Source: Cenarchaeum sp.
GTDB lineage: Archaea > Thermoproteota > Nitrososphaeria > Nitrososphaerales > Nitrosopumilaceae
Reading direction: 5' to 3'
DNA: 64,000 nt
Assembly (NCBI GenBank): GCA_965242695.1
Contig: CBDESU010000001.1
Coordinates: 1,216,001-1,280,000 of the forward strand
In this document: positions 1 to 64,000 of the stretch, piece after piece
How positions within the stretch are numbered: position 1 is the stretch's first letter
Layout: every line of letters begins with the position of its first letter
Translations under genes and position numbers: made by a program
Notes under the pieces: model-generated
Told to the model about the DNA's origin: nothing
Database searches by the model: none
Seen by the model: the letters and a program-made list of their open reading frames with translations, nothing else

Positions 1-116
1 CCCAGAGACCATGCAGCTAATTCTTTGCCCAAAAGCCGATTAAATTGGAAGGCTTGGTCCAGGGGCCCAAAGCGGGGACACGTCTGGCCAAAAGACATCA
101 GACGATTCCAGTGCAT

Positions 117-569
117 CTAGCAGGATCGGCGGATCGCCATCCCTATGTACTCGCGTTCAAAGTCCCTAAAGTTGTCCACCATGATCTGCTTGTTCATAGC
201 CTTCTCGATGTTGCTCCTGGCGCACTCGTCCAAGCTCCGATCTATGCGCCTGTTTATGCTCTCGTCAAGCTCACGGTCAAAGTACTCGGCAATGGTCTCC
301 CCCGTGCGCCTCTCGTAGTCCACCCTAGACCGCTCTATGTAGTCCTCGCGGCCGTCCTCGGGCATGTTTTTGAGCCATCCCTCGTACCACTCCAGCCACT
401 CCGTGTCGTTCCTAGCCTTTGCATCAATGCAGAGGATCTCGAGGAAGAAGTCAAACGGCACGTCGCACCTCTGCGCCTGCCTCGCCGCCGGCCGCCCCGC
501 AGCGTCCTTTCGCCGCAAGGCGGGGCCGCTGCCGCCGGGCGGCGGCTCTTGCCTTGTCACGCTCATCAA
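117..569 (-). CDS. hypothetical protein (charged, helical)
   Basis: 150-aa ORF with protein-like composition unlike the R/A/G/P shadow ORFs; TATA-like CTTATAT ~25-30 nt upstream (~590-600). Confidence 0.6.
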   Translation of the reverse strand: MMSVTRQEPPPGGSGPALRRKDAAGRPAARQAQRCDVPFDFFLEILCIDAKARNDTEWLEWYEGWLKNMPEDGREDYIERSRVDYERRTGETIAEYFDRELDESINRRIDRSLDECARSNIEKAMNKQIMVDNFRDFEREYIGMAIRRSC

Positions 570-1109
570 ACCGCGGCCGCAGGTGGGCCATATAAGTATA
601 CTTGGGGGGCGGCGATCGCGCAGGCAGAGCGGTCAGCGCTGGCAGGCGCGGCAATGCCCCGCCAGGCCAGGCGGGTCCCTGCGCACCAACTTCATCGGTC
701 TCGTCGCCGGGACGGAAGGCGTCGCACGGCTCGGGTCGAACAGGGTTCGCCGTGCTCGGCACGGCCATGCGCCTCGATCCCGACGCGGCCATACCTGCAC
801 GGGAAGGGACGCTGCGCCTAGCGCCGCAGGCAGGAGCGGCCGCAACATCCCGGGCATGCGGCCAGGCTGGAAGCTGCGGCCGCGCCCCTCCGACGCCGTC
901 TTCGCCCCGAATTCCCCTGGCCCCTGTGTAGTGCATGCCAGAATGCAGGCAGGTACGGCGCGCCTCGATTCCATGCCGCTGAAAAATAGCGGATCGGAAG
1001 CCGCGCCCCCGCCACGCCCCGCGCTGCGCTGTTGGGCCCTCGAAGCGCCTCCGGCAATGCACCGCCCACACGGCTGTTTTTCCCCCGCACGCCGCTACGA
1101 CGCCCAGCA

Positions 1110-1973
1110 TCATGCCGGCGGCGGTCGTCGCGCCCCAGGCATCCACAGCCCTCCGGCCTTCCCGCACTTCCAGAACACGAGAAAGTACGAGTGGTTCTTT
1201 CTCGCATGCACCTGCCTTACCATCCTGCTCACGCCCGGCCGGTTCCGCCGGACAACCACGAACATGTCCTCGGCGACGAGGCCCATTTTTTCATAGATTT
1301 TCACATGCTCCACGTGCGTGAATCGCTGTCTGTTGGCGCACACCTCGTCCTAGCACTTTACGATGAATACGCCGTTGTCCCGCAACACCCTCCACGCCTC
1401 GGCCCCCGCCTCGTCGTACAGGTCGATCACCGCCTGGTGGTACTTTGAGCAGGTCTGGCATCCCGAGCCGTTGTTTCTGTAGTGCCGCTCAAACGCCGCG
1501 TGGGTTGCGTGCGCCGTCCCGCCGGGCGAGTGCATGTACGGCGGATCAAGGACGACGCAGTCCACCTCCCCGTCCCCGTATGGAAGGCAGCGGCAGTCGG
1601 TGCCGGTAGATATGTCCGTGGCCTTGACATTGTACAGGCCGCGCGGGACGTTCTTCCAGAATACGCCCTTCCCGTACGTCACGTCGGCCACGGTGCAGCC
1701 CGGCCTTACGTAGAGCCGCAGTATGTCGGGAAACACAACGTCGTTGCCGTCGGTGCTTGCGCTGAGCACAAGATCGTTGGAGGGCCTCCCGTTTCTGACG
1801 ACGCGCCTTCGCCTGGCCGCTCCGCCCCGCGCCGCATCGGTGCCGCCGCCCCCCGAGCCTGCCGGCGCCGACGGGCCCAGTTGCGGGCGACGCAAAGAGG
1901 CCGCATGCCGCGCCCGCGGCGCCGCATGAGCCGCCCTGCCCTTGGCTTCACGGCGGTTCTGCGGCGCCTTCAT
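1110..1973 (-). pseudogene. DNA amino-methyltransferase (DPPY type) interrupted by one in-frame TAG
   Basis: Motifs ADVTYGKGVFW and DCVVLDPPY; reads RVLRDNGVFIVKC-TAG(1352-1350)-DEVCANRQ..HARKNHSYFLVF in the same frame; start placed at ATG 1973 from upstream AT-rich box. Confidence 0.75.
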
Positions 1974-2170
1974 GCGGCCGCACCCGCCGCGGGCCGCATC
2001 ATATTGCTTGGGCGCGAGATCCATGATGCCGGCTCCACTCGGCCGGCGTTCGGCGCCAAGCTAAGGGGCGCGGCACAAGGCCGGCCAGGGCGCGCCAGAT
2101 CGGCGGCGCGCGTGGTGACTCCGCCAAGTCGGCACCGTCGTAGTTTGGTTCCCGCCGGCCGGCCCGCGCA

Positions 2171-2179
2171 CATAAATCC
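2171..2179 (+). promoter_or_regulatory. TATA-like box CATAAATCC of TPR gene 2200
   Basis: 29 nt before GTG 2200; shared motif. Confidence 0.7.
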
Positions 2180-2199
2180 CGCATGCACGGCCCGCGCGC

Positions 2200-3066
2200 G
2201 TGGGCATCCTCGGAGGCGGCGGCGGAAAAGAGTCCCGCGTGCATGCGGCCAGGGGCGACGAGGCCATGGAAAGGGACGCGTATGCAGAGTGGGTTATAGC
2301 CCGTGACTCGGCGGCACATGCAGATGGCGACGAGGCCATGGAAAGGGACGCGTATGCAGAGGCCCTCGAGTCCTACGACGAGGCCGTGAGGCTGGATCCC
2401 GGCAGCACCTACCTTCACGTGAGGCGCGGAGACGCCCTGGCCGCGCTAGACCGCGACAAAAAGGCCCTCGAATCCTACGACGAGGCCGTGAGGCTGGATC
2501 CAAAGGGCGCCGACGGGCACGGGAGGCGAGGCGAGGTACTGACGTACCTAGACCGCCACGACGAGGCCGTCGCGGCGCACGACGAGGCCGTCAGGCTAGA
2601 GCCGAGGAACGCCGACAGGCACGACATGCGCTGCAGCGCCCTGTGCAAGGCCGACCGCCTTGACGAGGCGCTCGCCGCGATCGCCAAGGCCGTGCGGCTG
2701 GATCCAAAGAGGGCAGAGTTCCGCGTAGGGCGGGGCGAGATACTCGCCCAGCTCGGCCGCGCCGACGAGGCGCGCGCCGCGCTCAAAGAGGCGGTGCGGC
2801 TCAAGCCGGAGGACGCGGACATCCACGGGAGCATGGGCAGGGCGCTCGGTTACCTCTGCCTCTACGAAGAGGCCCTCGCCGCATACGACGAGGCCGCGCG
2901 GCTCGATCCAAAGGATGTCGGCGCGCACGTGGGGCGGGCCCTGTCGCTGCATCGCATGGGCCGCCACAGGGAGGCCCTTGCGTCGGTCGACACGGCAGTC
3001 GGCCTGGACAGGCACGACCCGGGCGCCCGCTCGCTGAGGAGGGAAATTCGCAAGAAACTGGGGTAG
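2200..3066 (+). CDS. tetratricopeptide repeat protein
   Basis: 34-aa periodicity EALxxYDEAVRLDP...HxxRGxAL..LGR, about 7 repeats. Confidence 0.9.
   Translation: MGILGGGGGKESRVHAARGDEAMERDAYAEWVIARDSAAHADGDEAMERDAYAEALESYDEAVRLDPGSTYLHVRRGDALAALDRDKKALESYDEAVRLDPKGADGHGRRGEVLTYLDRHDEAVAAHDEAVRLEPRNADRHDMRCSALCKADRLDEALAAIAKAVRLDPKRAEFRVGRGEILAQLGRADEARAALKEAVRLKPEDADIHGSMGRALGYLCLYEEALAAYDEAARLDPKDVGAHVGRALSLHRMGRHREALASVDTAVGLDRHDPGARSLRREIRKKLG
2254..2361. repeat. 36-bp perfect direct repeat pair separated by 36 bp
   Basis: ggcgacgaggccatggaaagggacgcgtatgcagag at 2254-2289 and 2326-2361. Confidence 0.9.
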
Positions 3067-3817
3067 TCCAACCTGGGCGGCGCGCAGATGGCAGGCCGCA
3101 TCAAAAGGATGGCGGCCGGTCGGTAAGCGGCCGCAGGCGCAGGGCGCACAAGGAGGTCCTGCGCCCCTGCATTTCGGGTCGGATCGGGCCCCGGCCGCAC
3201 ACTGCTCCGCATCCCAGCCTTGTATTGAGTGCGGACTGGCCGCACGGCGGGGCGGACAGTTCGCTGCCCGTTCCGCAGGCGGCCCGTCCCTAGCCCCGGA
3301 CTCCACGGCGCGCACACTGCCGGCCCCGAGTCCATGTCCACGGGGCCCTGTGATCCTCGCGCAACTGCTTTTTTGCCGCCTTTTCCCTATCCTCGTCTTG
3401 CGCGCCGCCGTTGGCAGGCCCCTGTCGCCATCCTCAAGATCTTCGATCCGGCACTGGCCCCCAACGATCGGCCAGGCAACCCACGATCGGCCAGAAGGCG
3501 CGGCACCGCCCGCACTTGCCGCCGCTGGCGGCCGAAAGCCCCGCCCCATTCACGCCGCGCGTGGATCGCTCGATCGACGAATGCATCGCTCGTGCTCCTG
3601 CCCGTTCTCTCCGCGCGGCGCCGCCCGCAGCGCCCGCCATGCGCGTCCGTCGGTTCCACAGGCGGATGCCGCCAGAGACCCGAATGTCGGCATTCACGCT
3701 GCTATATAAGCAAGATATTTTTATATACCTCGCGCCATGCCCCCCGCTAGGGACTTGCGAGTCGGCAGGACCCGAGGGGCGGCGGCACCTGCGCATCTTG
3801 GCGCAACCGTCGCCCCG

Positions 3818-4567
3818 CTATCTTGGGACCGGGTAGTTCTTGATGCCGAACCCGTTCACCCTGCCCCCGATGCTCCACATGCAGGCCTCGAGGCCGGCGT
3901 ACCAGCTCGCGAACAGCGGATCGCCGTAGCATCGCTTGTGGATCACGTACGCGGCGACGTCGGCCCCCTGTATGAGCGGCTCTCGGCGCGAGTCCTTGAA
4001 TATGACATCCTCCATGACCCTGCTCCTGTACCTTCCGCGCCTCCCGATCCCCGCGTTTACCGCAGCGAGTGCATCCCTGGTTCCCGCCTCGTTTGGCCCG
4101 CCGCTCGAATCCGAGACGATCAGGCCCAGATCCCTGCCGCCCCAGTGGGCCAGGTACGCCTCGAATCGCTCCGCCAAGAGCCTCCACGCAAGCGTCCTTG
4201 TGCGCGGTCCGTCAAAGCCGCCGTGCAGCGGGTTCTTCCACACTACGACGCTGGCAAGCGATGCTCCAGATCCGGCTGTCGCGCCCGCCGTCCTTGAAAA
4301 GGCCTCTTTCTTTTTCCCAAGGTCGAGGCCGCGGCCGGCCCCCGAAAAGTGGCCCCTGTTGTTCCACATGTCGTACGCATGCAGCTCCTTGCCACGGGGA
4401 TTCGATCCCGCAAAGATATCCCGCTTGGCATCGTCGATCGCATCCCTTGCGCCGCCTATGCCGTACTCGTGCACTACAAGGCCGCTCTGTATGTGCACGC
4501 TGACGCCGCCCGCGCCGGTGCGGTGCGGGTGCGTGTTCCCAGAGTCGTCGACAAACATGGCATACAT
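3818..4567 (-). CDS. DUF3800 family protein (RNase H-like fold)
   Basis: N-terminal MFVDDSG, central KELHAYD, C-terminal FKDSRREPLIQGADVAAY; start trimmed to MYAMFVDD because the upstream part of the 502-aa ORF is antisense to a TPR gene. Confidence 0.8.
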   Translation of the reverse strand: MYAMFVDDSGNTHPHRTGAGGVSVHIQSGLVVHEYGIGGARDAIDDAKRDIFAGSNPRGKELHAYDMWNNRGHFSGAGRGLDLGKKKEAFSRTAGATAGSGASLASVVVWKNPLHGGFDGPRTRTLAWRLLAERFEAYLAHWGGRDLGLIVSDSSGGPNEAGTRDALAAVNAGIGRRGRYRSRVMEDVIFKDSRREPLIQGADVAAYVIHKRCYGDPLFASWYAGLEACMWSIGGRVNGFGIKNYPVPR

Positions 4568-4791
4568 GGGCGGCCCTCCCATAGTCCACATAAGACCGTA
4601 CCCCGAATACGCTTGCGGAACCAGCTGCCGGCAATCCGCGCCAAGAACGGCCGCGATCCGTGCCGGTGCGCCGTGTGGACGGGCCGCGGCGCCCGGGCCG
4701 CCGGATGCGATCGTCCGGACCATCCAGATTCCGCGGCCGTCCATGCGCCGCCGCTGGCCATACGGCAGAGGCAGGCCGGCCGGCCGCACCG

Positions 4792-4800
4792 CATAAATCC
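4792..4800 (+). promoter_or_regulatory. TATA-like box CATAAATCC
   Basis: 29 nt before ATG 4821. Confidence 0.7.
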
Positions 4801-4820
4801 CGCGCGCGCGGCGCGCCTGC

Positions 4821-6488
4821 ATGGGCGGTCCCGGGGGCGGCGAGGGCGGGGCCGAGGATGCCGCCGAGCCCGGCGGCAGTGCCGCGCAGCCGGACAAGGC
4901 GGCGGGCCAGGCATCCGTGGAGCGCGGCGCCGGCCTGTACAAGATCGGCCGGTACGAAGAGGCCCTCGAGTCGTACGACGAGGGCATCCGGCTGGACCCC
5001 GGCAATGCAAGGGGGCACTTGGGGCGCGGGTCGGCCCTGTACAGGCTCGGCCGGTACGAAGAGGCCCTCGAGTCGTACGACGAGGGCATCCGGCTGGACC
5101 CCGGCAATGCAAGGGGGCACTTGGGGCGCGGGTCGGCCCTGTACAGGCTCGGCCGGTACAGGGAGGCGCTCGCGGCGTGCAGCAGGGCCGTGCGGCTGGA
5201 CGGATCCGTCCCCGAGTTCCGCGCCATGCGCGGCGAGGCCCTCTTGGCCCTTTCCCGGCCCGGCAGGGCCGCGCGCGACCTCAGGGCGGCGGCCAGGTCG
5301 CTGCCGGACAACGCGGGGCTGCACATGGGCCTGGGGACGGCGTATGCGATGGCAGGGCGCTATCGAAGGGCGATCGCGGCGTTCGGCAGGGCCGCGCGGC
5401 TCGATCCGGCCGATCCGCATGCGCGCGCGGCGCGCGCCCAGGCGCTGCTCGAGTCGGGGCGCGCCGGCGAGGCCCTTGCCGAGTACGACAGGGCGCTGCG
5501 GCTGGACGAAAAGTTCGCCATCGCGCATGCCGGAAGGGGCGGCGCGCTGATCGCGTCCGGAAGGTTCGAGGAGGCGGCGGCCGCATGCGAGAGGGCCGCG
5601 CGGCTCGAGCCCCGCATGGCAGGCGCGCACGCGGCAAGGGGCGATGCGCTGATTGCGCTCGGGCGCGCCGCGGATGCGCTCGCCGCGTACGACGGGGCCG
5701 TGCGGGCCGGCCCCGGCATTGCCGAGGCCCACGCGTCAAGGGGGAGGGCGCTGGTGCTTCTCGGCAGGCACGCCGAGGCGCTCGCCGCATGCGACGAGGC
5801 GGTGCGGCTCGATCCGGGGTCGGCCGACTCTTATTTTGGAAGGGGCGAGGCGCTGGCTGCGCTCGGCCGCCCCGCGGATGCGCTCGCTGCGCTCGGCATG
5901 GCCGCGTCCCTGGACGACGGCATTGCGATGGTCCACAAGAAGCGCGGCGACATCCTCGTCGGGCTCGGCCGCCCCGCCGAGGCGCTCGCCGCCCTGGACA
6001 AGGCCGCATCCCTGGAGCCGGGCGCCTGGACCGTCCACCTTGCGCGCGGCGATGCGCTCCGCATGCTCGGCCGCGCCGCGGATGCGCTCGCCGCGTACGA
6101 CAAGGCGGCATCCCTGCAGCCGAACGCCTGGATGGTGCACCATGCGCGCGGCGATGCGCTCCTGGACACGGAGCGGCCCGGCGAGGCGCTCGTCGCGTTC
6201 GACGAGGCGGTGCGGCTCGAGCCCAGATCCGCGCCGCCGCACTGCAGGCGCGGCGCAGCGCTCGCAGCCCTGGGCAGGCACGCCGATGCGCTCGCCGCGT
6301 ACGACGCGGCGGCCGGGATCGATCCCAAGTCGGGCCGCGCCGCCTGCGGCCGCGCCGCGGCCCTTGCCGAGATGGGCCGAGCCGGGGAGGCCGTCGCCGC
6401 GTGCAACGAGGCGGTGCGGCTCGAGCCCCGCGACAGGGCCGTGGCCGAGGCCTGCGAAAGGGTGCGGCGCACGGTGGCCGGGGCATAG
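4821..6488 (+). CDS. tetratricopeptide repeat protein
   Basis: ~15 tandem 34-aa TPRs; exact 102-bp duplication at 4945-5148. Confidence 0.93.
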   Translation: MGGPGGGEGGAEDAAEPGGSAAQPDKAAGQASVERGAGLYKIGRYEEALESYDEGIRLDPGNARGHLGRGSALYRLGRYEEALESYDEGIRLDPGNARGHLGRGSALYRLGRYREALAACSRAVRLDGSVPEFRAMRGEALLALSRPGRAARDLRAAARSLPDNAGLHMGLGTAYAMAGRYRRAIAAFGRAARLDPADPHARAARAQALLESGRAGEALAEYDRALRLDEKFAIAHAGRGGALIASGRFEEAAAACERAARLEPRMAGAHAARGDALIALGRAADALAAYDGAVRAGPGIAEAHASRGRALVLLGRHAEALAACDEAVRLDPGSADSYFGRGEALAALGRPADALAALGMAASLDDGIAMVHKKRGDILVGLGRPAEALAALDKAASLEPGAWTVHLARGDALRMLGRAADALAAYDKAASLQPNAWMVHHARGDALLDTERPGEALVAFDEAVRLEPRSAPPHCRRGAALAALGRHADALAAYDAAAGIDPKSGRAACGRAAALAEMGRAGEAVAACNEAVRLEPRDRAVAEACERVRRTVAGA

Positions 6489-6565
6489 GCGGGGAGCATG
6501 CAGGCGCCCGCGGGGACGGGCGGCGCCCGCGGGCCGGCGCTTCCGGCAGGGTCAATCCCGCGCGA

Positions 6566-6574
6566 CATAAATCC
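6566..6574 (+). promoter_or_regulatory. TATA-like box CATAAATCC
   Basis: 29 nt before GTG 6595. Confidence 0.7.
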
Positions 6575-6594
6575 CGCCCGGCGGGGCCGCGCCC

Positions 6595-8142
6595 GTGTGC
6601 GGCTCAGAGGGGCGCGGCGGCGGTGCCGCGGCGCGCAGTCCGGTGGACAGGGGCGACAGTGCGCTGGAAGGGGGCAGGGCCGAGGAGGCGCTCGAGGCGT
6701 ACGACGAGGCGGTCCGGCTGGATCCAAAGAGCTCGGCAGGGCACGCCGGCCGCAGCGCGGCGCTGCTCATGCTCGATCGCAGCGAGGAGGCGCTGGCCGC
6801 GTACGAAGAGGCCGCGAGGCTGGATCCGAACCCCGACGTCCACGAGGGGCGCGCCATGATGCTGGCCCTGGCGGGCCGCCACGAGGAGGCGCTCGCATCG
6901 TTTGACGAGGCGGTGCGGCGGGATCCGGAGAATCCCGACGTCCACGAGGGGCGCGGCACGGTGCTGCACGAGATGAATCGCCACAGGGAGGCCTTGGCCG
7001 CGTTCGACACGGCGGTCGGCCTCGATCGGGGCAGCCATGCGGCCCGCCTCGGGCGCGGGATCGTGCTCGTGGCCATGTCGCGGCCAGGCAGGGCGCTGCG
7101 GGACTTCAAGGCCGCGGCCGCGGCCAGGCCAGGCAGCGCCGAAGCACACGTGTGGATCGGGCTGGCGCACGGGCGTCGCGGCCGCGTCAAAAAGGCCATC
7201 GCCGCGCTCGGCAGGGCGGCGCGCATCGAGCCCCGCAATCCCGACATCAGAATTGCGCTGGGCCAGGCGCTGTTCGACGGCGACCGCGCCGGCGAGGCCC
7301 TTGCCGAGTACGACAAGGCGCTGCGGATCGACGACTCCCTGGTGCCGGCCCACGAGGAAAGGGGCTTTGCGCTGATCGACCTGGGCAGGAACAAGGGGGC
7401 GCTGGCCGCCTTCGACATGGCCGTGCGGCTCGAGCCCGGCAGGGCCATGGCCCACATGGGAAGGGGCATTGCGTTTTCCAGGGCAGGCAGGGTCAAGGGG
7501 GCGCTGGCCGCCCTAAACAGGGCCGTGCGGCTGGATCCCGGCCTGGCCCAGGCCCATGCCGAAAGGGGATCCGCGCTGCTCAGGATGGGCAGGAAGAAGG
7601 GGGCGCTGGCCGCCCTAAACAGGGCCGTGCGGCTGGATCCCGGCGATGCGGACGCGCGCTGGATGCGCGGCGAGGCGCTCGGCGCGCTCGGCCGCCACAA
7701 GCGGGCGCTCGCCGAGATCGACAGGGCAGAGTCGCTCGATCCCGGGTCCGCGGACGTGCACCATGCGCGGGGAATCATCCTCAGGGGCATGGACAGGTCA
7801 AACGAGGCGCTTGCCGCGTTCGACGAGGCGTTGCGGATCAATCCCGGCAGCGGGCAGGCACACTGCGAGCGCGGCAGGGTCCTCGTCGACCTTCGCAGGG
7901 ATGCAGAGGCGCTTGCCGCGTTCGACGAGGCGGCGCGGATCGAGCCCGACTCTGGGCAGGTCGCCGGAGGGCGCGCCATGGCCCTTGCCGACCTGGGCAG
8001 GTTCGGCGAGGCGCTGGCCGAGGCCGAAAGGGCCGCAAGGATCGAGCCGCACGACGAGGACATTGCGGTGATACTCGACACGCTGCGGCAGGTTCCCGCA
8101 TCCGCCCTGCGCGGCCGCCGCAGGGGCGGGCGCCGGGGCTAG
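6595..8142 (+). CDS. tetratricopeptide repeat protein
   Basis: ~14 tandem TPRs. Confidence 0.93.
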   Translation: MCGSEGRGGGAAARSPVDRGDSALEGGRAEEALEAYDEAVRLDPKSSAGHAGRSAALLMLDRSEEALAAYEEAARLDPNPDVHEGRAMMLALAGRHEEALASFDEAVRRDPENPDVHEGRGTVLHEMNRHREALAAFDTAVGLDRGSHAARLGRGIVLVAMSRPGRALRDFKAAAAARPGSAEAHVWIGLAHGRRGRVKKAIAALGRAARIEPRNPDIRIALGQALFDGDRAGEALAEYDKALRIDDSLVPAHEERGFALIDLGRNKGALAAFDMAVRLEPGRAMAHMGRGIAFSRAGRVKGALAALNRAVRLDPGLAQAHAERGSALLRMGRKKGALAALNRAVRLDPGDADARWMRGEALGALGRHKRALAEIDRAESLDPGSADVHHARGIILRGMDRSNEALAAFDEALRINPGSGQAHCERGRVLVDLRRDAEALAAFDEAARIEPDSGQVAGGRAMALADLGRFGEALAEAERAARIEPHDEDIAVILDTLRQVPASALRGRRRGGRRG

Positions 8143-8343
8143 GCGGCGCATCTGTGCGAACGATCCTGGCGGCGGCGCGCACAGAGCCCTGCGGAGCGCA
8201 TGCCCGGGCCGCAGGGCGCGCTGGATAACCTGCAGGCATGGCCGCCCGGCTGGCGGCAGGGCGCGCGCGGCCGGTCTCTCCCCCCTTCCGGTCGCCCCGC
8301 AGGAGCGGCGGGCGCGGCCCGATCACGCCCGCGCTAGCCCGCG

Positions 8344-9912
8344 CTAGCCCGCGCGCGCCAACCGCGCGGCATCTTCGAGCTCGGCGCGCGCCCCCCTGCC
8401 GTCGCCCATGATGCGCAGCGTGTTGGCGCGCAGCACGTGCCAGGCAGGCTTGTCCGGCTCGGCCCGAACCGCCTCGTCGCATGCGGCAAGGGTCTCGTCG
8501 TGGCGTCCGAGCAGGCGCAGCGCAATGCAGCGCCCCGCGTGGCTGGCAGCCTTGTTGGGATCCAGGCGGACGGCCTCGTCGAACGCGGCAAGGGCATCGC
8601 CCCTGCGATCAAGTGCGATCAGCACGTATCCGCGCGCCTCGTGCGCGGCGACACTCCTCGGCTTCAGCCGGACGGCCTCGTCCATCGCAGCGAGGGCATC
8701 GTCGTGGCGGCCCAGGTAGAACAGCGTCCGGCCGCGCGCCTCGTGCACGCCCGAGACGCGCGAATCGAGGCGGATCGACTCGTCAAGCGATGCGAGGGCA
8801 TCGTCGTGGCGGCCCAGGTAGAACAGAATCTTGCCGCACCCCTCGCGCCAGTCCGACGAGTCCGGATCCAGACAGACGGCCTCGTCCATCGCAGCGAGGG
8901 CATCGGAGTGGCGGCCCATGGCGAACAGCGCCTCGCCGCGCCCCGCGTGGCCGTGGGGCATGCCCCGCTCCAGCCGGACCGCCTCGTCGAACGCGGCGAG
9001 CGCCTCGTCGTGGCGGCCCAGGGCCAGCAGCGCCCTTCCGCGCCCCTCGTGCCCGATCCATCCCCCGGAATGCAGCCGGACCGCCTCGTCGAACGCGGCG
9101 AGCGCGTCGGCATCGCGGCCCAGGCCCAGCAGCGCCCTTCCGCGCCCCGCGCGCGCCACGGCGTGGCCCGGCTTCAGCCGGGCCGCCTCGTCGAACGCGG
9201 CGAGCGCGTCGGCGTGGCGGCCAAGGTACAGCAGGGAGCTTCCGCGCCCACTGTGCGGCTCGGCGCGGGCGGGGTCCAGCCGGACGGCCTCGTCGAACGC
9301 GGCGAGCGCGTCGGCGTGGCGATCAAGGCTGCGCAGTATCCATCCGCGCTCTCTGTGCCCAGAGGCGGTGCCCGGCTCCAGGCGGATCGCCTCGTCGATC
9401 GCCGCAAGCGCGTCTGCATCGCGGCCAAGCGCCGACAGGGCCACGGCGCGCCCCTCGCGCGCCCCAGCGCGGCCCGGCTCCAGGCGGGCCGCCTCGTCGA
9501 ACGCGGCGAGCGCGTCGGCGTGGCGGCCAAGGTGGCGGAGGGCCCAGCCGCGCCCCTCGTGCCTGGTGTGCACCCCCGCATCAAGGCCTATGGCCTCGTC
9601 GAACGCGGCGAGTGCCTCGGCATCGCGGCTCAGATAGAGCAGGGCCCTGCCGCGTCCGGCGTGGAACTGGGCATCCCTCGGGTCTAGCCGGACTGCCTCG
9701 TCGAACGCGGCGAGGGCATCGGCGTGGCGGCCAAGGGCAAGCAGCGCCATGCCGCGCCCCGTGCGGCCGGCGGCGTCGCCGGCATCCGTGCGGACGGCCT
9801 CTTCGAACGCGGCGAGCGCGTCGGCATATGCGCCCCTTTTGAGCGCCTCGCGCCCCCTGTCGGCGGGTCCGCCGCGCGGCGCGCCGTCTTCGCCCTCCGC
9901 CGCGCCGCCCAT
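8344..9912 (-). CDS. tetratricopeptide repeat protein (paralog of 20500-22197)
   Basis: ~15 TPRs LGRHADALAAFDEAVRLDP. Confidence 0.93.
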   Translation of the reverse strand: MGGAAEGEDGAPRGGPADRGREALKRGAYADALAAFEEAVRTDAGDAAGRTGRGMALLALGRHADALAAFDEAVRLDPRDAQFHAGRGRALLYLSRDAEALAAFDEAIGLDAGVHTRHEGRGWALRHLGRHADALAAFDEAARLEPGRAGAREGRAVALSALGRDADALAAIDEAIRLEPGTASGHRERGWILRSLDRHADALAAFDEAVRLDPARAEPHSGRGSSLLYLGRHADALAAFDEAARLKPGHAVARAGRGRALLGLGRDADALAAFDEAVRLHSGGWIGHEGRGRALLALGRHDEALAAFDEAVRLERGMPHGHAGRGEALFAMGRHSDALAAMDEAVCLDPDSSDWREGCGKILFYLGRHDDALASLDESIRLDSRVSGVHEARGRTLFYLGRHDDALAAMDEAVRLKPRSVAAHEARGYVLIALDRRGDALAAFDEAVRLDPNKAASHAGRCIALRLLGRHDETLAACDEAVRAEPDKPAWHVLRANTLRIMGDGRGARAELEDAARLARAG

Positions 9913-9932
9913 GCGCGCGGGCCGGGCGGGCG

Positions 9933-9941
9933 GAATTTATG
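9933..9941 (-). promoter_or_regulatory. TATA-like box CATAAATTC
   Basis: gcacggCATAAATTC, 29 nt before ATG 9912. Confidence 0.7.
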
Positions 9942-10196
9942 CCGTGCGGCAAGGGGCTTGCAGTGCGGCATCGGCCCGGCGGGCGGCAGCCAAGGGGCGG
10001 GCACCGCGGCCGGATGCGCCGCCCGGCAGGCGCGGGAGCGGGCACCGGCCGCGTGCAAAGGGCGGCGGATCTCCAGGCGGCCCCCGCCCCTCCCTCTCTC
10101 TCTCCCCCCCTCCCCAGCCGCATCGCAGGCGAGGCGGACGGGCGGCGCCCCGCCCCGCCCCGCCCCCCGTGCAAGAGGGAGCACGCATCGGCGCAG

Positions 10197-10204
10197 CTTA
10201 AATC
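10197..10204 (+). promoter_or_regulatory. TATA-like box CTTAAATC
   Basis: 29 nt before ATG 10226. Confidence 0.65.
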
Positions 10205-10225
10205 AGGAGCGCGCTGGCGGCCCGC

Positions 10226-12163
10226 ATGGAAAGATCGGGTGTGGGAGGCGGCGCCCGGAACGGACGGGAGGATGGATCCGGCGCCGATGCGGGCGGCGCG
10301 GGAGTGGACAAGGATCCCGCAATCGTAAAGGCCTACATGGCCCGCGCCCTGGCAGAGCTGCACTGCGGGCTGATCGAGGACGCCCTCAAGTCGTACGCCA
10401 CGGCGTCGCGGCTGGGCGGCCCGGGCCACAAGGCCTACGCCCTGCACGGGACCCTCCTCATGGACCTCGGGCGGCACGCCGAGGCGGCGCGCGTGTTCGA
10501 GGACGCCGCCGCGGCCGACCCGGGCAGCGCCAACTGGCTCGTGATGCGTGCGAATGCATGCGCACGGCTCGGCCGCGCCGATGATGCGCTCGACTCGCTC
10601 CGCCGCGCTGCGCGCATCGAGCCGCGCCACACGGGTGCGCGCACGGGATACGCCACCGCGCTGAGGGAGGCGGGGCGCTACGACGAGGCCCTCGCCGAGT
10701 ACGTCGAGGCGGCGCGGATCGATGCAGCGGGCCCCGCTCCCCGCATCGGCATGGGCCGCATCCACCTCAAGGCCGGGCGGCACGCCGAGGCGATCGCCTC
10801 CTTTGACGAGGCAGTCCGGCTGGATCCCAAGCTGCCCGAGGCGCATGCATGGAAGGGCCAGGCGCTGGTTGCGGACGGGAGGAACGAGGATGCGATCGCC
10901 GCCCTTGACGAGGCCCTCCGGCTCGATCCCGGAATGGGGGCGGCCTACACGTGGAAGGGCCACGCGCTCCTCGCCGGCGGCAGGGCCGAAGAGGCCGCGG
11001 ATGTGTTCAGGAAGGCCATAGATATCAGCGAGGGCCGCGAGGCGGCGCCCGGCGGCGGAGGCGGCGAGGGAGTGGGAGGGGCGGGCGGCGGGCCAGAAGA
11101 GACCCCGCAGGCGGGCGGCATCGGCGTGGCCGCCGCAACCCGCGGAAGGCATGGGCGCGGCATCGGCGGGGCCATCGCGGCCGTGAAAAGGCTCGCAGGG
11201 CTCGAGCGCGGCGCGCAGGGGCGCCGCCCCGCCGGAGCGGATCCCGCGGCGGGTGCAGGGGGCCGGCGGGACGGGGGCAGGGTCGCGGACCTCGTCGATG
11301 CCGGCCACGGGATGATCCTTGCCAAAATGTACGCAGGGGCGTACGAGGCGTTCGACGAGGCGGCGCGGCTGGAGCCCGAGAACGGCGCAGCGCACACCGG
11401 AAAGGGCCTGGCGCAGCTCGCCGCGGGCAGGCGCAGGGAGTCGCTCGACGCGTTCGACGAGGCGGCGCGGCTGGAGCCCGGAAACGTCGCGGTGCATGTC
11501 GGAAGGACGTACGCGCTGCGGGCGCGCGGCAGGCACAGGGAGGCGCTGGCCGCGGCAAAGGCCGCGCTGCGGCTGGATCCCAAGAACATTGCGGCCCGGA
11601 TAGGAAAGGGCTACGCGCTGCTGGAAACGGGCGCGCCGGACAAGGCGCTTGCCGCGTTCGACAGGGCGGTCCGGCTCGACCCGGGCGAGGCCGCGGCCCA
11701 CGCCGGGAGGGGCGAGGCGCTGCGCGTACAGGGCGACCGCAAGGAGTCGCTTGCCGCGTATGCCGAGGCGGTGCGGCTCGCGCCGGGGGATGCGGCCTCG
11801 CACGTCGGGATGGGCAACTCGCTGCGCGAGGCGGGCAGGCACGACGAGGCGCTGGCCGCGCTAGACAGGGCCCTGTCCATCGAGCCTGGCAGCGCAAGCG
11901 CCCACATCGGGCGAGGCGACATCCTTTGGGAGACCAAGCTCAACTCCGAGGCGCTGGCCGAGTACGAAGAGGCGGCACGGCTCGACCCCGAATCAGCCCA
12001 CGCCCACAGCCGGCGCGGCTCCGCCCTTGCAGACATGGGCCGCACGTCCGAGGCGCTCGACGCGTACGAGGAGGCGGTGCGGCTGCATCCCGACGGCGAG
12101 GACGTCAGGACCCGCGACATGCTGCGGCGCACGGTCGGCAGGGCCGGCAGCGGGAGCGCCTAG
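10226..12163 (+). CDS. tetratricopeptide repeat protein, two TPR blocks joined by a Gly/Ala-rich linker
   Basis: TPR consensus on both sides of an ~80-aa low-complexity linker. Confidence 0.92.
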   Translation: MERSGVGGGARNGREDGSGADAGGAGVDKDPAIVKAYMARALAELHCGLIEDALKSYATASRLGGPGHKAYALHGTLLMDLGRHAEAARVFEDAAAADPGSANWLVMRANACARLGRADDALDSLRRAARIEPRHTGARTGYATALREAGRYDEALAEYVEAARIDAAGPAPRIGMGRIHLKAGRHAEAIASFDEAVRLDPKLPEAHAWKGQALVADGRNEDAIAALDEALRLDPGMGAAYTWKGHALLAGGRAEEAADVFRKAIDISEGREAAPGGGGGEGVGGAGGGPEETPQAGGIGVAAATRGRHGRGIGGAIAAVKRLAGLERGAQGRRPAGADPAAGAGGRRDGGRVADLVDAGHGMILAKMYAGAYEAFDEAARLEPENGAAHTGKGLAQLAAGRRRESLDAFDEAARLEPGNVAVHVGRTYALRARGRHREALAAAKAALRLDPKNIAARIGKGYALLETGAPDKALAAFDRAVRLDPGEAAAHAGRGEALRVQGDRKESLAAYAEAVRLAPGDAASHVGMGNSLREAGRHDEALAALDRALSIEPGSASAHIGRGDILWETKLNSEALAEYEEAARLDPESAHAHSRRGSALADMGRTSEALDAYEEAVRLHPDGEDVRTRDMLRRTVGRAGSGSA

Positions 12164-12449
12164 CGGATGCGGGCCGGCCGGCGCGGCGGCGGCTGAGGGC
12201 GCGCGGGGGGAGGGGCCGCATTGCGGCGGCATCCGCACACACGGCGCCCCCGTGGCTCTCAGATCCCCCCCCCCATTCCGATCGCCGACACTCCACGGAG
12301 GCTCTCGCCACCTCCGCGATCCGCCGCGGCCCCGGGCCCTCGGCAGCCCGCCCCGTCAAGCCCGGCGGCCGGCCCGCGCGGTAGATTCCCGACGGCGAGG
12401 GATCTAGTGCGGCAAAAGGCACAAATAGCCTGGCCGCGGCGGCTGCACG

Positions 12450-13850
12450 TTGGCGCAAGAGGTCGAGCAGGAGCGCAGGCAGGCGGCGCCGGACGGCGGG
12501 AGTTCGGCGGCCCTGCACGGGCAGGAGCAGGATATCGAGGATGCGACCTGGCACATCGATCCAGACCTGGTCGACGCCTACGTGTCGGCCCCGCTCGTGG
12601 AGACCGTCCACAGCATACTGGCCTGGCACGACCCAAGGTACGACACAAGGGTCATATCCGTGGGGATCAGGCACGGCGGGTACCGGAGGGCCCTTGAGAA
12701 TCTGCTAAAGGAGCCTCCCCCGCGCCACCCGATGGGGGCACGCGTTATCGACTACCGCGCGCGCATGCTCGAGCGCCTCGGCAGGTACGAGCAGGCCGAG
12801 GCGCTGTACCGCGACGTGGCAGAGGAGATACCCCGGAGTCCGGAGGCTCGCCTCGACATGGCAAGGGTGCTAGAGCACCTCGGCCGCCCCGACGAGTCCG
12901 CCAAGGAGCTCGCCTGCGCAGGCAGTGTCGATCCCGACTACCGCAGGGCGTTCGAGATGGGCATGCATCCGGATCCGCGCCAGCTGGATCCCGCCGCCGT
13001 CCCGCTCCGCCTGATCGTTCCAATGTCGGTGATCTCGGCGGCCGGGATTGTGCGCTCGAGGGCAGAGCTTTCCGCAGCATCGCTGCTCGTGCAGGCCGAG
13101 TGCGGGCTGGACCTGTACCCCCCGGCAGGATCGCGGCTGCCCGGCTGCGCCGGGCTCGGCGCCGACATGGAGAGGTTTTACCACCTTGTAGTGGAGGATG
13201 TTATGCCGCACTGCGGGGGCGACGAGCGGCCGTACTACTACGATCTCACGGATGCGGGAATCGACATGATCGGGAGGCTCGGCGAGCGGCTGGACGGGGC
13301 GGGAGGCCCGGCCGTTGCCCGAATCGCCGAGTCGGCGCGCCGAGTGGCCGGCATCGGCGCGCATGCCGTGCTGGAGGAGGCCTGCGGCCTGGCGGCCCGG
13401 CCCGCGGACGGCGGCGGCCGCGCAGAGGCGCTGGAGGGGCTGCGAGGGACGGCCGGGCGCATAAGGCGCGAGGTCGGCAACGGCATTGCGTTTGGCGACG
13501 CTCATGCCGGCACGCTGGAAACGAGTGCAGAGTACATACCCGGCATGCTCTCGCAGGCGGGCGGCCTGCCCGACGGGCAGTGGGCAGTAGCATACGCCCT
13601 GGGCGCCGACATACTCGGCCTGTGCGCGCGCATCGCGTTCGACCAGAGGCCGCACCCCAGGACCGCCGCGCTGGGGCCTCCGTACCCCGACATCCAGGAC
13701 CTGCACGCGCTGTTCGCCGGGTACTGCGGGGAAAGGGGCGTGGCCGAGCCCAGGGCGGAGCGGCCGAAGATCATGAAGATTGCGCCCGAAGAGACCGAGG
13801 AGATTGCCCGGGCCATGCGCAAGGTGATATCCGAATCATGTAAATCCTAG
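12450..13850 (+). CDS. TPR + winged-helix (YwgA/SocA-like) protein, putative antitoxin, copy 1
   Basis: TTG start ~29 nt after ACAAATA; two TPR-like units; segment GIVRSRAEL..LLVQAE..YYYDLTDAG resembles a YwgA-type wHTH; overlaps the PIN gene start. Confidence 0.75.
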   Translation: MAQEVEQERRQAAPDGGSSAALHGQEQDIEDATWHIDPDLVDAYVSAPLVETVHSILAWHDPRYDTRVISVGIRHGGYRRALENLLKEPPPRHPMGARVIDYRARMLERLGRYEQAEALYRDVAEEIPRSPEARLDMARVLEHLGRPDESAKELACAGSVDPDYRRAFEMGMHPDPRQLDPAAVPLRLIVPMSVISAAGIVRSRAELSAASLLVQAECGLDLYPPAGSRLPGCAGLGADMERFYHLVVEDVMPHCGGDERPYYYDLTDAGIDMIGRLGERLDGAGGPAVARIAESARRVAGIGAHAVLEEACGLAARPADGGGRAEALEGLRGTAGRIRREVGNGIAFGDAHAGTLETSAEYIPGMLSQAGGLPDGQWAVAYALGADILGLCARIAFDQRPHPRTAALGPPYPDIQDLHALFAGYCGERGVAEPRAERPKIMKIAPEETEEIARAMRKVISESCKS

Positions 13851-14449
13851 CAGACACGAACGCATGGTACGCAGGCCTCATGTGCTTTTCGTCGGACAGG
13901 GAGGACGGGCGGCCTGTCCTGGTGCGGCGCCGCAACGGGGACGCGGTCGCCGCCGAGATCGAGGCCGCGATCGCGTCTGGGAATCTCGCAATTTCCGATA
14001 CGGTCGCCAAAGAGGGGATCGACGGCATGGAAAAAGCATTCAGATCAGCAGCCAGGTCGGCCAACGCCAAGCCCGAAGCGGGTGCGGAAGCCGCGCGGGT
14101 TGCGCTGGCAAGGTTCAAGCGCCTGCGCGGCACCTGTGGCATTCCCGACGACCCCGGACGCATGGGGGATGTCGCCCGCATGTACGCCGACATATTGCGC
14201 GACCCGCGCAGGGCCGCCGCGGTGGCCGTGTGGCGCAGCGTCAAGGAAAGGCACGGGAGGGGGGCAGAGTTCCCCTCGCCAGGGACGCATGGGAACGACT
14301 TTATGATACTCTCTACTGCGGCAGACACGGCCGCCCGCGGGATCGCGACAAGGCTGCTCACGTACGACCACGACATTCTGGCGTTCGCAGATATAATCCG
14401 CGACAGGTTCGGCGTCGTCGCGGTCGACTGCGCATCCCTGCGCCGGTGA
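13838..14449 (+). pseudogene. PIN-domain nuclease copy 1, nonsense at codon 2
   Basis: ATG TAA ATC CTA GCA GAC ACG AAC versus ATG GAA ATC... in copy 2; a restart at Met 13880 would lack the DTN motif. Confidence 0.75.
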
Positions 14450-14710
14450 TCCCGGCGCGCGGGCGCAATCGGGCCGCCCGGGGGCGGGGCGAGTGCGCGG
14501 CGCGGGGAGGATGCGGCGCGGGGAGAGAGAGACTAGGCCGCAGGAGGCTGGAAGATGCAATCGTGGCCCTCGGCAAGGACATCGGCATGCTTACGGCGGT
14601 TGAGCGACCCGCGCATGATGGACTGTGCGCCGCTTGTGTCTGGCAGGGTCGAGGTCGCCGAACGTTCAGATGGCAAAAAATACAAATAGGCGGACCCCGG
14701 CCGCGCTGCG

Positions 14711-16111
14711 TTGGCGCAAGAGGTCGAGCAGGAGCGCAGGCAGGCGGCGCCGGACGGCGGGGGCGTAGCGGCCCTGCACGGGCAGGAGCAGGATATCGAG
14801 GATGCGACCTGGTACATCGATCCCGACCTAGTCGACGCCTACGTGTCGGCCCCGCTCGTGAAGACCGTCCACAGCATACTAGCCTGGCACGACCCAAGGT
14901 ACGACACAAGGGTCATATCCGTGGGGATCAGGCACGGCGGGTACCGGAGGGCCCTTGAGAAGCTGCTGAAGGAGCCGCCCCCGCGCCACCCGACGGGAAC
15001 ACGCGTTATCGACTACCGCGCGCGCATGCTCGAGCGCCTCGGCAGGTACGAGCAGGCCGAGGCGCTGTACCGCGACGTGGCAGAGGAGATACCCTGGAGT
15101 CCGGAGGCCCGCCTCGACATGGCAAGGGTGCTAGAGCACCTCGGCCGCCCCGACGAGTCCGCCAAGGAGCTCGCCTGCGTAGGCAGCGTCGCTCCCGACT
15201 ACCGCAGGGCGTTCGAGATGGGCATGCATCCGGATCCGCGCCAGCTGGATCCCGCCGCCGTCCCGCTCCGCCTGATCGTTCCAATGTCGGTGATCTCGGC
15301 GGCCGGGATTGTGCGCTCGAGGGCAGAGCTTTCCGCCGCATCGCTGCTCGTGCAGGCCGAGTGCGGGCTGGACCTGTACCCCCCGGCAGGATCGCGGCTG
15401 CCCGGCTGCGCAGGGCTCGGCGCCGACATGGAGAGGTTTTACCACCTTGTAGTGGAGGATGTTGTGCCGCACTGCGGGGGCGACGAGCGGCCGTACTACT
15501 ACGATCTCACGGATGCGGGAATCGACATGATCGGGAGGCTCGGCGAGCGGCTAGACGGGGCGGGAGGCCCGGCCGCCTCGCGAATCGCCGAGTCGGCGCG
15601 CCGAGTGGCCGGCATCGGCGCGCATGCCGTGCTGGAGGAGGCCTGCGGCCTGGCGGCCCGGCCCGCGGACGGCGGCGGCCGCGCAGAGGCGCTGGAGGGG
15701 CTGCGAGGGACGGCCGGGCGCATAAGGCGCGAGGTCGGCAACGGCATTGCGTTTGGTGGCAACCATGCCGGCACGCTGCTGACCAGCGCCGAGTACATAC
15801 CCGGCATGCTCTCGCAGGCGGGCGGCCTGCCCGACGGGCAGTGGGCAGTAGCATACGCCCTGGGCGCCGACATGCTCGGCCTGTGCGCGCGCATCGCGTT
15901 CGACCAGAGGCCGCACCCCAGGACCGCCGCGCTGGGGCCTCCGTACCCCGACATCCAGGACCTGCACGCGCTGTTCGCCGGGTACTGCGGGGAAAGGGGC
16001 GTGGCCGAGCCCAGGGCGGAGCGGCCGAAGATCATGAAGATTGCGCCCGAGGAGGATGAGGAGATTGCCCGGGCCATGCGCAAGGTGATATCCGAATCAT
16101 GGAAATCCTAG
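14711..16111 (+). CDS. TPR + winged-helix protein, putative antitoxin, copy 2
   Basis: Near-identical to 12450-13850; AAAAAATACAAATA upstream. Confidence 0.75.
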   Translation: MAQEVEQERRQAAPDGGGVAALHGQEQDIEDATWYIDPDLVDAYVSAPLVKTVHSILAWHDPRYDTRVISVGIRHGGYRRALEKLLKEPPPRHPTGTRVIDYRARMLERLGRYEQAEALYRDVAEEIPWSPEARLDMARVLEHLGRPDESAKELACVGSVAPDYRRAFEMGMHPDPRQLDPAAVPLRLIVPMSVISAAGIVRSRAELSAASLLVQAECGLDLYPPAGSRLPGCAGLGADMERFYHLVVEDVVPHCGGDERPYYYDLTDAGIDMIGRLGERLDGAGGPAASRIAESARRVAGIGAHAVLEEACGLAARPADGGGRAEALEGLRGTAGRIRREVGNGIAFGGNHAGTLLTSAEYIPGMLSQAGGLPDGQWAVAYALGADMLGLCARIAFDQRPHPRTAALGPPYPDIQDLHALFAGYCGERGVAEPRAERPKIMKIAPEEDEEIARAMRKVISESWKS

Positions 16112-16710
16112 CAGACACGAACGCATGGTACGCAGGCCTCATGTGCTTTTCGTCGGACAGGGAGGACGGGCGGCCTGTCCTGGTGCGGCGCCGCAACGGG
16201 GACGCGGTCGCCGCCGAGATCGAGGCCGCGATCGCGTCTGGGAATCTCGCAATTTCCGATACGGTCGCCAACGAGGTGATCGACGGCATTGAAAATGCGT
16301 TTATGTATGCCGCCCAGTCGGCCAACGCCAAGCCCGAAGCTGGCGTGGAAGCCGCGCGGGTTGCGCTGGCAAGGTTCGAACGCCTGCGCGGCACCTGTGG
16401 CATTCCCGACGACCCCAGATACGTGGAGGATATCGCCCGCATGTACGCCGACATATTGCGCGGCCCGCGCATGGCCGCCGCGGTGGCCCTGTGGCGCGGC
16501 GTCAAGGAAAGGCGTGGGAGGGTGGCAGAGTTCCCCGCGGTCGGGACGCATTTGAACGACTTTATGATAATCTCGACGGCGGCAGGCAGGACTGCACGCG
16601 GAATCGCGACAAGGCTGCTCACGTACGACCACGACATTCTGGCGTTCGCCGATATGATCCGCGACCGGTTCGGCGTCGTCGCGGTCGACTGCGCATCCCT
16701 GCGCCGGTGA
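16099..16710 (+). CDS. PIN-domain (VapC-like) nuclease, copy 2
   Basis: ILADTNAW, ISDTVANE, NDFMII and LLTYDHD supply the four acidic PIN positions. Confidence 0.8.
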   Translation: MEILADTNAWYAGLMCFSSDREDGRPVLVRRRNGDAVAAEIEAAIASGNLAISDTVANEVIDGIENAFMYAAQSANAKPEAGVEAARVALARFERLRGTCGIPDDPRYVEDIARMYADILRGPRMAAAVALWRGVKERRGRVAEFPAVGTHLNDFMIISTAAGRTARGIATRLLTYDHDILAFADMIRDRFGVVAVDCASLRR

Positions 16711-16757
16711 CTCCGGCGGCGGCCGGCTCGCATGCGGCAAAGGCGGCATCCGCAGGC

Positions 16758-16897
16758 GGCGGCGCGCCCGGCTCGGCCCTGTCCCATGCCCGCGCCTGCG
16801 GCCCTTTTCGTTCCGGATGCAGGGCGGCGCGCCCGGCTCGGCCCTGTCCCATGCCCGCGCCTGCGGCCCTTTTCGTTCCGGATGCAGGGCGGCGCGC
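16758..16897. repeat. 65-bp tandem repeat x2.1
   Basis: Unit ggcggcgcgcccggctcggccctgtcccatg...ttccggatgcag at 16758 and 16823. Confidence 0.9.
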
Positions 16898-17006
16898 AGC
16901 CCTCCCCCTCCCCGCATCCTTGCGCGCGCATCGGAGCGCCCGTAGCGCGGGTGCAGGGCTGGGGCCCCGCCTGGATGCGCAATCCGCGGCGGCGGCCTGC
17001 GTGCGA

Positions 17007-17015
17007 CATAAATTC
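17007..17015 (+). promoter_or_regulatory. TATA-like box CATAAATTC
   Basis: Same motif; here the first in-frame ATG is 89 nt downstream (17096). Confidence 0.6.
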
Positions 17016-17095
17016 CGGCCGGCCGGCCGGCCGCGCGGCGGCCCGGCGGGACGTGCAGGCGGGGCCCCGCAGCGGATTCGGCCGGAGGCAGAGGG

Positions 17096-18670
17096 ATGAA
17101 AGCGGCAGGGAAAAGGGAAGCGCAGGGGGCCGGGGACGCGGCATCCCTTGCCGCGTGCGACGAGGCCGTGCGGCGGGATCCAGGCGACGCCGGCGGCCAC
17201 AGGGGGCGCGCCGCGGCCCTGCTCAGACTGGGCCGCAGGGAAGAGGCACTGGCGGCGCTAGACGAGGCCGTGCGGCTCGACGGCACGGACACCGAGACCC
17301 TCACCGTGCGAGGCAACGTCCTGACGAGCCTTTCTCTGCCGGGAAGGGCGGTGCGCGACTTTAGGGCCGTAGTCAGGGCCGAGCCAGGCAACGCCGCGGC
17401 CCATACGCTCCTCGGTTCGGCGTACGCGCTGGCAGGGCGCCATCAAAGGGCGCTCGCGTCGCTCGATAGGGCCGTGCGGCTCGATCCAGGCGATCCGACT
17501 GCGCGCCTGGCGCGCGCCCAGGCCCTGCTCGAGGTCGGGCGCGACCGCAAGGCCCTTGCCGACTGCGACAAGGCCGTGCGAATTGACGGAACCGTTGCGA
17601 GGGCCCATGCGGGGAGGGGGCTTGCGCTGATCGCGCTGGGCAGGCACGAAGAGGCGCTGGCCGCATGCGGCGAGGCCCTGCGGCTCGAGCCCGGCATGGC
17701 AAAGGCGCACGCTGGAAGCGGCATGGCGCTGATCGCGCTGGGCAGGAACAAGAGGGCGCTGGCCGCGCTGGACGAGGCGGTCCGGCTCGAGCCCGGCATG
17801 GCCGCCGCCCACGCCTGGAGGGGCAGGGCGCTGATCGCGCTGGGCAGGAACAAGAGGGCGCTGGCCGCGCTGGACGAGGCGGTCCGGCTCGAGCCCGGGT
17901 CGATCGACGCGCGCCTGGAAATGGGCAGGGCGCTGATCGCGCTGGGCAGGAACAAGAGGGCGCTGGCCGCATACGGCAGGGCCGCTCGGACGGATCCGGA
18001 AGAGTCGAGGGCCCACGCCGGCAGGGGCACCGCGCTGATCGCGCTGGGCAGGCACGAAGAGGCGCTGGCCGCATGCGACGAGGCCGCGCGGATCGATCCC
18101 GGGTCGATCGATGCGCCCATAGGAAGGGGCAGGGCGCTGATCGCGCTGGGCAGGCACAAAGAGGCGCTCGCTGCGCTCGACAGGGCCGAATCCCTGAACC
18201 CCGACATTGCGCTGGTCCACAAAGAGCGCAGCGTGGCGCTGCGCTGGCTCGGCCGCCCCGAGGAGGCGCTCGCTGCGCTCGACAGGGCCGAATCCCTGTG
18301 CCATGACGAATGGGACGTCCACTTGGCGCGCGGCGAGGCGCTCCAGGACATGGGACGGCACGGCGAGGCCGTCGCCGCATGCGACAAGGCCGTCCGGCTC
18401 AGGCCCGGAGAGGCGAGGGCCCACTGCGTGCGAGGCGTGCCCCTCAGCTGCCTCGGGAGGTTCGGTGAGGCGCTCGCTGCGTGCGAAGAGGCTGCGGGGA
18501 TAAGCCCCGAGTCGGGCCACATTGTATGCGGGCGCGCCACGGCCCTTGCAGGGCTTGGCCGCATGAAGGAGGCGCTCGCTGCGTGCGAAGAGGCCGTCCG
18601 GCTCGAGCCGGACGACAGGTACGTCGCAAAGATCCGCGCGCAGGTGCGGCGCCTGGCCGCCGCATCGTAG
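17096..18670 (+). CDS. tetratricopeptide repeat protein (paralog of 4821-6488)
   Basis: ~14-15 TPRs; identical DNA blocks with 102-bp period at 17726, 17828 and 17930. Confidence 0.93.
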   Translation: MKAAGKREAQGAGDAASLAACDEAVRRDPGDAGGHRGRAAALLRLGRREEALAALDEAVRLDGTDTETLTVRGNVLTSLSLPGRAVRDFRAVVRAEPGNAAAHTLLGSAYALAGRHQRALASLDRAVRLDPGDPTARLARAQALLEVGRDRKALADCDKAVRIDGTVARAHAGRGLALIALGRHEEALAACGEALRLEPGMAKAHAGSGMALIALGRNKRALAALDEAVRLEPGMAAAHAWRGRALIALGRNKRALAALDEAVRLEPGSIDARLEMGRALIALGRNKRALAAYGRAARTDPEESRAHAGRGTALIALGRHEEALAACDEAARIDPGSIDAPIGRGRALIALGRHKEALAALDRAESLNPDIALVHKERSVALRWLGRPEEALAALDRAESLCHDEWDVHLARGEALQDMGRHGEAVAACDKAVRLRPGEARAHCVRGVPLSCLGRFGEALAACEEAAGISPESGHIVCGRATALAGLGRMKEALAACEEAVRLEPDDRYVAKIRAQVRRLAAAS

Positions 18671-18965
18671 ACCGTGGGGCGGAACGGAAGGGCTGGTGAG
18701 CCCGGCGGCGGGCAGCGGCCGTCCGCTGGCGCCCATGGGGGGAACGCCCGGCGGCGGTCGTCCGCGCCCGGCCGCTCCTGCCCCTGCCGGGCCGCCCGGG
18801 CCCCGTCAGGCATGGCCGCCGCGTCGTCCATCAAGGGATGGCTGGTCTTATTCCGGGCTTATTGTCTTGAATTTTTTGGTGGGTTTGCTCTGGCGCCGGT
18901 GGCCGCCCCTGCCCCTGCCGGGCCGTCCGGGCCGGCCGCTGTCCGGCATGGCCGCCGGTACGGGC

Positions 18966-19002
18966 CGCGGGCTTGAATTTTTTGGCATGTTTGTGCCTGC
19001 GG
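18966..19002 (+). repeat. 37-bp direct repeat, left copy (T-tract, possible terminator)
   Basis: cgcgggcttgaattttttggcatgtttgtgcctgcgg; 35/37 identical to 20201-20237. Confidence 0.85.
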
Positions 19003-19117
19003 CTGCCTGCCTATCGAGGGCGCACCCGTTTGCCTGCGCGGGCCGCTCGACGTCCGGCCCGCTCACACGCCCGGCGTCTGGATCCATGTTTGGGTTATAT
19101 ACGGGTGGCTGGCGTCT

Positions 19118-20152
19118 TTGTTGGCGGATCCTTGGGCAGGTATCGCGATCATCGTTGGGGGTGTTGTGCTTGTCATGGTCGGGTTTGCGTTCTTTGCGAG
19201 GTCTAGTTTGGGGGCTTGGATGCTCGGGATGGCGTTTATGATCATGGGTGCCGTGGTTTCGGCTGCCGGGGCCGTGGTGCTTGCGCTTGGGCGGCGTCGC
19301 TTACCGGGCGCTCTTGTGGGCGCTCCTGTGGGCGCGCCCGCCCTGCCACGTGGTGACGATCGCGGCATCCGGCCCGGTGTTTGGATCGGTATTGTGCAGG
19401 TTGTCGTGGGTGTTGCGATTATGCCACTCTGGTCGTCGTCGACGACTTTCGCTCTGGGTTTGAGTCTTTTTGGTCTGTTCCCATCGGGGGCTATGTTCAT
19501 TGTGTTATTGCGTGCCAAGGGCAGTCGCCTGTCGGCTTTGCGCTATAGGCTGGTCGTGGCGATCGTGGCGTTGGTGTTTGTGCTCGTGGCGCCATTGTTG
19601 CCGTACGCACCGTCAGGGCCCGATCGGGCTGACATGGTGTCGGTGGTGAGTGATGAGTATTCACTGTTGATGTCAGCTGCGGCTGAACGCGGTCGGAGTG
19701 GGCCCGATGCGGAGGCGGTGGCTTCAATGATTGTCGGGGATGCGCGGGTTGAATGTGACATTGTGAAGGAAGAGTATGCAGAGGTGAAAACGAGGGTGGA
19801 TGATGCGATAATGGGAGTCGCATCGGGGGGATCCTACGGAGGAGAGTGGGATGCGGGCGTGACTTTGCTCTACAGTGATGAGTGTCTTGTTGCTTATGTG
19901 AATAAGGATGCTCCGGGTGATCGTAATGTGCCATATCGTATGAATGATATGGTCCGCGCTGGTCTCATGATGTATGGTGCGTTTCCGCTTGATTGTGAGA
20001 TACTTCGGTATGCGCACGGTGATGCTGGCATGACGGTTGATATGGGCAGGCTTGGATTTCCACCGCCGGATTTTATGTCGGATTTGGACGTGGCTCGTGA
20101 TAAAGCGGTATGGAGTTTTTACAAGTCCATGAAGGCCTCTGGCGATTGCTAG
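19118..20152 (+). CDS. multi-pass membrane protein with soluble C-terminal domain, atypical composition
   Basis: About five hydrophobic segments in the N-terminal half; G/T-rich, lower-GC codons; TTATATA at ~19095. Confidence 0.8.
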   Translation: MLADPWAGIAIIVGGVVLVMVGFAFFARSSLGAWMLGMAFMIMGAVVSAAGAVVLALGRRRLPGALVGAPVGAPALPRGDDRGIRPGVWIGIVQVVVGVAIMPLWSSSTTFALGLSLFGLFPSGAMFIVLLRAKGSRLSALRYRLVVAIVALVFVLVAPLLPYAPSGPDRADMVSVVSDEYSLLMSAAAERGRSGPDAEAVASMIVGDARVECDIVKEEYAEVKTRVDDAIMGVASGGSYGGEWDAGVTLLYSDECLVAYVNKDAPGDRNVPYRMNDMVRAGLMMYGAFPLDCEILRYAHGDAGMTVDMGRLGFPPPDFMSDLDVARDKAVWSFYKSMKASGDC

Positions 20153-20200
20153 TGGTGGGTGGCATCTGGACGGCTGTCGTTCGGGTGCCCCGCCGGACGG

Positions 20201-20237
20201 CGCGGGCTTGAGTTTTTTGGCATGTTTGCGCCTGCGG
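20201..20237 (+). repeat. 37-bp direct repeat, right copy
   Basis: cgcgggcttgagttttttggcatgtttgcgcctgcgg. Confidence 0.85.
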
Positions 20238-20499
20238 ACGGTAGCCTCAATGCCACCATGCCAAACGGTCGTCCATGTCCGGCTCATTCGCAGATGACGT
20301 CCGGTCGGATGACGGCCGCCGGCCTGCCGGGCCGTTGGGGCCGGCCGTTCGGCATGGCGTTCGGGCCGGCCGTCCGCGCGTAATACAGTGTATTATCCGA
20401 GGGCCTATCTAGATGGGCGGGCAGCCCGCGGCCGCCGGCTTGCTTGGCTTAAATTTTTGGCGTGTTTCGCGCAGTGTTGAGCGGCGGCAACGGCGGCGT

Positions 20500-22197
20500 C
20501 TAGTCCCCGCCCTGCGCGCCCGGCGACGCCCTACGTCCCGCCAGCCGCGCAGCCTCGCCGAACGCGGCGCGCGCCCCCTGGCTGTCACCCAGAGTCCGCA
20601 GCGTGTTGCCGCGCAGCGTGTGCCAGTCCGGCTTGTCCGGCTCCAGGCGGACGGCCTCGTCGCATGCGGCAAGGGTCTCCGAGTGGCGTCCGAGCAGCCG
20701 CAGCGCAATGCAGCGCCCCGCGTGGCCGCCGGCCCTCTCTGGGCCCAGGCGGACGGCCTCGTCGAACGCGGCAAGTGCGTCGCCTCGGCGGTCCAGCGGA
20801 ACCAGCGCGAATCCGCGCGCCTCGTGCATGGCGGCATTGTCCGGATCGAGTCGGACGGCCTCGTCGAACGCGACAAGGGCGTCGGCGTGGCGGCCCAGGT
20901 AGAACAGCGCCCTGCCGCGCGTCTCGTGCGCGCTCGGTACGCCGGGATCGAGCCGGATCGCCTCGTCCAGCGAGGCAAGGGCGTCGGCGTGGCGGCCCAG
21001 GGCGAACTGGATCCTGCCGCACCCCTCGCGCCAGGCCGGGACGCCTGCATCCAGGCAGACGGCCTCGTCTAGCGCGGCGAGCGCATCCTCGAGTCTCCCC
21101 ATGGCGAACAGCGCCTCGCCGCGGCCCGCGTGGCCGTTCGGTATGCCTCGCTCCAGGCGGACGGCCCCGTCGAATGCGACAAGTGCGTCGGCGTGGCGGC
21201 CCAGGGCCAGCAGCGCCCTGCCGCGGCCCTCGTGCCCGAGCGCGTTGTCCCGATGCAGTCCGACGGCCCCGTCGAATGCGGCAAGTGCGTCGGCGTGGCG
21301 GCCCAGGGCCAGCAGCGCCCTGCCGCGGCCCTCGTGCCCGAGCGTCATTTCCGGGTCCAGTCCGACGGCCTCGTCGAACGCGGCAAGGGCATCGGCGTGG
21401 CGGTCTAGGTAGTGCAGGGACCTGCCGCGGCCCTCGTGCGCCCCGGCGCGCCCCGGGTCCAGGCGGACGGCCTCGTCGAACGCGGCAAGTGCGTCGGCGT
21501 GGCGGCCCAGGCTGCGCAGGGCCCAGCCGCGCTCCTCGTGCATGTCGGCGCCCTCGGGGTCCAGGCGGACGGCCTCGTCGAGCGCTGCCAGGGCATCGGC
21601 GTGTCGCCCGAGCCCGGCCAGGGCCGCGCCGCGGCCCGCGTGGCTGGCAGAGGTGCCGGGGGCAAGGCGGACGGCCTCGTCGAGCGCCTCAAGGGACTCT
21701 GCATCGCGGCCAAGCTGGTGCAGCGTCCAGCCGCGGCCCGCGTGGCCGGCGGCGCCCTCGGGATCCAGGCGGGCGGCCTCGTCGAACGCGGCAAGGGCAT
21801 CGTCGTCGCGGCCGAGGTAGAACATCGCCTTGCCGCGGCCCGCGTGGCTCTTGGAATCGCTCGGATCCAGGCGGACGGCCTCGTCGAACGCGGCAAGGGC
21901 ATCGTCGTGGCGATCGAGGACAAGCAGCGCCGCGCCGCGGCCCGCGTGTCCGGCGGCGCTGCCGGGATCCAGGCCGACGGCCTCGTCGAACGCGGCCAAG
22001 GCATCGTCGTGGCGGCCGAGGCGGTACAGGGCCACGCCGCGGCCCGCGCGGCATTCGGAGTCGCTCGGGGCAAGTCTTGCGGCCTCGTCGAACGCGGCAA
22101 GGGCATCGGCAGGGGCGTCCCTTTTGAGCGCCTCGCGGCCCCCGGCAACAAGCCGGCTGCGCTGCTCGGCGTCCCTGCCGCATTCCGTGCCGTCCAT
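20500..22197 (-). CDS. tetratricopeptide repeat protein (paralog of 8344-9912)
   Basis: ~16 TPRs; shared C-terminus HAGRCIALRLLGRHxETLAACDEAVRxEPDKP. Confidence 0.93.
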   Translation of the reverse strand: MDGTECGRDAEQRSRLVAGGREALKRDAPADALAAFDEAARLAPSDSECRAGRGVALYRLGRHDDALAAFDEAVGLDPGSAAGHAGRGAALLVLDRHDDALAAFDEAVRLDPSDSKSHAGRGKAMFYLGRDDDALAAFDEAARLDPEGAAGHAGRGWTLHQLGRDAESLEALDEAVRLAPGTSASHAGRGAALAGLGRHADALAALDEAVRLDPEGADMHEERGWALRSLGRHADALAAFDEAVRLDPGRAGAHEGRGRSLHYLDRHADALAAFDEAVGLDPEMTLGHEGRGRALLALGRHADALAAFDGAVGLHRDNALGHEGRGRALLALGRHADALVAFDGAVRLERGIPNGHAGRGEALFAMGRLEDALAALDEAVCLDAGVPAWREGCGRIQFALGRHADALASLDEAIRLDPGVPSAHETRGRALFYLGRHADALVAFDEAVRLDPDNAAMHEARGFALVPLDRRGDALAAFDEAVRLGPERAGGHAGRCIALRLLGRHSETLAACDEAVRLEPDKPDWHTLRGNTLRTLGDSQGARAAFGEAARLAGRRASPGAQGGD

Positions 22198-22217
22198 GCG
22201 TGCAGGCCGAACGCGCT

Positions 22218-22226
22218 GAATTTATG
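22218..22226 (-). promoter_or_regulatory. TATA-like box CATAAATTC
   Basis: gcacggCATAAATTC, 29 nt before ATG 22197. Confidence 0.7.
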
Positions 22227-22561
22227 CCGTGCGGCCGGCAGGCAGGTCGTGCAGTCCGCGGCCGCGGGGGAGGCAGGGGGCGCCCTAGCGGGCGCGGCGA
22301 TCGAAGGCATTCCCCCGGCGGGGCGGATCCCGTCCCGGCCGGCTTTGGGAGGGGCATCGCGCCGCCGGCCCGCGCGGGGCCTCGTGCGGCGGCAGGGGCG
22401 CCCAGGGTCGCCCGCAGGGAGGCACGGCTCCGGCCCATTGCGCCCCGCGGGCGCTGCGCGGCTCTTCGCAGGACATCCCGCGGCTCGGCGGCGGACGGGC
22501 CCCGATCACTCCCCCCCCCAGAAAAAATGCCCGCTGCGGGGAGAAAGCCTGGACGGAACGG

Positions 22562-22570
22562 CATAAATCG
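22562..22570 (+). promoter_or_regulatory. TATA-like box CATAAATCG
   Basis: 29 nt before ATG 22591. Confidence 0.7.
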
Positions 22571-22590
22571 AACCCGCCCGGCGCGCCCGC

Positions 22591-24027
22591 ATGGGCGGCG
22601 CTGCGGACGACGGAAGCAAAAGTAATGCCGCCCCGCGCGCGCACGGGGGACTCGGCGGCGCCTCGCCCGAAGAGAAGAGGAGAATGCCCAGCGAGGCGTC
22701 GCCTGCCGCGTTCGAGATCGGGGCGGGCCCCGTCCCCGGCAGCGCCGCGGCGCACAGGGGGCGCGGCGATGCCCTGGCGGGCCTCGGCCGCTACGAGGAG
22801 GCGCTTGCCGCGTTCGACGAGGCCGCAAGGCTCGATCCCGGCAGTTCCGCGGCGCACGCCGGGCGGTGCGGGGCCCTGATCAACCTCAAGCGCTACGAGG
22901 AGGCGCTTGCCGCGTGCGAAGAGGCCGTGCGGCTCGACGGATCCAACCACGCGGCCGCCGTGCTGCGCGGCGCGGCCCTCGTGTCCCTCTTGCGGTTCGA
23001 CGAGGCGGCGCGCGGCCTGGAAGCGGCGGCCAAGGCCGACCCCGGCAGCGCCGACGCGCACCACCTTCTTGGAATGGCGCGCGCCGGCGCCGGCGACCTG
23101 CACGGGGCGCTCGGCTCGTTCGGCAGGGCCGTGCAGTGCAATGCGCGCGATCCGCGCCTGCGCGTCACGTACGGCAACGCGCTGATCAAGGCGGGCCGCG
23201 CCGGCGAGGCCCTCGCCGAGTACGACGAGGCCGCAAGGCTCGACGAATCCTCGGCCGATGCCCATGCCGGAAGGGGCGTCGCGCTGCTCACCGGGGGCAA
23301 ACCGAGGGAGGCGCTCGCCGCGTTCACGAGGGCCGCGCGGCTCGATCCCAGTCTGTTCGAGGCGCACGTCGGGATGGGCCGCATACTCCTCGATGCGGGA
23401 AGGCACCGCAGGGCGCTCGCCGCGTTCACGAGGGCCGCGCGCATAAGCCCCGACGATCCCAACGTCCACGCTGGAAGGGGCGGCGCGCTGCTCGGCGCCG
23501 GAAGGCACCGCAGGGCGCTAGCCGCCCTAAAAAGGGCCGCATCGCTCGATCCCGGCAACTCGGTCATACCGTACAAGATGGGCGAGGCGCTGCGCGCGCT
23601 CGGCCGCGACGGGGAGGCGCTCGCCGCGTTCGAGAGGGCCGTGTCGCTGGAGCCGCGCGCGTTCGAGCCGCACTACGCGCGCAGCGAGGCGCTGCTTCAC
23701 ATGGGGCGCGCCGGCGAGGCCCTCGAGGCGTGCGACGAGGCCGCAAGGCGCGGCCCCCGCATCGGAGCAATCCACAACCTGCGCGGCCTCGTCCTCGGCA
23801 GGCTAGGCAGGCACGGGGAGTCGCTTGCCGCCTACGACGAGGCGGCGCGGCTCGAGCCCAGCTCGGGCCATGTCCTGTGCGGCCGCGGCGCGGCGCTTGC
23901 AAGCCTCGGCCGCCTGGACGAGGCGGCAGCCGCGTTCGACGAGGCGGCGCGGCTCGAGCCGGGCGACAGGTACGTCGCAAAGGCGCGCGCCGGCGTCATG
24001 CGCGCGGCGGCCGGCGGCATGCGATGA
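22591..24027 (+). CDS. tetratricopeptide repeat protein
   Basis: ~12 TPRs. Confidence 0.92.
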   Translation: MGGAADDGSKSNAAPRAHGGLGGASPEEKRRMPSEASPAAFEIGAGPVPGSAAAHRGRGDALAGLGRYEEALAAFDEAARLDPGSSAAHAGRCGALINLKRYEEALAACEEAVRLDGSNHAAAVLRGAALVSLLRFDEAARGLEAAAKADPGSADAHHLLGMARAGAGDLHGALGSFGRAVQCNARDPRLRVTYGNALIKAGRAGEALAEYDEAARLDESSADAHAGRGVALLTGGKPREALAAFTRAARLDPSLFEAHVGMGRILLDAGRHRRALAAFTRAARISPDDPNVHAGRGGALLGAGRHRRALAALKRAASLDPGNSVIPYKMGEALRALGRDGEALAAFERAVSLEPRAFEPHYARSEALLHMGRAGEALEACDEAARRGPRIGAIHNLRGLVLGRLGRHGESLAAYDEAARLEPSSGHVLCGRGAALASLGRLDEAAAAFDEAARLEPGDRYVAKARAGVMRAAAGGMR

Positions 24028-24047
24028 CGTCCCGCGCCATGGCACGG

Positions 24048-24056
24048 CATAAATCC
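24048..24056 (+). promoter_or_regulatory. TATA-like box CATAAATCC
   Basis: gcacggCATAAATCC, 32 nt before ATG 24080. Confidence 0.65.
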
Positions 24057-24079
24057 GGCGCATGGGCGGGTCGGCACGA

Positions 24080-25066
24080 ATGGGCGCTGTTCAGGACGGC
24101 AGTCGGAATCGGCGCGGGGAGGCGGCCCGCGGGCCGGACCCCGGCATCGGCACTCCCCCAGTGCCCGGCGCGATAGAAAGGGCGGGGGCAGAGCTTGCAG
24201 AGGCCTTCAAGGGCGTCATGGACGCCGGCAGGATGACGGACCGCGCCGGCAGGGCCGTCGATGCGATGGACGAGGCGCTGCGGGTAGAGGGAGAGCATCC
24301 CATAGCCCGCGTCGCGAGGGGCTATGCGAGCCTCATCAGGGGCGACTATGCAGGGGCGCTGGCCATGTTCGACGACATCCTGCGCGCCGATCCCGAAATG
24401 TTCGAGGCGCACGCCGGAAGGGGCGAGGCGCTTCTCAAGGCGGGGCGCCCCAAGAGGGCCCTCGCCGCGTTCAGCAGGGCCGCGCGCATCAATCCCGAAA
24501 TGTTCGAGGCGCACGCCGGAAGGGGCGAGGCGCTTCTCAAGGCGGGGCGCCCCAAGAGGGCGCTCGCCGCGCTCGACAGGGCCGCATCGCTCGCGCCCGG
24601 CGGCTTTGGCATCCACCTCAAGCGGGGCGAGGCGCTGCGCGTGCTCGGCCGCCCCAAGAGGGCGCTCGCCGCGCTCGACAGGGCCGCATCGATTGAGGGG
24701 AACGTGTGGACGGTGCACCTTGAGCGCGGCAGGGCCCTCCAGGACGCCGGGAGGACGGACGAGGCGCTTGCCGCGCTCGACAGGGCAGGATCCCTCGGGC
24801 CGGACCGCCACGAAGTGCCCACCGTGCGCGGCAACGTGCTCCTGAAAGCAAAGAGGTACGGCGAGGCGCTTGCGGCGTACGACGAGGCGGAGCGCCTCGG
24901 CGCCCTTGCGGCCACAGTCCAGATAGGGCGCTCCGCCGCCCTTGTCGGAATGGACCGCCTCGGCGATGCCCTTGCCGTCTTGGACAAGGCGAATCGTCTC
25001 GATCCTGGCGACAAGAAAATTGCCGAGATGCGAAGGCTGGTAGAAATCAGGATGCGGGGCAGGTAG
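24080..25066 (+). CDS. tetratricopeptide repeat protein
   Basis: ~8 TPRs; ATG 24062 is too close to the TATA box, so in-frame ATG 24080 is preferred; identical blocks at 24390 and 24492. Confidence 0.9.
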   Translation: MGAVQDGSRNRRGEAARGPDPGIGTPPVPGAIERAGAELAEAFKGVMDAGRMTDRAGRAVDAMDEALRVEGEHPIARVARGYASLIRGDYAGALAMFDDILRADPEMFEAHAGRGEALLKAGRPKRALAAFSRAARINPEMFEAHAGRGEALLKAGRPKRALAALDRAASLAPGGFGIHLKRGEALRVLGRPKRALAALDRAASIEGNVWTVHLERGRALQDAGRTDEALAALDRAGSLGPDRHEVPTVRGNVLLKAKRYGEALAAYDEAERLGALAATVQIGRSAALVGMDRLGDALAVLDKANRLDPGDKKIAEMRRLVEIRMRGR

Positions 25067-25457
25067 TGCGGCTGCACGAGGGCGGGCGCGGGGCGGCAGG
25101 GTCCGCGGCATGCGGCCGCGCGCCCCGCGGCATGCGATGCGGCGTGCGCCGCGTTCGCGGCCGCACTCCTTGCGCGCGCGAACTCTGCGCCGCCGCGATG
25201 GCCTGGACCGCAGCCGCCGCGGCCGACTGCGCGGCGCGACGGATTCCGGCCGTTCCCTCCCGTTCGCCCGCCTCCCCCCGAGCCCGCCGGGCCGCAGGCA
25301 GGGGCGCGATCCCCGCGCGGTGGCCCCGATGCGACACGGGCAGGAGGGGCCGGAAAAAAGGGAGCGTGCCGGGCGCAGGCGGGGGCTCCGGCGCCCGATC
25401 GCCTGAAGGCGGCGCCGGCAGAGGGTTGCGCCAGGCCCGGCCCCGCAGAACCCACGG

Positions 25458-25730
25458 CTACCGGGCCCGCTCGATGATCTCGACGTCGACGGACTCGATG
25501 CCGTCGCCCCCCTCGGCGCCTGCGCCCCTGCCGGCGCGCCGAACAGTCACCATGCGCGGCCGCTCAAAGTCGTCGGTGCACTCGGGGCACGAGTACGCGA
25601 GGACGCGCCGGCCGTCAGAGGCCCTCGTGCTCGACAGGTGCGGATAGTACAGCATCGCCGCGCCGCAGTCGGGGCAGTGCCGGCCGCGCGATCCGGCCGC
25701 GCCGCGCCGCTTCCCCGCCGCCGCAGCCAT
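25458..25730 (-). CDS. small zinc-ribbon protein
   Basis: HCPDCG...YSCPEC. Confidence 0.7.
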   Translation of the reverse strand: MAAAAGKRRGAAGSRGRHCPDCGAAMLYYPHLSSTRASDGRRVLAYSCPECTDDFERPRMVTVRRAGRGAGAEGGDGIESVDVEIIERAR

Positions 25731-25742
25731 AGCGCAAGCACC

Positions 25743-26378
25743 CTATTTTGGCGGGCCACGCAGCAGGATGCCCTCGATGCCTGGACCTGCCGAGTACAGC
25801 GTCGTCTTGATTCCGTCTAGCGGATCGACGGATGCATCCATCGATGCGGTGTTCCGTGCGGGATCGGTCACTTCGACGAAGAAGTTTTGCAGGCCGTCTG
25901 ACGCGGCGCCCCGCGGCAGCCCCGGCGACTCGGCGTATTTTTTTCTGGCCTCGGCCGCCATGGGACTCCCCCCGTAGCAGACGGCCGCGAGCGGGCGGGG
26001 GCCGGCCGGAAACTGAACGTCGTTTGCGGCGCAGACCTTTTGCAGTATTCTGTACAGCAACCGCATGCGCTCCTTGTTTGAAATCAGCCCAGACAGCCTT
26101 TCTACGTCCGACAGTATGCGGGACCTTCCATGGCCGCGGCACTCGGCCAGCAGCAGGCAGTCCCCCTTGACGGCGATTATGTCCGGGGCCCTCGTCGCAG
26201 CCCGCCCCCTGCCACGCGGATCACTCGACGGGCATGGTATGGAAAAAGTGCCCCAGTGTCCAGGCGGGTTGAACGCCACAACGGACCAGCCGTGCCCCAG
26301 CAGCCATTCCTTGACAGCGAACGCGACGTCGTACTCGCTGGGCAGCGGCCTCCCGCGCCGGCCGCCTTGTCCGGTCAT
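25743..26378 (-). CDS. PD-(D/E)XK restriction-endonuclease-like protein
   Basis: SEYDV..VKEWL..GW, RAPDIIAVKGDCLLLAECR; start uncertain (26378 or 26420). Confidence 0.7.
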   Translation of the reverse strand: MTGQGGRRGRPLPSEYDVAFAVKEWLLGHGWSVVAFNPPGHWGTFSIPCPSSDPRGRGRAATRAPDIIAVKGDCLLLAECRGHGRSRILSDVERLSGLISNKERMRLLYRILQKVCAANDVQFPAGPRPLAAVCYGGSPMAAEARKKYAESPGLPRGAASDGLQNFFVEVTDPARNTASMDASVDPLDGIKTTLYSAGPGIEGILLRGPPK

Positions 26379-27134
26379 GGCGGCCCCGCCCTGGCGCGCA
26401 CGGCGCCGTCGCCAAGACATGCGAGGCCGGCCGCCGGGCGGATTCGCCGCCGGCGGCGGACGGCGGATGGGCGCGCCGCGCGCATGCGCCCAAGCGCGGC
26501 GGCAGGATCGCGCGGCTGCAATTCAGGGCGGCAGCCTCGCATCCATTGCGGCCGGGGCCGCGCGACAAATTGGGGTCGCGGGGCGGCGATCGGCTGCGCG
26601 CCACTCCTCCCCGACTGATTCAACGGCCCGCTGTCGCAAGCTGCGATCCGGTGCAGCGCCTCCATCCCCGGCCCGCCCGGCTCCCCGGACGCCGCTTCCT
26701 CCGAATCTTTGCGGGCTTTGTCGGCCGGGGCCAGGCCGCGCCTCCTGCGATCGGCCCGACCTTCTGCGCCGGATGCGGCGCCCGGCCCTAGAACCAGCAC
26801 GCTGCGCCCCTGCCTTGCTTCTCGCACCACCGCGCGGCCTGCCAGGCCGCCCTTATAATCCCCAACCTGACGTGCAAGATGCGCCGGCCGGGGGCAAGGG
26901 CCACGAATTATGCAATGCCGCACTGCGGCGGCGACTCCTCGCGCCCCGTCCACGAGCGGACAGTGCGGGGCATGCTGCGACGGCTGCCGCCGCCTGCGCC
27001 GGCCTCTTGGCACCGCACGTTTCAGGGGCGCGGCCAAGGGGGAGCCGCCATGTTCCTGCAGGGGCCCGCATGCCCGTCGCGCATCGGCGCCCCGCACGGG
27101 CGGCGGCACCAGCGCGCAGCGCACGTGCCAAAAA

Positions 27135-27211
27135 TGGCGCCGCCCACCAGACTTGAACTGGCGACCAACGGATTAACAGTCCGACGCTCTACCACGCTGA
27201 GCTAGGGCGGC
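27135..27211 (-). tRNA. tRNA-Asn (GTT), CCA encoded
   Basis: GCCGCCC/GGGCGGC acceptor stem, D-arm TAGCTCAG..GGTAGAGC, anticodon loop CTGTTAA, TTCAAGT T-loop, GCCA end followed by TTTT. Confidence 0.97.
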
Positions 27212-27269
27212 CCGATCAGCGGCGCCGGCCTAGCCGATTTAACCCTTGCGACCTTCCGGCCAAGCCGGC

Positions 27270-27608
27270 CTAGCCCGGCGCCTGCGGCGGCGGCGCCGGC
27301 CCCCCGCCCCCCTCGCCCGGCGTATTGAACCGCGCAAAGAACTCGCGTATGGGCCCCGCGCGCGACTCCACAATCTCGACGATCTCGACGTGCTCGTCCG
27401 GCGTCGGCTCCCGGCGGTGGAACGACTGGAACGCGCCGAGCGCCGAGCCGACCATCTCGCCGACAAAGAACCCGCACAGAAAGTCTCCCGGCCTCTCGGC
27501 CTTCCACACGCCGCCTATGCGCGGCGAGGCGCCGGCCTTGCGGTACAGGTCGAGCGTCTCGTCGACGAGCGCCTCTGTCTTCTTGCGGAAGTCCTTGTCG
27601 AGCGCCAT
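27270..27608 (-). CDS. conserved hypothetical protein (thaumarchaeal type)
   Basis: 112-aa globular ORF directly after rpl6: GASPRIGGVW..GDFLCGFFVGEMVGSAL. Confidence 0.8.
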   Translation of the reverse strand: MALDKDFRKKTEALVDETLDLYRKAGASPRIGGVWKAERPGDFLCGFFVGEMVGSALGAFQSFHRREPTPDEHVEIVEIVESRAGPIREFFARFNTPGEGGGGPAPPPQAPG

Positions 27609-27650
27609 GCCGCTGCGCCCCCGCCCGCCCCTCCGCGCCCGGCGCGCGCC

Positions 27651-28289
27651 TCAGGCGCTTCCGGCGGCGGCATCGCCCATGCCGGCGCGCTTTTCGTACA
27701 CGTAGATGCCGTCGAGGAAGACCCGATGGTCCTTGTTCTTTACGCGCGTGTGCTGCTGGAGGTTTGCCGCCGTCTGCGCCACGTCCGTCAGCACCGGCCC
27801 CGTGATCACCACGTCCTCGCCCTGCGGGTCGACCCTGGTGCCGCGCCCGACTATCCGCGCGCGCCTCGCCGACCTCTCGCCCTGGAAGTTCTCGACGAGT
27901 ATCTCGCCGCCGTCGACCCTCACCGTGATCGGAAAGTGCGCGTACACGACCTTCATCCTCACCGTGTACCCCTCCTGCACGCCGCCGACGAGGTTGCGTA
28001 TTATCGAGCATGCCGTGTTCAGCACGGAATAGTCCCTCTTGCGCCGCCCCGTCGCCTTTGCCGTGACTGTCCGCCCGTCGCCGGAGACCTCGATCGCCAC
28101 CGGTATGCGCCTAAAGTCCTTGACGGCGTCCCCGAGCCTCCCCTTCACGCGCATCGTGCCCTTTGCAAACCGCAGCTCGACCCCGTCGGGCACCTCGATG
28201 ACCTGCTCGAGCCGCTCGGCCGGTATCGAGCCGCCGCCGCGGCGCGGCGATGCGCCGCCGGCCGCCGCCGGCTCAGTAGACGTACCCAA
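27651..28289 (-). CDS. rpl6: 50S ribosomal protein uL6
   Basis: MKVVYAHFP, VENFQGE, KNKDHRVFLDGIYVYEK. Confidence 0.97.
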   Translation of the reverse strand: MGTSTEPAAAGGASPRRGGGSIPAERLEQVIEVPDGVELRFAKGTMRVKGRLGDAVKDFRRIPVAIEVSGDGRTVTAKATGRRKRDYSVLNTACSIIRNLVGGVQEGYTVRMKVVYAHFPITVRVDGGEILVENFQGERSARRARIVGRGTRVDPQGEDVVITGPVLTDVAQTAANLQQHTRVKNKDHRVFLDGIYVYEKRAGMGDAAAGSA

Positions 28290-28665
28290 TCAGGAACCCC
28301 CCTATGCCCTCGCGGACCGCCTCGTTGTGGGACTTTACGCCGCGGCTCGTCGTCACAAGGAGCATGCCGCGGTCGTACGACGGCAGGTACTGCTGCTCCC
28401 AGAACGCGTACTCGTCCTTGCGCACCTTGAAGCGGGGCGATATGGCCCCGCACTTTGTGATGCGCGCCTTTAGCGAGACGCGGAACTTGCCGCCCCGGTG
28501 GTCGTCGATGCGCTCGTAGTCGCCGATGTACCCGTGGTCCTTGAGGACCGCCAGGACGCGCTCGCACAGCGAAGAGGCCGGGTGGACGAGGCACTCGCCG
28601 CGGCGCCGCGCCTCGGTGTTGTACAGCGTGACGAACAGGTTTGCAAGGACGTTTGTTGCCGGCAA
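28273..28665 (-). CDS. rps8: 30S ribosomal protein uS8
   Basis: TTG start, MPATNVLANL..GYIGDYERIDDHRGGKF..CGAISPRF..IGGFLIGYVY. Confidence 0.96.
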   Translation of the reverse strand: MPATNVLANLFVTLYNTEARRRGECLVHPASSLCERVLAVLKDHGYIGDYERIDDHRGGKFRVSLKARITKCGAISPRFKVRKDEYAFWEQQYLPSYDRGMLLVTTSRGVKSHNEAVREGIGGFLIGYVY

Positions 28666-28670
28666 TACGG

Positions 28671-28850
28671 TCACCTCAGCTTCCTGAACCCCAGCGAGGC
28701 GGCCACCTCGCGGAAGCACCTCCTGCAGATCATAAGGTTGTACTTTTGTATGACGGCCGTGTAGTCGCCGCACCGCCTGCACCAGCGCGAGCCGCGCCCG
28801 AACTTGTGCCTCTTGCGCCCCGTGGCCTCGTACGAGCGGTCCTTGACCAT
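28671..28850 (-). CDS. rps14: 30S ribosomal protein uS14 (59 aa, absent from ORF track)
   Basis: Manual translation MVKDRSYEATGRKRHKFGRGSRWCRRCGDYTAVIQKYNLMICRRCFREVAASLGFRKLR. Confidence 0.96.
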   Translation of the reverse strand: MVKDRSYEATGRKRHKFGRGSRWCRRCGDYTAVIQKYNLMICRRCFREVAASLGFRKLR

Positions 28851-29626
28851 CAGGCTGCCACCTCGAGTCCAAACTTGCCGGCCACGAACGAGCGCGCCTC
28901 GTCGGCCGTGATGCGGTGGGAGCGGCCCACCCTTGCCTTGTGCTTGCTGCGCTTGCGGATGCCGTACCCCGGCCTTGCAAGGGACACGCAGACGTCGAGG
29001 CCGATGATCCCCACGGTGGGGTCGTACTTTACGCCCGGTATGTCGATGTGCTCGCGTATTCCGAACGAAAAGTTGCCAAAGTCGTCAAACGACCTGCGCG
29101 CCACCGCATTCCCCTTCGCCTCGAACAGGCGCGTTGCAAGCGTCTCGGCCTGCGCGCCGCGCACCGTGACTGCCACGCCGATCGGCTCGCCCTTGCGCAC
29201 CCCAAAGTCGCGCTGCGTGCCGCGCGCGCTGCGCGGGCACGGCTTGCATCCGGATATCTGCTCCAGCGCCTTTTTTGCCGCCTCCAGCGCCGGCCCCGAC
29301 TGGCCGACGCCCATGTTGAGCACGACCTTTTCGAGGCGGATGCGCCGCATCGGGTGGTCCGGCGCCGCATCGGGCGCAGGCTGCCCGGCCGTCGACTCTG
29401 CGGCGGGCGCAGGCTGCCCGGCCGTCGACTCTGCGGCGGGCGCAGGCTGCCCGGCCGTCGACTCTGCGGCGGGCGCAGGCTGCCCGGCCGTCGACTCTGC
29501 GGCGGGCGCAGGCTGCCCGGCCGTCGACTCTGCGGCGGGCGCAGGCTGCCCGGCGGCGGCTACATCCCCCTCGGGCCGCGCCGCATCGCCGTCAATCTGC
29601 ATCTCGGCCGCCTCTGCTGCGCTCAC
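28850..29626 (-). CDS. rpl5: 50S ribosomal protein uL5 with repetitive N-terminal extension
   Basis: PMRRIRLEKVVLNMGVG..FGVRKGEPIG..GNFSFGIREHIDIPG. Confidence 0.97.
   Translation of the reverse strand: MSAAEAAEMQIDGDAARPEGDVAAAGQPAPAAESTAGQPAPAAESTAGQPAPAAESTAGQPAPAAESTAGQPAPAAESTAGQPAPDAAPDHPMRRIRLEKVVLNMGVGQSGPALEAAKKALEQISGCKPCPRSARGTQRDFGVRKGEPIGVAVTVRGAQAETLATRLFEAKGNAVARRSFDDFGNFSFGIREHIDIPGVKYDPTVGIIGLDVCVSLARPGYGIRKRSKHKARVGRSHRITADEARSFVAGKFGLEVAA
29371..29554. repeat. 33-bp perfect tandem repeat x5.6 (AGQPAPAAEST) in rpl5
   Basis: cgggcgcaggctgcccggccgtcgactctgcgg. Confidence 0.95.
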
Positions 29627-30375
29627 TGCCCGTCGCCCCCTGGAATGCGTATCACGGGCCGCTCCCTGCCGACGGCCATAATAATGCTAGTGGGAATCTC
29701 GATCCGCCTAGTCTCGTCGCCGTCCCGTATGGACAGCGACGCCATGCGCTCTAGGACAAACGTCCCGTCGCGCATCTCGGCGACCTTGCCGACGCGCCCC
29801 GCGTTCGTCCCGCGCGTCACCATCGCAAGGGCCCCCGCCTCGAGCCGGACGATCTCCAGTATCTTTTGGCCCGGGACGGTTACGAGGCACGAGTCGCCCA
29901 CGCGGACCGGCCCCGCGCCATCGTCCAGTATTATCGACCTGCCGTCGTGCAGCCCGATCTGCGTGCGGCCGCCGCGGATGGTCGTCTTTGACGTCACGGC
30001 GCACAGCTTGCGGTCCTTTTCCGAGTCGTCGTCCATGCGGACGGGGCGCAGCAGCGCGCCGCCGGACGGCAGCATGCGGTAGGTGCCGGCGCCCTCTAGC
30101 TCGACCACGTCCATGAGCCCCGCCCCGTGGTGGAGCGACTTGCGCCTCACGCCGTCGACAGCGACGCGCCCCGAGTAGATCGGGGCCTTTGCCTCGCGCA
30201 GGGTGCGCGCAAGCTTTAGCGTGTCGCGCACCAAGACCGCAATCGGTACAGAGGCGCGCTTCGGGTGAGGGCCCGGCCGCACGGTGACGACAAAGCGCTT
30301 GTCCTTGCGCGTTATGCCCCAAAATAGGGGCGCCATTTGACGCTTTAGCTTTTTGCTGCCGGCAATGCTGACCAT
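29623..30375 (-). CDS. rps4e: 30S ribosomal protein eS4
   Basis: KLKRQMAP.FW..RK..RPGPH, GRTQIGLHDGRSI. Confidence 0.97.
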   Translation of the reverse strand: MVSIAGSKKLKRQMAPLFWGITRKDKRFVVTVRPGPHPKRASVPIAVLVRDTLKLARTLREAKAPIYSGRVAVDGVRRKSLHHGAGLMDVVELEGAGTYRMLPSGGALLRPVRMDDDSEKDRKLCAVTSKTTIRGGRTQIGLHDGRSIILDDGAGPVRVGDSCLVTVPGQKILEIVRLEAGALAMVTRGTNAGRVGKVAEMRDGTFVLERMASLSIRDGDETRRIEIPTSIIMAVGRERPVIRIPGGDGQ

Positions 30376-31481
30376 TACGACCCGCCCTCCTTTGAGCCGC
30401 CGCCCTTGCCATCGTCCAGGTCGTCGTCGTCGTCGTCATCATCGTCCAGGTCGTCGTCGTCGTCGTCATCATCATCGTCCAGGTCGTCGTCGTCGTCGTC
30501 GTCATCATCGTCCAGGTCGTCGTCGTCGTCATCATCGTCCAGGTCGTCGTCGTCGTCGTCGTCATCATCGTCCAGGTCGTCGTCGTCATCATCGTCGTCG
30601 TCGTCCAGGTCGTCGTCGTCATCATCGTCGTCGTCGTCCAGGTCGTCGTCGTCGTCGTCGTCCAGGTCGTCGTCGTCGTCCAGGTCGTCGTCGTCGTCGT
30701 CGTCCAGGTCGTCATCATCGTCCAGGTCGTCGTCGTCGTCGTCGTCATCATCGTCCAGGTCGTCGTCGTCCAGGTCGTCGTCGTCCAGGTCGTCGTCGTC
30801 CAGGTCGTCGTCGTCGTCGTCATCATCATCGTCCAGGTCGTCGTCGTCGTCGTCCAGGTCGTCGTCGTCGTCCAGGTCGTCATCCAGGTCGTCGTCAAAG
30901 TCGTCGTCGTCGTCCTGCCGCGCGGCTCCGGCCGATGCTCCACCTGGCGCAAAGGCTCCCGCCGTCGTGGCCGCGATTGCGGCAGTGGCAGCCGACGACT
31001 GCGGCGCAGTCCGAAGTACGGAGGCGGCCGAGGCCGAGCCGTACGGCGTGCCGGCCGCCGCCGGCTCTTGCGGCTGCTGCCGGGCCGATCCGCGCCGAAC
31101 CAGGCCCTTGCCCTTGCCCTCCCTCGGCGGCTTGCCCTCGATGCGCGCCTGCCGCCAGCCGTCGTCCATGTTGAGCGCCGTGATCACCACGTTTGACGCG
31201 TGTATCTTGACGTCGTACTTTTCGCCCTTTGCCTTTTCCTTTTGCACCCCGTTTATCGAGAGCGTGCCGTCGTGCGTGTTTACGTGCGAGACGCGGCCGT
31301 CGATCTTCTTGAAAGAGCCGCGCACTATCCTGACGGTGTCGCCGACGCACACGCGCACCGAGCGCCGGCCGTACTTGGCGCGCAGCTCTGGCGAGAGGTG
31401 GCCCCCGACCCTGCCGCCGAGCGCGTGCAGGGGGGCGTCCGAGCCGTACTGCCTCTTGCGCATCTTGGAGGGCCTTACCAT
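30375..31481 (-). CDS. rpl24: 50S ribosomal protein uL24 with long poly-Asp C-terminal tail
   Basis: LSPELRAKYGRRSVRVCVGDTVRIVRGSFK..IHASNVVIT; operon position between rpl14 and rps4e. Confidence 0.95.
   Translation of the reverse strand: MVRPSKMRKRQYGSDAPLHALGGRVGGHLSPELRAKYGRRSVRVCVGDTVRIVRGSFKKIDGRVSHVNTHDGTLSINGVQKEKAKGEKYDVKIHASNVVITALNMDDGWRQARIEGKPPREGKGKGLVRRGSARQQPQEPAAAGTPYGSASAASVLRTAPQSSAATAAIAATTAGAFAPGGASAGAARQDDDDDFDDDLDDDLDDDDDLDDDDDDLDDDDDDDDDDLDDDDLDDDDLDDDDLDDDDDDDDDDLDDDDDLDDDDDDDLDDDDDLDDDDDDDLDDDDDDDDDDLDDDDDDDDDDLDDDDDDDDDDLDDDDDDDDLDDDDDDDDDDLDDDDDDDDDDLDDDDDDDDDLDDGKGGGSKEGGS
30411..30914 (-). repeat. (GAC/GAT)n tract punctuated by CTG: ~168 codons of Asp with ~20 Leu
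   Basis: Seen directly. Confidence 0.97.
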
Positions 31482-31485
31482 CTTG

Positions 31486-31920
31486 CTACACCACCATCGA
31501 GGCGAGGTTTGCCAACCTCGGCCACTTCTCGGACGCCTCGGCGGCGACCGGCCCCTTTATGTCCGTGCCCTTCATCTCGCCCTCGGGAGTTGTCAGGACC
31601 GCCGCGTTGTCCTCGAACGACACCCTCACGCCGCTGAGCCTCCGCACGGGGTACTTTTGCCTTACAATCACCGCCCCGTGCACCTGCTTGCGCAGCTCGG
31701 CCGGCCCCTTCTTGACTACGACGTTGACAAAGTCGCCCACGGCCGCGGCCGGCAGGCGCGACGTACGCGTCTTCGTCTTTTGCACCATTACGATCTCCAG
31801 CACCTTTGCACCGCTGTTGTCGGCGCACGATATGCGCGCGCCGATCGGGAGCGCGCGCGTCACGTACGGGCGGAACTCCTCGACGCCCTTTGCCTTGCCC
31901 CTGCTCCTGCCCTGCGACAC
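31486..31920 (-). CDS. rpl14: 50S ribosomal protein uL14
   Basis: CADNSGAK..AAVGD..VKKG..FEDNAAV; GTG start overlapping the rps17 TAG. Confidence 0.97.
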   Translation of the reverse strand: MSQGRSRGKAKGVEEFRPYVTRALPIGARISCADNSGAKVLEIVMVQKTKTRTSRLPAAAVGDFVNVVVKKGPAELRKQVHGAVIVRQKYPVRRLSGVRVSFEDNAAVLTTPEGEMKGTDIKGPVAAEASEKWPRLANLASMVV

Positions 31921-32297
31921 TAGCCTCGCGCCTCCACTACCACGTACGAGACGGACTTTGCCAGCGGGCGGCACTCGGCGGCGAGCACGCGGCTGCCCTC
32001 GCGCACGTCGAGGTTGCCAGGGACGTGCGCGTGTATGCTGCTGCGGCTGCGCGCATACCTCTTGAACTTTGTAAAGTAGACGGGCGACTCCTTCTCAATG
32101 ACGACCGTGCCGCGCGCCTTTGCGCTCACCACGGTCCCCTCGAAGAGCTTGCCGCGTATGCGCAGCGAGCCGTTGAACGGGTTGGCCGCCTCGGACGGGT
32201 CGGCCGCGCGCGGCGGATCCGCCACGTCGAGTCCGATGTTGGCCGCGCCCCTTTTCGCCCCGGCGCCGCGCCGCGGGCCGCCGTCCCTGTCGGCCAT
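31920..32297 (-). CDS. rps17: 30S ribosomal protein uS17
   Basis: NIGLDV..NPFNGSLRIRGKLFEGTVVS..AECRPLAKSVSYVV; ATG overlapping the rnp1 TAA. Confidence 0.96.
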   Translation of the reverse strand: MADRDGGPRRGAGAKRGAANIGLDVADPPRAADPSEAANPFNGSLRIRGKLFEGTVVSAKARGTVVIEKESPVYFTKFKRYARSRSSIHAHVPGNLDVREGSRVLAAECRPLAKSVSYVVVEARG

Positions 32298-32776
32298 TAT
32301 GCGCCTGCACCCCCACCAGCCCGCAGGCCCGGCGCGGCTCCCTGCGGCAGCTTTGCGCGCAGCCTGTCCTCGGGCCTGCGCGCGATCAGCGAGCCGTCGA
32401 TCTCGGCGCCATCCCGAGCCGCATTCCGCCCGGGGGCGGCCTCGAACCGCCACACCGAGCCGGCCTTCGGGTAGGCCCTGTACGGCCGGCCCCCCCGTCG
32501 CTGCCGGCCGCCGCTCGATTCCATGAAGTGATCCTCAATTCCCGCGCCGCCGCCAATGCTGGGGCGCGCTGCGCCGCGCAGGGGCGGTCGCTGGGACAAG
32601 ACCAGCATGTTCTTTGTCTCTTCGACCACCATTCCAGAGGCGCCCACTATTCCCCGGTTGCACGAGCGCACTACGCTGGCGCGCAGCCCGACTAGCTCGC
32701 CGCGGTACAGGTCGGACAAGGCGTCCAGGGGGGCGCGCTGCGCCGCGCCGGGCCGCCGGGCCGCCGGTTCGATCAT
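32297..32776 (-). CDS. rnp1: ribonuclease P protein component 1 (Rpp29/POP4)
   Basis: ELVGL..GASGMVVEETKNML..YPKAGSVWRF..IDGSLIARRPEDRL. Confidence 0.92.
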   Translation of the reverse strand: MIEPAARRPGAAQRAPLDALSDLYRGELVGLRASVVRSCNRGIVGASGMVVEETKNMLVLSQRPPLRGAARPSIGGGAGIEDHFMESSGGRQRRGGRPYRAYPKAGSVWRFEAAPGRNAARDGAEIDGSLIARRPEDRLRAKLPQGAAPGLRAGGGAGA

Positions 32777-33045
32777 TTGGACCCGCCCCCGCTGCCGGCG
32801 CCGTCGGCGGCACGGCCACCACCCCTCCTAGGCCTGCCGGCCTTTTCAATCCTCATCTCGCTGAGCCTTGTCATCATTCTTGCCACGTCGCGGCGCATCG
32901 GGCGTATGTTGCCGCTCTCTTTTTTGATCGTGCCCCTGCCGGCCTCGCCCCTTATCTTGACAAGGTCGGAGCGGGCCTCTTGGAGGCGCGAGCGCAGATC
33001 CTTTTCGCTCATGGCCCTGATGGCGCTCATGCTCTTGCGGGCCAC
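32773..33045 (-). CDS. rpl29: 50S ribosomal protein uL29
   Basis: IRAMSEKDL..L..IRPMRRDVARMMT. Confidence 0.95.
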   Translation of the reverse strand: MARKSMSAIRAMSEKDLRSRLQEARSDLVKIRGEAGRGTIKKESGNIRPMRRDVARMMTRLSEMRIEKAGRPRRGGGRAADGAGSGGGSK

Positions 33046-34052
33046 TACGCGCCGCCCTCCTGGATTCCGGTCGCATCGCCGGCGGGCGAGGGTGAGTGCG
33101 AGTCGCCGGCGGACGAGGGTGCGGGTGCGGATGATGGTGCGCTCGAGTCGCCGGCGTGCGAGGGCGAGTGCGAGTCGCCGGCGGATGAGGGTGCGGATGA
33201 GGGTGCACTCGAGTCGCCGGCGGACGAGGGTGCGGGTGCGGATGATGGTGCGCTCGAGTCGCCGGCGCCCCCGCCGCGGCCGCCCCTCTTTTTGCCGCCG
33301 CGGCCGCCGGCGGCGCCGTTCGTCGTTCCCGCTCCGGCGGCGCGCACGCGGCTAGACTGCTCGCGGTGCCGCTCGCGCGCCTCGCGCTGCTCGCGCTCCC
33401 TCTGCTCTCGGTCGCGCTTGCGCCTCTCGCGCTCGCGCTCGCGCCGGGCCACCTCCCTGGCATCCTTCATGTCGAACTCGGGCTCGTAGCGGTCGGCAAG
33501 CGCTATGCGTATGCGTATTCCGATCAGCCCCATGGGGGTCTTTACGTCGATTACATCCTCGCGGACGACGCGGTCGGCGTGGTCGCCGGCGCGCGGCAGT
33601 ATCCCGGCCGTCTGCTTCTCGAACGCAGACCTGTCGCCGCGCAGCTTGCCGGACACGGTAATCTGGACCCCGCGCGCGCCGGCCTCCATTACCTGCTGCA
33701 GCGTCCACATCATGGCGCGGCGGAACGCCGTCCCCCTCTCGAGGTGCGAGGCCATGCGGCTGCACATCACGCTCGGCGACAGGTCGGGCCTGTCGATCTC
33801 CTGCACCGACACCTGCGGCCTGTTCATTCCGTGGTCGCGCTCCAGGCTCTCGGTCAGCTCGCGTATGGAAGAGCCCTTGCGGCCGATCACGATGCCCGGC
33901 TTTGTGACGCGCAGCGTCACCTCGTGCGATCCGTCAGACTTTAGCCGGATCTCGGCCGCGTCGAGCCCCGCATCGCGTATCCTCTCGCGCAGAAAGTCCT
34001 GCAGGAGCATGCGCTCGTACTTGTCGTTGATCACCTGCTGCACTATCGACAC
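33045..34052 (-). CDS. rps3: 30S ribosomal protein uS3 with charged and Ser/Ala/Pro repeat tail
   Basis: [35 protein letters not shown]. Confidence 0.97.
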
Positions 34053-34056
34053 GCCG

Positions 34057-34527
34057 TCACACCTCCCTTGCGACGACTTCTACGTGCGTCATGACGTCGT
34101 TGCGCGGCGTGGCCCGCCCCTGAGCGCGCGGTATGAACCGCTTTACCGAGACGCCCTTGTGCGCGGCGATCCCGACTATGCGGAGCCGTGCGCCGTCGAG
34201 CCCCTTTACGTCCGCGTTGTGCTCTAGGTTGTCGAGGAGCTTGTTCACCTCGCCGGCGGCCTTTACTGGGTAGCGGCCGGCCATCACGCCGGTGTCCGAG
34301 CGGTGCCCGACCTGGTTCTTGAACCGGCGGAACGGTACGGCGCGCTCCTTCTTGATGACGGCGCTCAGGAAGTCGCGGGCATCCTCGATCTGCATGCCGC
34401 GCAGGGCGCTGGCGATCTCGCGCGCGTGCTTGTGCGATATCTTGACCTCGCGGAGGGAGGCGCGGACGTGCACCGACGGGTCGTATCCCTGAAAGGCGTA
34501 CCCGAACCTACCGCACATGGCAACCAC
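34057..34527 (-). CDS. rpl22: 50S ribosomal protein uL22
   Basis: [32 protein letters not shown]; alternative start ATG 34518. Confidence 0.97.
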
Positions 34528-34958
34528 TACTTTAGGGGCACGTACAGGCTAGAGCGCGATGCGCCGACGCCCGGAGCGCCGTGCGAGACGCGCCTTCCGC
34601 TGAGCGAATATTCTCCTATATAGTGCCCAATCATCTCGGGCTTTATCTCGACCTCCTTGAACTCCTTGCCGTTGTACACGTGGGCCGTGGTGCCGACCAT
34701 GAACGGCAGTATGATGAGGTCTCGCAGGTGGGTGCGTATGCGGGGCGGCGGCGCCCCTCCGGCGCCCTCCTTTGCCCCGCCTCCGCCAGCGGCGGCCCTT
34801 GCCGCGCGCATCCGGGCGATCACCTTGCGCTTGCCGTCGGTGACGCCCCTCTTGAGCGACCGGCGCTGGCGCGCGCTGAGCAGGCCGCGCAGCTTGTCGA
34901 TGGGCATCTTTTCCAAGTCGGCCTGTGCGACCCCCCTGTACTCGAACTCCTTTACCAT
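34527..34958 (-). CDS. rps19: 30S ribosomal protein uS19
   Basis: FEYRG..IRTHLRDLIILP..YNGKEF..PEMIGHYIGEY..GASRSS. Confidence 0.97.
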   Translation of the reverse strand: MVKEFEYRGVAQADLEKMPIDKLRGLLSARQRRSLKRGVTDGKRKVIARMRAARAAAGGGGAKEGAGGAPPPRIRTHLRDLIILPFMVGTTAHVYNGKEFKEVEIKPEMIGHYIGEYSLSGRRVSHGAPGVGASRSSLYVPLK

Positions 34959-35016
34959 TTGCGCGTTCCTCGCACGCGCGCGCCAATCTAGGGGCCTATT
35001 ATAGGGTTGCAGTATG

Positions 35017-35024
35017 TATATAAA
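35017..35024 (-). promoter_or_regulatory. TATA box TTTATATA for the rps19-rpl6 transcript
   Basis: Canonical archaeal TATA ~60 nt upstream of rps19 in GC-rich DNA. Confidence 0.65.
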
Positions 35025-35161
35025 GAGGAGGGGCTATCGGAGGGCAGCGGCTGTGAAAACGGGCATCATTGGAGGCACGGCACAATCCGCAGCCTGGCAG
35101 GCGGGCCGCTGCGATCGCCGTACGCAGTGCGATCCGCGGCCAGGCTGCCGACATGGCTCCC

Positions 35162-35267
35162 CTGGCAGCAGGCTAGCGATCGCCGTGCACAGGGCGGCTT
35201 GAACTCGGTGCGGCCCTCGTCGTCGAGCTCGCTCTGGCAGCAGGCTAGCGATCGCCGTGCACAGGGC
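35162..35267. repeat. 34-bp perfect direct repeat pair separated by 38 bp
   Basis: ctggcagcaggctagcgatcgccgtgcacagggc at 35162 and 35234. Confidence 0.9.
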
Positions 35268-35620
35268 AGCGCTTCCGCCGTGCCAGGGGACGGCCGAGGG
35301 GCAGGCCAGCAGCCGTGACGGAGCGCAGGTCCGACTGTGGCATCGGCAGGCCGGGCGGCTCCCGCCGCCGCAGCGTGAAAGGCGCGCCGTCCCCAAAGGA
35401 GCCGAGCCGTACGGCCGGCATCCGGCCCCTCTCCCTCCCCCAGGCATCAGGCCCTGTCCAATGCCACGAGGCGCGGGCAGGGGCGGCCGGGGCGCTGCCA
35501 GGCACGGAGCCAGGTCCGATCGCAACTCCCCGCGCATGGCGGCCCCTGTGCCGCCCGCCGCTGCGCCGATCTGCGCCCGCGCGAGGACGGCGGCAGGGCG
35601 GCGGGCGCGAGCCGCTGCCC

Positions 35621-35732
35621 CCCCCCCCCCAGGCCGGCATCCCTGCCCCGCGGCCGCCCGGAGGCTCGCAGTACCACAAGGAGCCGGACGGCACCCCCCC
35701 CCCAGGCCGGCATCCCTGCCCCGCGGCCGCCC
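35621..35732. repeat. 39-bp direct repeat pair separated by 34 bp
   Basis: c10-aggccggcatccctgccccgcggccgccc at 35621 and 35694. Confidence 0.85.
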
Positions 35733-35761
35733 CAAGGCGGCGCGGCGGCCGCAGTACGCAG

Positions 35762-36139
35762 TCAGAGCATCCCCATGTCGCTGGCCAGGTCCTTTGCCTT
35801 TTCGGCCGTCTCGAACTTTACAAACGCCTTTTTGCCGTAGATAGTCCGCGACGTATTGACCGACGCAGAGCGCTGCCCGTACAGGACCGACACGGCCTCG
35901 GCTATGTCGGCCTTTGAGGCCGTCCGCTCCACTATAAAGCACACCTTGGCCTCCCCCTCTACCATTGCAAACGTGCGCTCCGTGTTGTACGGGCGCAGCA
36001 CGATCGTGTGCGCCCTATCGACCGTCATTGGCGGGCGGCGGGATCGGCCCGAGGGCCGCCCGGCGGAACTTCCGGCCCTGCCGGCGGCGCCCCTGCCGCG
36101 CGAGAGGCGCGAGCCGAGCGAGCCGAGCGACGGCTTCAC
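35762..36139 (-). CDS. rpl23: 50S ribosomal protein uL23
   Basis: IVLRPYNTERTF..FIVERTASKADI..KKAFVKF; GTG overlaps the rpl4 stop, alternative start ATG 36028. Confidence 0.95.
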   Translation of the reverse strand: MKPSLGSLGSRLSRGRGAAGRAGSSAGRPSGRSRRPPMTVDRAHTIVLRPYNTERTFAMVEGEAKVCFIVERTASKADIAEAVSVLYGQRSASVNTSRTIYGKKAFVKFETAEKAKDLASDMGML

Positions 36140-37239
36140 TGCGGGCCGCCCTCCTCGCCGTCCCGACCCGCCTTTCCGGCCGCATCCGCTCCAGCCTCCG
36201 CGGCCGCCGGCGCCGCCTCCGCGGCCGCCGGCGCCGCCTCCGCCCCGCGGCCGCCGGCGCCGCCTCCGCCCCGCGGCCGCCGCCCGCCGCGCCTCCTTTC
36301 GCGCACCCTGCCGGCCAGGGCCGAGGATGTCGTCCTTCCGATCACGTCGAGCGCATCGGGTGTGTACACGACAAGGCGGCCCGGCTCGGAGCCGGGCGCG
36401 AGGTCCAGCACGCTCAGGTCGCCGGCTCGCACGACGTCGACGCCCGGTATCGAGCCGGCCGCCCGCGAGAGCGCGGGCGGAGGCGCCGGCCGCCCCGGCA
36501 TGGCCTCCTGCCCCCCGCCGTCTTCCGCTCCGCCCCGGGCGGCATCCGGGCCGGCAGCAGAGCCTCCGTTCTCGCCTCCCCCGACCACAAACAGGACGCT
36601 CTTGCCCGCCTTTTTCGGCCTGCCGCGCAGCGCCGAGCGGCCCGACCGCGAGCGCCGGCGCGCAAGGCGGTCCGCGTCAGGCCGCAGCCCAAGGGCACCG
36701 AGCACGCCTGCCAGCTCCGAGGCGCGCGCGATTCCCTCGACCTCGCCCGAGACCACAATCGGCAGGTCCCTGCCGTCCGGCAGGCGGTGGCCGCGCCCCT
36801 CGACTACGCCGCGCATGGCGGTAGCCGCTATTGCGGACCGGAGCGCAAGGCGCCGCTCTGTCCTGTTTATCCTCTTGTAGATGCGCTTGCTGGACCTTGG
36901 CGGGTGCGCCTGCCTGCCGCCCCTCGTCGATGCAACCTCGCCGCCCTCGCCGCCGCGCCCGCCGGCGCCGTTCGCATTCATGCGCGCCACGCGGGACCTC
37001 CCGTGGCCCGTCGGCGGGTCGAGCGAGTCTGCAGAGTTGTCCATGCCCGCCGTCGGGTGGACGCCCTTTGGCTGGTACCTGTGCGAGTCGAGTATCGTGT
37101 ACGCCTTGTGGACAAGGTCGCGCCTGAACGGCGACGAGAAGGCGTCGGGCAGCGCGGCCGTCCGGCCGGCCGCCGGCGAGCCGTCGAGCCCCAGGACCGC
37201 GACCTCGGACGGCGGCGCGCCGCCCCCGGCATCGCTCAT
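36136..37239 (-). CDS. rpl4: 50S ribosomal protein uL4
   Basis: FRRDLVHKA..TGHGRSRVAR..GGRQAHPP..DLAPGSEPGRL; ATGA overlap with rpl3. Confidence 0.96.
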   Translation of the reverse strand: MSDAGGGAPPSEVAVLGLDGSPAAGRTAALPDAFSSPFRRDLVHKAYTILDSHRYQPKGVHPTAGMDNSADSLDPPTGHGRSRVARMNANGAGGRGGEGGEVASTRGGRQAHPPRSSKRIYKRINRTERRLALRSAIAATAMRGVVEGRGHRLPDGRDLPIVVSGEVEGIARASELAGVLGALGLRPDADRLARRRSRSGRSALRGRPKKAGKSVLFVVGGGENGGSAAGPDAARGGAEDGGGQEAMPGRPAPPPALSRAAGSIPGVDVVRAGDLSVLDLAPGSEPGRLVVYTPDALDVIGRTTSSALAGRVRERRRGGRRPRGGGGAGGRGAEAAPAAAEAAPAAAEAGADAAGKAGRDGEEGGPQ

Positions 37240-38507
37240 GCAATGACCTCCAGTATGTTCGGCCGCGCCGCCTTTTTGGGCGCGTTGCGCACCTGCGCGC
37301 GCATCTTTACGAGGCGCCGGTACGTGCCGGGAACCGATCCCCCGAGCACGACATAGTCGCCGCGCACTATACCAAAGTGCTTGTACCCGCCGGGCGGGTT
37401 GATCGCGGTGCGCGCCGCCTCGGCGGCGGCCGCCGCGGCGGCCGACACGGCCGTGCTGCGGCGCGGCTTGCCCCGGCCGCGGCGGCCCTTGCCCTTGCGC
37501 CCGCCCTTGCCGGCGGCAGCGGCCTCTTCGGCCACGGCCTCGGCGGCGGCGGCCTTTGCCGCGGCGGCCTCGTCGGCCTCGCGGGCCTCGGCGGCGGCCT
37601 TTTCGGCCCTGGCCCGCTCCTCGTCGGCGTTGCCGACGGCCATCACCCTCTTGTTGTACTCGACGCGCTGGTGGAACCCCATCTGGCCGGCGCGCGGAAC
37701 CGTGTACATGACGTACTGCGGCGATATGGGGCCGAGCGAGCCGATCTCGCGGACGGTCTTGCGCGACTTGTGCTGCTTGCGCTTTGCGCCCATGCGCTGT
37801 ATGACGCCCTGCCATCCCTTGCCCTTTGTGATGGCCGCCACGTCCACCCCCGAGCCGGCATCGAGCACGTCGCCGACGCGCACGTACCGGCCAAGGTTGT
37901 CCAAGAGGTACTCGAACTTTGCGGCCGCATCGCCGCCGTCGACTGCCGACTCGAATATGTACGGCCTCTTCTGCTCCAGGCCGGCGGCCCTGGGCGAGAC
38001 GGCCAGCACGGCGACGACATCCTCGACGCCCCCCAGCATGGCCCTGGCCCTCTCGAGCGGCGCCGCGGCGGCGCCCGCTCCGCCGTCCTCGCCCTTGGCC
38101 GGAACCGCCACGTGCCTGGGCATGTACTTTGAGAATTCCTTTGGCACGTCCTCGGCATACACGTCAAACGCGGCGCGGCGCCCGCCGTTGTCCCTCCCGT
38201 ACCCGCGAATGCCCAGGACGAACACGGGCGGCGTCACGATTACGGTGGCCGCGCTTACCAGCTGCTTGCCGGCGTTCGGCGTGTGCTCGCGATCGTCGAT
38301 CGTGACGAGCTGGACGCAGCCGGCCTTGAACCCCGCGTGCGCGAGCAGGCGCGGCTTGGGAGCGCCCTTTTTGTCCCCCCCGCGCGGCGCGCGCGTAGAG
38401 GCCGATGCGGGCCACCCGCGTATGCGCGCCTCCATGCTCTTTGCGCGCTTGCGCGGATAGTACGCCATGCTCCCGCGGCGCGGCTGGCTGTGCTTGCGGT
38501 GGCCCAT
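37236..38507 (-). CDS. rpl3: 50S ribosomal protein uL3
   Basis: PRRGSMAYYPRKRA, GFKAG, ITKGKGWQG, PRAGQMGFHQRVEYNK, NPPGGYKHFG. Confidence 0.98.
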   Translation of the reverse strand: MGHRKHSQPRRGSMAYYPRKRAKSMEARIRGWPASASTRAPRGGDKKGAPKPRLLAHAGFKAGCVQLVTIDDREHTPNAGKQLVSAATVIVTPPVFVLGIRGYGRDNGGRRAAFDVYAEDVPKEFSKYMPRHVAVPAKGEDGGAGAAAAPLERARAMLGGVEDVVAVLAVSPRAAGLEQKRPYIFESAVDGGDAAAKFEYLLDNLGRYVRVGDVLDAGSGVDVAAITKGKGWQGVIQRMGAKRKQHKSRKTVREIGSLGPISPQYVMYTVPRAGQMGFHQRVEYNKRVMAVGNADEERARAEKAAAEAREADEAAAAKAAAAEAVAEEAAAAGKGGRKGKGRRGRGKPRRSTAVSAAAAAAAEAARTAINPPGGYKHFGIVRGDYVVLGGSVPGTYRRLVKMRAQVRNAPKKAARPNILEVIA

Positions 38508-38588
38508 CGCCCGTCACGCTCCCCGCGGCGCGGCGGCCTGACCGTGCGGCGGCGCAACCGTGCGGTTCATCGGCGCGGCGGCCGAGCG

Positions 38589-38600
38589 TTTTAATATATA
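38589..38600 (-). promoter_or_regulatory. TATA region upstream of rpl3
   Basis: TATATATTAAAA ~85 nt upstream of the ATG. Confidence 0.6.
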
Positions 38601-38764
38601 CCAATCCTTCCTATTCGGGACGCAGGCGCGATCGCGGCCGCCGGGCCGGTCCTGCCCCGCGCCGCATCCCGCTTTCCAGCCCCCGCGCCCCGAATTTCCC
38701 CCTCTTCCACGGCCCGGCGGCGGGCAGGCCAACCCATAAAGCGCCCGCGCCCGCGCCGCCGTCC

Positions 38765-39061
38765 GTGGCGTCGGCCCTGGTAATCCCCATACTGATCGCC
38801 GCCGCAGCCGGCCTGGCGGCCTACCTGCTGTACAGGCTCGTCATATACGACATGGCGTGCGCCAGGTCGGTGAGGTCCACCCTAAAGCACCACGGCATAC
38901 CCGAGACGCCCCTGCAGATCATACTAGAGTTCCACCGCGCCGCCGGCAGGCCGATCGCCCGCGAAGAGGCCGAGCGGCTCGAAAAGGAGTACCGGCAGGC
39001 CGATCCCGGCAGGTTCCTGGCCATGTACGACGAGATCCGCGAGGGGCGCGCCCGGCAGTGA
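38765..39061 (+). CDS. small membrane-anchored hypothetical protein
   Basis: GTG ~30 nt after CCATAAA; N-terminal TM helix; KEYRQADPGRFLAMYDEIRE. Confidence 0.75.
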   Translation: MASALVIPILIAAAAGLAAYLLYRLVIYDMACARSVRSTLKHHGIPETPLQIILEFHRAAGRPIAREEAERLEKEYRQADPGRFLAMYDEIREGRARQ

Positions 39062-39073
39062 CGGCGCCCGGCC

Positions 39074-39949
39074 TCAGCGATCGCCGTTGTCCGCGATCGG
39101 TATCTGCACGAACGGCGTTGCGCCGCTCTCGCCGACCACAAGCGGCAGCTTGCCGTCCCACTCCTTGGTCTTGAGCCACTCCATGTAGTGGGGGTTCTCC
39201 GAGAGCGCCTTGTTTATCGTCGAGATCGCCTCGGCCTCGCCGCGAGCCTCGGCTATGTTGGCGTTGGCCCGGCCGGTCGCCTGCGCCTCGAGCTGCCTCG
39301 CCTCGACCTCTATGCGGAGCAGGTCGTTCTCTGCCTTTAGCGCCTTTTGCTCGGCCTCGACCTTTGACTCGATGGCCTTGGCGAAGAGCGGCGAGAACTC
39401 GAAGTTTGTGATCGAGATGACCTCGGTCACGACGTTGAACTGCGCGAGGCGATTGCTTATGGACGACTCTATGTCCTCCTTGACCAGCGGCCTCTTCGTG
39501 ATCAGCTCCTCGGCGTTGTAGTTGGCAGTGACCTGCTTTACCGTCTCCTCAATGGCCGGCTGTATGACGCGGTTCTCGTAGTCTAGGCCGAGCTCCTTGT
39601 ACAGGACGTGCACAGAGTCCCTGGCCGGGTAGTAGTTTACCGTGACGGTCGTCTCGACCGTCTGGAGGTCCTTTGACGCGCTGCGCGTGTTCTTGTCGTA
39701 CTTTAGGGTGCGCACCTCGATGGGAACCACGTCGTCCTGGAAGGGGACGACAAAGTGGAGGCCCTCGTCTAGCGGCGGCTGCGACAGGTCGACCGCATTC
39801 CAGTGGAGCAGGACGCCCTTGTGTCCCGCGTCCACTATCTTTACGGACGCGAACGCGACGACGCCGATTATGATGATCGCGACGATGCCGATGGCGATCC
39901 CACGGGCCACGCCCGCGCGGACGGGCCGTGGCGACTCGTACCTAGACAC
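39074..39949 (-). CDS. prohibitin / SPFH (band 7) family protein
   Basis: TM helix then VKIVDAGHKGV..EGLHFVVPF..SASKDLQ..AEELITKR..AIESKVEAEQ. Confidence 0.95.
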   Translation of the reverse strand: MSRYESPRPVRAGVARGIAIGIVAIIIIGVVAFASVKIVDAGHKGVLLHWNAVDLSQPPLDEGLHFVVPFQDDVVPIEVRTLKYDKNTRSASKDLQTVETTVTVNYYPARDSVHVLYKELGLDYENRVIQPAIEETVKQVTANYNAEELITKRPLVKEDIESSISNRLAQFNVVTEVISITNFEFSPLFAKAIESKVEAEQKALKAENDLLRIEVEARQLEAQATGRANANIAEARGEAEAISTINKALSENPHYMEWLKTKEWDGKLPLVVGESGATPFVQIPIADNGDR

Positions 39950-40206
39950 GGCGGCGCGCCGGCAGGCCCCCTATTATACCATGCAGGGCGGCGCAGATCC
40001 GGCCCCGCGGCTGCCTCGGAGCGGCCCAAGGCCCCCGTCCGGCCGCGCCCCCTCCCGTGAACGCCGCTGGCGATCCGCCGCTCACCCCCTCCCCGGCGGC
40101 GGGTGGCCCGCGGCCCGCTCGTGGCCCCGAGCCTCCCTTCCCCAAAGCGGCGGCGGACGACCCCCTGTGGCCCGCCTGCCGCGGCCGCCCGCCCCCGGCG
40201 GCGCCT

Positions 40207-40425
40207 CTACACGACCTCTACCATCGTCTCGGTGCGCTCGACGCCCCGTATCGCGTGGATCTCGGCGGCGACGTCCTTTATCTGTGCCAGGCTCTCGACT
40301 CGTATGACGGCGACTGCGTCAAACTGCCCGCTCACCGGGAACGAGTCCTCGACCGAGCCGACCTTGCGCAGGCGGGCGGCGATGAGCTTCTTTGGCGACT
40401 TTACCAGCATGACCGCCCTCACCAA
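40207..40425 (-). CDS. Lrp/AsnC ligand-binding (RAM) domain protein
   Basis: VSGQFDAVA..IHAIRGVERTET; TTG/GTG start overlapping the upstream stop. Confidence 0.85.
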   Translation of the reverse strand: MVRAVMLVKSPKKLIAARLRKVGSVEDSFPVSGQFDAVAVIRVESLAQIKDVAAEIHAIRGVERTETMVEVV

Positions 40426-40658
40426 CCCATGTTCACCTCCACCTCGATCATGGTCTCCGTCGTGACGATCCCCTTGATCCTCTTGAAGTCGATGATCGCC
40501 GAGTTGATCTCGTCGATCGACCCGTGCAGCAGCACGCACACGTCGGCCCTGCCCGTCACGACCAGCGTGTCCTTGACGGGGCGGCGCTTGCGGCGCAGCA
40601 CGGCGGTCACCTCGTCGACGAGGCCCGGCCCGACCGTCACCATGCACAGCGCCCGCAC
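40419..40658 (-). CDS. Lrp/AsnC ligand-binding (RAM) domain protein
   Basis: VTGRADVCV..IKGIVTTET; GTG ~29 nt after CTTATCTA. Confidence 0.85.
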   Translation of the reverse strand: MRALCMVTVGPGLVDEVTAVLRRKRRPVKDTLVVTGRADVCVLLHGSIDEINSAIIDFKRIKGIVTTETMIEVEVNMGW

Positions 40659-41357
40659 GCCCGCGGGCCAAGCCCTGATGTAGATAAGGGTTTTTGCGCA
40701 TGCTGCGGCCAGCCCGCTGAATGCACACGGCAGGCCTTTGCGGGCGCTGTCAGCCCCGCCTCCCCCCCCCCCCCCCCTTGCTACCAAGGCCGCCGTGCAG
40801 TGTGTCCCTGCGCCGCCCGTGTCCAAAGCCGATCGCCGCGCGGTGCGCAGGGACGACATCCTCGAAGCGGCCCGCGTCCGAATGCCAGGCGGCCCGGAGC
40901 GGGCGCGCTTCCGCATCGCGAGAATCGAGAGCGCGGCCCCGCGGTGCACCTAGACGGCCGCATCCCGCCGCCCGACGATTGCCTGCATCCCTGCCGCGCA
41001 GCATGCTCGTCAATGCCGTCGGCGTCAAGGCCAGCCATCTCCCTACAGTACGCCGGCGCCCCGTTGCGCCGTCCCGCCCGCGACAAGACGGCGGGCAGGC
41101 CCAAGCATGCAGGCACGGCACCGAGTCCGCACCCCAAGCGGGGCGTCCTGCACATCCGGGATCCCGCCGGTGTGATCCCGATCCTACGCTCCCGCCCCAC
41201 GCCTCGATATGACAGTGCACATCCATGCCACCTCCGCATCGCGTCCCAATGCCACCGTTGCGTGCTAGGGCACCACACAATGCGCCCTGCCGCCAAGGTC
41301 AACGCCGGTCGTCACATGCGGGAGAGGAGGCAGAGTAGCGCAACGCATGCCAGCGTC

Positions 41358-41816
41358 CTACTTGGGCAGTTTGTAGCCGCATTGATGCATCTGGAGGGCA
41401 TGCGCCTTGCCATCTATTGGCCACCTGTATTTTTTTACGGTTTGATACGACGATCTATGCTTAAAAGTTTTAGCCAAGAGAATCAATCGGACGCGTGGGT
41501 GTGTTCGCGGGATCAGCGTGCGCGCCCATTCTAGCGCACGTTCCAGTGTATTGTCAAATTTCTCTTTGATAGATGACTGGTTTATTTTTGAGCTTTTAAG
41601 CTCTACGATTACAATATTGAGCATGCTTGTGTAGTAAAATACAACGCAATCGCATGCCTTTTTGTCTACTATCACGCCGTCTGCCTTTATTATTAGGCGG
41701 TTGTCTATGTTCGGCAGGGCCAGCTTGCAGTTTTGCTCACAACATTCCTTGACCACGTGCCTCGCCAGTCCAAGTTCCATAGCCATGGCTTCAAGCCTTC
41801 GAGTCATCCCACGCAT
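41358..41816 (-). CDS. small putative PD-(D/E)XK nuclease, low GC
   Basis: KKACDCVVF..IVIVELKS; overlaps the upstream ATPase gene. Confidence 0.7.
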   Translation of the reverse strand: MRGMTRRLEAMAMELGLARHVVKECCEQNCKLALPNIDNRLIIKADGVIVDKKACDCVVFYYTSMLNIVIVELKSSKINQSSIKEKFDNTLERALEWARTLIPRTHPRVRLILLAKTFKHRSSYQTVKKYRWPIDGKAHALQMHQCGYKLPK

Positions 41817-43341
41817 CTCCTATTATCGACGACTTGATGTCCTCCATCCTAGCCGCCTCGTCGTGGAGTTCCTCGTGGACCCGGATAAACTCGCCCTCGT
41901 CTATGCCATCGTCCCCCGAGTGCTGTATCTCCCTTGCCGTGCTCCAGCCCCTGTCGTCCATCGAAAAGGAGTAGGGGGCGACCTCCCCGGGGAGCAGGTA
42001 TGCCAGCGGATCGCCAAAAATAGTGCGCTTAGAGTCGTCTGAAAGCTGCCCCGCCTCGAGGCACTTGCTGAACTCCTCAAGCAGGATCTCGCTGTGCGTC
42101 GTGGCAAGTACGTAGAGGCCGGCGCGGACCATTCTTACTATGAATTTGGCAAGCAGTGCCTGGCTCGCCGGATGCAGGTGGGCCTCCGGCTCCTCTATTA
42201 CGAGCAGATCGGACGGCTGCACGGCGTGCTTGAGATACAAGATCAGGGGCGCCAGTTCGGATACCGACGACGATGCGGATTGGATTGGCACGCTGCTCCC
42301 TCTGTACTTGAACACTATTTCCGGAGCCGCGATTTTGGATGCTTTCCGCATGCCGATGCGGCCGCGCAGGATCGATTGCTCCATTTCCTCGCCGAGTGCG
42401 AAAAGCGCCCCCTCCTCCTCCGTCATTTTAACAATGTCGGCCAGGAAATCGACGGTGGTTCCCGGCATGGATCCTGTGCCGGTGTGATCTCCGGCGGCGC
42501 CCGACAGCGACCGGATCGCCCCGTCCAAGACCGTCCTGTAGGCGTTTAGTACGCCCGATCGCGATGCGGGCAGGTAGTACGAGGCCTCCGGCATGTCCGA
42601 AAAAATTTTTCGTGTTATGGGCACATAGCACACCTGAGGCAGATGCCTTCTTAGCTGGTTGTTGGCCATCCAATTGGACATCGTGTACTCAATTGGATCC
42701 TCAGGATCACGCGGCATCCGTGCAAGGGGGGGATCGATGCCCGGCCCCTCGTCTTCGACAAGGGTCTGCACAATTGGCGAGATGGCCCGTATGCTTACGC
42801 CAGTAGTCTTTCCCCACTTCAGCACGGACGCGTGTGATCCGTTGGCAACGTCGATCTGCATCGACTTGCATCCGAACCGGACCAGCCCCTGCGGGCCAGA
42901 GGGCATGTTACGGGTAATTTCGGACGTCAGTCCGTCTGCAAGTATGCTCGTCAGGCAGTGGCGCGCGATAGCGTCCGACATTCGGGCAGGCACGGAGGCC
43001 GACTGGTCTGCGTTGAAGGCGTCGAGTACGGCGCCGAGCCCCGCGTCTATCGATTTTTTGCATGCGGCAAGCGTGCGCATCGAGGCCGGTCCCGGCCCGG
43101 CGTCGAAGCCCGCGGCCGTGCCCGCCGACAAAAGGCGCTTTTCTCTGCCGACGGCCCGGATTAGCGAGTGCGCCGCGGTTGCGGCGTACGACTTGCCCGT
43201 GTTGCCGGGGCCTATGAACACGGTCAGGGGGGCAATCCTGATGGCCGCCTCCCTGACAGGACCGAGGTTTCGCAGTGTCATTCTAAGCCCGGCCTCGCCT
43301 GATCTATCAGGGCGTCGGAGGCGCCGCTTCGTTGTGCTCAC
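41791..43341 (-). CDS. ABC-type (AAA_15/AAA_21-like) ATPase
   Basis: Walker A FIGPGNTGKS, signature SASSSVSEL, Walker B LLVIEEPEAHLHP, H-loop ATTHS. Confidence 0.9.
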   Translation of the reverse strand: MSTTKRRLRRPDRSGEAGLRMTLRNLGPVREAAIRIAPLTVFIGPGNTGKSYAATAAHSLIRAVGREKRLLSAGTAAGFDAGPGPASMRTLAACKKSIDAGLGAVLDAFNADQSASVPARMSDAIARHCLTSILADGLTSEITRNMPSGPQGLVRFGCKSMQIDVANGSHASVLKWGKTTGVSIRAISPIVQTLVEDEGPGIDPPLARMPRDPEDPIEYTMSNWMANNQLRRHLPQVCYVPITRKIFSDMPEASYYLPASRSGVLNAYRTVLDGAIRSLSGAAGDHTGTGSMPGTTVDFLADIVKMTEEEGALFALGEEMEQSILRGRIGMRKASKIAAPEIVFKYRGSSVPIQSASSSVSELAPLILYLKHAVQPSDLLVIEEPEAHLHPASQALLAKFIVRMVRAGLYVLATTHSEILLEEFSKCLEAGQLSDDSKRTIFGDPLAYLLPGEVAPYSFSMDDRGWSTAREIQHSGDDGIDEGEFIRVHEELHDEAARMEDIKSSIIGDAWDDSKA

Positions 43342-43490
43342 GGCGCATCCGCGCGGCGGGGCGCCTTAAGCGTTGCCACAGCGGTCAAGACGGCGCGCGG
43401 AACCAGCGCCGCGCCTGCCCGCCCCGAGCGATGCCAAGGGTCGGGCGGCGCCCCGCCAGGGCGGGCGCGCGGGCGGCGCCCGGGCGCTGA

Positions 43491-46400
43491 TCAGCCGCAC
43501 GAGACCTCGTACGCGACGGTCTGCTCCATGGCGCCCGGCGAGACGCCCGGCGGCAGATCGTCCATGCCGGTCAGGTCGAGCCGGTAGTCGATTGCAAGGG
43601 ACGCGGCCGGCTCGAGCGCATCGCCGCCGGACAGCAGGGGCGATCCGGGCTCGAGCGGGGCGAACCGCCCCTCCCCGCCGCCGCCCGCGGGCGCGGCCAT
43701 GAACGACGTCGCGTTCGCCGGCAGGCCGCCGCTCCACGCCGTCGCGCTGATCGCAACGCCCGCGATCGGCGCGCTGCCCGAATTCGAGAGCATCTGGCGC
43801 CGCGGCTCGCCGGCCTGTCCGGGCCCCGCGCTGCCAAGGTCGAGCATGTCAGACGCCAGCGAGGCGCTGCACGTCGCGGCAGCGTCCGCCCCCGAGGTCT
43901 CGACTATTGCCCACTTGCGCGTCTCCGGCGAGACCGTCCATGTCGAAAAGGTCGCCGGACTGGCCAGGTCGCCGTTGCCGTCGAACGCGATCCCGCCGAG
44001 GGCCCCGCCTGGCAGCCCCGCGGCCGCCAGGCCGTGCAGGTTCGATGCGAACGGGCCGGCCGTCGAGTGGCCGGCCGCGATCGCGCTCCCGAGCAGCAGC
44101 ACTGCATCGTGGGCAGAGTACGCGTACCCTATCCTCGGATCCCCGACGTCGCCTCCGCCTGGCCTGGCCGCAATGGCCGAATCGACGGCGCGCGTCGCCG
44201 CGCTCGGCTCGATGCCGAACACGACGGCCCTCAGGCCCGTCGACAGGGCCAGGTCGAGCGCCGCATCGCCGCCGGTGACGACCGAGCTGCCGGCAAGGTC
44301 CGTCGAGTACCACTGCGCGCCGGCCAGGGCGGGGTACCGCAGGGCCTCGGCGGCCGCGCCGGCGAACGGCGGGTCGAACCCGATGTACAGGACGGCCGCG
44401 CCCCGCTCCGGGTCAGAGGCGGACGCCGCGGACACCATCGCGTTGGCCCTCGCCATTGCGGGCCCCCACCCGCCCGGCTCGATCGAGGCGTCAAACGGCA
44501 CCTTTGGCAGGACCGACCCCGGCGAGAGGCCGTCAAACTCGGCGCGTATCCGCTCGTACGCGGCGTTTCCGTACGCGTCGTCCTGCACGATGGCGACCAC
44601 GTCGCGCGCCCCGCCGCCGGCCATCACCTCGGCGATGCGCGGCGCGCGCAGGTCGTCGTTGGGAGCCATGCGGTACACCGCATCCGGCAGGGCCAGGTCG
44701 GGCGAGAGCGACGAGGGCGAGACAAGGACTAGGCCGGCCTCGCCGGCGTACCCGCGGACGGCCTCTACGCTCGAGCTCGCCGACGGGCCTACCGAGAGCG
44801 GCACGGGGCGCGGATAGTAGCCGGCTCCGAGGATCAGGTCGTCGGACCTGTCGGCGGTCCCGAGATCGTGCAGGGCGAGTAGCGAGCGCTTGGACTCGAC
44901 GGGCTGCCCCTCGTGGACAAAGTTGCGGATGCGGTAGTCGTACCACGCGTCGGCTCTGGCCGGCGCCGCATCAAGCTCCCCGAGCAGGCTCGCGAACGGG
45001 ACGGGGTTGTCGCCCGAGGCGATCGGCGAGACGACGCCGACCCTGTCTGGGTTTGCCCCGTTGGCCTGGACGTGCCCCGTGCGGTTGAGGATGAACGGAT
45101 AGTGCTCCTGCGGGCTGGCAAGCGACCTTATGGCCTGCACGGCCGCATCGGCCCCCTGCGCGTCGATCGCATCCCTCATCGAGGCGATCTGGCTTGCCAG
45201 TATTGGATAGTACCTCGCATCGTCGAGGCCGGTCGCAAGGGCCGACACGGCCGCGAGGGGGTCGGCCAGGCGGATGTCGTGTCGGACGATCTCTAGGGAT
45301 CGGTTCCCGCCCGCCTCGGCCTGGCCGAGGCTGAACCGCACGGCCGCGTCGAGCACGGCCGCGTCGAGCACGACGCCGTCAAAGTAGGGCAGGTCGGTCG
45401 CCGCCAAGAGGGCCCCTACGCGCGACGGGGCCGAGCCGGCAGGCATCGCCGCATCGCCGCCGGCTGCGCCGGCGAGCCTGGACGGATCCGGCTCGTATCC
45501 AGGATAGTAGTTGGCCCGCGCATCGACGGCGCCGGGAGCGGCATCGCTCGCTATCAAGGCTCCCTCGTTCGAGGCGTGCAGCGTGTTGTGGTGGAAGCGG
45601 ACGGCGGGCTGCGCGGCATCGCCGGCCGCCACTTCGACCTCGGAGGCGCCGGCCTCGCACCGCCCGGCGCACACGGACAGCGCGCCGGCGCTCTCCGAGA
45701 TGCGGTTGCCCACGATCACCACGTCCGCCGAGTCGGCCCACACCGAAAGGGCCGGCGCCGCCGCGCCGATCACCGTGTTGTATGCGATGCGGACGTTCGA
45801 CGAGTTCGACGTGACCAGGACGGCGCTCGACCCCGAGCCCTCCACGTGGTTGTGCACGACGCCAAGGCCGCGCGCGCCCGACGCCTGCACCGCCGCCCCC
45901 CTCAGGTCGAACATGTAGTTTGACGAGACCAGCGAGTCGGCCACCTGCACTCCGGACGGCATCTGCGCCGGCATGCCGAGCCGCACCGCCGGGGGCGGCG
46001 GAGCGTCGCCGGGGGCGGCGGCCCCGATGTCGCGGAACGTGTTTCCCGACACGTCCACGTCGGATGCGGGCGGCGCCGGCGCCGTGCCGTTGGCGGCCGC
46101 GGCAGGGGCCGCCGACACGGCCGCGGCGCACGTGCCGTCGAACGTGTTGTTCAGTACGGAGACCGTCCCGGCCCCCGCGCCGCCGGGCCGCGCCTCCACC
46201 GTGACGACGGCGGCGCCGCCGGGGCCGCCCGCCGGGCATGCGATATCGCGAAATACGAGGCCCGTGAGGGCCACGGGGCCGCCCGGGCCCTGCCGGACGA
46301 CTACGCTCGAGTTGCCCGTGAGGACGGCCGCGCCCGGCGGGTCGGACGCGAGCGTGAGCGGCTTGTCGATCGTGACGGACACGTTGGCGTACGTTCCGGG

Positions 46401-46556
46401 AGCGACGAGGACGGTGCTGCCCGCATCGGCGCCGTCCACCTGTCCCTGTATCGTCGCGGCGCCACCTCCAGCGTCCTGGGCATAGGCGGCGTTCGGGGCG
46501 CATGCGATCGCAACGGCGGCCGCAAGCGCCAAGATCGCGCCCGGTGCACTGCGCAT
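43491..46556 (-). CDS. large secreted protein: beta-helix + Cache-like insert + type 1 periplasmic-binding (LivJ-like) domain
   Basis: Signal peptide MRSAPGAILALAAAVAIACAPNAAYAQ; VAPGTY and xxxNxF beta-helix repeats; VGPSASS..LVSPSS..YRMAPND..DDAYG..GALGGIAFDGNGD; start trimmed using upstream TTTTAA. Confidence 0.8.
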   Translation of the reverse strand: MRSAPGAILALAAAVAIACAPNAAYAQDAGGGAATIQGQVDGADAGSTVLVAPGTYANVSVTIDKPLTLASDPPGAAVLTGNSSVVVRQGPGGPVALTGLVFRDIACPAGGPGGAAVVTVEARPGGAGAGTVSVLNNTFDGTCAAAVSAAPAAAANGTAPAPPASDVDVSGNTFRDIGAAAPGDAPPPPAVRLGMPAQMPSGVQVADSLVSSNYMFDLRGAAVQASGARGLGVVHNHVEGSGSSAVLVTSNSSNVRIAYNTVIGAAAPALSVWADSADVVIVGNRISESAGALSVCAGRCEAGASEVEVAAGDAAQPAVRFHHNTLHASNEGALIASDAAPGAVDARANYYPGYEPDPSRLAGAAGGDAAMPAGSAPSRVGALLAATDLPYFDGVVLDAAVLDAAVRFSLGQAEAGGNRSLEIVRHDIRLADPLAAVSALATGLDDARYYPILASQIASMRDAIDAQGADAAVQAIRSLASPQEHYPFILNRTGHVQANGANPDRVGVVSPIASGDNPVPFASLLGELDAAPARADAWYDYRIRNFVHEGQPVESKRSLLALHDLGTADRSDDLILGAGYYPRPVPLSVGPSASSSVEAVRGYAGEAGLVLVSPSSLSPDLALPDAVYRMAPNDDLRAPRIAEVMAGGGARDVVAIVQDDAYGNAAYERIRAEFDGLSPGSVLPKVPFDASIEPGGWGPAMARANAMVSAASASDPERGAAVLYIGFDPPFAGAAAEALRYPALAGAQWYSTDLAGSSVVTGGDAALDLALSTGLRAVVFGIEPSAATRAVDSAIAARPGGGDVGDPRIGYAYSAHDAVLLLGSAIAAGHSTAGPFASNLHGLAAAGLPGGALGGIAFDGNGDLASPATFSTWTVSPETRKWAIVETSGADAAATCSASLASDMLDLGSAGPGQAGEPRRQMLSNSGSAPIAGVAISATAWSGGLPANATSFMAAPAGGGGEGRFAPLEPGSPLLSGGDALEPAASLAIDYRLDLTGMDDLPPGVSPGAMEQTVAYEVSCG

Positions 46557-47179
46557 GCAAGGCGGCGAACCGCGTTGCGTTAAAAGAGTTGCGCCGCCCC
46601 CACATGCCGGGTGGGGGCGTGCGTGTGTGCGCCCTTCCCCCCAACCGCGCAGCCGCCAGCGCCTACACCGCTCCCGGATGCCCGCGTTGTTCGTCGCCTC
46701 TTGAGCGCGGAGGCGAACAGCCGGGCACGAGAGGACGCCGCAGGCGCCCGCTGAGGGGGTCGCAGGCGCCCGTCTCACGGAGGCTCCATGACCCTGATGC
46801 GCGTTCGGGCCCATCCAGCTGAGTGGAGTCGCAGGCGCCCGTCTCACGAAGGCGGCATGCCCCGTCAGTGGACGGCGTTGCGTCCCGCGACGCGGCTTGC
46901 CATCGGTAGCGCGGCATGTCGCCGCCTTGCGCGGCATCCCGCACCGGCGCTGGCACGCACTACGCCTGCCGTCGTCGCCACGACTGCCGATTCCAGTCCA
47001 GGTCTGAGCCCAGTCCGTCCGCGATTGGACACCATGCACGTCACTGTAAGATTTTTGGAAAAATATGCTCGTAGACAGCAAATTTAGCGCCCAGCGTCAT
47101 GCCATCCAGCCGGAAGTTTGACGGGAAAGCGGCACACCGCGACCGAATGTTTATGAGTGCGGCAGGGGCCGGCTCTCCA

Positions 47180-47374
47180 ATGGACAAGAGTCCCAAGTGC
47201 CCGTACTGTGGCAAGAGTGCATGGGACGGCCCATTTCAGCTCGGCATGGCGGCATCGAGGGGAAAGGACGACAAGCCCACGAGCGACATAACGGAGGGGG
47301 AGAGCGGCATTTGTTTGCTGAAGTCTTGGGCATGCACCTCATGCGGTCATGTCAGGCTAAACAAGGAAGCATAG
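47180..47374 (+). CDS. small zinc-ribbon protein
   Basis: KCPYCG...WACTSCGHV; TTTATG ~30 nt upstream. Confidence 0.7.
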   Translation: MDKSPKCPYCGKSAWDGPFQLGMAASRGKDDKPTSDITEGESGICLLKSWACTSCGHVRLNKEA

Positions 47375-47407
47375 CGGGCAGCCATGCAGCTGTCGGCGAT
47401 GCCAAGA

Positions 47408-47511
47408 GCTGCATCAGGGGCGCGCCTCGTTAGGCGGTCACTTGCGGTTCCGCGCCTGGGAAGAGTTCGACGTCGACGCTGCATCAGGGGCGCGCCTCGT
47501 TAGGCGGTCAC
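47408..47511. repeat. 34-bp perfect direct repeat pair separated by 36 bp
   Basis: gctgcatcaggggcgcgcctcgttaggcggtcac at 47408 and 47478. Confidence 0.9.
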
Positions 47512-47597
47512 CTGGTAAGAGTTATCGGCCTTGTGACGTGCGCCGCGGCGGGGGATCGTAGGGGGCCGCGAGCATGAGCAACCCGCGCCGCCCCTCC

Positions 47598-50500
47598 TCA
47601 AGGACGACCTCGAGGGCGCCGCGCGGGGCGCGGTCGGCCGCCAGAGGGCACGGCGGCCCACCACTTCCAAGTGCCTCGTAGCGCACCGGCGTGTGCCTGA
47701 CGGCCGCGGCTGCCCTCTGGCGACAGAGGCGCAGCGACAAAAGTCATCGCCTCAAATGAGTAGAATTCCTGCGCGGCATCGGGATCGGCAAGCAGGGCAT
47801 CGGCCGATCCGGCATCCCCGAGGCGGTCGGCGTCCAGCCCAAGCGGAGGCGAATCGCACTGCGGCGAGATTTCACGCAGCCTAGGGGCCGCCGCCGCCAG
47901 GCGACTCATGAGGAACTCGGCCCTTTCGCGCTCCGTTTTGGCAGCGCAGCGCGCTAGAAGGGGTGCGGCGGCTCCAAAGGAATTAGACATGCACCGTACT
48001 GCAGCGCGGCTCACCGCCTCGCATGCGCCGCCTGCAGGCTCCGGCATGCCGTTCAAGAGATCTGCCAGTCCCAGGAGCATGCGCGCCGAGGCAACGGCCT
48101 CGGACTTTGCCGCAACCAGCCGCGACGGGTGCGCACCGCCCCCTGCTTTTGTATCGCAGGAAGTGCGTTGATCCGGCGATGGGCAGGCGCTGGATCCCAT
48201 CCCCCCGAGAGCCAGATCCGAACAGAGTTGGAGCGCAGGTGCATCATCATCATCCCGGATACCCCTCAATTTTCGAACGGTGCTGGCGGCATGTAGGACA
48301 GGCAGGTGCGACTCGCACACCAAGTTGCCGAAATCGGTGGGCCTGTAGATGTGGCCGGCGCTCGTGCCGCGGGCATCGCGGACCACAAGATCCAGTGCAA
48401 CCAGTTCGTCTAGCAACCCACGGATCGTCTCGTCCAGTGCCGCCTTGTCCGAGGCGCTCGACGATGCCCAGAACCATGTCGCAGATATGCGGGACGCCAT
48501 GTCGCCCGGCGTGGCCCCACCCAGCTCCTTGACCATGCGGATAAGGTGCAACGCGATGCGGGGGCGTAGATCATCCCGACTGCCGCCCAGTCCGGAAGTC
48601 ACCGAGGGGGCGACATCCCACAGGCTGCGGCGCAGCACATCGTACTCGGCCTGTGATGCGGCAGCTACGATTGTCTCGCCCTTCCTGTCAAGGCCCGCCC
48701 TGCCCGCCATTTCCGTCGCCCGCGCGTACTCGAAGGCGGTGGGAATTTCTCCGCTGGCGGCGGGACGGCACAGTAGCACCGTCTTGAACGGCGAGGGGGC
48801 ATCCCTTGTGCAGGGGACGGAGGACGACACGAGGGCGCTGATCGCACCGCCTTCGACCCCCCTCATGACTGCTTTTCTGAACGCCGGCGGCAGTCGTTCG
48901 TCGTCAAACGCGACGCCCGATGCAAGCGGCGATTCGGATCCCGTGCCGCAGTACTCGATGCCGGCCCCGATCGCGGGCCGCCCCACAAGGCTTTGCCGCA
49001 AGGCCGCTTTTTTCCCAGCGGCTTCCCCCATGTCCAGGTCGTCGCCCTCGATGCGACGCAGTTGCGATGCGACTTCGCTGGCAAATCCGATCACATCCGA
49101 GCCTGGGGGGACGGAGATCAGCACGGGAGAGTCGTCAACCACGGCCCTCCTGGCAAATCTTGCGCACAGGGAGGCGGCATCCGGCCTTCCGGCGTCCCCG
49201 CCACCGCAACGCAGGTCGCGCGGAAGCGGCTCGTGGCTTCCGGGCGCCGATCTGAAGTACAGCATTCCGTTGTGGCAGACAGATTCGCGGGTGCCGATCA
49301 CGGCGCATCCCGGCCGCCCCTCCGCCCCGCACGCATCAACCACCTTTGCCCCGAGCCAAGAAGCCATTTTTTTGGCGACGTCCGCCGAGGCCAGGGTTGT
49401 GAGCGCCACGATCTGTGGGCAGGAGGATCCTGCCGACCGCAGGCGTGCAATGAGCATCTCCAGGTCCAGGGCGCCGTTCCCACCACAATCTTCGTCCAAG
49501 TCGCAGGCCTCGTCGATAATGACCGCAGCCAGGTCGGACACCTCGATCGACCCTGCAGACAGCCGCGTGCCCAGCTCTTCGTACGTGGCGACAAAATGCC
49601 CGCCGCTGCCGAGGCCGTCCCGATGCAAGCCGTGCGGGCCGTCATCCCGCCGCTCATCGCCGCCGCCACGGTCGGCCCCGATCAGCCCGACGATCCCGCC
49701 GTAGGCCCGTTCGACGGCCTGCTCGTTGGCAGCCAAGTACGCCACACGCCCCCCGCCGTTTGACGGGGCGGCGAGGCACAGGCACGAAAGCAGGGCCTTT
49801 TCGTGGCCGGCCGGCAGCCGGCATACCATGCTTGCCCGCCCGATCAGTCCTGCCTCGACTGCCGCCTCCTCGGGCGGCGTTAGCGCGTACCTGCCCGACA
49901 TCCACAGTGCCGCTCCCATACCGTCCGCCAAGCCCAGCCGGGACACCGAGTGATCGTACGTGGCTTCGACAAGCCTCAGGTACAGGCTCACCATGAACCC
50001 CAGGGGCGGATCGGGAAAGTACCGCAGCAGGTCATTGTAGAACCGGCCCGCCCTCTCGGCCAGGTCCTTGGCGCTTCCGTCGGAACCGCGGCGGCCGGGC
50101 GCCCCGAAAAAGCGGCAGAGGAGGTTGAGCAGGGCAAAAAAGAGCTTGTAGTCATCGGGCGAGTCGTGGTCAATCCCCCTTTCAGGGGATGCCTTGGCAT
50201 GCAGCCACCTGCTCGTCTCGTCGAGTGCCGACGCGAGGAGGCCGCTCCCGCCGCCCACGCCAAGCAGCGCCAGGCCCTCCACCAGGCGCCGCGAATGCGC
50301 CGGCGAGCCCACAATGTACTCGAATTCGCCCGAGTATCTTTGCTCAAGCAGCCGGTACATGCGCACCGCATCGCACCTCATTCGCGCCATATCGTAGCAC
50401 AGGGCCGAGCATATCGTTGCGTAGAATTCGTCGCCGCGCGGCAGCTCGCCGGCATCGGCCATATCCTCGAGTGCCACGGCGGCCTCCTCGTACGACGCTC

Positions 50501-50624
50501 TGTTCCCGGTCAAGGTCCCGTCAATGATCGACTGCATCGCATCCGTGTGCCTGTCTGCAGGGGCCATCGTATCCAAGTCAGCAGTACCTCCCAACCATCC
50601 TGACGGTCGCATCATGGAGACCAT
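47598..50624 (-). CDS. Ski2/Hel308-like SF2 helicase homolog with degenerate motifs (HamB-like)
   Basis: Ordered remnants PAGHEKA, VATYEEL, IIDEAC, ALTT, GVAFDD, EMAGRAG, PTDFG; probable start ATG 50567. Confidence 0.75.
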   Translation of the reverse strand: MVSMMRPSGWLGGTADLDTMAPADRHTDAMQSIIDGTLTGNRASYEEAAVALEDMADAGELPRGDEFYATICSALCYDMARMRCDAVRMYRLLEQRYSGEFEYIVGSPAHSRRLVEGLALLGVGGGSGLLASALDETSRWLHAKASPERGIDHDSPDDYKLFFALLNLLCRFFGAPGRRGSDGSAKDLAERAGRFYNDLLRYFPDPPLGFMVSLYLRLVEATYDHSVSRLGLADGMGAALWMSGRYALTPPEEAAVEAGLIGRASMVCRLPAGHEKALLSCLCLAAPSNGGGRVAYLAANEQAVERAYGGIVGLIGADRGGGDERRDDGPHGLHRDGLGSGGHFVATYEELGTRLSAGSIEVSDLAAVIIDEACDLDEDCGGNGALDLEMLIARLRSAGSSCPQIVALTTLASADVAKKMASWLGAKVVDACGAEGRPGCAVIGTRESVCHNGMLYFRSAPGSHEPLPRDLRCGGGDAGRPDAASLCARFARRAVVDDSPVLISVPPGSDVIGFASEVASQLRRIEGDDLDMGEAAGKKAALRQSLVGRPAIGAGIEYCGTGSESPLASGVAFDDERLPPAFRKAVMRGVEGGAISALVSSSVPCTRDAPSPFKTVLLCRPAASGEIPTAFEYARATEMAGRAGLDRKGETIVAAASQAEYDVLRRSLWDVAPSVTSGLGGSRDDLRPRIALHLIRMVKELGGATPGDMASRISATWFWASSSASDKAALDETIRGLLDELVALDLVVRDARGTSAGHIYRPTDFGNLVCESHLPVLHAASTVRKLRGIRDDDDAPALQLCSDLALGGMGSSACPSPDQRTSCDTKAGGGAHPSRLVAAKSEAVASARMLLGLADLLNGMPEPAGGACEAVSRAAVRCMSNSFGAAAPLLARCAAKTERERAEFLMSRLAAAAPRLREISPQCDSPPLGLDADRLGDAGSADALLADPDAAQEFYSFEAMTFVAAPLSPEGSRGRQAHAGALRGTWKWWAAVPSGGRPRPARRPRGRP

Positions 50625-51396
50625 CGATGCTGGTTATGACGGCCTCTACAGGGTTCGCTATGCCTCGCAGCATGCCAGGGCCGAGGCTGCCGCGGATCGA
50701 CCCCGCATCGACCCCGTGCCGCGCGTCGAGTGCCACTACCGCGTTGGCCGATACGCTCCATTCGGACAGGGCCTTTTTCAGGACCTCCGCCATGCGGAGC
50801 AGGGCGGCTGTCCCGGCGGGGGACAGGTGCGTTGCGCCGCCGAGCCTTGCCGCCTCGACACAGCGCCTGCGCAGCCACAGGAGCCATTCCCGCGTGTGGC
50901 GATCGGGGCTCTGCCGGAACGCGGCGGCGATCGCTGCCGATACGCCGGACGAAGCGCCCCTTCCGGGGCGCAGCGCATGCAGGTGCTTTGACTCGTTGAC
51001 CGAAAGCATGCCCCCCTTGCGCATGACAATGTCGATCCCCTTGGAGGCGCTAGTGCCCGCATGCCGCCACTTCGAGTAGAACGGCTCGCCGTAGCCACAC
51101 GCTTCCAGGACCGCTTCGGCCACGATCTCTCCTATGAGCCCCTTCAGATCGGCCGCAGAGATGCCGCGCCGATCTCCCTCTATTGGCATCCGGCCTAGGA
51201 AGAAGGACACCTCGTCTTCCGCATTCGCCTCGCTGCGCATGGTCCGCGTTGCGAGGGCTTCCTCCACTAGCGATCCTAGCCAATCCCCTATGCTGCGGCC
51301 ATCCCTCCTTGCCGCACCGCCTACATGCACCACCATAAGCCGGCCGTCTAGGCAGTGTCCGCTACCGATCGTGCCGCATGCAAGGAATGCTCCCAC
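50578..51396 (-). CDS. HamA/DUF1837-like PD-(D/E)XK nuclease
   Basis: KGLIGEIVAE..YSKWR..SKGIDIV..LSVNESKH; GTG 51396 follows AT-rich CATACATTA. Confidence 0.7.
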   Translation of the reverse strand: MGAFLACGTIGSGHCLDGRLMVVHVGGAARRDGRSIGDWLGSLVEEALATRTMRSEANAEDEVSFFLGRMPIEGDRRGISAADLKGLIGEIVAEAVLEACGYGEPFYSKWRHAGTSASKGIDIVMRKGGMLSVNESKHLHALRPGRGASSGVSAAIAAAFRQSPDRHTREWLLWLRRRCVEAARLGGATHLSPAGTAALLRMAEVLKKALSEWSVSANAVVALDARHGVDAGSIRGSLGPGMLRGIANPVEAVITSIDGLHDATVRMVGRYC

Positions 51397-52034
51397 GCCT
51401 AGCCCTGACAGCGGCCTTCTAATGTATGTTGCCCCAGCCGCAGGCGTGCGCTGACCGCCCGTCGCATGCTCCAGACCAGGGCAACACCATCGGCCCCTCG
51501 CATGGCACGCAACCCCCGCACGTGCTGGCCGCGCAGAACCCGCAGGCACCTGCAATCCGACGGCTTCTGCCCCTTTTTTCCTGAACGGGAGGCAGCGGCG
51601 CATCCGCGGGCCCGACCACGATCTCGCGTGCGATATTCTGCCCTGCCCGCATGCGTGAGCAGTCTTCAAGGACGGCTCCCGAGCCGCCGGTGCACCCGAC
51701 GGGGAGGCTGTGAAAATCGGGCGCAGGCCATGACATGAATCTCGCGGCCGCATGCTGCCCGTCGCCTGCCGGCCGGCGCGCCTGTCCATTTCACCGCGTC
51801 TCCCGCAGGTGGCGCGACGGCGCAGGTGGCGCCACACAGCTGCAACCCCAAGGCAAAAAAAAAGCCTTCGGCGAGTCTTGGGAGCCGCGCCCGTCGGGGG
51901 CCGGCACCCCTACAGGCGTGCGCAGTGTCATGGCCGCATGCCGCCCGGCCGCACCGGGAGGCGCCCTACCCGCCCATGCGAGCAGGGGCGCGGCGCAGGC
52001 GCACGCTGTCGTCCCCGCCGGTCGGAGGGCGCCC

Positions 52035-52427
52035 CTAGTCGAGCGCGTCGGCATCCTGCGAGCGGGCCTCTTCAAGGTACGCGCGGCGCTCGGCGTTCAC
52101 CCGATCCTGGTCGATGCGCATGTCGTCGTCGACTATGACAATGCTGTTGTTTGAAAAAGAATCGGTTCGCGGACGCGCCCTTGTCTTGGAGCGCGCCCGC
52201 GGCCGCTTCGTCGTAGATCCGGAGGCCGCCTTTGGCTTTGCCTTCGGCTTGGCCTTGGGCTTTGCCGCGGCCTTTGCCTTGGGCTTTGCCGCGGCCTTTG
52301 CCTTCGGCTTGGCCTTGGGCTTTGCCGCGGCCTTTGCCTTCGGCTTGGCCTTGGGCTTTGCCTTGGCCTTGGGTTTGGTGGCGGTCTTGGCCTTCTTGGC
52401 CCGGCCGCCCGCCTTGGCTGCTGCCAT
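52035..52427 (-). CDS. histone H1-like Lys/Ala/Pro-rich protein with acidic C-terminal domain
   Basis: (KPKAKAAA)n then IVIVDDDMRIDQD..AERRAYLEEARSQ; CTTAAAT 30 nt upstream. Confidence 0.8.
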   Translation of the reverse strand: MAAAKAGGRAKKAKTATKPKAKAKPKAKPKAKAAAKPKAKPKAKAAAKPKAKAAAKPKAKPKAKPKAASGSTTKRPRARSKTRARPRTDSFSNNSIVIVDDDMRIDQDRVNAERRAYLEEARSQDADALD

Positions 52428-52496
52428 TGTTGCGCGGCAAAATCGCGTGGATTTAAGGCTAGCGGGGGCAGCGATCGCAGGCAAGTTGCGGCCGGT

Positions 52497-52566
52497 CGGC
52501 GGCGCGGTCAGGGGCGGCGGCGCGGTCAGGGGCGGCGGCGCGGTCAGGGGCGGCGGCGCGGGCAGG
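52497..52566. repeat. 18-bp tandem repeat x3.8, intergenic
   Basis: cggcggcgcggtcagggg. Confidence 0.85.
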
Positions 52567-52643
52567 CCCGGCGGCGGGACGGGCCGGCCCCCGCCCCCGC
52601 CCCCACGCCGCGGCGCGCCCCTGGCGCGCCCGGTTTCCCTCCG

Positions 52644-53054
52644 ATGCCCGGCGGCGCCAGCGTCGGGGGCGCCGCAAAGGCAATTAAGTGCGCGGGGCGG
52701 GGGCGGTGCACGGCGCCACACGGGTATCGCGACAGGATCTTCATTCGCAAGGACATCATACTCACCCTTGCAGAGTACGGAAGGCTCAACGCCACGAACC
52801 TGGCATCGAGTTGCGGCCTGAACATGCTAAAGCACAGGGGCATACTCGATGACCTCGAGGAAAAGGGCATCATCGGTTCGTCCGTCGAGAAGGGCAGGGG
52901 AAGGGACGTCACGTACTACCACGTGACCGAAAAGGGCCTAGAGTTCTGCTCGCGCGTGCTCGACCCGTACGAGGAGATGTTCCCAAGGAGGGGCAGGGGC
53001 GGGAGGGGTTTTAATCCCGGAGGGGGTGGCGACGGTGGGAGGGAGCGGGAATGA
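52644..53054 (+). CDS. winged-helix transcriptional regulator (COG3432/HTH_45-like)
   Basis: YRDRIFIRKDII..CGLN..LDDLEEKGII..YHVTEKG; true start may be at 52710 (ACG). Confidence 0.85.
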   Translation: MPGGASVGGAAKAIKCAGRGRCTAPHGYRDRIFIRKDIILTLAEYGRLNATNLASSCGLNMLKHRGILDDLEEKGIIGSSVEKGRGRDVTYYHVTEKGLEFCSRVLDPYEEMFPRRGRGGRGFNPGGGGDGGRERE

Positions 53055-54118
53055 CGCAGGCTGACGGGGGCGGGCAGCGCGGCGGCGGGACCGAGGGCGG
53101 GTCCGGCCGCGCCGGCATCACCGAGTCCATCGACAGCCTGATCGCGCACATGAACGCAAGCCGGCGCCTGTACATGGTCCTCATCGCCGCCGCGTTCGTC
53201 ATCGGGCCGGTCTCGGCGGTGTTTGCCGCCGTCGTTCTCCTCCCCGGGATAGCCACCGAGGTAGGCCCCGGCTACGAGCTGAGCGTGGAGTTCGACGAGG
53301 TCACCGGCGACATGTGGGAGTACTACGGCCTGCCGGCCAACCACACGATCGGCACGTACAGCGGCCCGTTCACCGGCAAGATGCTCGGCCACCACACCGA
53401 CGTGGACGGCAACCTGATAACAGGCGCGGGCATGGAGGACGGCGAGTACGGCGTGTTCTACGGCGAGTTCGTCGGCGACTTCGGCGGCGAGCGCGCCGTT
53501 CTGACCGGCGAGATGCTCGGCGAGTTCACCGGCGAGGTGCACAGCATCGCCGACGAGGGCAGGATGCCGGTGACCGACACGGACGACCACCTATACTACG
53601 TCTCGATCGGCGTGTACGAGGGCAGGTTCGACGGCGACTTTCTCGGCATGTTCTTCGGGGCGGCCAACCAGACGGCGCTCGAGGCGGTCGTCGACGGGGG
53701 CAACTTTGGCGAGTACCTGGACGACGGCGCCGCCGGGTCGTACAGCGTCTCGTACGTGCCGGACGGGGAGATCGCGGGGCTGGACGGCGGCGGCGGGGAC
53801 GAAGACTACGAGCCGCGCTTTGCCGCGTACGGGGTCGACGGGGACGGCGTGCACAGGCACACGGACATTACGGCCGCCGTCACGGCCCTCGTCGTGGCTG
53901 TAGCCGGCGCATCGGCCGTCGTCCTGTACGTCGGGATGCGCGAGGCAAGGTTCTACAGGAAGTGGGGCGAGCGGTTCGAGAGGTACGTCAGGACAAGGGA
54001 AGAGGCAGACAGGGAGATGCGCCTCGAGCTGGGCGGCGGAGATGACGAGAACAGGGATGCGGCGGCCGGGGAGGCCACGGCGGCGGCCGGGGAGGCCGAT
54101 GCCGGCAGGCGGCAGTAG
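53051..54118 (+). CDS. membrane protein with a large acidic Gly/aromatic-rich loop
   Basis: Hydrophobic segments at both ends; loop rich in GEFxG motifs; ATGA overlap with the regulator. Confidence 0.8.
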   Translation: MTQADGGGQRGGGTEGGSGRAGITESIDSLIAHMNASRRLYMVLIAAAFVIGPVSAVFAAVVLLPGIATEVGPGYELSVEFDEVTGDMWEYYGLPANHTIGTYSGPFTGKMLGHHTDVDGNLITGAGMEDGEYGVFYGEFVGDFGGERAVLTGEMLGEFTGEVHSIADEGRMPVTDTDDHLYYVSIGVYEGRFDGDFLGMFFGAANQTALEAVVDGGNFGEYLDDGAAGSYSVSYVPDGEIAGLDGGGGDEDYEPRFAAYGVDGDGVHRHTDITAAVTALVVAVAGASAVVLYVGMREARFYRKWGERFERYVRTREEADREMRLELGGGDDENRDAAAGEATAAAGEADAGRRQ

Positions 54119-54124
54119 CGTATA

Positions 54125-54201
54125 TGGTGCCAGGGGCGGGATTTGAACGCGCGACAGCTCGGTCTTCAGCCGAGTGCTCTCCCGGGCTGAGCTACCCTGG
54201 C
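54125..54201 (-). tRNA. tRNA-Phe (GAA), CCA encoded
   Basis: GCCAGGG/CCCTGGC acceptor stem, anticodon arm CTCGG-CTGAAGA-CCGAG, TTCAAAT loop, ACCA end. Confidence 0.96.
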
Positions 54202-54227
54202 ACGGCGCGCCCCGGCCCCGATCCCGA

Positions 54228-54776
54228 TTAAAGGGTATCTTTGGGGCGCCACGGCACGTCGGGCACGCCGGCGCGCGCGTTGGCCGCGCGCGCCATCGCA
54301 AACAGCAGGTCCGAGAGGCGGTTGACATACGGCAGGCAGCAGGGGCCGACGTGCCCGTCGATCGACGCAATGTGCGTCTCGGCGCGGCGCACGGCCGCGC
54401 GCGCAAGGTGCAGCGCGGCCGCGGCGCGCGATCCCCCGGGCAGGACGAACGAGGAGAGCGGCTCGAGCGACTCGTCTAGCGCATCAATGTCGCGCTCGAG
54501 CCGATCCACGTCGCCGGCGGACATACGGACCGGCGCGGCGCTGCCGGGGTCGGGATCGGACAGGTCGGCGCCGACCGAGAACAGCTCGGACTGGAGCCGG
54601 GCCGCGATGGCGGCAAGCGGGCCGCCGGCATCGAGCTCGCATGCGGCCAGGCCGAGCGCGCAGTTGGCCTCGTCGATCGCGCCGTACGCCATTATGCGCG
54701 CGTCCGACTTTGCAACGCGCCGCCCGCCCTGCAGCCCCGTCTCTCCCCCGTCGCCCGTCCTCGTGTAGATTTTCAC
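54228..54776 (-). CDS. pduO: ATP:cob(I)alamin adenosyltransferase, PduO type
   Basis: KIYTRTGDGGETGL, AYGAIDEAN, FVLPGG, RRAE, NRLSDLLF. Confidence 0.95.
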   Translation of the reverse strand: MKIYTRTGDGGETGLQGGRRVAKSDARIMAYGAIDEANCALGLAACELDAGGPLAAIAARLQSELFSVGADLSDPDPGSAAPVRMSAGDVDRLERDIDALDESLEPLSSFVLPGGSRAAAALHLARAAVRRAETHIASIDGHVGPCCLPYVNRLSDLLFAMARAANARAGVPDVPWRPKDTL

Positions 54777-54891
54777 GGCGGCGGGGCGGCGGGCGGCCCC
54801 GTATATCTGCGGCGCAGGGCGCGCCCTGCATGCGCCCGCCTCCGCGCCCGGGGGGCGCAGGGGGCAAGCGCCGCGGCAGGAGCGCGGCGCC

Positions 54892-54990
54892 CTGCCCGGC
54901 GGCCCGCCCCGGCCCCGCCGCCATTTGCGGCCCCGCCGGCCACCCTGCGCAGGTCGTTTCTGCCCGGCGGCCCGCCCCGGCCCCGCCGCC
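54892..54990. repeat. 31-bp direct repeat pair separated by 37 bp
   Basis: ctgcccggcggcccgccccggccccgccgcc at 54892 and 54960. Confidence 0.85.
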
Positions 54991-54991
54991 G

Positions 54992-56473
54992 CTATCCCAT
55001 CAGCAGGTACAGCCAGAGCGGAACGACAGCCGTCCTGTCCCCGATCAGGCCCGTCGTGTCGCGCGAGACGGCCACCGACAGCGGCGGGTCAAAGCGGCGC
55101 GAAAATCGCGACAGGCCGTCCAGATCCTGCTTGTCTACCCGCCGCCTGTACTTGATCTCTATCGGGACGGGGCCCCCGCGCAGCCTTATGACCTGGTCGA
55201 CCTCGGCCTTGCCGCCGTCGTGCCAGTGGTACGGCATGGTATTGGCCGATGAGGGGGCAAGCAGCCTCCACAGCAGCCGCGTGTGCTGGCCGGCCACCGT
55301 CTCGGCCATCATCCCCGTCTCCGCGGGATCGTCGACTTCGTCGGGCCCCGCCGGATGCGCCGTGACGTTGCGCAGACCGACGTCGTTTATGTACACCTTG
55401 TGCGCCTTGCGGTATCGTATTGCAGGGCTGGGGGTGTAAAATCTCGAGTACGACGCAAGGAACGCATGCTCCAAGAGGGCGCAGTACAGGTCGACGGTGT
55501 TTTTTTTGACCCCGAGATCGCTCGACATTCCGTCCTTGTTGATCATGTGCGGGGACCTCCATGAGAGTTGGTAAAAGAGGGCGTCGAGGACGTCTAGGTG
55601 CCTCACTCCGCCGACCCTCGACACGTCCTTGTAGAGGGCGAGGTCCCTGTGCATTCTGATCGTCTCGGCCTTGTCTGCATGGTCCGCTCTGCCGGCCGCC
55701 TTTGGGTATCCCCCGTACAGCATGTATTCGGAAAGGTGCCGCAGGAGATCGTCCTTGGCCGCAGCAAGGTCGAGCGAGGCGCGCCGGACGCCCTCGTAGA
55801 AGGGCCGCGCATCGCCCGCCGCGGCAGACTCGCCGAGGCTCTTGCGCATGCCCGATCCGGCCGCCTCCAGGGCCTCGGCATGCCCGGGATCCCTGAACTC
55901 GACATAGTCGGCAAACCTCATAGTGGGCACCGTCTGGTGCCATACGCGCCCTACGAGTGACTCGGACGAGCCGGCAAATATGTCAGCGCTCGACGATCCA
56001 GACACGACGAATTTTATTGGATGCGACTGGTCCACAATGTTCTTGACTGTGCGCTGCCAGTTGTGGACCAGGTGAATCTCGTCGAGGATGGCATGCACCT
56101 TCCCCCCAAGCTCGTAGAGTGACTCGCCGAGGATGTCGCTAACATACAGCTCAAGCAGGCGCAGCATGTTTCCCTCTTCAGGGACCAGGCCGCGCGCATC
56201 AAAGGTGAGGAACAGTATCCGCTTGGGATCAGTGCCGGACGAGAGAAGATGCTCAATCAGCTGGTACAGCATGGTCGTCTTGCCGACCTGCCGTGCGCCC
56301 AGGATGCCTTGGACGGGCCACTTGCCCAAGTGGCCCACCATGACATGGTAGTCGCGCAGCTTGAACGGGTGCTGCAGTTGCGACGGCATTACTCTCGTCC
56401 TCCACCACGGGTTCAATTGCCGCATAGCCTGCAGCAGTCTTTCGTCGTCAACGCTGTCGCCGTTAAGAGCCAT
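54992..56473 (-). CDS. AAA_14 + DUF4143 ATP-binding protein (COG1373-like)
   Basis: NPWW, GARQVGKTT, ILDEIH, SGSS, SLVGR, GGYP, EVD..PIEIKY. Confidence 0.92.
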   Translation of the reverse strand: MALNGDSVDDERLLQAMRQLNPWWRTRVMPSQLQHPFKLRDYHVMVGHLGKWPVQGILGARQVGKTTMLYQLIEHLLSSGTDPKRILFLTFDARGLVPEEGNMLRLLELYVSDILGESLYELGGKVHAILDEIHLVHNWQRTVKNIVDQSHPIKFVVSGSSSADIFAGSSESLVGRVWHQTVPTMRFADYVEFRDPGHAEALEAAGSGMRKSLGESAAAGDARPFYEGVRRASLDLAAAKDDLLRHLSEYMLYGGYPKAAGRADHADKAETIRMHRDLALYKDVSRVGGVRHLDVLDALFYQLSWRSPHMINKDGMSSDLGVKKNTVDLYCALLEHAFLASYSRFYTPSPAIRYRKAHKVYINDVGLRNVTAHPAGPDEVDDPAETGMMAETVAGQHTRLLWRLLAPSSANTMPYHWHDGGKAEVDQVIRLRGGPVPIEIKYRRRVDKQDLDGLSRFSRRFDPPLSVAVSRDTTGLIGDRTAVVPLWLYLLMG

Positions 56474-56686
56474 ACTGCATGCCCGACCCCATAGCAGTAT
56501 TTAAGTCCTCTATGAAGTCTTTAACAACGAAATAGCTTGTCTGTATGAAGAGTTTAACAGCAAGTATTTTATACCATACTATAGGCTTAATAATGCCAAT
56601 AATAGCTTATATAAAGTCTTAATCGTAGCCATAAACAAAGTTTACAACATTCTTACCAGGATTTGGGCGGATTTGAAATCACATGG

Positions 56687-56783
56687 GGCTTAAAACTGGG
56701 TATTTATGCCCTTATCAATGGCTTAAAACTGGGCATTTATGCCCTTATCAATGGCTTAAAACTGGGCATTTATGCCCTTATCA
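56687..56783. repeat. 33-bp tandem repeat x3 in an AT-rich intergenic region
   Basis: ggcttaaaactggg(t/c)atttatgcccttatcaat at 56687, 56720 and 56753. Confidence 0.95.
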
Positions 56784-56879
56784 GGCTCATACACAGTATT
56801 TTCACCGGCCCGCTGTTCGCAGGCCCGACGCCGATCCCACGTCAAAACCCGTTATATGGCCGGATTGCGGCGGCAATCC

Positions 56880-58133
56880 GTGCAGGGATACGGCAGAAGC
56901 GGCGGGACGGCCGAGGATTGCCACCGGCACGGCCTAGAGCAGGCCAAGAAGGGCGACTTTGCAGGCGCCGCGGCCAGCCACGCCGATGCCGTGCGGCTCG
57001 ACCCCTCGCATGCCGCCGCCCACGAGGAGCGCGGCATGGCGCTGCTCGAGATCAAGAGGTACGCGACGGCGCGCAGGTCGCTTGCGGCGGCCATGCGCCT
57101 TGGCGGGCCCACTCCCGGCCTGTGCATGGCAAGGGGCAGGGCCATGGCGGGGCTGAGCCGGCACAGGGAGGCCGTCAGGTGGTACCGCAGGGCCGCCAAG
57201 ATGGATCCCGCCCTCGTCGAGGCGTACGCAGAGGCGGCGCGCGGGCTGGAGGCGATGGGCATGGTTGACGAGGCAAAGAGGGAGTGCGACAGGGCCATCA
57301 AGGCGCGCCCGTCGAGCGCGGCCGCGTGCCTGATGAAGGCCGACATGCTGGTCCGCTACGAGCGCGACGGCGGGGCGTCCGAGCTGTACGACAGGGCCAT
57401 CGCGCTGGATCCGTCAAGCGCCGAAGCGCATGCGGGTCGGAGCCGCATGCTGTGGAGGGGCGGCGGCGACGAGGAGGGGGCCCTCGCGTCGATTCGCGAG
57501 GCGATCAGGCTGCGCCCCGACAGCGCAGAGCTGCGCCGCATCGAGGGCAGGATGCTGGCAGCGCTTGGCAGGGGTGGCGAGGTGTCCGAGCACCTCGGCC
57601 GCGTGCGCGAGATCTACGCGGGCGACCCGGAGACGCTGTGCGAGATGGCAGAGGCGCTCGAGAAGGACGGGCGTCCGGACGAGGCGCTTGCGGCCTACGG
57701 CGAGGCGGCGGCAGTGTCGGACAACGGCATTGCGCACCTGCTGCGCGGCGAGCTGCACGCAAAGATGGGCAGGCACCGCGAGGCAGTGGCGGACTTTGAC
57801 GAGTCGCTTCGGAGGGGCGAGGGCGGCATCGACGCGCACCTCTACAAGGGGAACTCGCTCAGGGCGCTCGGGGATGTGCTCGGCGCGGCCAGGTCGTACA
57901 AGAGGGCCCTCCGCATGTTTCCCGAATCGGCGGATCTGTGCGAGGGCATGGCCGCGGCGCTCGGCGATCTTGGCAGGGAAGAGGGCGCCGCCAAGTACAG
58001 GGCAAGGGCAAAGACCCGCGCCGCAAGGACGGCGAGCATGATCGAAGGCTTCAAGGGGATGCTCCAGGGCGAGGAAAAGGAAGAGATGTGTGCCGTGGTG
58101 AGGGACTGGACGTTTGACAGGCCGTGGAAGTAG
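56880..58133 (+). CDS. tetratricopeptide repeat protein
   Basis: ~11 more divergent TPRs; GTG 56880 chosen from TTATAT at 56852. Confidence 0.88.
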   Translation: MQGYGRSGGTAEDCHRHGLEQAKKGDFAGAAASHADAVRLDPSHAAAHEERGMALLEIKRYATARRSLAAAMRLGGPTPGLCMARGRAMAGLSRHREAVRWYRRAAKMDPALVEAYAEAARGLEAMGMVDEAKRECDRAIKARPSSAAACLMKADMLVRYERDGGASELYDRAIALDPSSAEAHAGRSRMLWRGGGDEEGALASIREAIRLRPDSAELRRIEGRMLAALGRGGEVSEHLGRVREIYAGDPETLCEMAEALEKDGRPDEALAAYGEAAAVSDNGIAHLLRGELHAKMGRHREAVADFDESLRRGEGGIDAHLYKGNSLRALGDVLGAARSYKRALRMFPESADLCEGMAAALGDLGREEGAAKYRARAKTRAARTASMIEGFKGMLQGEEKEEMCAVVRDWTFDRPWK

Positions 58134-58210
58134 ACGGACGGCCGCGGGCGGCAGGTGCGCCGCGGCCGCGGCGCGCCGTCCGTGCATAAAAAACAGAGCA
58201 GGAGTGCTTC

Positions 58211-58978
58211 CTACTTGGATGTGCTCTGTTCGATGGTCCTGAGAAGCTCGTTGTTGGCCTTTAGGAGGCTGTTGTTCTCGCGGAGCATGCCGTCCTCCTT
58301 TGTCAGGACGCTGTTGTTCTCGCGAAGAATCTTGTTGTTCTCCCTGAGAAGCCCGTCCTCCTGTGTCAGGACGCCGTTGTTCTCCTTGAGCATGGCATAG
58401 TTCTCCTTGAGCAGCGAGTTGTTCTCCACGAGTAGGCCGTCCTCCCTCGTCAGGACGCCGTTGTTCTCGCGAAGGATCTTGTTGTTCTCGCGGAGCAGGC
58501 CGTCCTCCTTTGTCAGGACGCCGTTGTTCTCGCGGAGCATCGCGTGGTTCTCCTTGAGGAGCGCGTTGTTCTCGCGGAGCATGCCGTCCTCCTTTGTCAA
58601 GACGCCGTTGTTCTCCTTGAGGAGCGCGTTGTTCTCGGCGAGCGTCGACGAGTCATCCTTGAGGATGCCGTTGTTCTGCACAAGTATGCCGTTGTTCTCC
58701 TTGAGGAGTCCGTTGTTCTGGGTGAGGATGCCGTTGTTGTCCTTTAGCATGCCGTTGTTCTGGGTGAGGATGCCGTTGTTCTCCTTGAGGATGCCGTTGT
58801 TCTCGGTCAAGAGACCGTCCTCCTGCTTGAGCATGCCGTTGTTCTCGGTGAGCAGGCCGTTGTTCTCGCGCAGGATGGCGGCGCTGTCGCTGACGGCCCT
58901 AGCTAGGGCCTTGATGTCCTTGTCCTGCTGGTCGAGCTTCTGTAGGATGGTTGCCAGTGCATCAGATTCTGCTGACAT
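58211..58978 (-). CDS. heptad-repeat (LxENNxx) coiled-coil protein
   Basis: About 30 consecutive 7-aa/21-bp units; ATG 58978 after TATAAT. Confidence 0.85.
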   Translation of the reverse strand: MSAESDALATILQKLDQQDKDIKALARAVSDSAAILRENNGLLTENNGMLKQEDGLLTENNGILKENNGILTQNNGMLKDNNGILTQNNGLLKENNGILVQNNGILKDDSSTLAENNALLKENNGVLTKEDGMLRENNALLKENHAMLRENNGVLTKEDGLLRENNKILRENNGVLTREDGLLVENNSLLKENYAMLKENNGVLTQEDGLLRENNKILRENNSVLTKEDGMLRENNSLLKANNELLRTIEQSTSK

Positions 58979-59638
58979 TGATGCGGCGGGGCGCCATGGG
59001 GCTATTATACCATGCGCGCATGCGCGATGCGTGCTAGGGGGCGGCAGGGTTCCCGCGCCGCCGCGGGGCCGCCGGCCGCCCGCGGCAGGCGTTGGATGCC
59101 CGTTGCATGGAGCGCGGCGAGGGGCGGGCTGCGCTTCCGCGCCGCGCCGCGCCGCCCGGTGCGGTCCTGCGCGCCTCTGCGCGCGCGGGCCGTGCCCGCC
59201 CTCCGGCCTTGCGCATGCTGCATGCGGCCGGCCATTCCCGCGTCCAGGCGCCCGCCCTGTGCGGCCCGTCCGGCCTCGGGGCATGCAGGGACGGCGCGGC
59301 GGCCGCCCCGATCCACCGCCGGGCGAACCGGCCGCCGCCACGCCCTCTCAGCCTTCCGCTGCGCGCCCCCGAGCGCAGGCGCGAGCGGACTAGGTCGGCG
59401 CGTCCGGCATGCGGGCCGCGAGCGTGCCATGGGTGGGATCGGGCATGCATGCCGGGGCGCCCCCGCGTCCGGATGCGGCGCGGCGCGCGGCCAACGGCGG
59501 CGGCCCCCAATCCCCGGCATCCCTCCACGGTTCCCCACGGCGAGCGTGCAGCCGATCCCGCCGGCCAGATCCGCATCCCGCGCCGGCGCAGCGGGCGGCC
59601 GCGCCACCGCCCCGCATCCAGGGGCGAGCCGTCCCCCG

Positions 59639-61648
<2,010 letters not shown>

Positions 61649-61970
61649 GCCGGCGCCGCCCCGCCGCATGCCATTAAACCGTTCGGCCGCCCGCCTGCGG
61701 GGCCTGCTCCCGTCCCCGGCGCCGCAGGGCATGCACGGATGCTGCGCGCAGGGCGGCATCAACCGCGGCCCCGCTGCCGGCACCGGCGCAGCCGGGCTGC
61801 CCGCCTGCGCGCCCGCAGGCCGTCGCAGGGCAACCTGCGCGGCCCGAGGCGGCATCGACAGGCGCGATCGGATCCCTGGCAGGGTAGGATATGATTGGAA
61901 GGGCTACAAATCGTTATACGCGGCGCCTGCGCGGCGCCGGCATGAAGTCGCCCTGGCAGGAGGCCGCCGC

Positions 61971-64000
61971 ATGGGGCCCCCGAGGCCGCCCATAGACGAT
62001 TCGTGCGGAGGTCGTCGAAAAATGCAGGCGGATCAGGGGGCCGCCGAGCGGGACGGCGGCCCGCGGCAGGCGGGTGCGGCCCCGCTCGGGGATGCACTGG
62101 GCGTGCTGATCCGCAGGTACCACAGCCTTTCCCCGGACAGGCGGGGCGGCATGACCGAGCAGGAGACGTGCACAATGTTCGTCCTGCCGATGCTTAGGGC
62201 GCTCGGCTGGGACGCGGAATTCACAGGCGGGGAGGGGGAGCGGGGGAGCGGCGCCTGCTGGTGCGAGCTCCGAACCGGCGGCGCGGCCAGGATTGTCGTC
62301 ATGGTGAGGAGGCCGTCGGACGGCCTAGATGCCCCCCGGCGCGCGGCGCCCGGGAAGGGATCGTCGTGCCCGGCGCAGGCGGTCGATCGCGCTTGGAACC
62401 TGCGGGCGGACTGGGCGGTGCTTACAAACTTCGAGGAAACCAGGCTGTACTACGCCCTGGCAGGGACCCCCGAGGAGGGGCTGGTGTTCGCCGTGCCGCT
62501 GGTCGACATGCCAGGCCGCCTCGACGACCTGTCGCTCCTGGCAAAAGAGTCGGCCGAGTCTGGGCGGCTGGGAGCGCTGAGGCTGCGCGCGCGGCGCGGG
62601 ACCGTAGACAGGCAGGTCGTCGACGACATGGGCGCCGTACGCCGCGAAATGCGCGACGACATGCTAAAAGGCGGCGCGGCGGCCGGCAGCGGCGGCGAAG
62701 GGCTGCTCGCCATGGCGCAGACGCTCATAGACCGCCTTGTCGTCATGCGCATCGCCGAGGACAGGGGGCTGATCGAGGCGGGCACGCTGCGCGGCGATCT
62801 GGATCGCTGGCGCAGGGCAGGACTGAGGTCGTCCTTTGCAAGGCACCTCCGCATGCGGTTCGGCGAGTTCGAGGAGGCCTACGGCATGGACCTGTTCAGG
62901 CCCGGCCCCGTCGACGGCGTCGCGCTGTCGAACGGCGTCCTTGCGCGGGCCATCGACCGGCTCTACGCCTACGACTTTTCCCTGATCGGCTCGGACGTGC
63001 TCGGCGGCATGTACGAGGACTACCTGGAGGCCTCGCCCGCGGGCGGCGGCCGGGCGCGGGCGTCCGCGGCCGGCGGCAGGGAGCGCAGGAGGCTCGGGAT
63101 ATACTACACCCCCGCGCACCTCGTATCGCACATACTGGACAGGACCCTTGGCAGGAAGCTTGCAGGGTGCAGGACCCCAGAGGACGTCTCGAGGATCAGG
63201 GTGCTCGATCCCTCGTGCGGGTCCGGATCGTTCCTGACAGGGGCGTTCGATTTTTTTCTCGAGTGGTACCGCGAGTACAACCGGAGGGCGGCCGAGGGAG
63301 GGGGCGAAGCCACGGCGACGGGAGGCGATGGGCCAGGGGACGGCGGCGGTGCGCCCGGCGGCGGCCTCGAGGCGGTCGAGGATCCAGGGCGCAGGATCCT
63401 GCGCGACAACCTGTTCGGCATCGACATAGACCCGCGGGCGGCCGGCGTTGCGGCGCTGAACCTGACGCTGAAGGCGATGACTAGGGGCGAAAAGCCGGAC
63501 GAGATACTCGGAACCAGCATACTGGTCGGCAACGCCCTTGTGACAGGGAGTGAGGCCGGCTGCGAGCAGCTCGATCCGGGCGAGCGGGCCGCCCTGCGGC
63601 CGCTCGATGCGGCGCGGCTTCCGCACGACCGGTTCGACGTGGTAGTCGGAAACCCGCCGTACTACGCGGTGCGCGGGGGCGACCCGATCCGGGTGTCGGA
63701 GGCGTTCGAGGCCGTCAGAGGGGGCGGCACGGTCAACGCCGCAATGATGTTCATCAAGCGCTCGATCGATCTGCTCGACGGCGACGGCGGCCGCCTCGGC
63801 CTGGTGATCCCAAAGGCATGCGCGTACGCAAGGGGCTGGTCCGGCGCGCGGGGCCTGCTGTTTGATCGGGTGAGGCTCACCGGAGTCGTCGACTGCAGGG
63901 AGGCGTTCCGCGGCGTCGACCTGGAGCAGATCGTCGTAGTGTGCGAAAAGGACAAAGGCGGCGCGCGGGGCGGCGACGGCGGCTCGTACGAGGCAGGGCT
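61971..64000 (+). CDS. type IIG-like RM enzyme / N6-adenine methyltransferase, runs off the window end
   Basis: One frame (start 61971 or 62022) carries FVLPMLRALGWD, WAVLTNFEE, GIYYTP (63096), VLDPSCGSGSFL (63201) and FDVVVGNPPY (NPPY at 63651). Confidence 0.9.
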   Translation, partial: MGPPRPPIDDSCGGRRKMQADQGAAERDGGPRQAGAAPLGDALGVLIRRYHSLSPDRRGGMTEQETCTMFVLPMLRALGWDAEFTGGEGERGSGACWCELRTGGAARIVVMVRRPSDGLDAPRRAAPGKGSSCPAQAVDRAWNLRADWAVLTNFEETRLYYALAGTPEEGLVFAVPLVDMPGRLDDLSLLAKESAESGRLGALRLRARRGTVDRQVVDDMGAVRREMRDDMLKGGAAAGSGGEGLLAMAQTLIDRLVVMRIAEDRGLIEAGTLRGDLDRWRRAGLRSSFARHLRMRFGEFEEAYGMDLFRPGPVDGVALSNGVLARAIDRLYAYDFSLIGSDVLGGMYEDYLEASPAGGGRARASAAGGRERRRLGIYYTPAHLVSHILDRTLGRKLAGCRTPEDVSRIRVLDPSCGSGSFLTGAFDFFLEWYREYNRRAAEGGGEATATGGDGPGDGGGAPGGGLEAVEDPGRRILRDNLFGIDIDPRAAGVAALNLTLKAMTRGEKPDEILGTSILVGNALVTGSEAGCEQLDPGERAALRPLDAARLPHDRFDVVVGNPPYYAVRGGDPIRVSEAFEAVRGGGTVNAAMMFIKRSIDLLDGDGGRLGLVIPKACAYARGWSGARGLLFDRVRLTGVVDCREAFRGVDLEQIVVVCEKDKGGARGGDGGSYEAG

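Follow-up and report, generated by a model that had tools for sequence, protein, structure and literature searches.

A gene pair on the minus strand of the 64,000-nucleotide stretch of Cenarchaeum sp. DNA analysed here (the window, to which all positions refer) raises the question of what a Hachiman-like nuclease and helicase pair does when the ATP-using motifs of its helicase have been rewritten. An earlier interpretation made from the letters alone (the sequence-only reading) had proposed that the upstream gene, A, encodes a HamA nuclease with intact motifs and that the downstream gene, B, encodes a HamB-like helicase which looks catalytically dead but is kept full-length and might serve as an ATP-independent scaffold, inhibitor or decoy sensor.

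Locus organisation and gene calls

Both open reading frames were found where they had been reported, and the motif strings quoted for them were all present at the computed coordinates (in A: GEIVAE, KWR, GID and ESK). The locus was laid out as follows:

50578-51396, minus strand: gene A, 272 aa, GTG start, predicted HamA-fold PD-(D/E)xK-type nuclease
47598-50567, minus strand: gene B, 989 aa from M20, stop codon included, HamB/Hel308-derived
51415-51429, minus strand: possible archaeal promoter element (ACATACATTAGAAGG), 19-33 nt upstream of the A start codon, read from sequence

The genes are co-oriented, with 10 nt between the A stop (50578) and M20 of B (50567), and the order of hamA upstream of hamB on the same strand recurs in two loci of a related genome (G002). 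If translated from its first in-frame ATG, at 50624, B would be 1008 aa long and would overlap with A; M20 is the start supported by the homologs, which begin near it, and its 989 aa agree with the approximately 990 aa noted earlier. Both frames were backed by a GC3 > GC1 > GC2 pattern, which weakens across the last ~200 codons of B, while a longer A frame (419 aa, up to 51837) showed no coding GC3 pattern above about 51400; GC3 was higher in the flanking genes than in the pair. A similar string (TYIRG or THFRR) is translated upstream of A in the over-extended gene calls of four homologs, which suggests that the DNA upstream of A is conserved, and the element at 51415-51429 may be the promoter of A.

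Gene A is predicted to have a HamA fold

Seventeen metagenomic homologs of A were identified, at 49-94% identity. A matched no Pfam family at E<=1 and no PADLOC family, HamA included; none of 18 A-family members matched PF08878 at E<=10, the A-family profile retrieved no HamA chain from the PDB, and hhalign of A against the same genome's own HamA and its family gave probabilities of 0.7% and 0.2%. Foldseek with the A model, in contrast, placed HamA chains at ranks 1-3 (8vx9_A, 8vxy_A and 8zue_A; E 1.2e-4 to 2.2e-3, TM 0.46-0.50). VIA-align against 48,161 chains also returned HamA first (Z 12.1, rmsd 4.5, 217 of 245 residues aligned) and second (Z 11.4), with a third match of only Z 8.0 over about 50 residues, and 28 of 30 ESM-Atlas neighbours were HamA (PF08878) clusters (top score 0.95). 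A is predicted to adopt the HamA fold over the whole protein, on the one confident model among five (pLDDT 76.4 versus 36-43). The identification of the upstream gene as HamA is partly supported: fold and genomic context argue for it, whereas every sequence-profile test failed. The putative active site comprises:

51115-51132, minus strand: nuclease motif G89-E90..E94
51031-51039, minus strand: nuclease motif G120-I-D122
50986-50994, minus strand: nuclease motif E135-S-K137 (the whole set spans 50986-51132)

E90, E94, D122, E135 and K137 were invariant in 19/19 aligned relatives, two same-genus A-like proteins among them. This pattern parallels that of S. thermophilus HamA, in which G89, D90, E93, D127, E147 and K149 are essential (PMC13064477), and the D-E(X)K nuclease motif of E. 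coli HamA (PMC12278908); the equivalence is read from the parallel pattern and a non-significant hhalign alignment, not from residue-level structural superposition. The putative catalytic set of A is intact.

Gene B is derived from a HamB/Hel308-type helicase

The HMM comparison with HamA and HamB suggested earlier succeeded for B (PADLOC HamB, E 0.0011) but, as described above, not for A in either Pfam or PADLOC. B also matched Hel308 (E 8e-6 as a single sequence, 1e-7 as a profile), and its profile matched HamB chain 8vx9_B (E 0.0026); no match to Pfam DEAD or Helicase_C was found in B. Foldseek with the low-confidence B model (mean pLDDT 48) returned Hel308, PolQ helicase, Brr2 and HamB (8vxa_A) at E 1e-10 to 1e-7, and a Ski2/Hel308-type core (RecA1, RecA2, winged helix (WH) and helical region) was recognised in the protein. 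B was rejected as a Hel308 equivalog, scoring 63.8 bits against NCBIfam NF002654 (cut-off 887) over residues 229-431 only; it is also 989-1008 aa long and carries some 230 aa of additional N-terminal domain. The following regions were delimited:

49929-50567, minus strand: residues 20-232, N-terminal all-helical domain (predicted helices), counterpart of HamB NAH
49329-49907, minus strand: residues 240-432, RecA1-like domain with altered motifs Q, I, Ia, II and III
48585-49328, minus strand: residues 433-680, RecA2-like region with altered motifs IVa, V and VI
47880-48569, minus strand: residues 686-915, winged-helix-like and helical (ratchet/CAH-like) region
47601-47879, minus strand: residues 916-1008, C-terminal tail, poorly conserved and probably disordered

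Residues 20-232 are the best-conserved part of the B clade (mean pairwise identity 0.65), and the version of this domain in a G002 paralog aligns within positions 68-720 of the PADLOC HamB profile. The RecA1-like domain was modelled at a pLDDT of about 50-80 by block (lower at 311-341) and the RecA2-like region badly (mostly <50). The winged helix reported as retained may be present, as the Hel308 alignment extends to residue 736 and pLDDT by 10-residue block was about 50-87 over 690-800 and mostly >70 over 690-790, in a model that averages 48. Further on, pLDDT was <50 over 807-836 and 72-84 over 840-910, with clade identities of 0.51 and 0.44 within residues 686-915. In the tail, mean pairwise identity fell to 0.23 and pLDDT to <35, and the GC3 signal had faded; no OB-like C-terminal domain was detected in B.

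The helicase motifs of B are rewritten throughout its close clade

The motifs of B were located as follows:

49863-49880, minus strand: motif Q, PPE (Gln to Glu)
49794-49814, minus strand: motif I, PAGHEKA
49713-49739, minus strand: motif Ia, YLAANEQAV
49503-49514, minus strand: motif II, DEAC
49395-49403, minus strand: motif III, LTT
48900-48917, minus strand: motif IVa, GVAFDD
48786-48830, minus strand: motif V, VSSSVPCTRDAPSPF
48690-48713, minus strand: motif VI, EMAGRAGL

The change in motif Q had not figured in the sequence-only reading. Aligning B to Hel308 with HMMER confirmed the assignment of the strings to SF2 motifs, as did a family alignment of 34 rows, in which motifs Q, I, Ia, II, III, IVa and V were rewritten alike in 10/10 members of the close clade of B (45-57% identity). 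GK[ST] occurred in 0/10 clade rows compared to 21/24 wider-family rows, and the Q-motif Gln in 0/10 compared to 24/24 (Glu replacing it in 9/10); HHAG-type IVa and T.T..G.N.P-type V were likewise absent from all 10 clade rows. The P-loop Gly before the Lys was Glu or Asp in 9/10 (P0011 keeps G-K), and the Mg-binding Thr/Ser position held Ala, Pro, Ser or Gln, with Ser in one row (P0004). The net charge of the motif windows was -4.0 in the clade and +0.2 in the other rows.

Pairwise identity within the altered windows was 0.58-0.84, compared to 0.51 for the whole protein. The 34-row tree recovered the B clade as monophyletic (SH-aLRT 100; stem length 1.36 changes per site) and nested among canonical rows (99, 98), with ordinary branch lengths beyond the long stem. 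Since the shared altered motifs are conserved above the protein average in a clade that is monophyletic on a long stem, they do not represent neutral decay confined to this genome; nor does a picture of canonical relatives beside a copy decaying here hold for the close clade, because the same altered motifs occur in all 10 relatives. Among the 10 metagenomic homologs of B, seven have lengths of 1002-1051 aa and three (P0003, P0004 and P0012) are truncated or frame-changed.

An intact set of helicase/ATPase motifs was not found in B. The three systems that have been studied all depend on such motifs for defence (PMC12278908, PMC11914072 and PMC13064477), and single changes in motif I, II or V abolish immunity by S. 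thermophilus HamB (PMC13064477). Within the clade, however, the Walker A Lys (K276) and the motif II Asp-Glu (D371-E372) are invariant, R642 is conserved and the motif VI Arg-x-x-Arg is retained in 7/10 rows, so nucleotide binding or even hydrolysis by B is possible. The alteration of the motifs therefore stands, while the death of the helicase is something that we infer.

Paralogs and distribution

Among 401 genomes from the taxonomic family, the B family turned up in three, all of one genus and each with several copies, which is not the distribution of a housekeeping gene. Canonical-motif paralogs from the same genus, which were the nearest outgroups of the B clade in the 34-row tree, lie at:

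G002 L023, 4433-7360
G002 L020, 2875-5802
G004 L022, 3390-7127

Same-genus paralogs with the B-type N-terminal domain were matched by Pfam DEAD and Helicase_C and by PADLOC HamB (E 1e-22 to 1e-34), and two of the three G002 copies are immediately preceded by an A-like gene (E 3.5e-30 and 2.4e-21). The view of the locus as a Hachiman-like pair was thereby upheld, A having a predicted HamA fold and the canonical members of the B family scoring as HamB and sitting behind A-like genes. The helicase core of a G002 paralog matched Hel308 at 1e-42 and HamB at 6e-23. G002 L021 has GAGRS, a deleted motif VI and no A upstream, and another HamB-type paralog of the genus carries an internal TAG. As to an active paralog elsewhere, which it had been suggested to look for, the same genome holds a Pfam-detectable Hachiman, but its HamB is odd too (Walker A GSGRM, motif II DDGH). 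Proteins of ~710 aa in related genomes matched only the RecA1-like part of the B profile and are probably Hel308.

Predicted A-B complex

A model of A with residues 20-440 of B reached an ipSAE of 0.85 (on unpaired alignments, and possibly reflecting likeness to the solved HamAB complex), compared to 0.28 for the best of 3 controls; the same mark was reached by 116/157 solved complexes and 2/215 mismatched pairs. The runs had at least 96% of contacts in common and a partner pLDDT of at least 84. In the model, A contacts B residues 23-38, 62, 138-171 and 191-213 through patches 54-75, 113-120 and 165-185, which resemble those of E. coli HamA (30-63, 102-117 and 159-199; PMC12278908). The model supports binding of A to the N-terminal helical domain of B, as of HamA to HamB NAH.

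Strain variation at the locus

B had been described as kept full-length, which is true of the copy in the window but not of near-identical strains, whose contigs carry 1-nt deletions in B in X6 (49910 and 49686), X7 (49914) and X8 (48560), and in A at 51311 in X8. With these frameshifts, translation of A would stop at residue 36 and that of B at residue 248 or 738. The 39 displayed differences of X6 inside B comprised 13 synonymous and 26 nonsynonymous changes, equal to the neutral expectation (0.317 synonymous); the X6-private differences were 5 synonymous and 21 nonsynonymous, and the 13 common to X6 and X8 were 8 synonymous and 5 nonsynonymous.

Interpretation

We favour, at a probability of roughly 55%, a divergent archaeal Hachiman-type module made up of an intact HamA-fold nuclease (A) and a conserved, probably non-catalytic keeper or sensor derived from HamB (B). 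As the ATP-using motifs of B are rewritten yet conserved among relatives, the helicase is probably now a non-catalytic partner. A would be the effector nuclease. B descends from an active HamB/Hel308-type helicase; throughout its clade, motifs Q, I, Ia, II, III, IVa and V gave way in a single burst to a different, more acidic set, which has stayed conserved since, and ATP hydrolysis and DNA translocation have most likely been lost. Through the N-terminal helical domain, B would keep the grip on A that HamB has on HamA, and would so act as keeper or sensor of the nuclease; without hydrolysis or translocation, the release or activation of A would have to rely on something besides ATP-driven ratcheting, candidate triggers being a ligand or protein that binds the remodelled cleft, the loss of B or, at the very most, a nucleotide that is bound but not hydrolysed.

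The pair could instead be a decaying relic of a Hachiman-type system that no longer functions in this lineage, its motifs being accumulated damage and its frames here merely not yet broken. The frameshifting deletions in B (three related strains' contigs) and A (one), the 5 synonymous and 21 nonsynonymous changes private to X6, the erosion of other HamB-type genes in the genus (G002 L021, the GSGRM/DDGH HamB of this genome and the internal-TAG paralog), the three broken B homologs and the unconserved tail would all fit, but costly, functional defence genes also show recent breakage in some strains. We consider a relic unlikely in view of the shared replacement motifs in 10/10 relatives, conserved above the rest of the protein, the seven full-length homologs, the placement of the changes on a single long stem, the strong conservation of the A catalytic residues and the B N-terminal domain, and the 8 to 5 ratio of synonymous to nonsynonymous differences shared by X6 and X8.

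It is distinctly unlikely that B remains an NTP-dependent motor or switch, binding and perhaps slowly hydrolysing nucleotide in a non-canonical pocket and regulating A much as HamB would: the pocket is altered at several points together (Q-motif Gln, P-loop Gly and Mg-binding Thr/Ser), motif V is lost, the cleft is acidified, and changes in motif I, II or V singly suffice to abolish S. thermophilus immunity. The residues retained in Walker A, motif II and motif VI and the G-K of P0011 speak for such a switch, as does the S. thermophilus nuclease, for which ATP binding is the main stimulus and hydrolysis a lesser one (PMC13064477). A housekeeping DNA-repair pair, derived from archaeal Hel308 and a partner nuclease, would explain why the core is nearer to Hel308 than to E. 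coli HamB, both in the G002 paralog and in the B profile (1e-7 versus 0.0026); it is highly improbable given the narrow, multicopy distribution, the separate probable Hel308 proteins of ~710 aa, a GC3 below that of the flanking genes, and an N-terminal helical domain with a HamA-fold partner, which are hallmarks of Hachiman (PMC12278908). The non-catalytic keeper or sensor remains our preferred reading. A bolder form of it, very unlikely as it stands, is an ATP-independent Hachiman, arisen from canonical HamB in one archaeal genus, whose acidic, nucleic-acid-like sensor or decoy core would hold A locked on the N-terminal domain of B, the lock giving way when the dead cleft is engaged by a viral DNA-binding or anti-defence protein or by some other ligand; if true, this would be a guard or decoy logic made from a motor protein.

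Comparison with known systems

The C-terminal cassette of Brr2 has a Ski2-like fold, has lost hydrolysis and is conserved as a protein-binding or regulatory module. Brr2 chains were among the Foldseek matches of B, and Brr2 and other pseudohelicases (e.g. Utp25) offer an analogy of principle with B rather than kinship, being eukaryotic RNA-processing factors without a nuclease partner. Utp25 is named a 'pseudohelicase' in the title of a paper.

The archaeal Hel308/Hjm repair helicases (2p6r, 2va8, 2zj2 and 9b15) were the best sequence and Foldseek matches of the B core and share its RecA1-RecA2-WH-ratchet order; unlike B, they are about 700 aa long, lack the N-terminal helical domain and a HamA-type partner, and have all motifs intact. 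The same-genus canonical paralogs differ from B in keeping GxGK[ST], DExH/D, HHAG, T.T..G.N.P and GRAGR and in being seen by Pfam DEAD/Helicase_C and PADLOC HamB; they resemble it in N-terminal domain, length and order, two having an upstream A-like gene.

In type I-B Hachiman (AbpAB of E. coli K-12, 8zue), whose DUF1837 domain was the second-best structural match of A (Z 11.4), one catalytic partner has likewise lost its active site while being retained structurally: the DUF1837 nuclease domain is dead, an added Cap4 nuclease compensates and the HamB ATPase is still essential (PMC11914072). Here, in contrast, the degenerate part is the helicase, and no compensating ATPase was seen beside it.

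Hachiman itself pairs the DUF1837 nuclease HamA with the Ski2-like helicase HamB (ECOR31 HamAB; 8vx9, 8vxa and 8vxy; PMC12278908), and the E. coli HamB helicase-site mutant D431A abolishes defence (PMC12278908). The present locus differs from it in that neither the Pfam PF08878 nor the PADLOC HamA model detects A, that motifs Q, I, Ia, III, IVa and V of B are replaced and motif II is DEAC where E. coli HamB has DEGH, and that the host is archaeal and B has no detected OB-like C-terminal domain. It is alike in its two co-oriented genes with the nuclease first, in the predicted fold and D..ExK-type residues of A, in the N-terminal helical bundle, two RecA-like domains and WH/helical region of B, and in the predicted docking of A on the N-terminal domain of B via three HamA-like patches.

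Organisation of the locus

The locus consists of two tightly packed minus-strand genes, and the motif strings that the sequence-only reading had quoted for both were all found in place when checked on the sequence.

51396 to 50578, minus strand: gene A, putative HamA-type nuclease, GTG start, 272 aa
50624 (first ATG, 1008 aa) or 50567 (M20, 989 aa) to 47598, minus strand: gene B, HamB/Hel308-type protein

The M20 start of B, which is backed by the homolog alignment, lies 10 nt past the stop of A. Both frames were supported by the codon-position GC order (GC3 > GC1 > GC2), a pattern which weakens across the last ~200 codons of B and above ~51400; because of the latter, a 419-aa upstream extension of A was regarded as non-coding. 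GC3 was 0.75 for A-B compared to 0.86-0.92 in the flanking genes. The genome (3.89 Mb) is in two contigs, C1 and C2, and is archaeal, its ribosomal proteins L3 and S3 having matched the archaeal equivalog models.

Gene B and its family

No Pfam domain was found in B. Searched alone it matched Hel308 (E 8e-6), while its family profile matched Hel308 (1e-7) and HamB 8vx9_B (0.0026); the NCBIfam Hel308 model gave 63.8 bits against a cut-off of 887. The predicted structure (mean pLDDT 48) was too poor for judging the nucleotide pocket, and its Foldseek matches, at E 1e-10 to 1e-7, were to Hel308, the PolQ helicase domain, Brr2 and HamB 8vxa_A. Despite having no Pfam domain, B is a Ski2/Hel308-type protein. 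The sequence-only reading had assigned the pair to HamA and HamB; HMM searches bore this out for B (PADLOC HamB, E 0.0011) but returned no match for A.

Ten close homologs of B were identified (45-95% identity). A profile search of 1.84 billion representatives gave 325 proteins at E<=1e-3, of which 37 reached E<=1e-30; among the proteins found, ~20 were full-length (940-1000 aa) and had the B-type N-terminal domain. The protein family is present in 3 of 401 genomes of the taxonomic family, all within the window's genus, and the close clade (B and its nearest relatives sharing the altered motifs) only in the window's genome; this clade is small, with 10 sequences of B and 17 of A, all of them from metagenomes. 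Adjacency of A and B was seen in the window's genome and in G002, a second genome of the genus, while none of the 313 pattern matches in genome contigs or 353 in metagenome contigs was confirmed as a relative of the locus.

The copies in G002 and G004 (another genome of the genus) carry Pfam DEAD and Helicase_C and match PADLOC HamB at E 1e-22 to 1e-34, one alignment extending over the N-terminal domain. Of the three G002 copies, two are directly preceded by an A-like gene (hmmsearch E 3.5e-30 and 2.4e-21). Because of these scores and upstream genes, the wider family is a Hachiman-type pair whose helicase core is nearer archaeal Hel308 (1e-42) than E. coli HamB (6e-23).

Two stand-alone paralogs of the B N-terminal helical domain (~230-270 aa, 34-35% identical to B) were also observed in the window's genome, away from defence genes, at C2:915000-915629 (L002 ORF 1360-2178) and C1:748685-749287 (L003 ORF 1423-2118). 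Similar short proteins occur among the library matches (e.g. P0051, P0056, P0060), with two more in G004. These paralogs could be remnants or free-standing HamA binders.

Helicase motifs are rewritten across a clade

The motifs were compared in an alignment of 34 rows. Ten belong to the close clade; the remaining 24 are 19 representatives, 4 paralogs from the same genus and the genome's own HamB.

Table. SF2 helicase motifs in the close clade and in the other rows.
Motif Q: clade, Gln 0/10, Glu 9; others, Gln 24/24
Motif I: clade, P[AG]xx[ED]K[APSQ], GK[ST] 0/10; others, GK[ST] 21/24
Motif Ia: clade, YL[AV]A; others, YLVPT
Motif II: clade, DEAC (DEAS once); others, DExH/Q/D in most
Motif III: clade, [LF]T[TAS]; others, SG/SA
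Motif IVa: clade, AFDD[EKG][RG][LM]P; others, [YF]HHAGLP
Motif V: clade, SSSVP....SPF; others, T.T.E.GVN.P
Motif VI: clade, EMAGRxGR 7/10 (window GL, P0007 GGGGP); others, mostly AGRAGR

It had been proposed from the sequence that every SF2 motif of B is altered. This was upheld for motifs I, Ia, II, III, IVa and V, and the alignment adds a change in motif Q; the motif I Lys and motif II Asp-Glu, however, are invariant across the close clade, and motif VI is kept in most of its members. The summed net charge of the motif windows was -4.0 in the clade compared to +0.2 in 21 canonical rows.

In a maximum-likelihood tree of 34 rows (truncated P0003, P0004, P0052 and P0058 excluded, P0012 absent; four Hel308-like rows as outgroup), the close clade was monophyletic (SH-aLRT 100), its stem measured 1.36 changes per site, and it was nested within the canonical-motif rows with supports of 99 and 98. 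Terminal branches in the clade (0.3-0.5) were not longer than those in canonical clades. Six non-redundant full-length clade rows had a pairwise identity of 0.65 for the N-terminal domain, 0.58 for RecA1, 0.49-0.53 for RecA2, 0.51 for the WH region and 0.23 for the tail; in the altered motif windows it was 0.58-0.84, against 0.51 overall. Judged from the alignment and tree, the motifs were replaced in a single episode and then maintained, since the clade is monophyletic, its stem is long and the altered windows are conserved. Neutral decay restricted to the window's genome would not leave such a pattern, and the suggestion that the change is more than local decay of canonical relatives was borne out, the altered motifs being common to the whole clade.

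Two proteins, P0041 and the HamB-type paralog at locus L021 of G002, are degenerate independently of the close clade. The latter (C1:199000-208500; L021: 2660-6346, plus strand) has GAGRS and ADGID, a deleted motif VI and no Pfam domain, lacks an upstream A-like gene, and probably represents a copy in decay.

Other Hachiman copies in the genus

A second Hachiman, detectable by Pfam and PADLOC, was observed in the window's genome at C1:761554-766040 (L007: 5552-9196 and 9156-10040, minus strand). It consists of a HamA and a 1214-aa HamB with DEAD, Helicase_C and HIRAN domains. In this HamB the Walker A reads GSGRM, with Arg in place of Lys, motif II reads DDGH, and motif V is eroded. As for an active paralog elsewhere, which the sequence-only reading had thought worth seeking, a 49%-identical HamB paralog with canonical SSGKT/DEGH was found at C1:188011-191577, but it contains an internal TAG. 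The G004 HamB copies have SSGKA/DEGH and GSGKA/DECR, the latter partly eroded. Since the genome's own HamB and the genus paralogs are eroded to varying degree, loss of HamB ATPase motifs seems to be recurrent in the genus, which is compatible with relaxed selection on an enlarged set of defence systems or with a general drift of these systems away from ATP hydrolysis.

Gene A resembles a HamA nuclease in fold and catalytic residues

The assignment of the upstream gene to HamA was not recovered by sequence comparison. A matched no Pfam family at E<=1 and no PADLOC family, its best PDB match by sequence was at E 0.32, and its family profile recovered no HamA chain from the PDB. PF08878 (DUF1837, the HamA family) matched none of 18 A family members at E<=10, and profile-profile comparison of the A family gave a probability of 0.7% with the Pfam-positive HamA of the same genome and 0.2% with a 12-row alignment of that protein's relatives.

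It was, however, recovered by fold. The AlphaFold model of A (18-row alignment) had pLDDT 76.4 and pTM 0.78 and was confident in only one of five models. Its top three PDB matches in Foldseek were the HamA chains 8vx9_A (E 1.2e-4), 8vxy_A and 8zue_A (TM 0.46-0.50), the next match being at E 0.16. VIA-align, a search independent of Foldseek, ranked HamA first among 48,161 chains (Z 12.1, rmsd 4.5, 217/245 residues) and also second (Z 11.4), the remaining chains reaching Z<=8.0 via a helical hairpin of ~50 residues. In the ESM Atlas, clusters bearing PF08878 made up 28 of the 30 feature neighbours of A (top score 0.95). Foldseek, VIA-align and the ESM Atlas thus agree on HamA as the predicted identity of A.

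There were 17 homologs of A (49-94% identity), and E90, E94, K109, W110, D122, E135, K137 and H138 were invariant in all 19 rows when two same-genus A-like proteins were included. The residue pattern (G-E..E, a D ~30 residues on, then E-x-K) parallels both the essential residues G89/D90/E93, D127 and E147/K149 of S. thermophilus HamA, as given in the available portion of PMC13064477, and the D-E(X)K motif of E. coli HamA in that of PMC12278908. Because the catalytic residues are invariant and parallel those of HamA, the nuclease site of A looks intact at the level of sequence.

Predicted binding of A to B

E. coli HamA docks via three patches on the HamB N-terminal helical bundle (PMC12278908, accessible text). 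Complex prediction was run for B residues 20-440 with A, each with its own unpaired alignment, and gave an ipSAE of 0.85 compared to 0.28 for the best of three controls; in benchmarking, 116 of 157 solved complexes attained that ipSAE mark, as did 2 of 215 mismatched pairs. At least 96% of contacts were common to the runs, with a partner pLDDT of at least 84. The predicted interface joins B 23-38, 138-171 and 191-213 with A 54-75, 113-120 and 165-185, following the same three-patch logic as E. coli HamA-HamB. The multimer check put forward in the sequence-only reading therefore favoured a predicted complex, the score being a measure of likeness and not proof of binding by the window's copy because a HamAB complex has already been solved.

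Genomic neighbourhood

The variable stretch containing the pair is flanked by a ribosomal-protein cluster on one side and an acetyl-CoA synthetase gene on the other, with other defence-like ATPases nearby.

41791-43341, minus strand: AAA_15/AAA_21 ATPase, 516 aa; PADLOC PD-T4-4_A, E 1e-30; also AriA/GajA/Old-like
43491-47081, minus strand: 1196-aa protein; Beta_helix and ANF_receptor (ligand-binding) matches; GC3 0.86-0.93
47408-47441 and 47478-47511: repeat pair downstream of B, exact 34-nt copies 70 nt apart, nowhere else in the genome
52035-52721, minus strand: ORF directly upstream of A, no family match
54992-56473, minus strand: AAA_14 + DUF4143 ATPase; PADLOC candidate system PDC-S01, E 2e-41

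No integrase was found near the pair, and PHROGs gave no match for A or the neighbouring ORFs as a provirus signal. Integration at tRNA-Phe (54125-54201) was rejected, there being no att-like direct repeat in 39000-57500. The AAA_15/AAA_21 ATPase was considered as a third, ATPase-supplying component and rejected; it is treated as a separate system because it lies 4 kb off, beyond the 1196-aa gene that stands between it and B, in a patch of different GC (0.56-0.59 vs ~0.68 in the genome region). Together with a 153-aa unannotated ORF downstream (module 41358-43341, minus strand) it probably makes up a distinct defence module acquired by horizontal transfer. The 1196-aa product is probably a surface or secreted protein. 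The AAA_14 + DUF4143 ATPase has a low-GC patch of its own (0.53-0.64).

The interval 47099-47514, which separates B from the gene that follows, contains a plus-strand 91-aa ORF with two CxxC pairs (Zn-ribbon-like), and related-strain contigs end within this interval. A 2x37-nt repeat just downstream of B (33-nt spacer) was rejected as a CRISPR, having only two copies in the genome. The ORF upstream of A includes a 12-nt-period repeat (52204-52407), which codes for an AKPKAK... stretch rich in Lys, Ala and Pro, as well as an 18-nt repeat (52494-52583), and may be a basic DNA-binding protein or no gene at all. Elsewhere, three head-to-tail copies of an AT-richer 33-nt unit (56687-56785, 91-100% identical) were observed just upstream of a TPR-repeat gene (56760-58133), and the ORF map has consecutive plus-strand gene pairs at 12429-14449 (474 + 202 aa) and 14690-16710 (474 + 217 aa), which suggests a tandem duplication.

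Variation among close relatives

Sequencing runs with near-identical copies of the locus (X5-X8) were compared with the window over 47400-51600. X5 showed no difference across the parts covered. X6 had 61 differences (~98.5% identity) and 1-nt deletions at 49910 and 49686 in B, X7 a 1-nt deletion at 49914 in B, and X8 138 differences (~96.6% identity) and two 1-nt deletions, one in B (48560) and one in A (51311). Carried over to the window sequence, the deletions would stop B at residue 248 (X6, X7) or 738 (X8) and A at residue 36. The X6, X7 and X8 copies come from runs labelled sponge metagenome in two studies, with 1.5-3.4% nucleotide differences. An X8 joint skipping 50273-51508 was disregarded, as it had only 24 letters on each side.

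Variant classes were computed among the 40 variant rows listed of 189, 39 of which lay inside B and were all X6 differences. These 39 comprised 13 synonymous and 26 nonsynonymous changes, a synonymous share at the neutral expectation of 0.317 (binomial P 0.47). The 13 also present in X8 were 8 synonymous and 5 nonsynonymous, and the 26 private to X6 were 5 synonymous and 21 nonsynonymous. That B is kept full-length, as had been claimed, holds for 7 of its 10 close homologs (1002-1051 aa) but not for the contigs of X6, X7 and X8.

Mechanism, alternatives and comparison with known Hachiman

In the accepted Hachiman mechanism, the nuclease is freed by ATP-driven helicase ratcheting. The close clade has no adenine-reading Gln, P-loop Gly, Mg-binding Thr/Ser (Ser only in P0004) or motif V, and because these are gone ATP hydrolysis was probably lost in it, with a likelihood we put at about 0.7-0.75. 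In the best-supported model, A would be a HamA-type effector that B, a non-motor HamB derivative, holds through its N-terminal domain, and A would be activated by something other than ATP-driven ratcheting. Candidate triggers are a viral protein or other ligand bound to the acidified cleft of B, loss of B, or nucleotide binding without hydrolysis.

Three rival explanations bear on this model. The pair may be a decaying relic, as the frameshifts in X6, X7 and X8 and the neutral share among the listed X6 differences would suggest; the frameshifts may mean that the pair is repeatedly disrupted in close relatives, a frequent fate of costly defence genes, or may be contig errors. The strain variants lower confidence in current selection on the window's copy, but the deep conservation of the clade motifs is untouched by strain breakage, and the maintenance of altered motifs across the clade argues against a relic. 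B could alternatively be a still NTP-dependent switch; its motif I Lys and motif II Asp-Glu are retained, and the nucleotide-site residues named above are those lost. Lastly, A-B could be a repair pair and not a defence pair, a reading to be set beside the Hel308-like helicase core of the wider family and the HamA-type fold predicted for A.

The HamB ATP site is essential in all three biochemically studied Hachiman systems, going by the accessible parts of PMC12278908, PMC11914072 and PMC13064477: D431A of E. coli ECOR31 HamB loses defence (PMC12278908), in E. coli K-12, mutation of the ATP site removes both ATPase activity and defence (PMC11914072), and K275A, D375A and T606A of the S. thermophilus protein each lose immunity, its nuclease being stimulated mostly by ATP binding (PMC13064477). 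Those parts of the three papers describe no inactive HamB, and within the part of the literature covered by our search Hachiman and an inactive helicase or pseudohelicase nowhere occurred together.

If the model is true, a helicase scaffold can be repurposed as a regulator without motor activity, with the nuclease and docking domain kept and the nucleotide motifs rewritten, and the pair offers a natural 'separation-of-function' allele for roles of HamB besides ATP hydrolysis. HMM-based defence finders miss this archaeal branch, A giving no match and B only a marginal one. The module is descended from Hachiman and predicted to work like it. It has the Hachiman fold and catalytic motif, the same order of domains and of genes, and the N-terminal docking domain, and it differs from Hachiman in falling outside the HMM definition of HamA and in lacking intact HamB motifs. 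A known natural variant has a dead DUF1837 with an added Cap4 nuclease and an active HamB (PMC11914072, in the portion available); A-B is its mirror image, the helicase being altered here and the HamA nuclease dead there.
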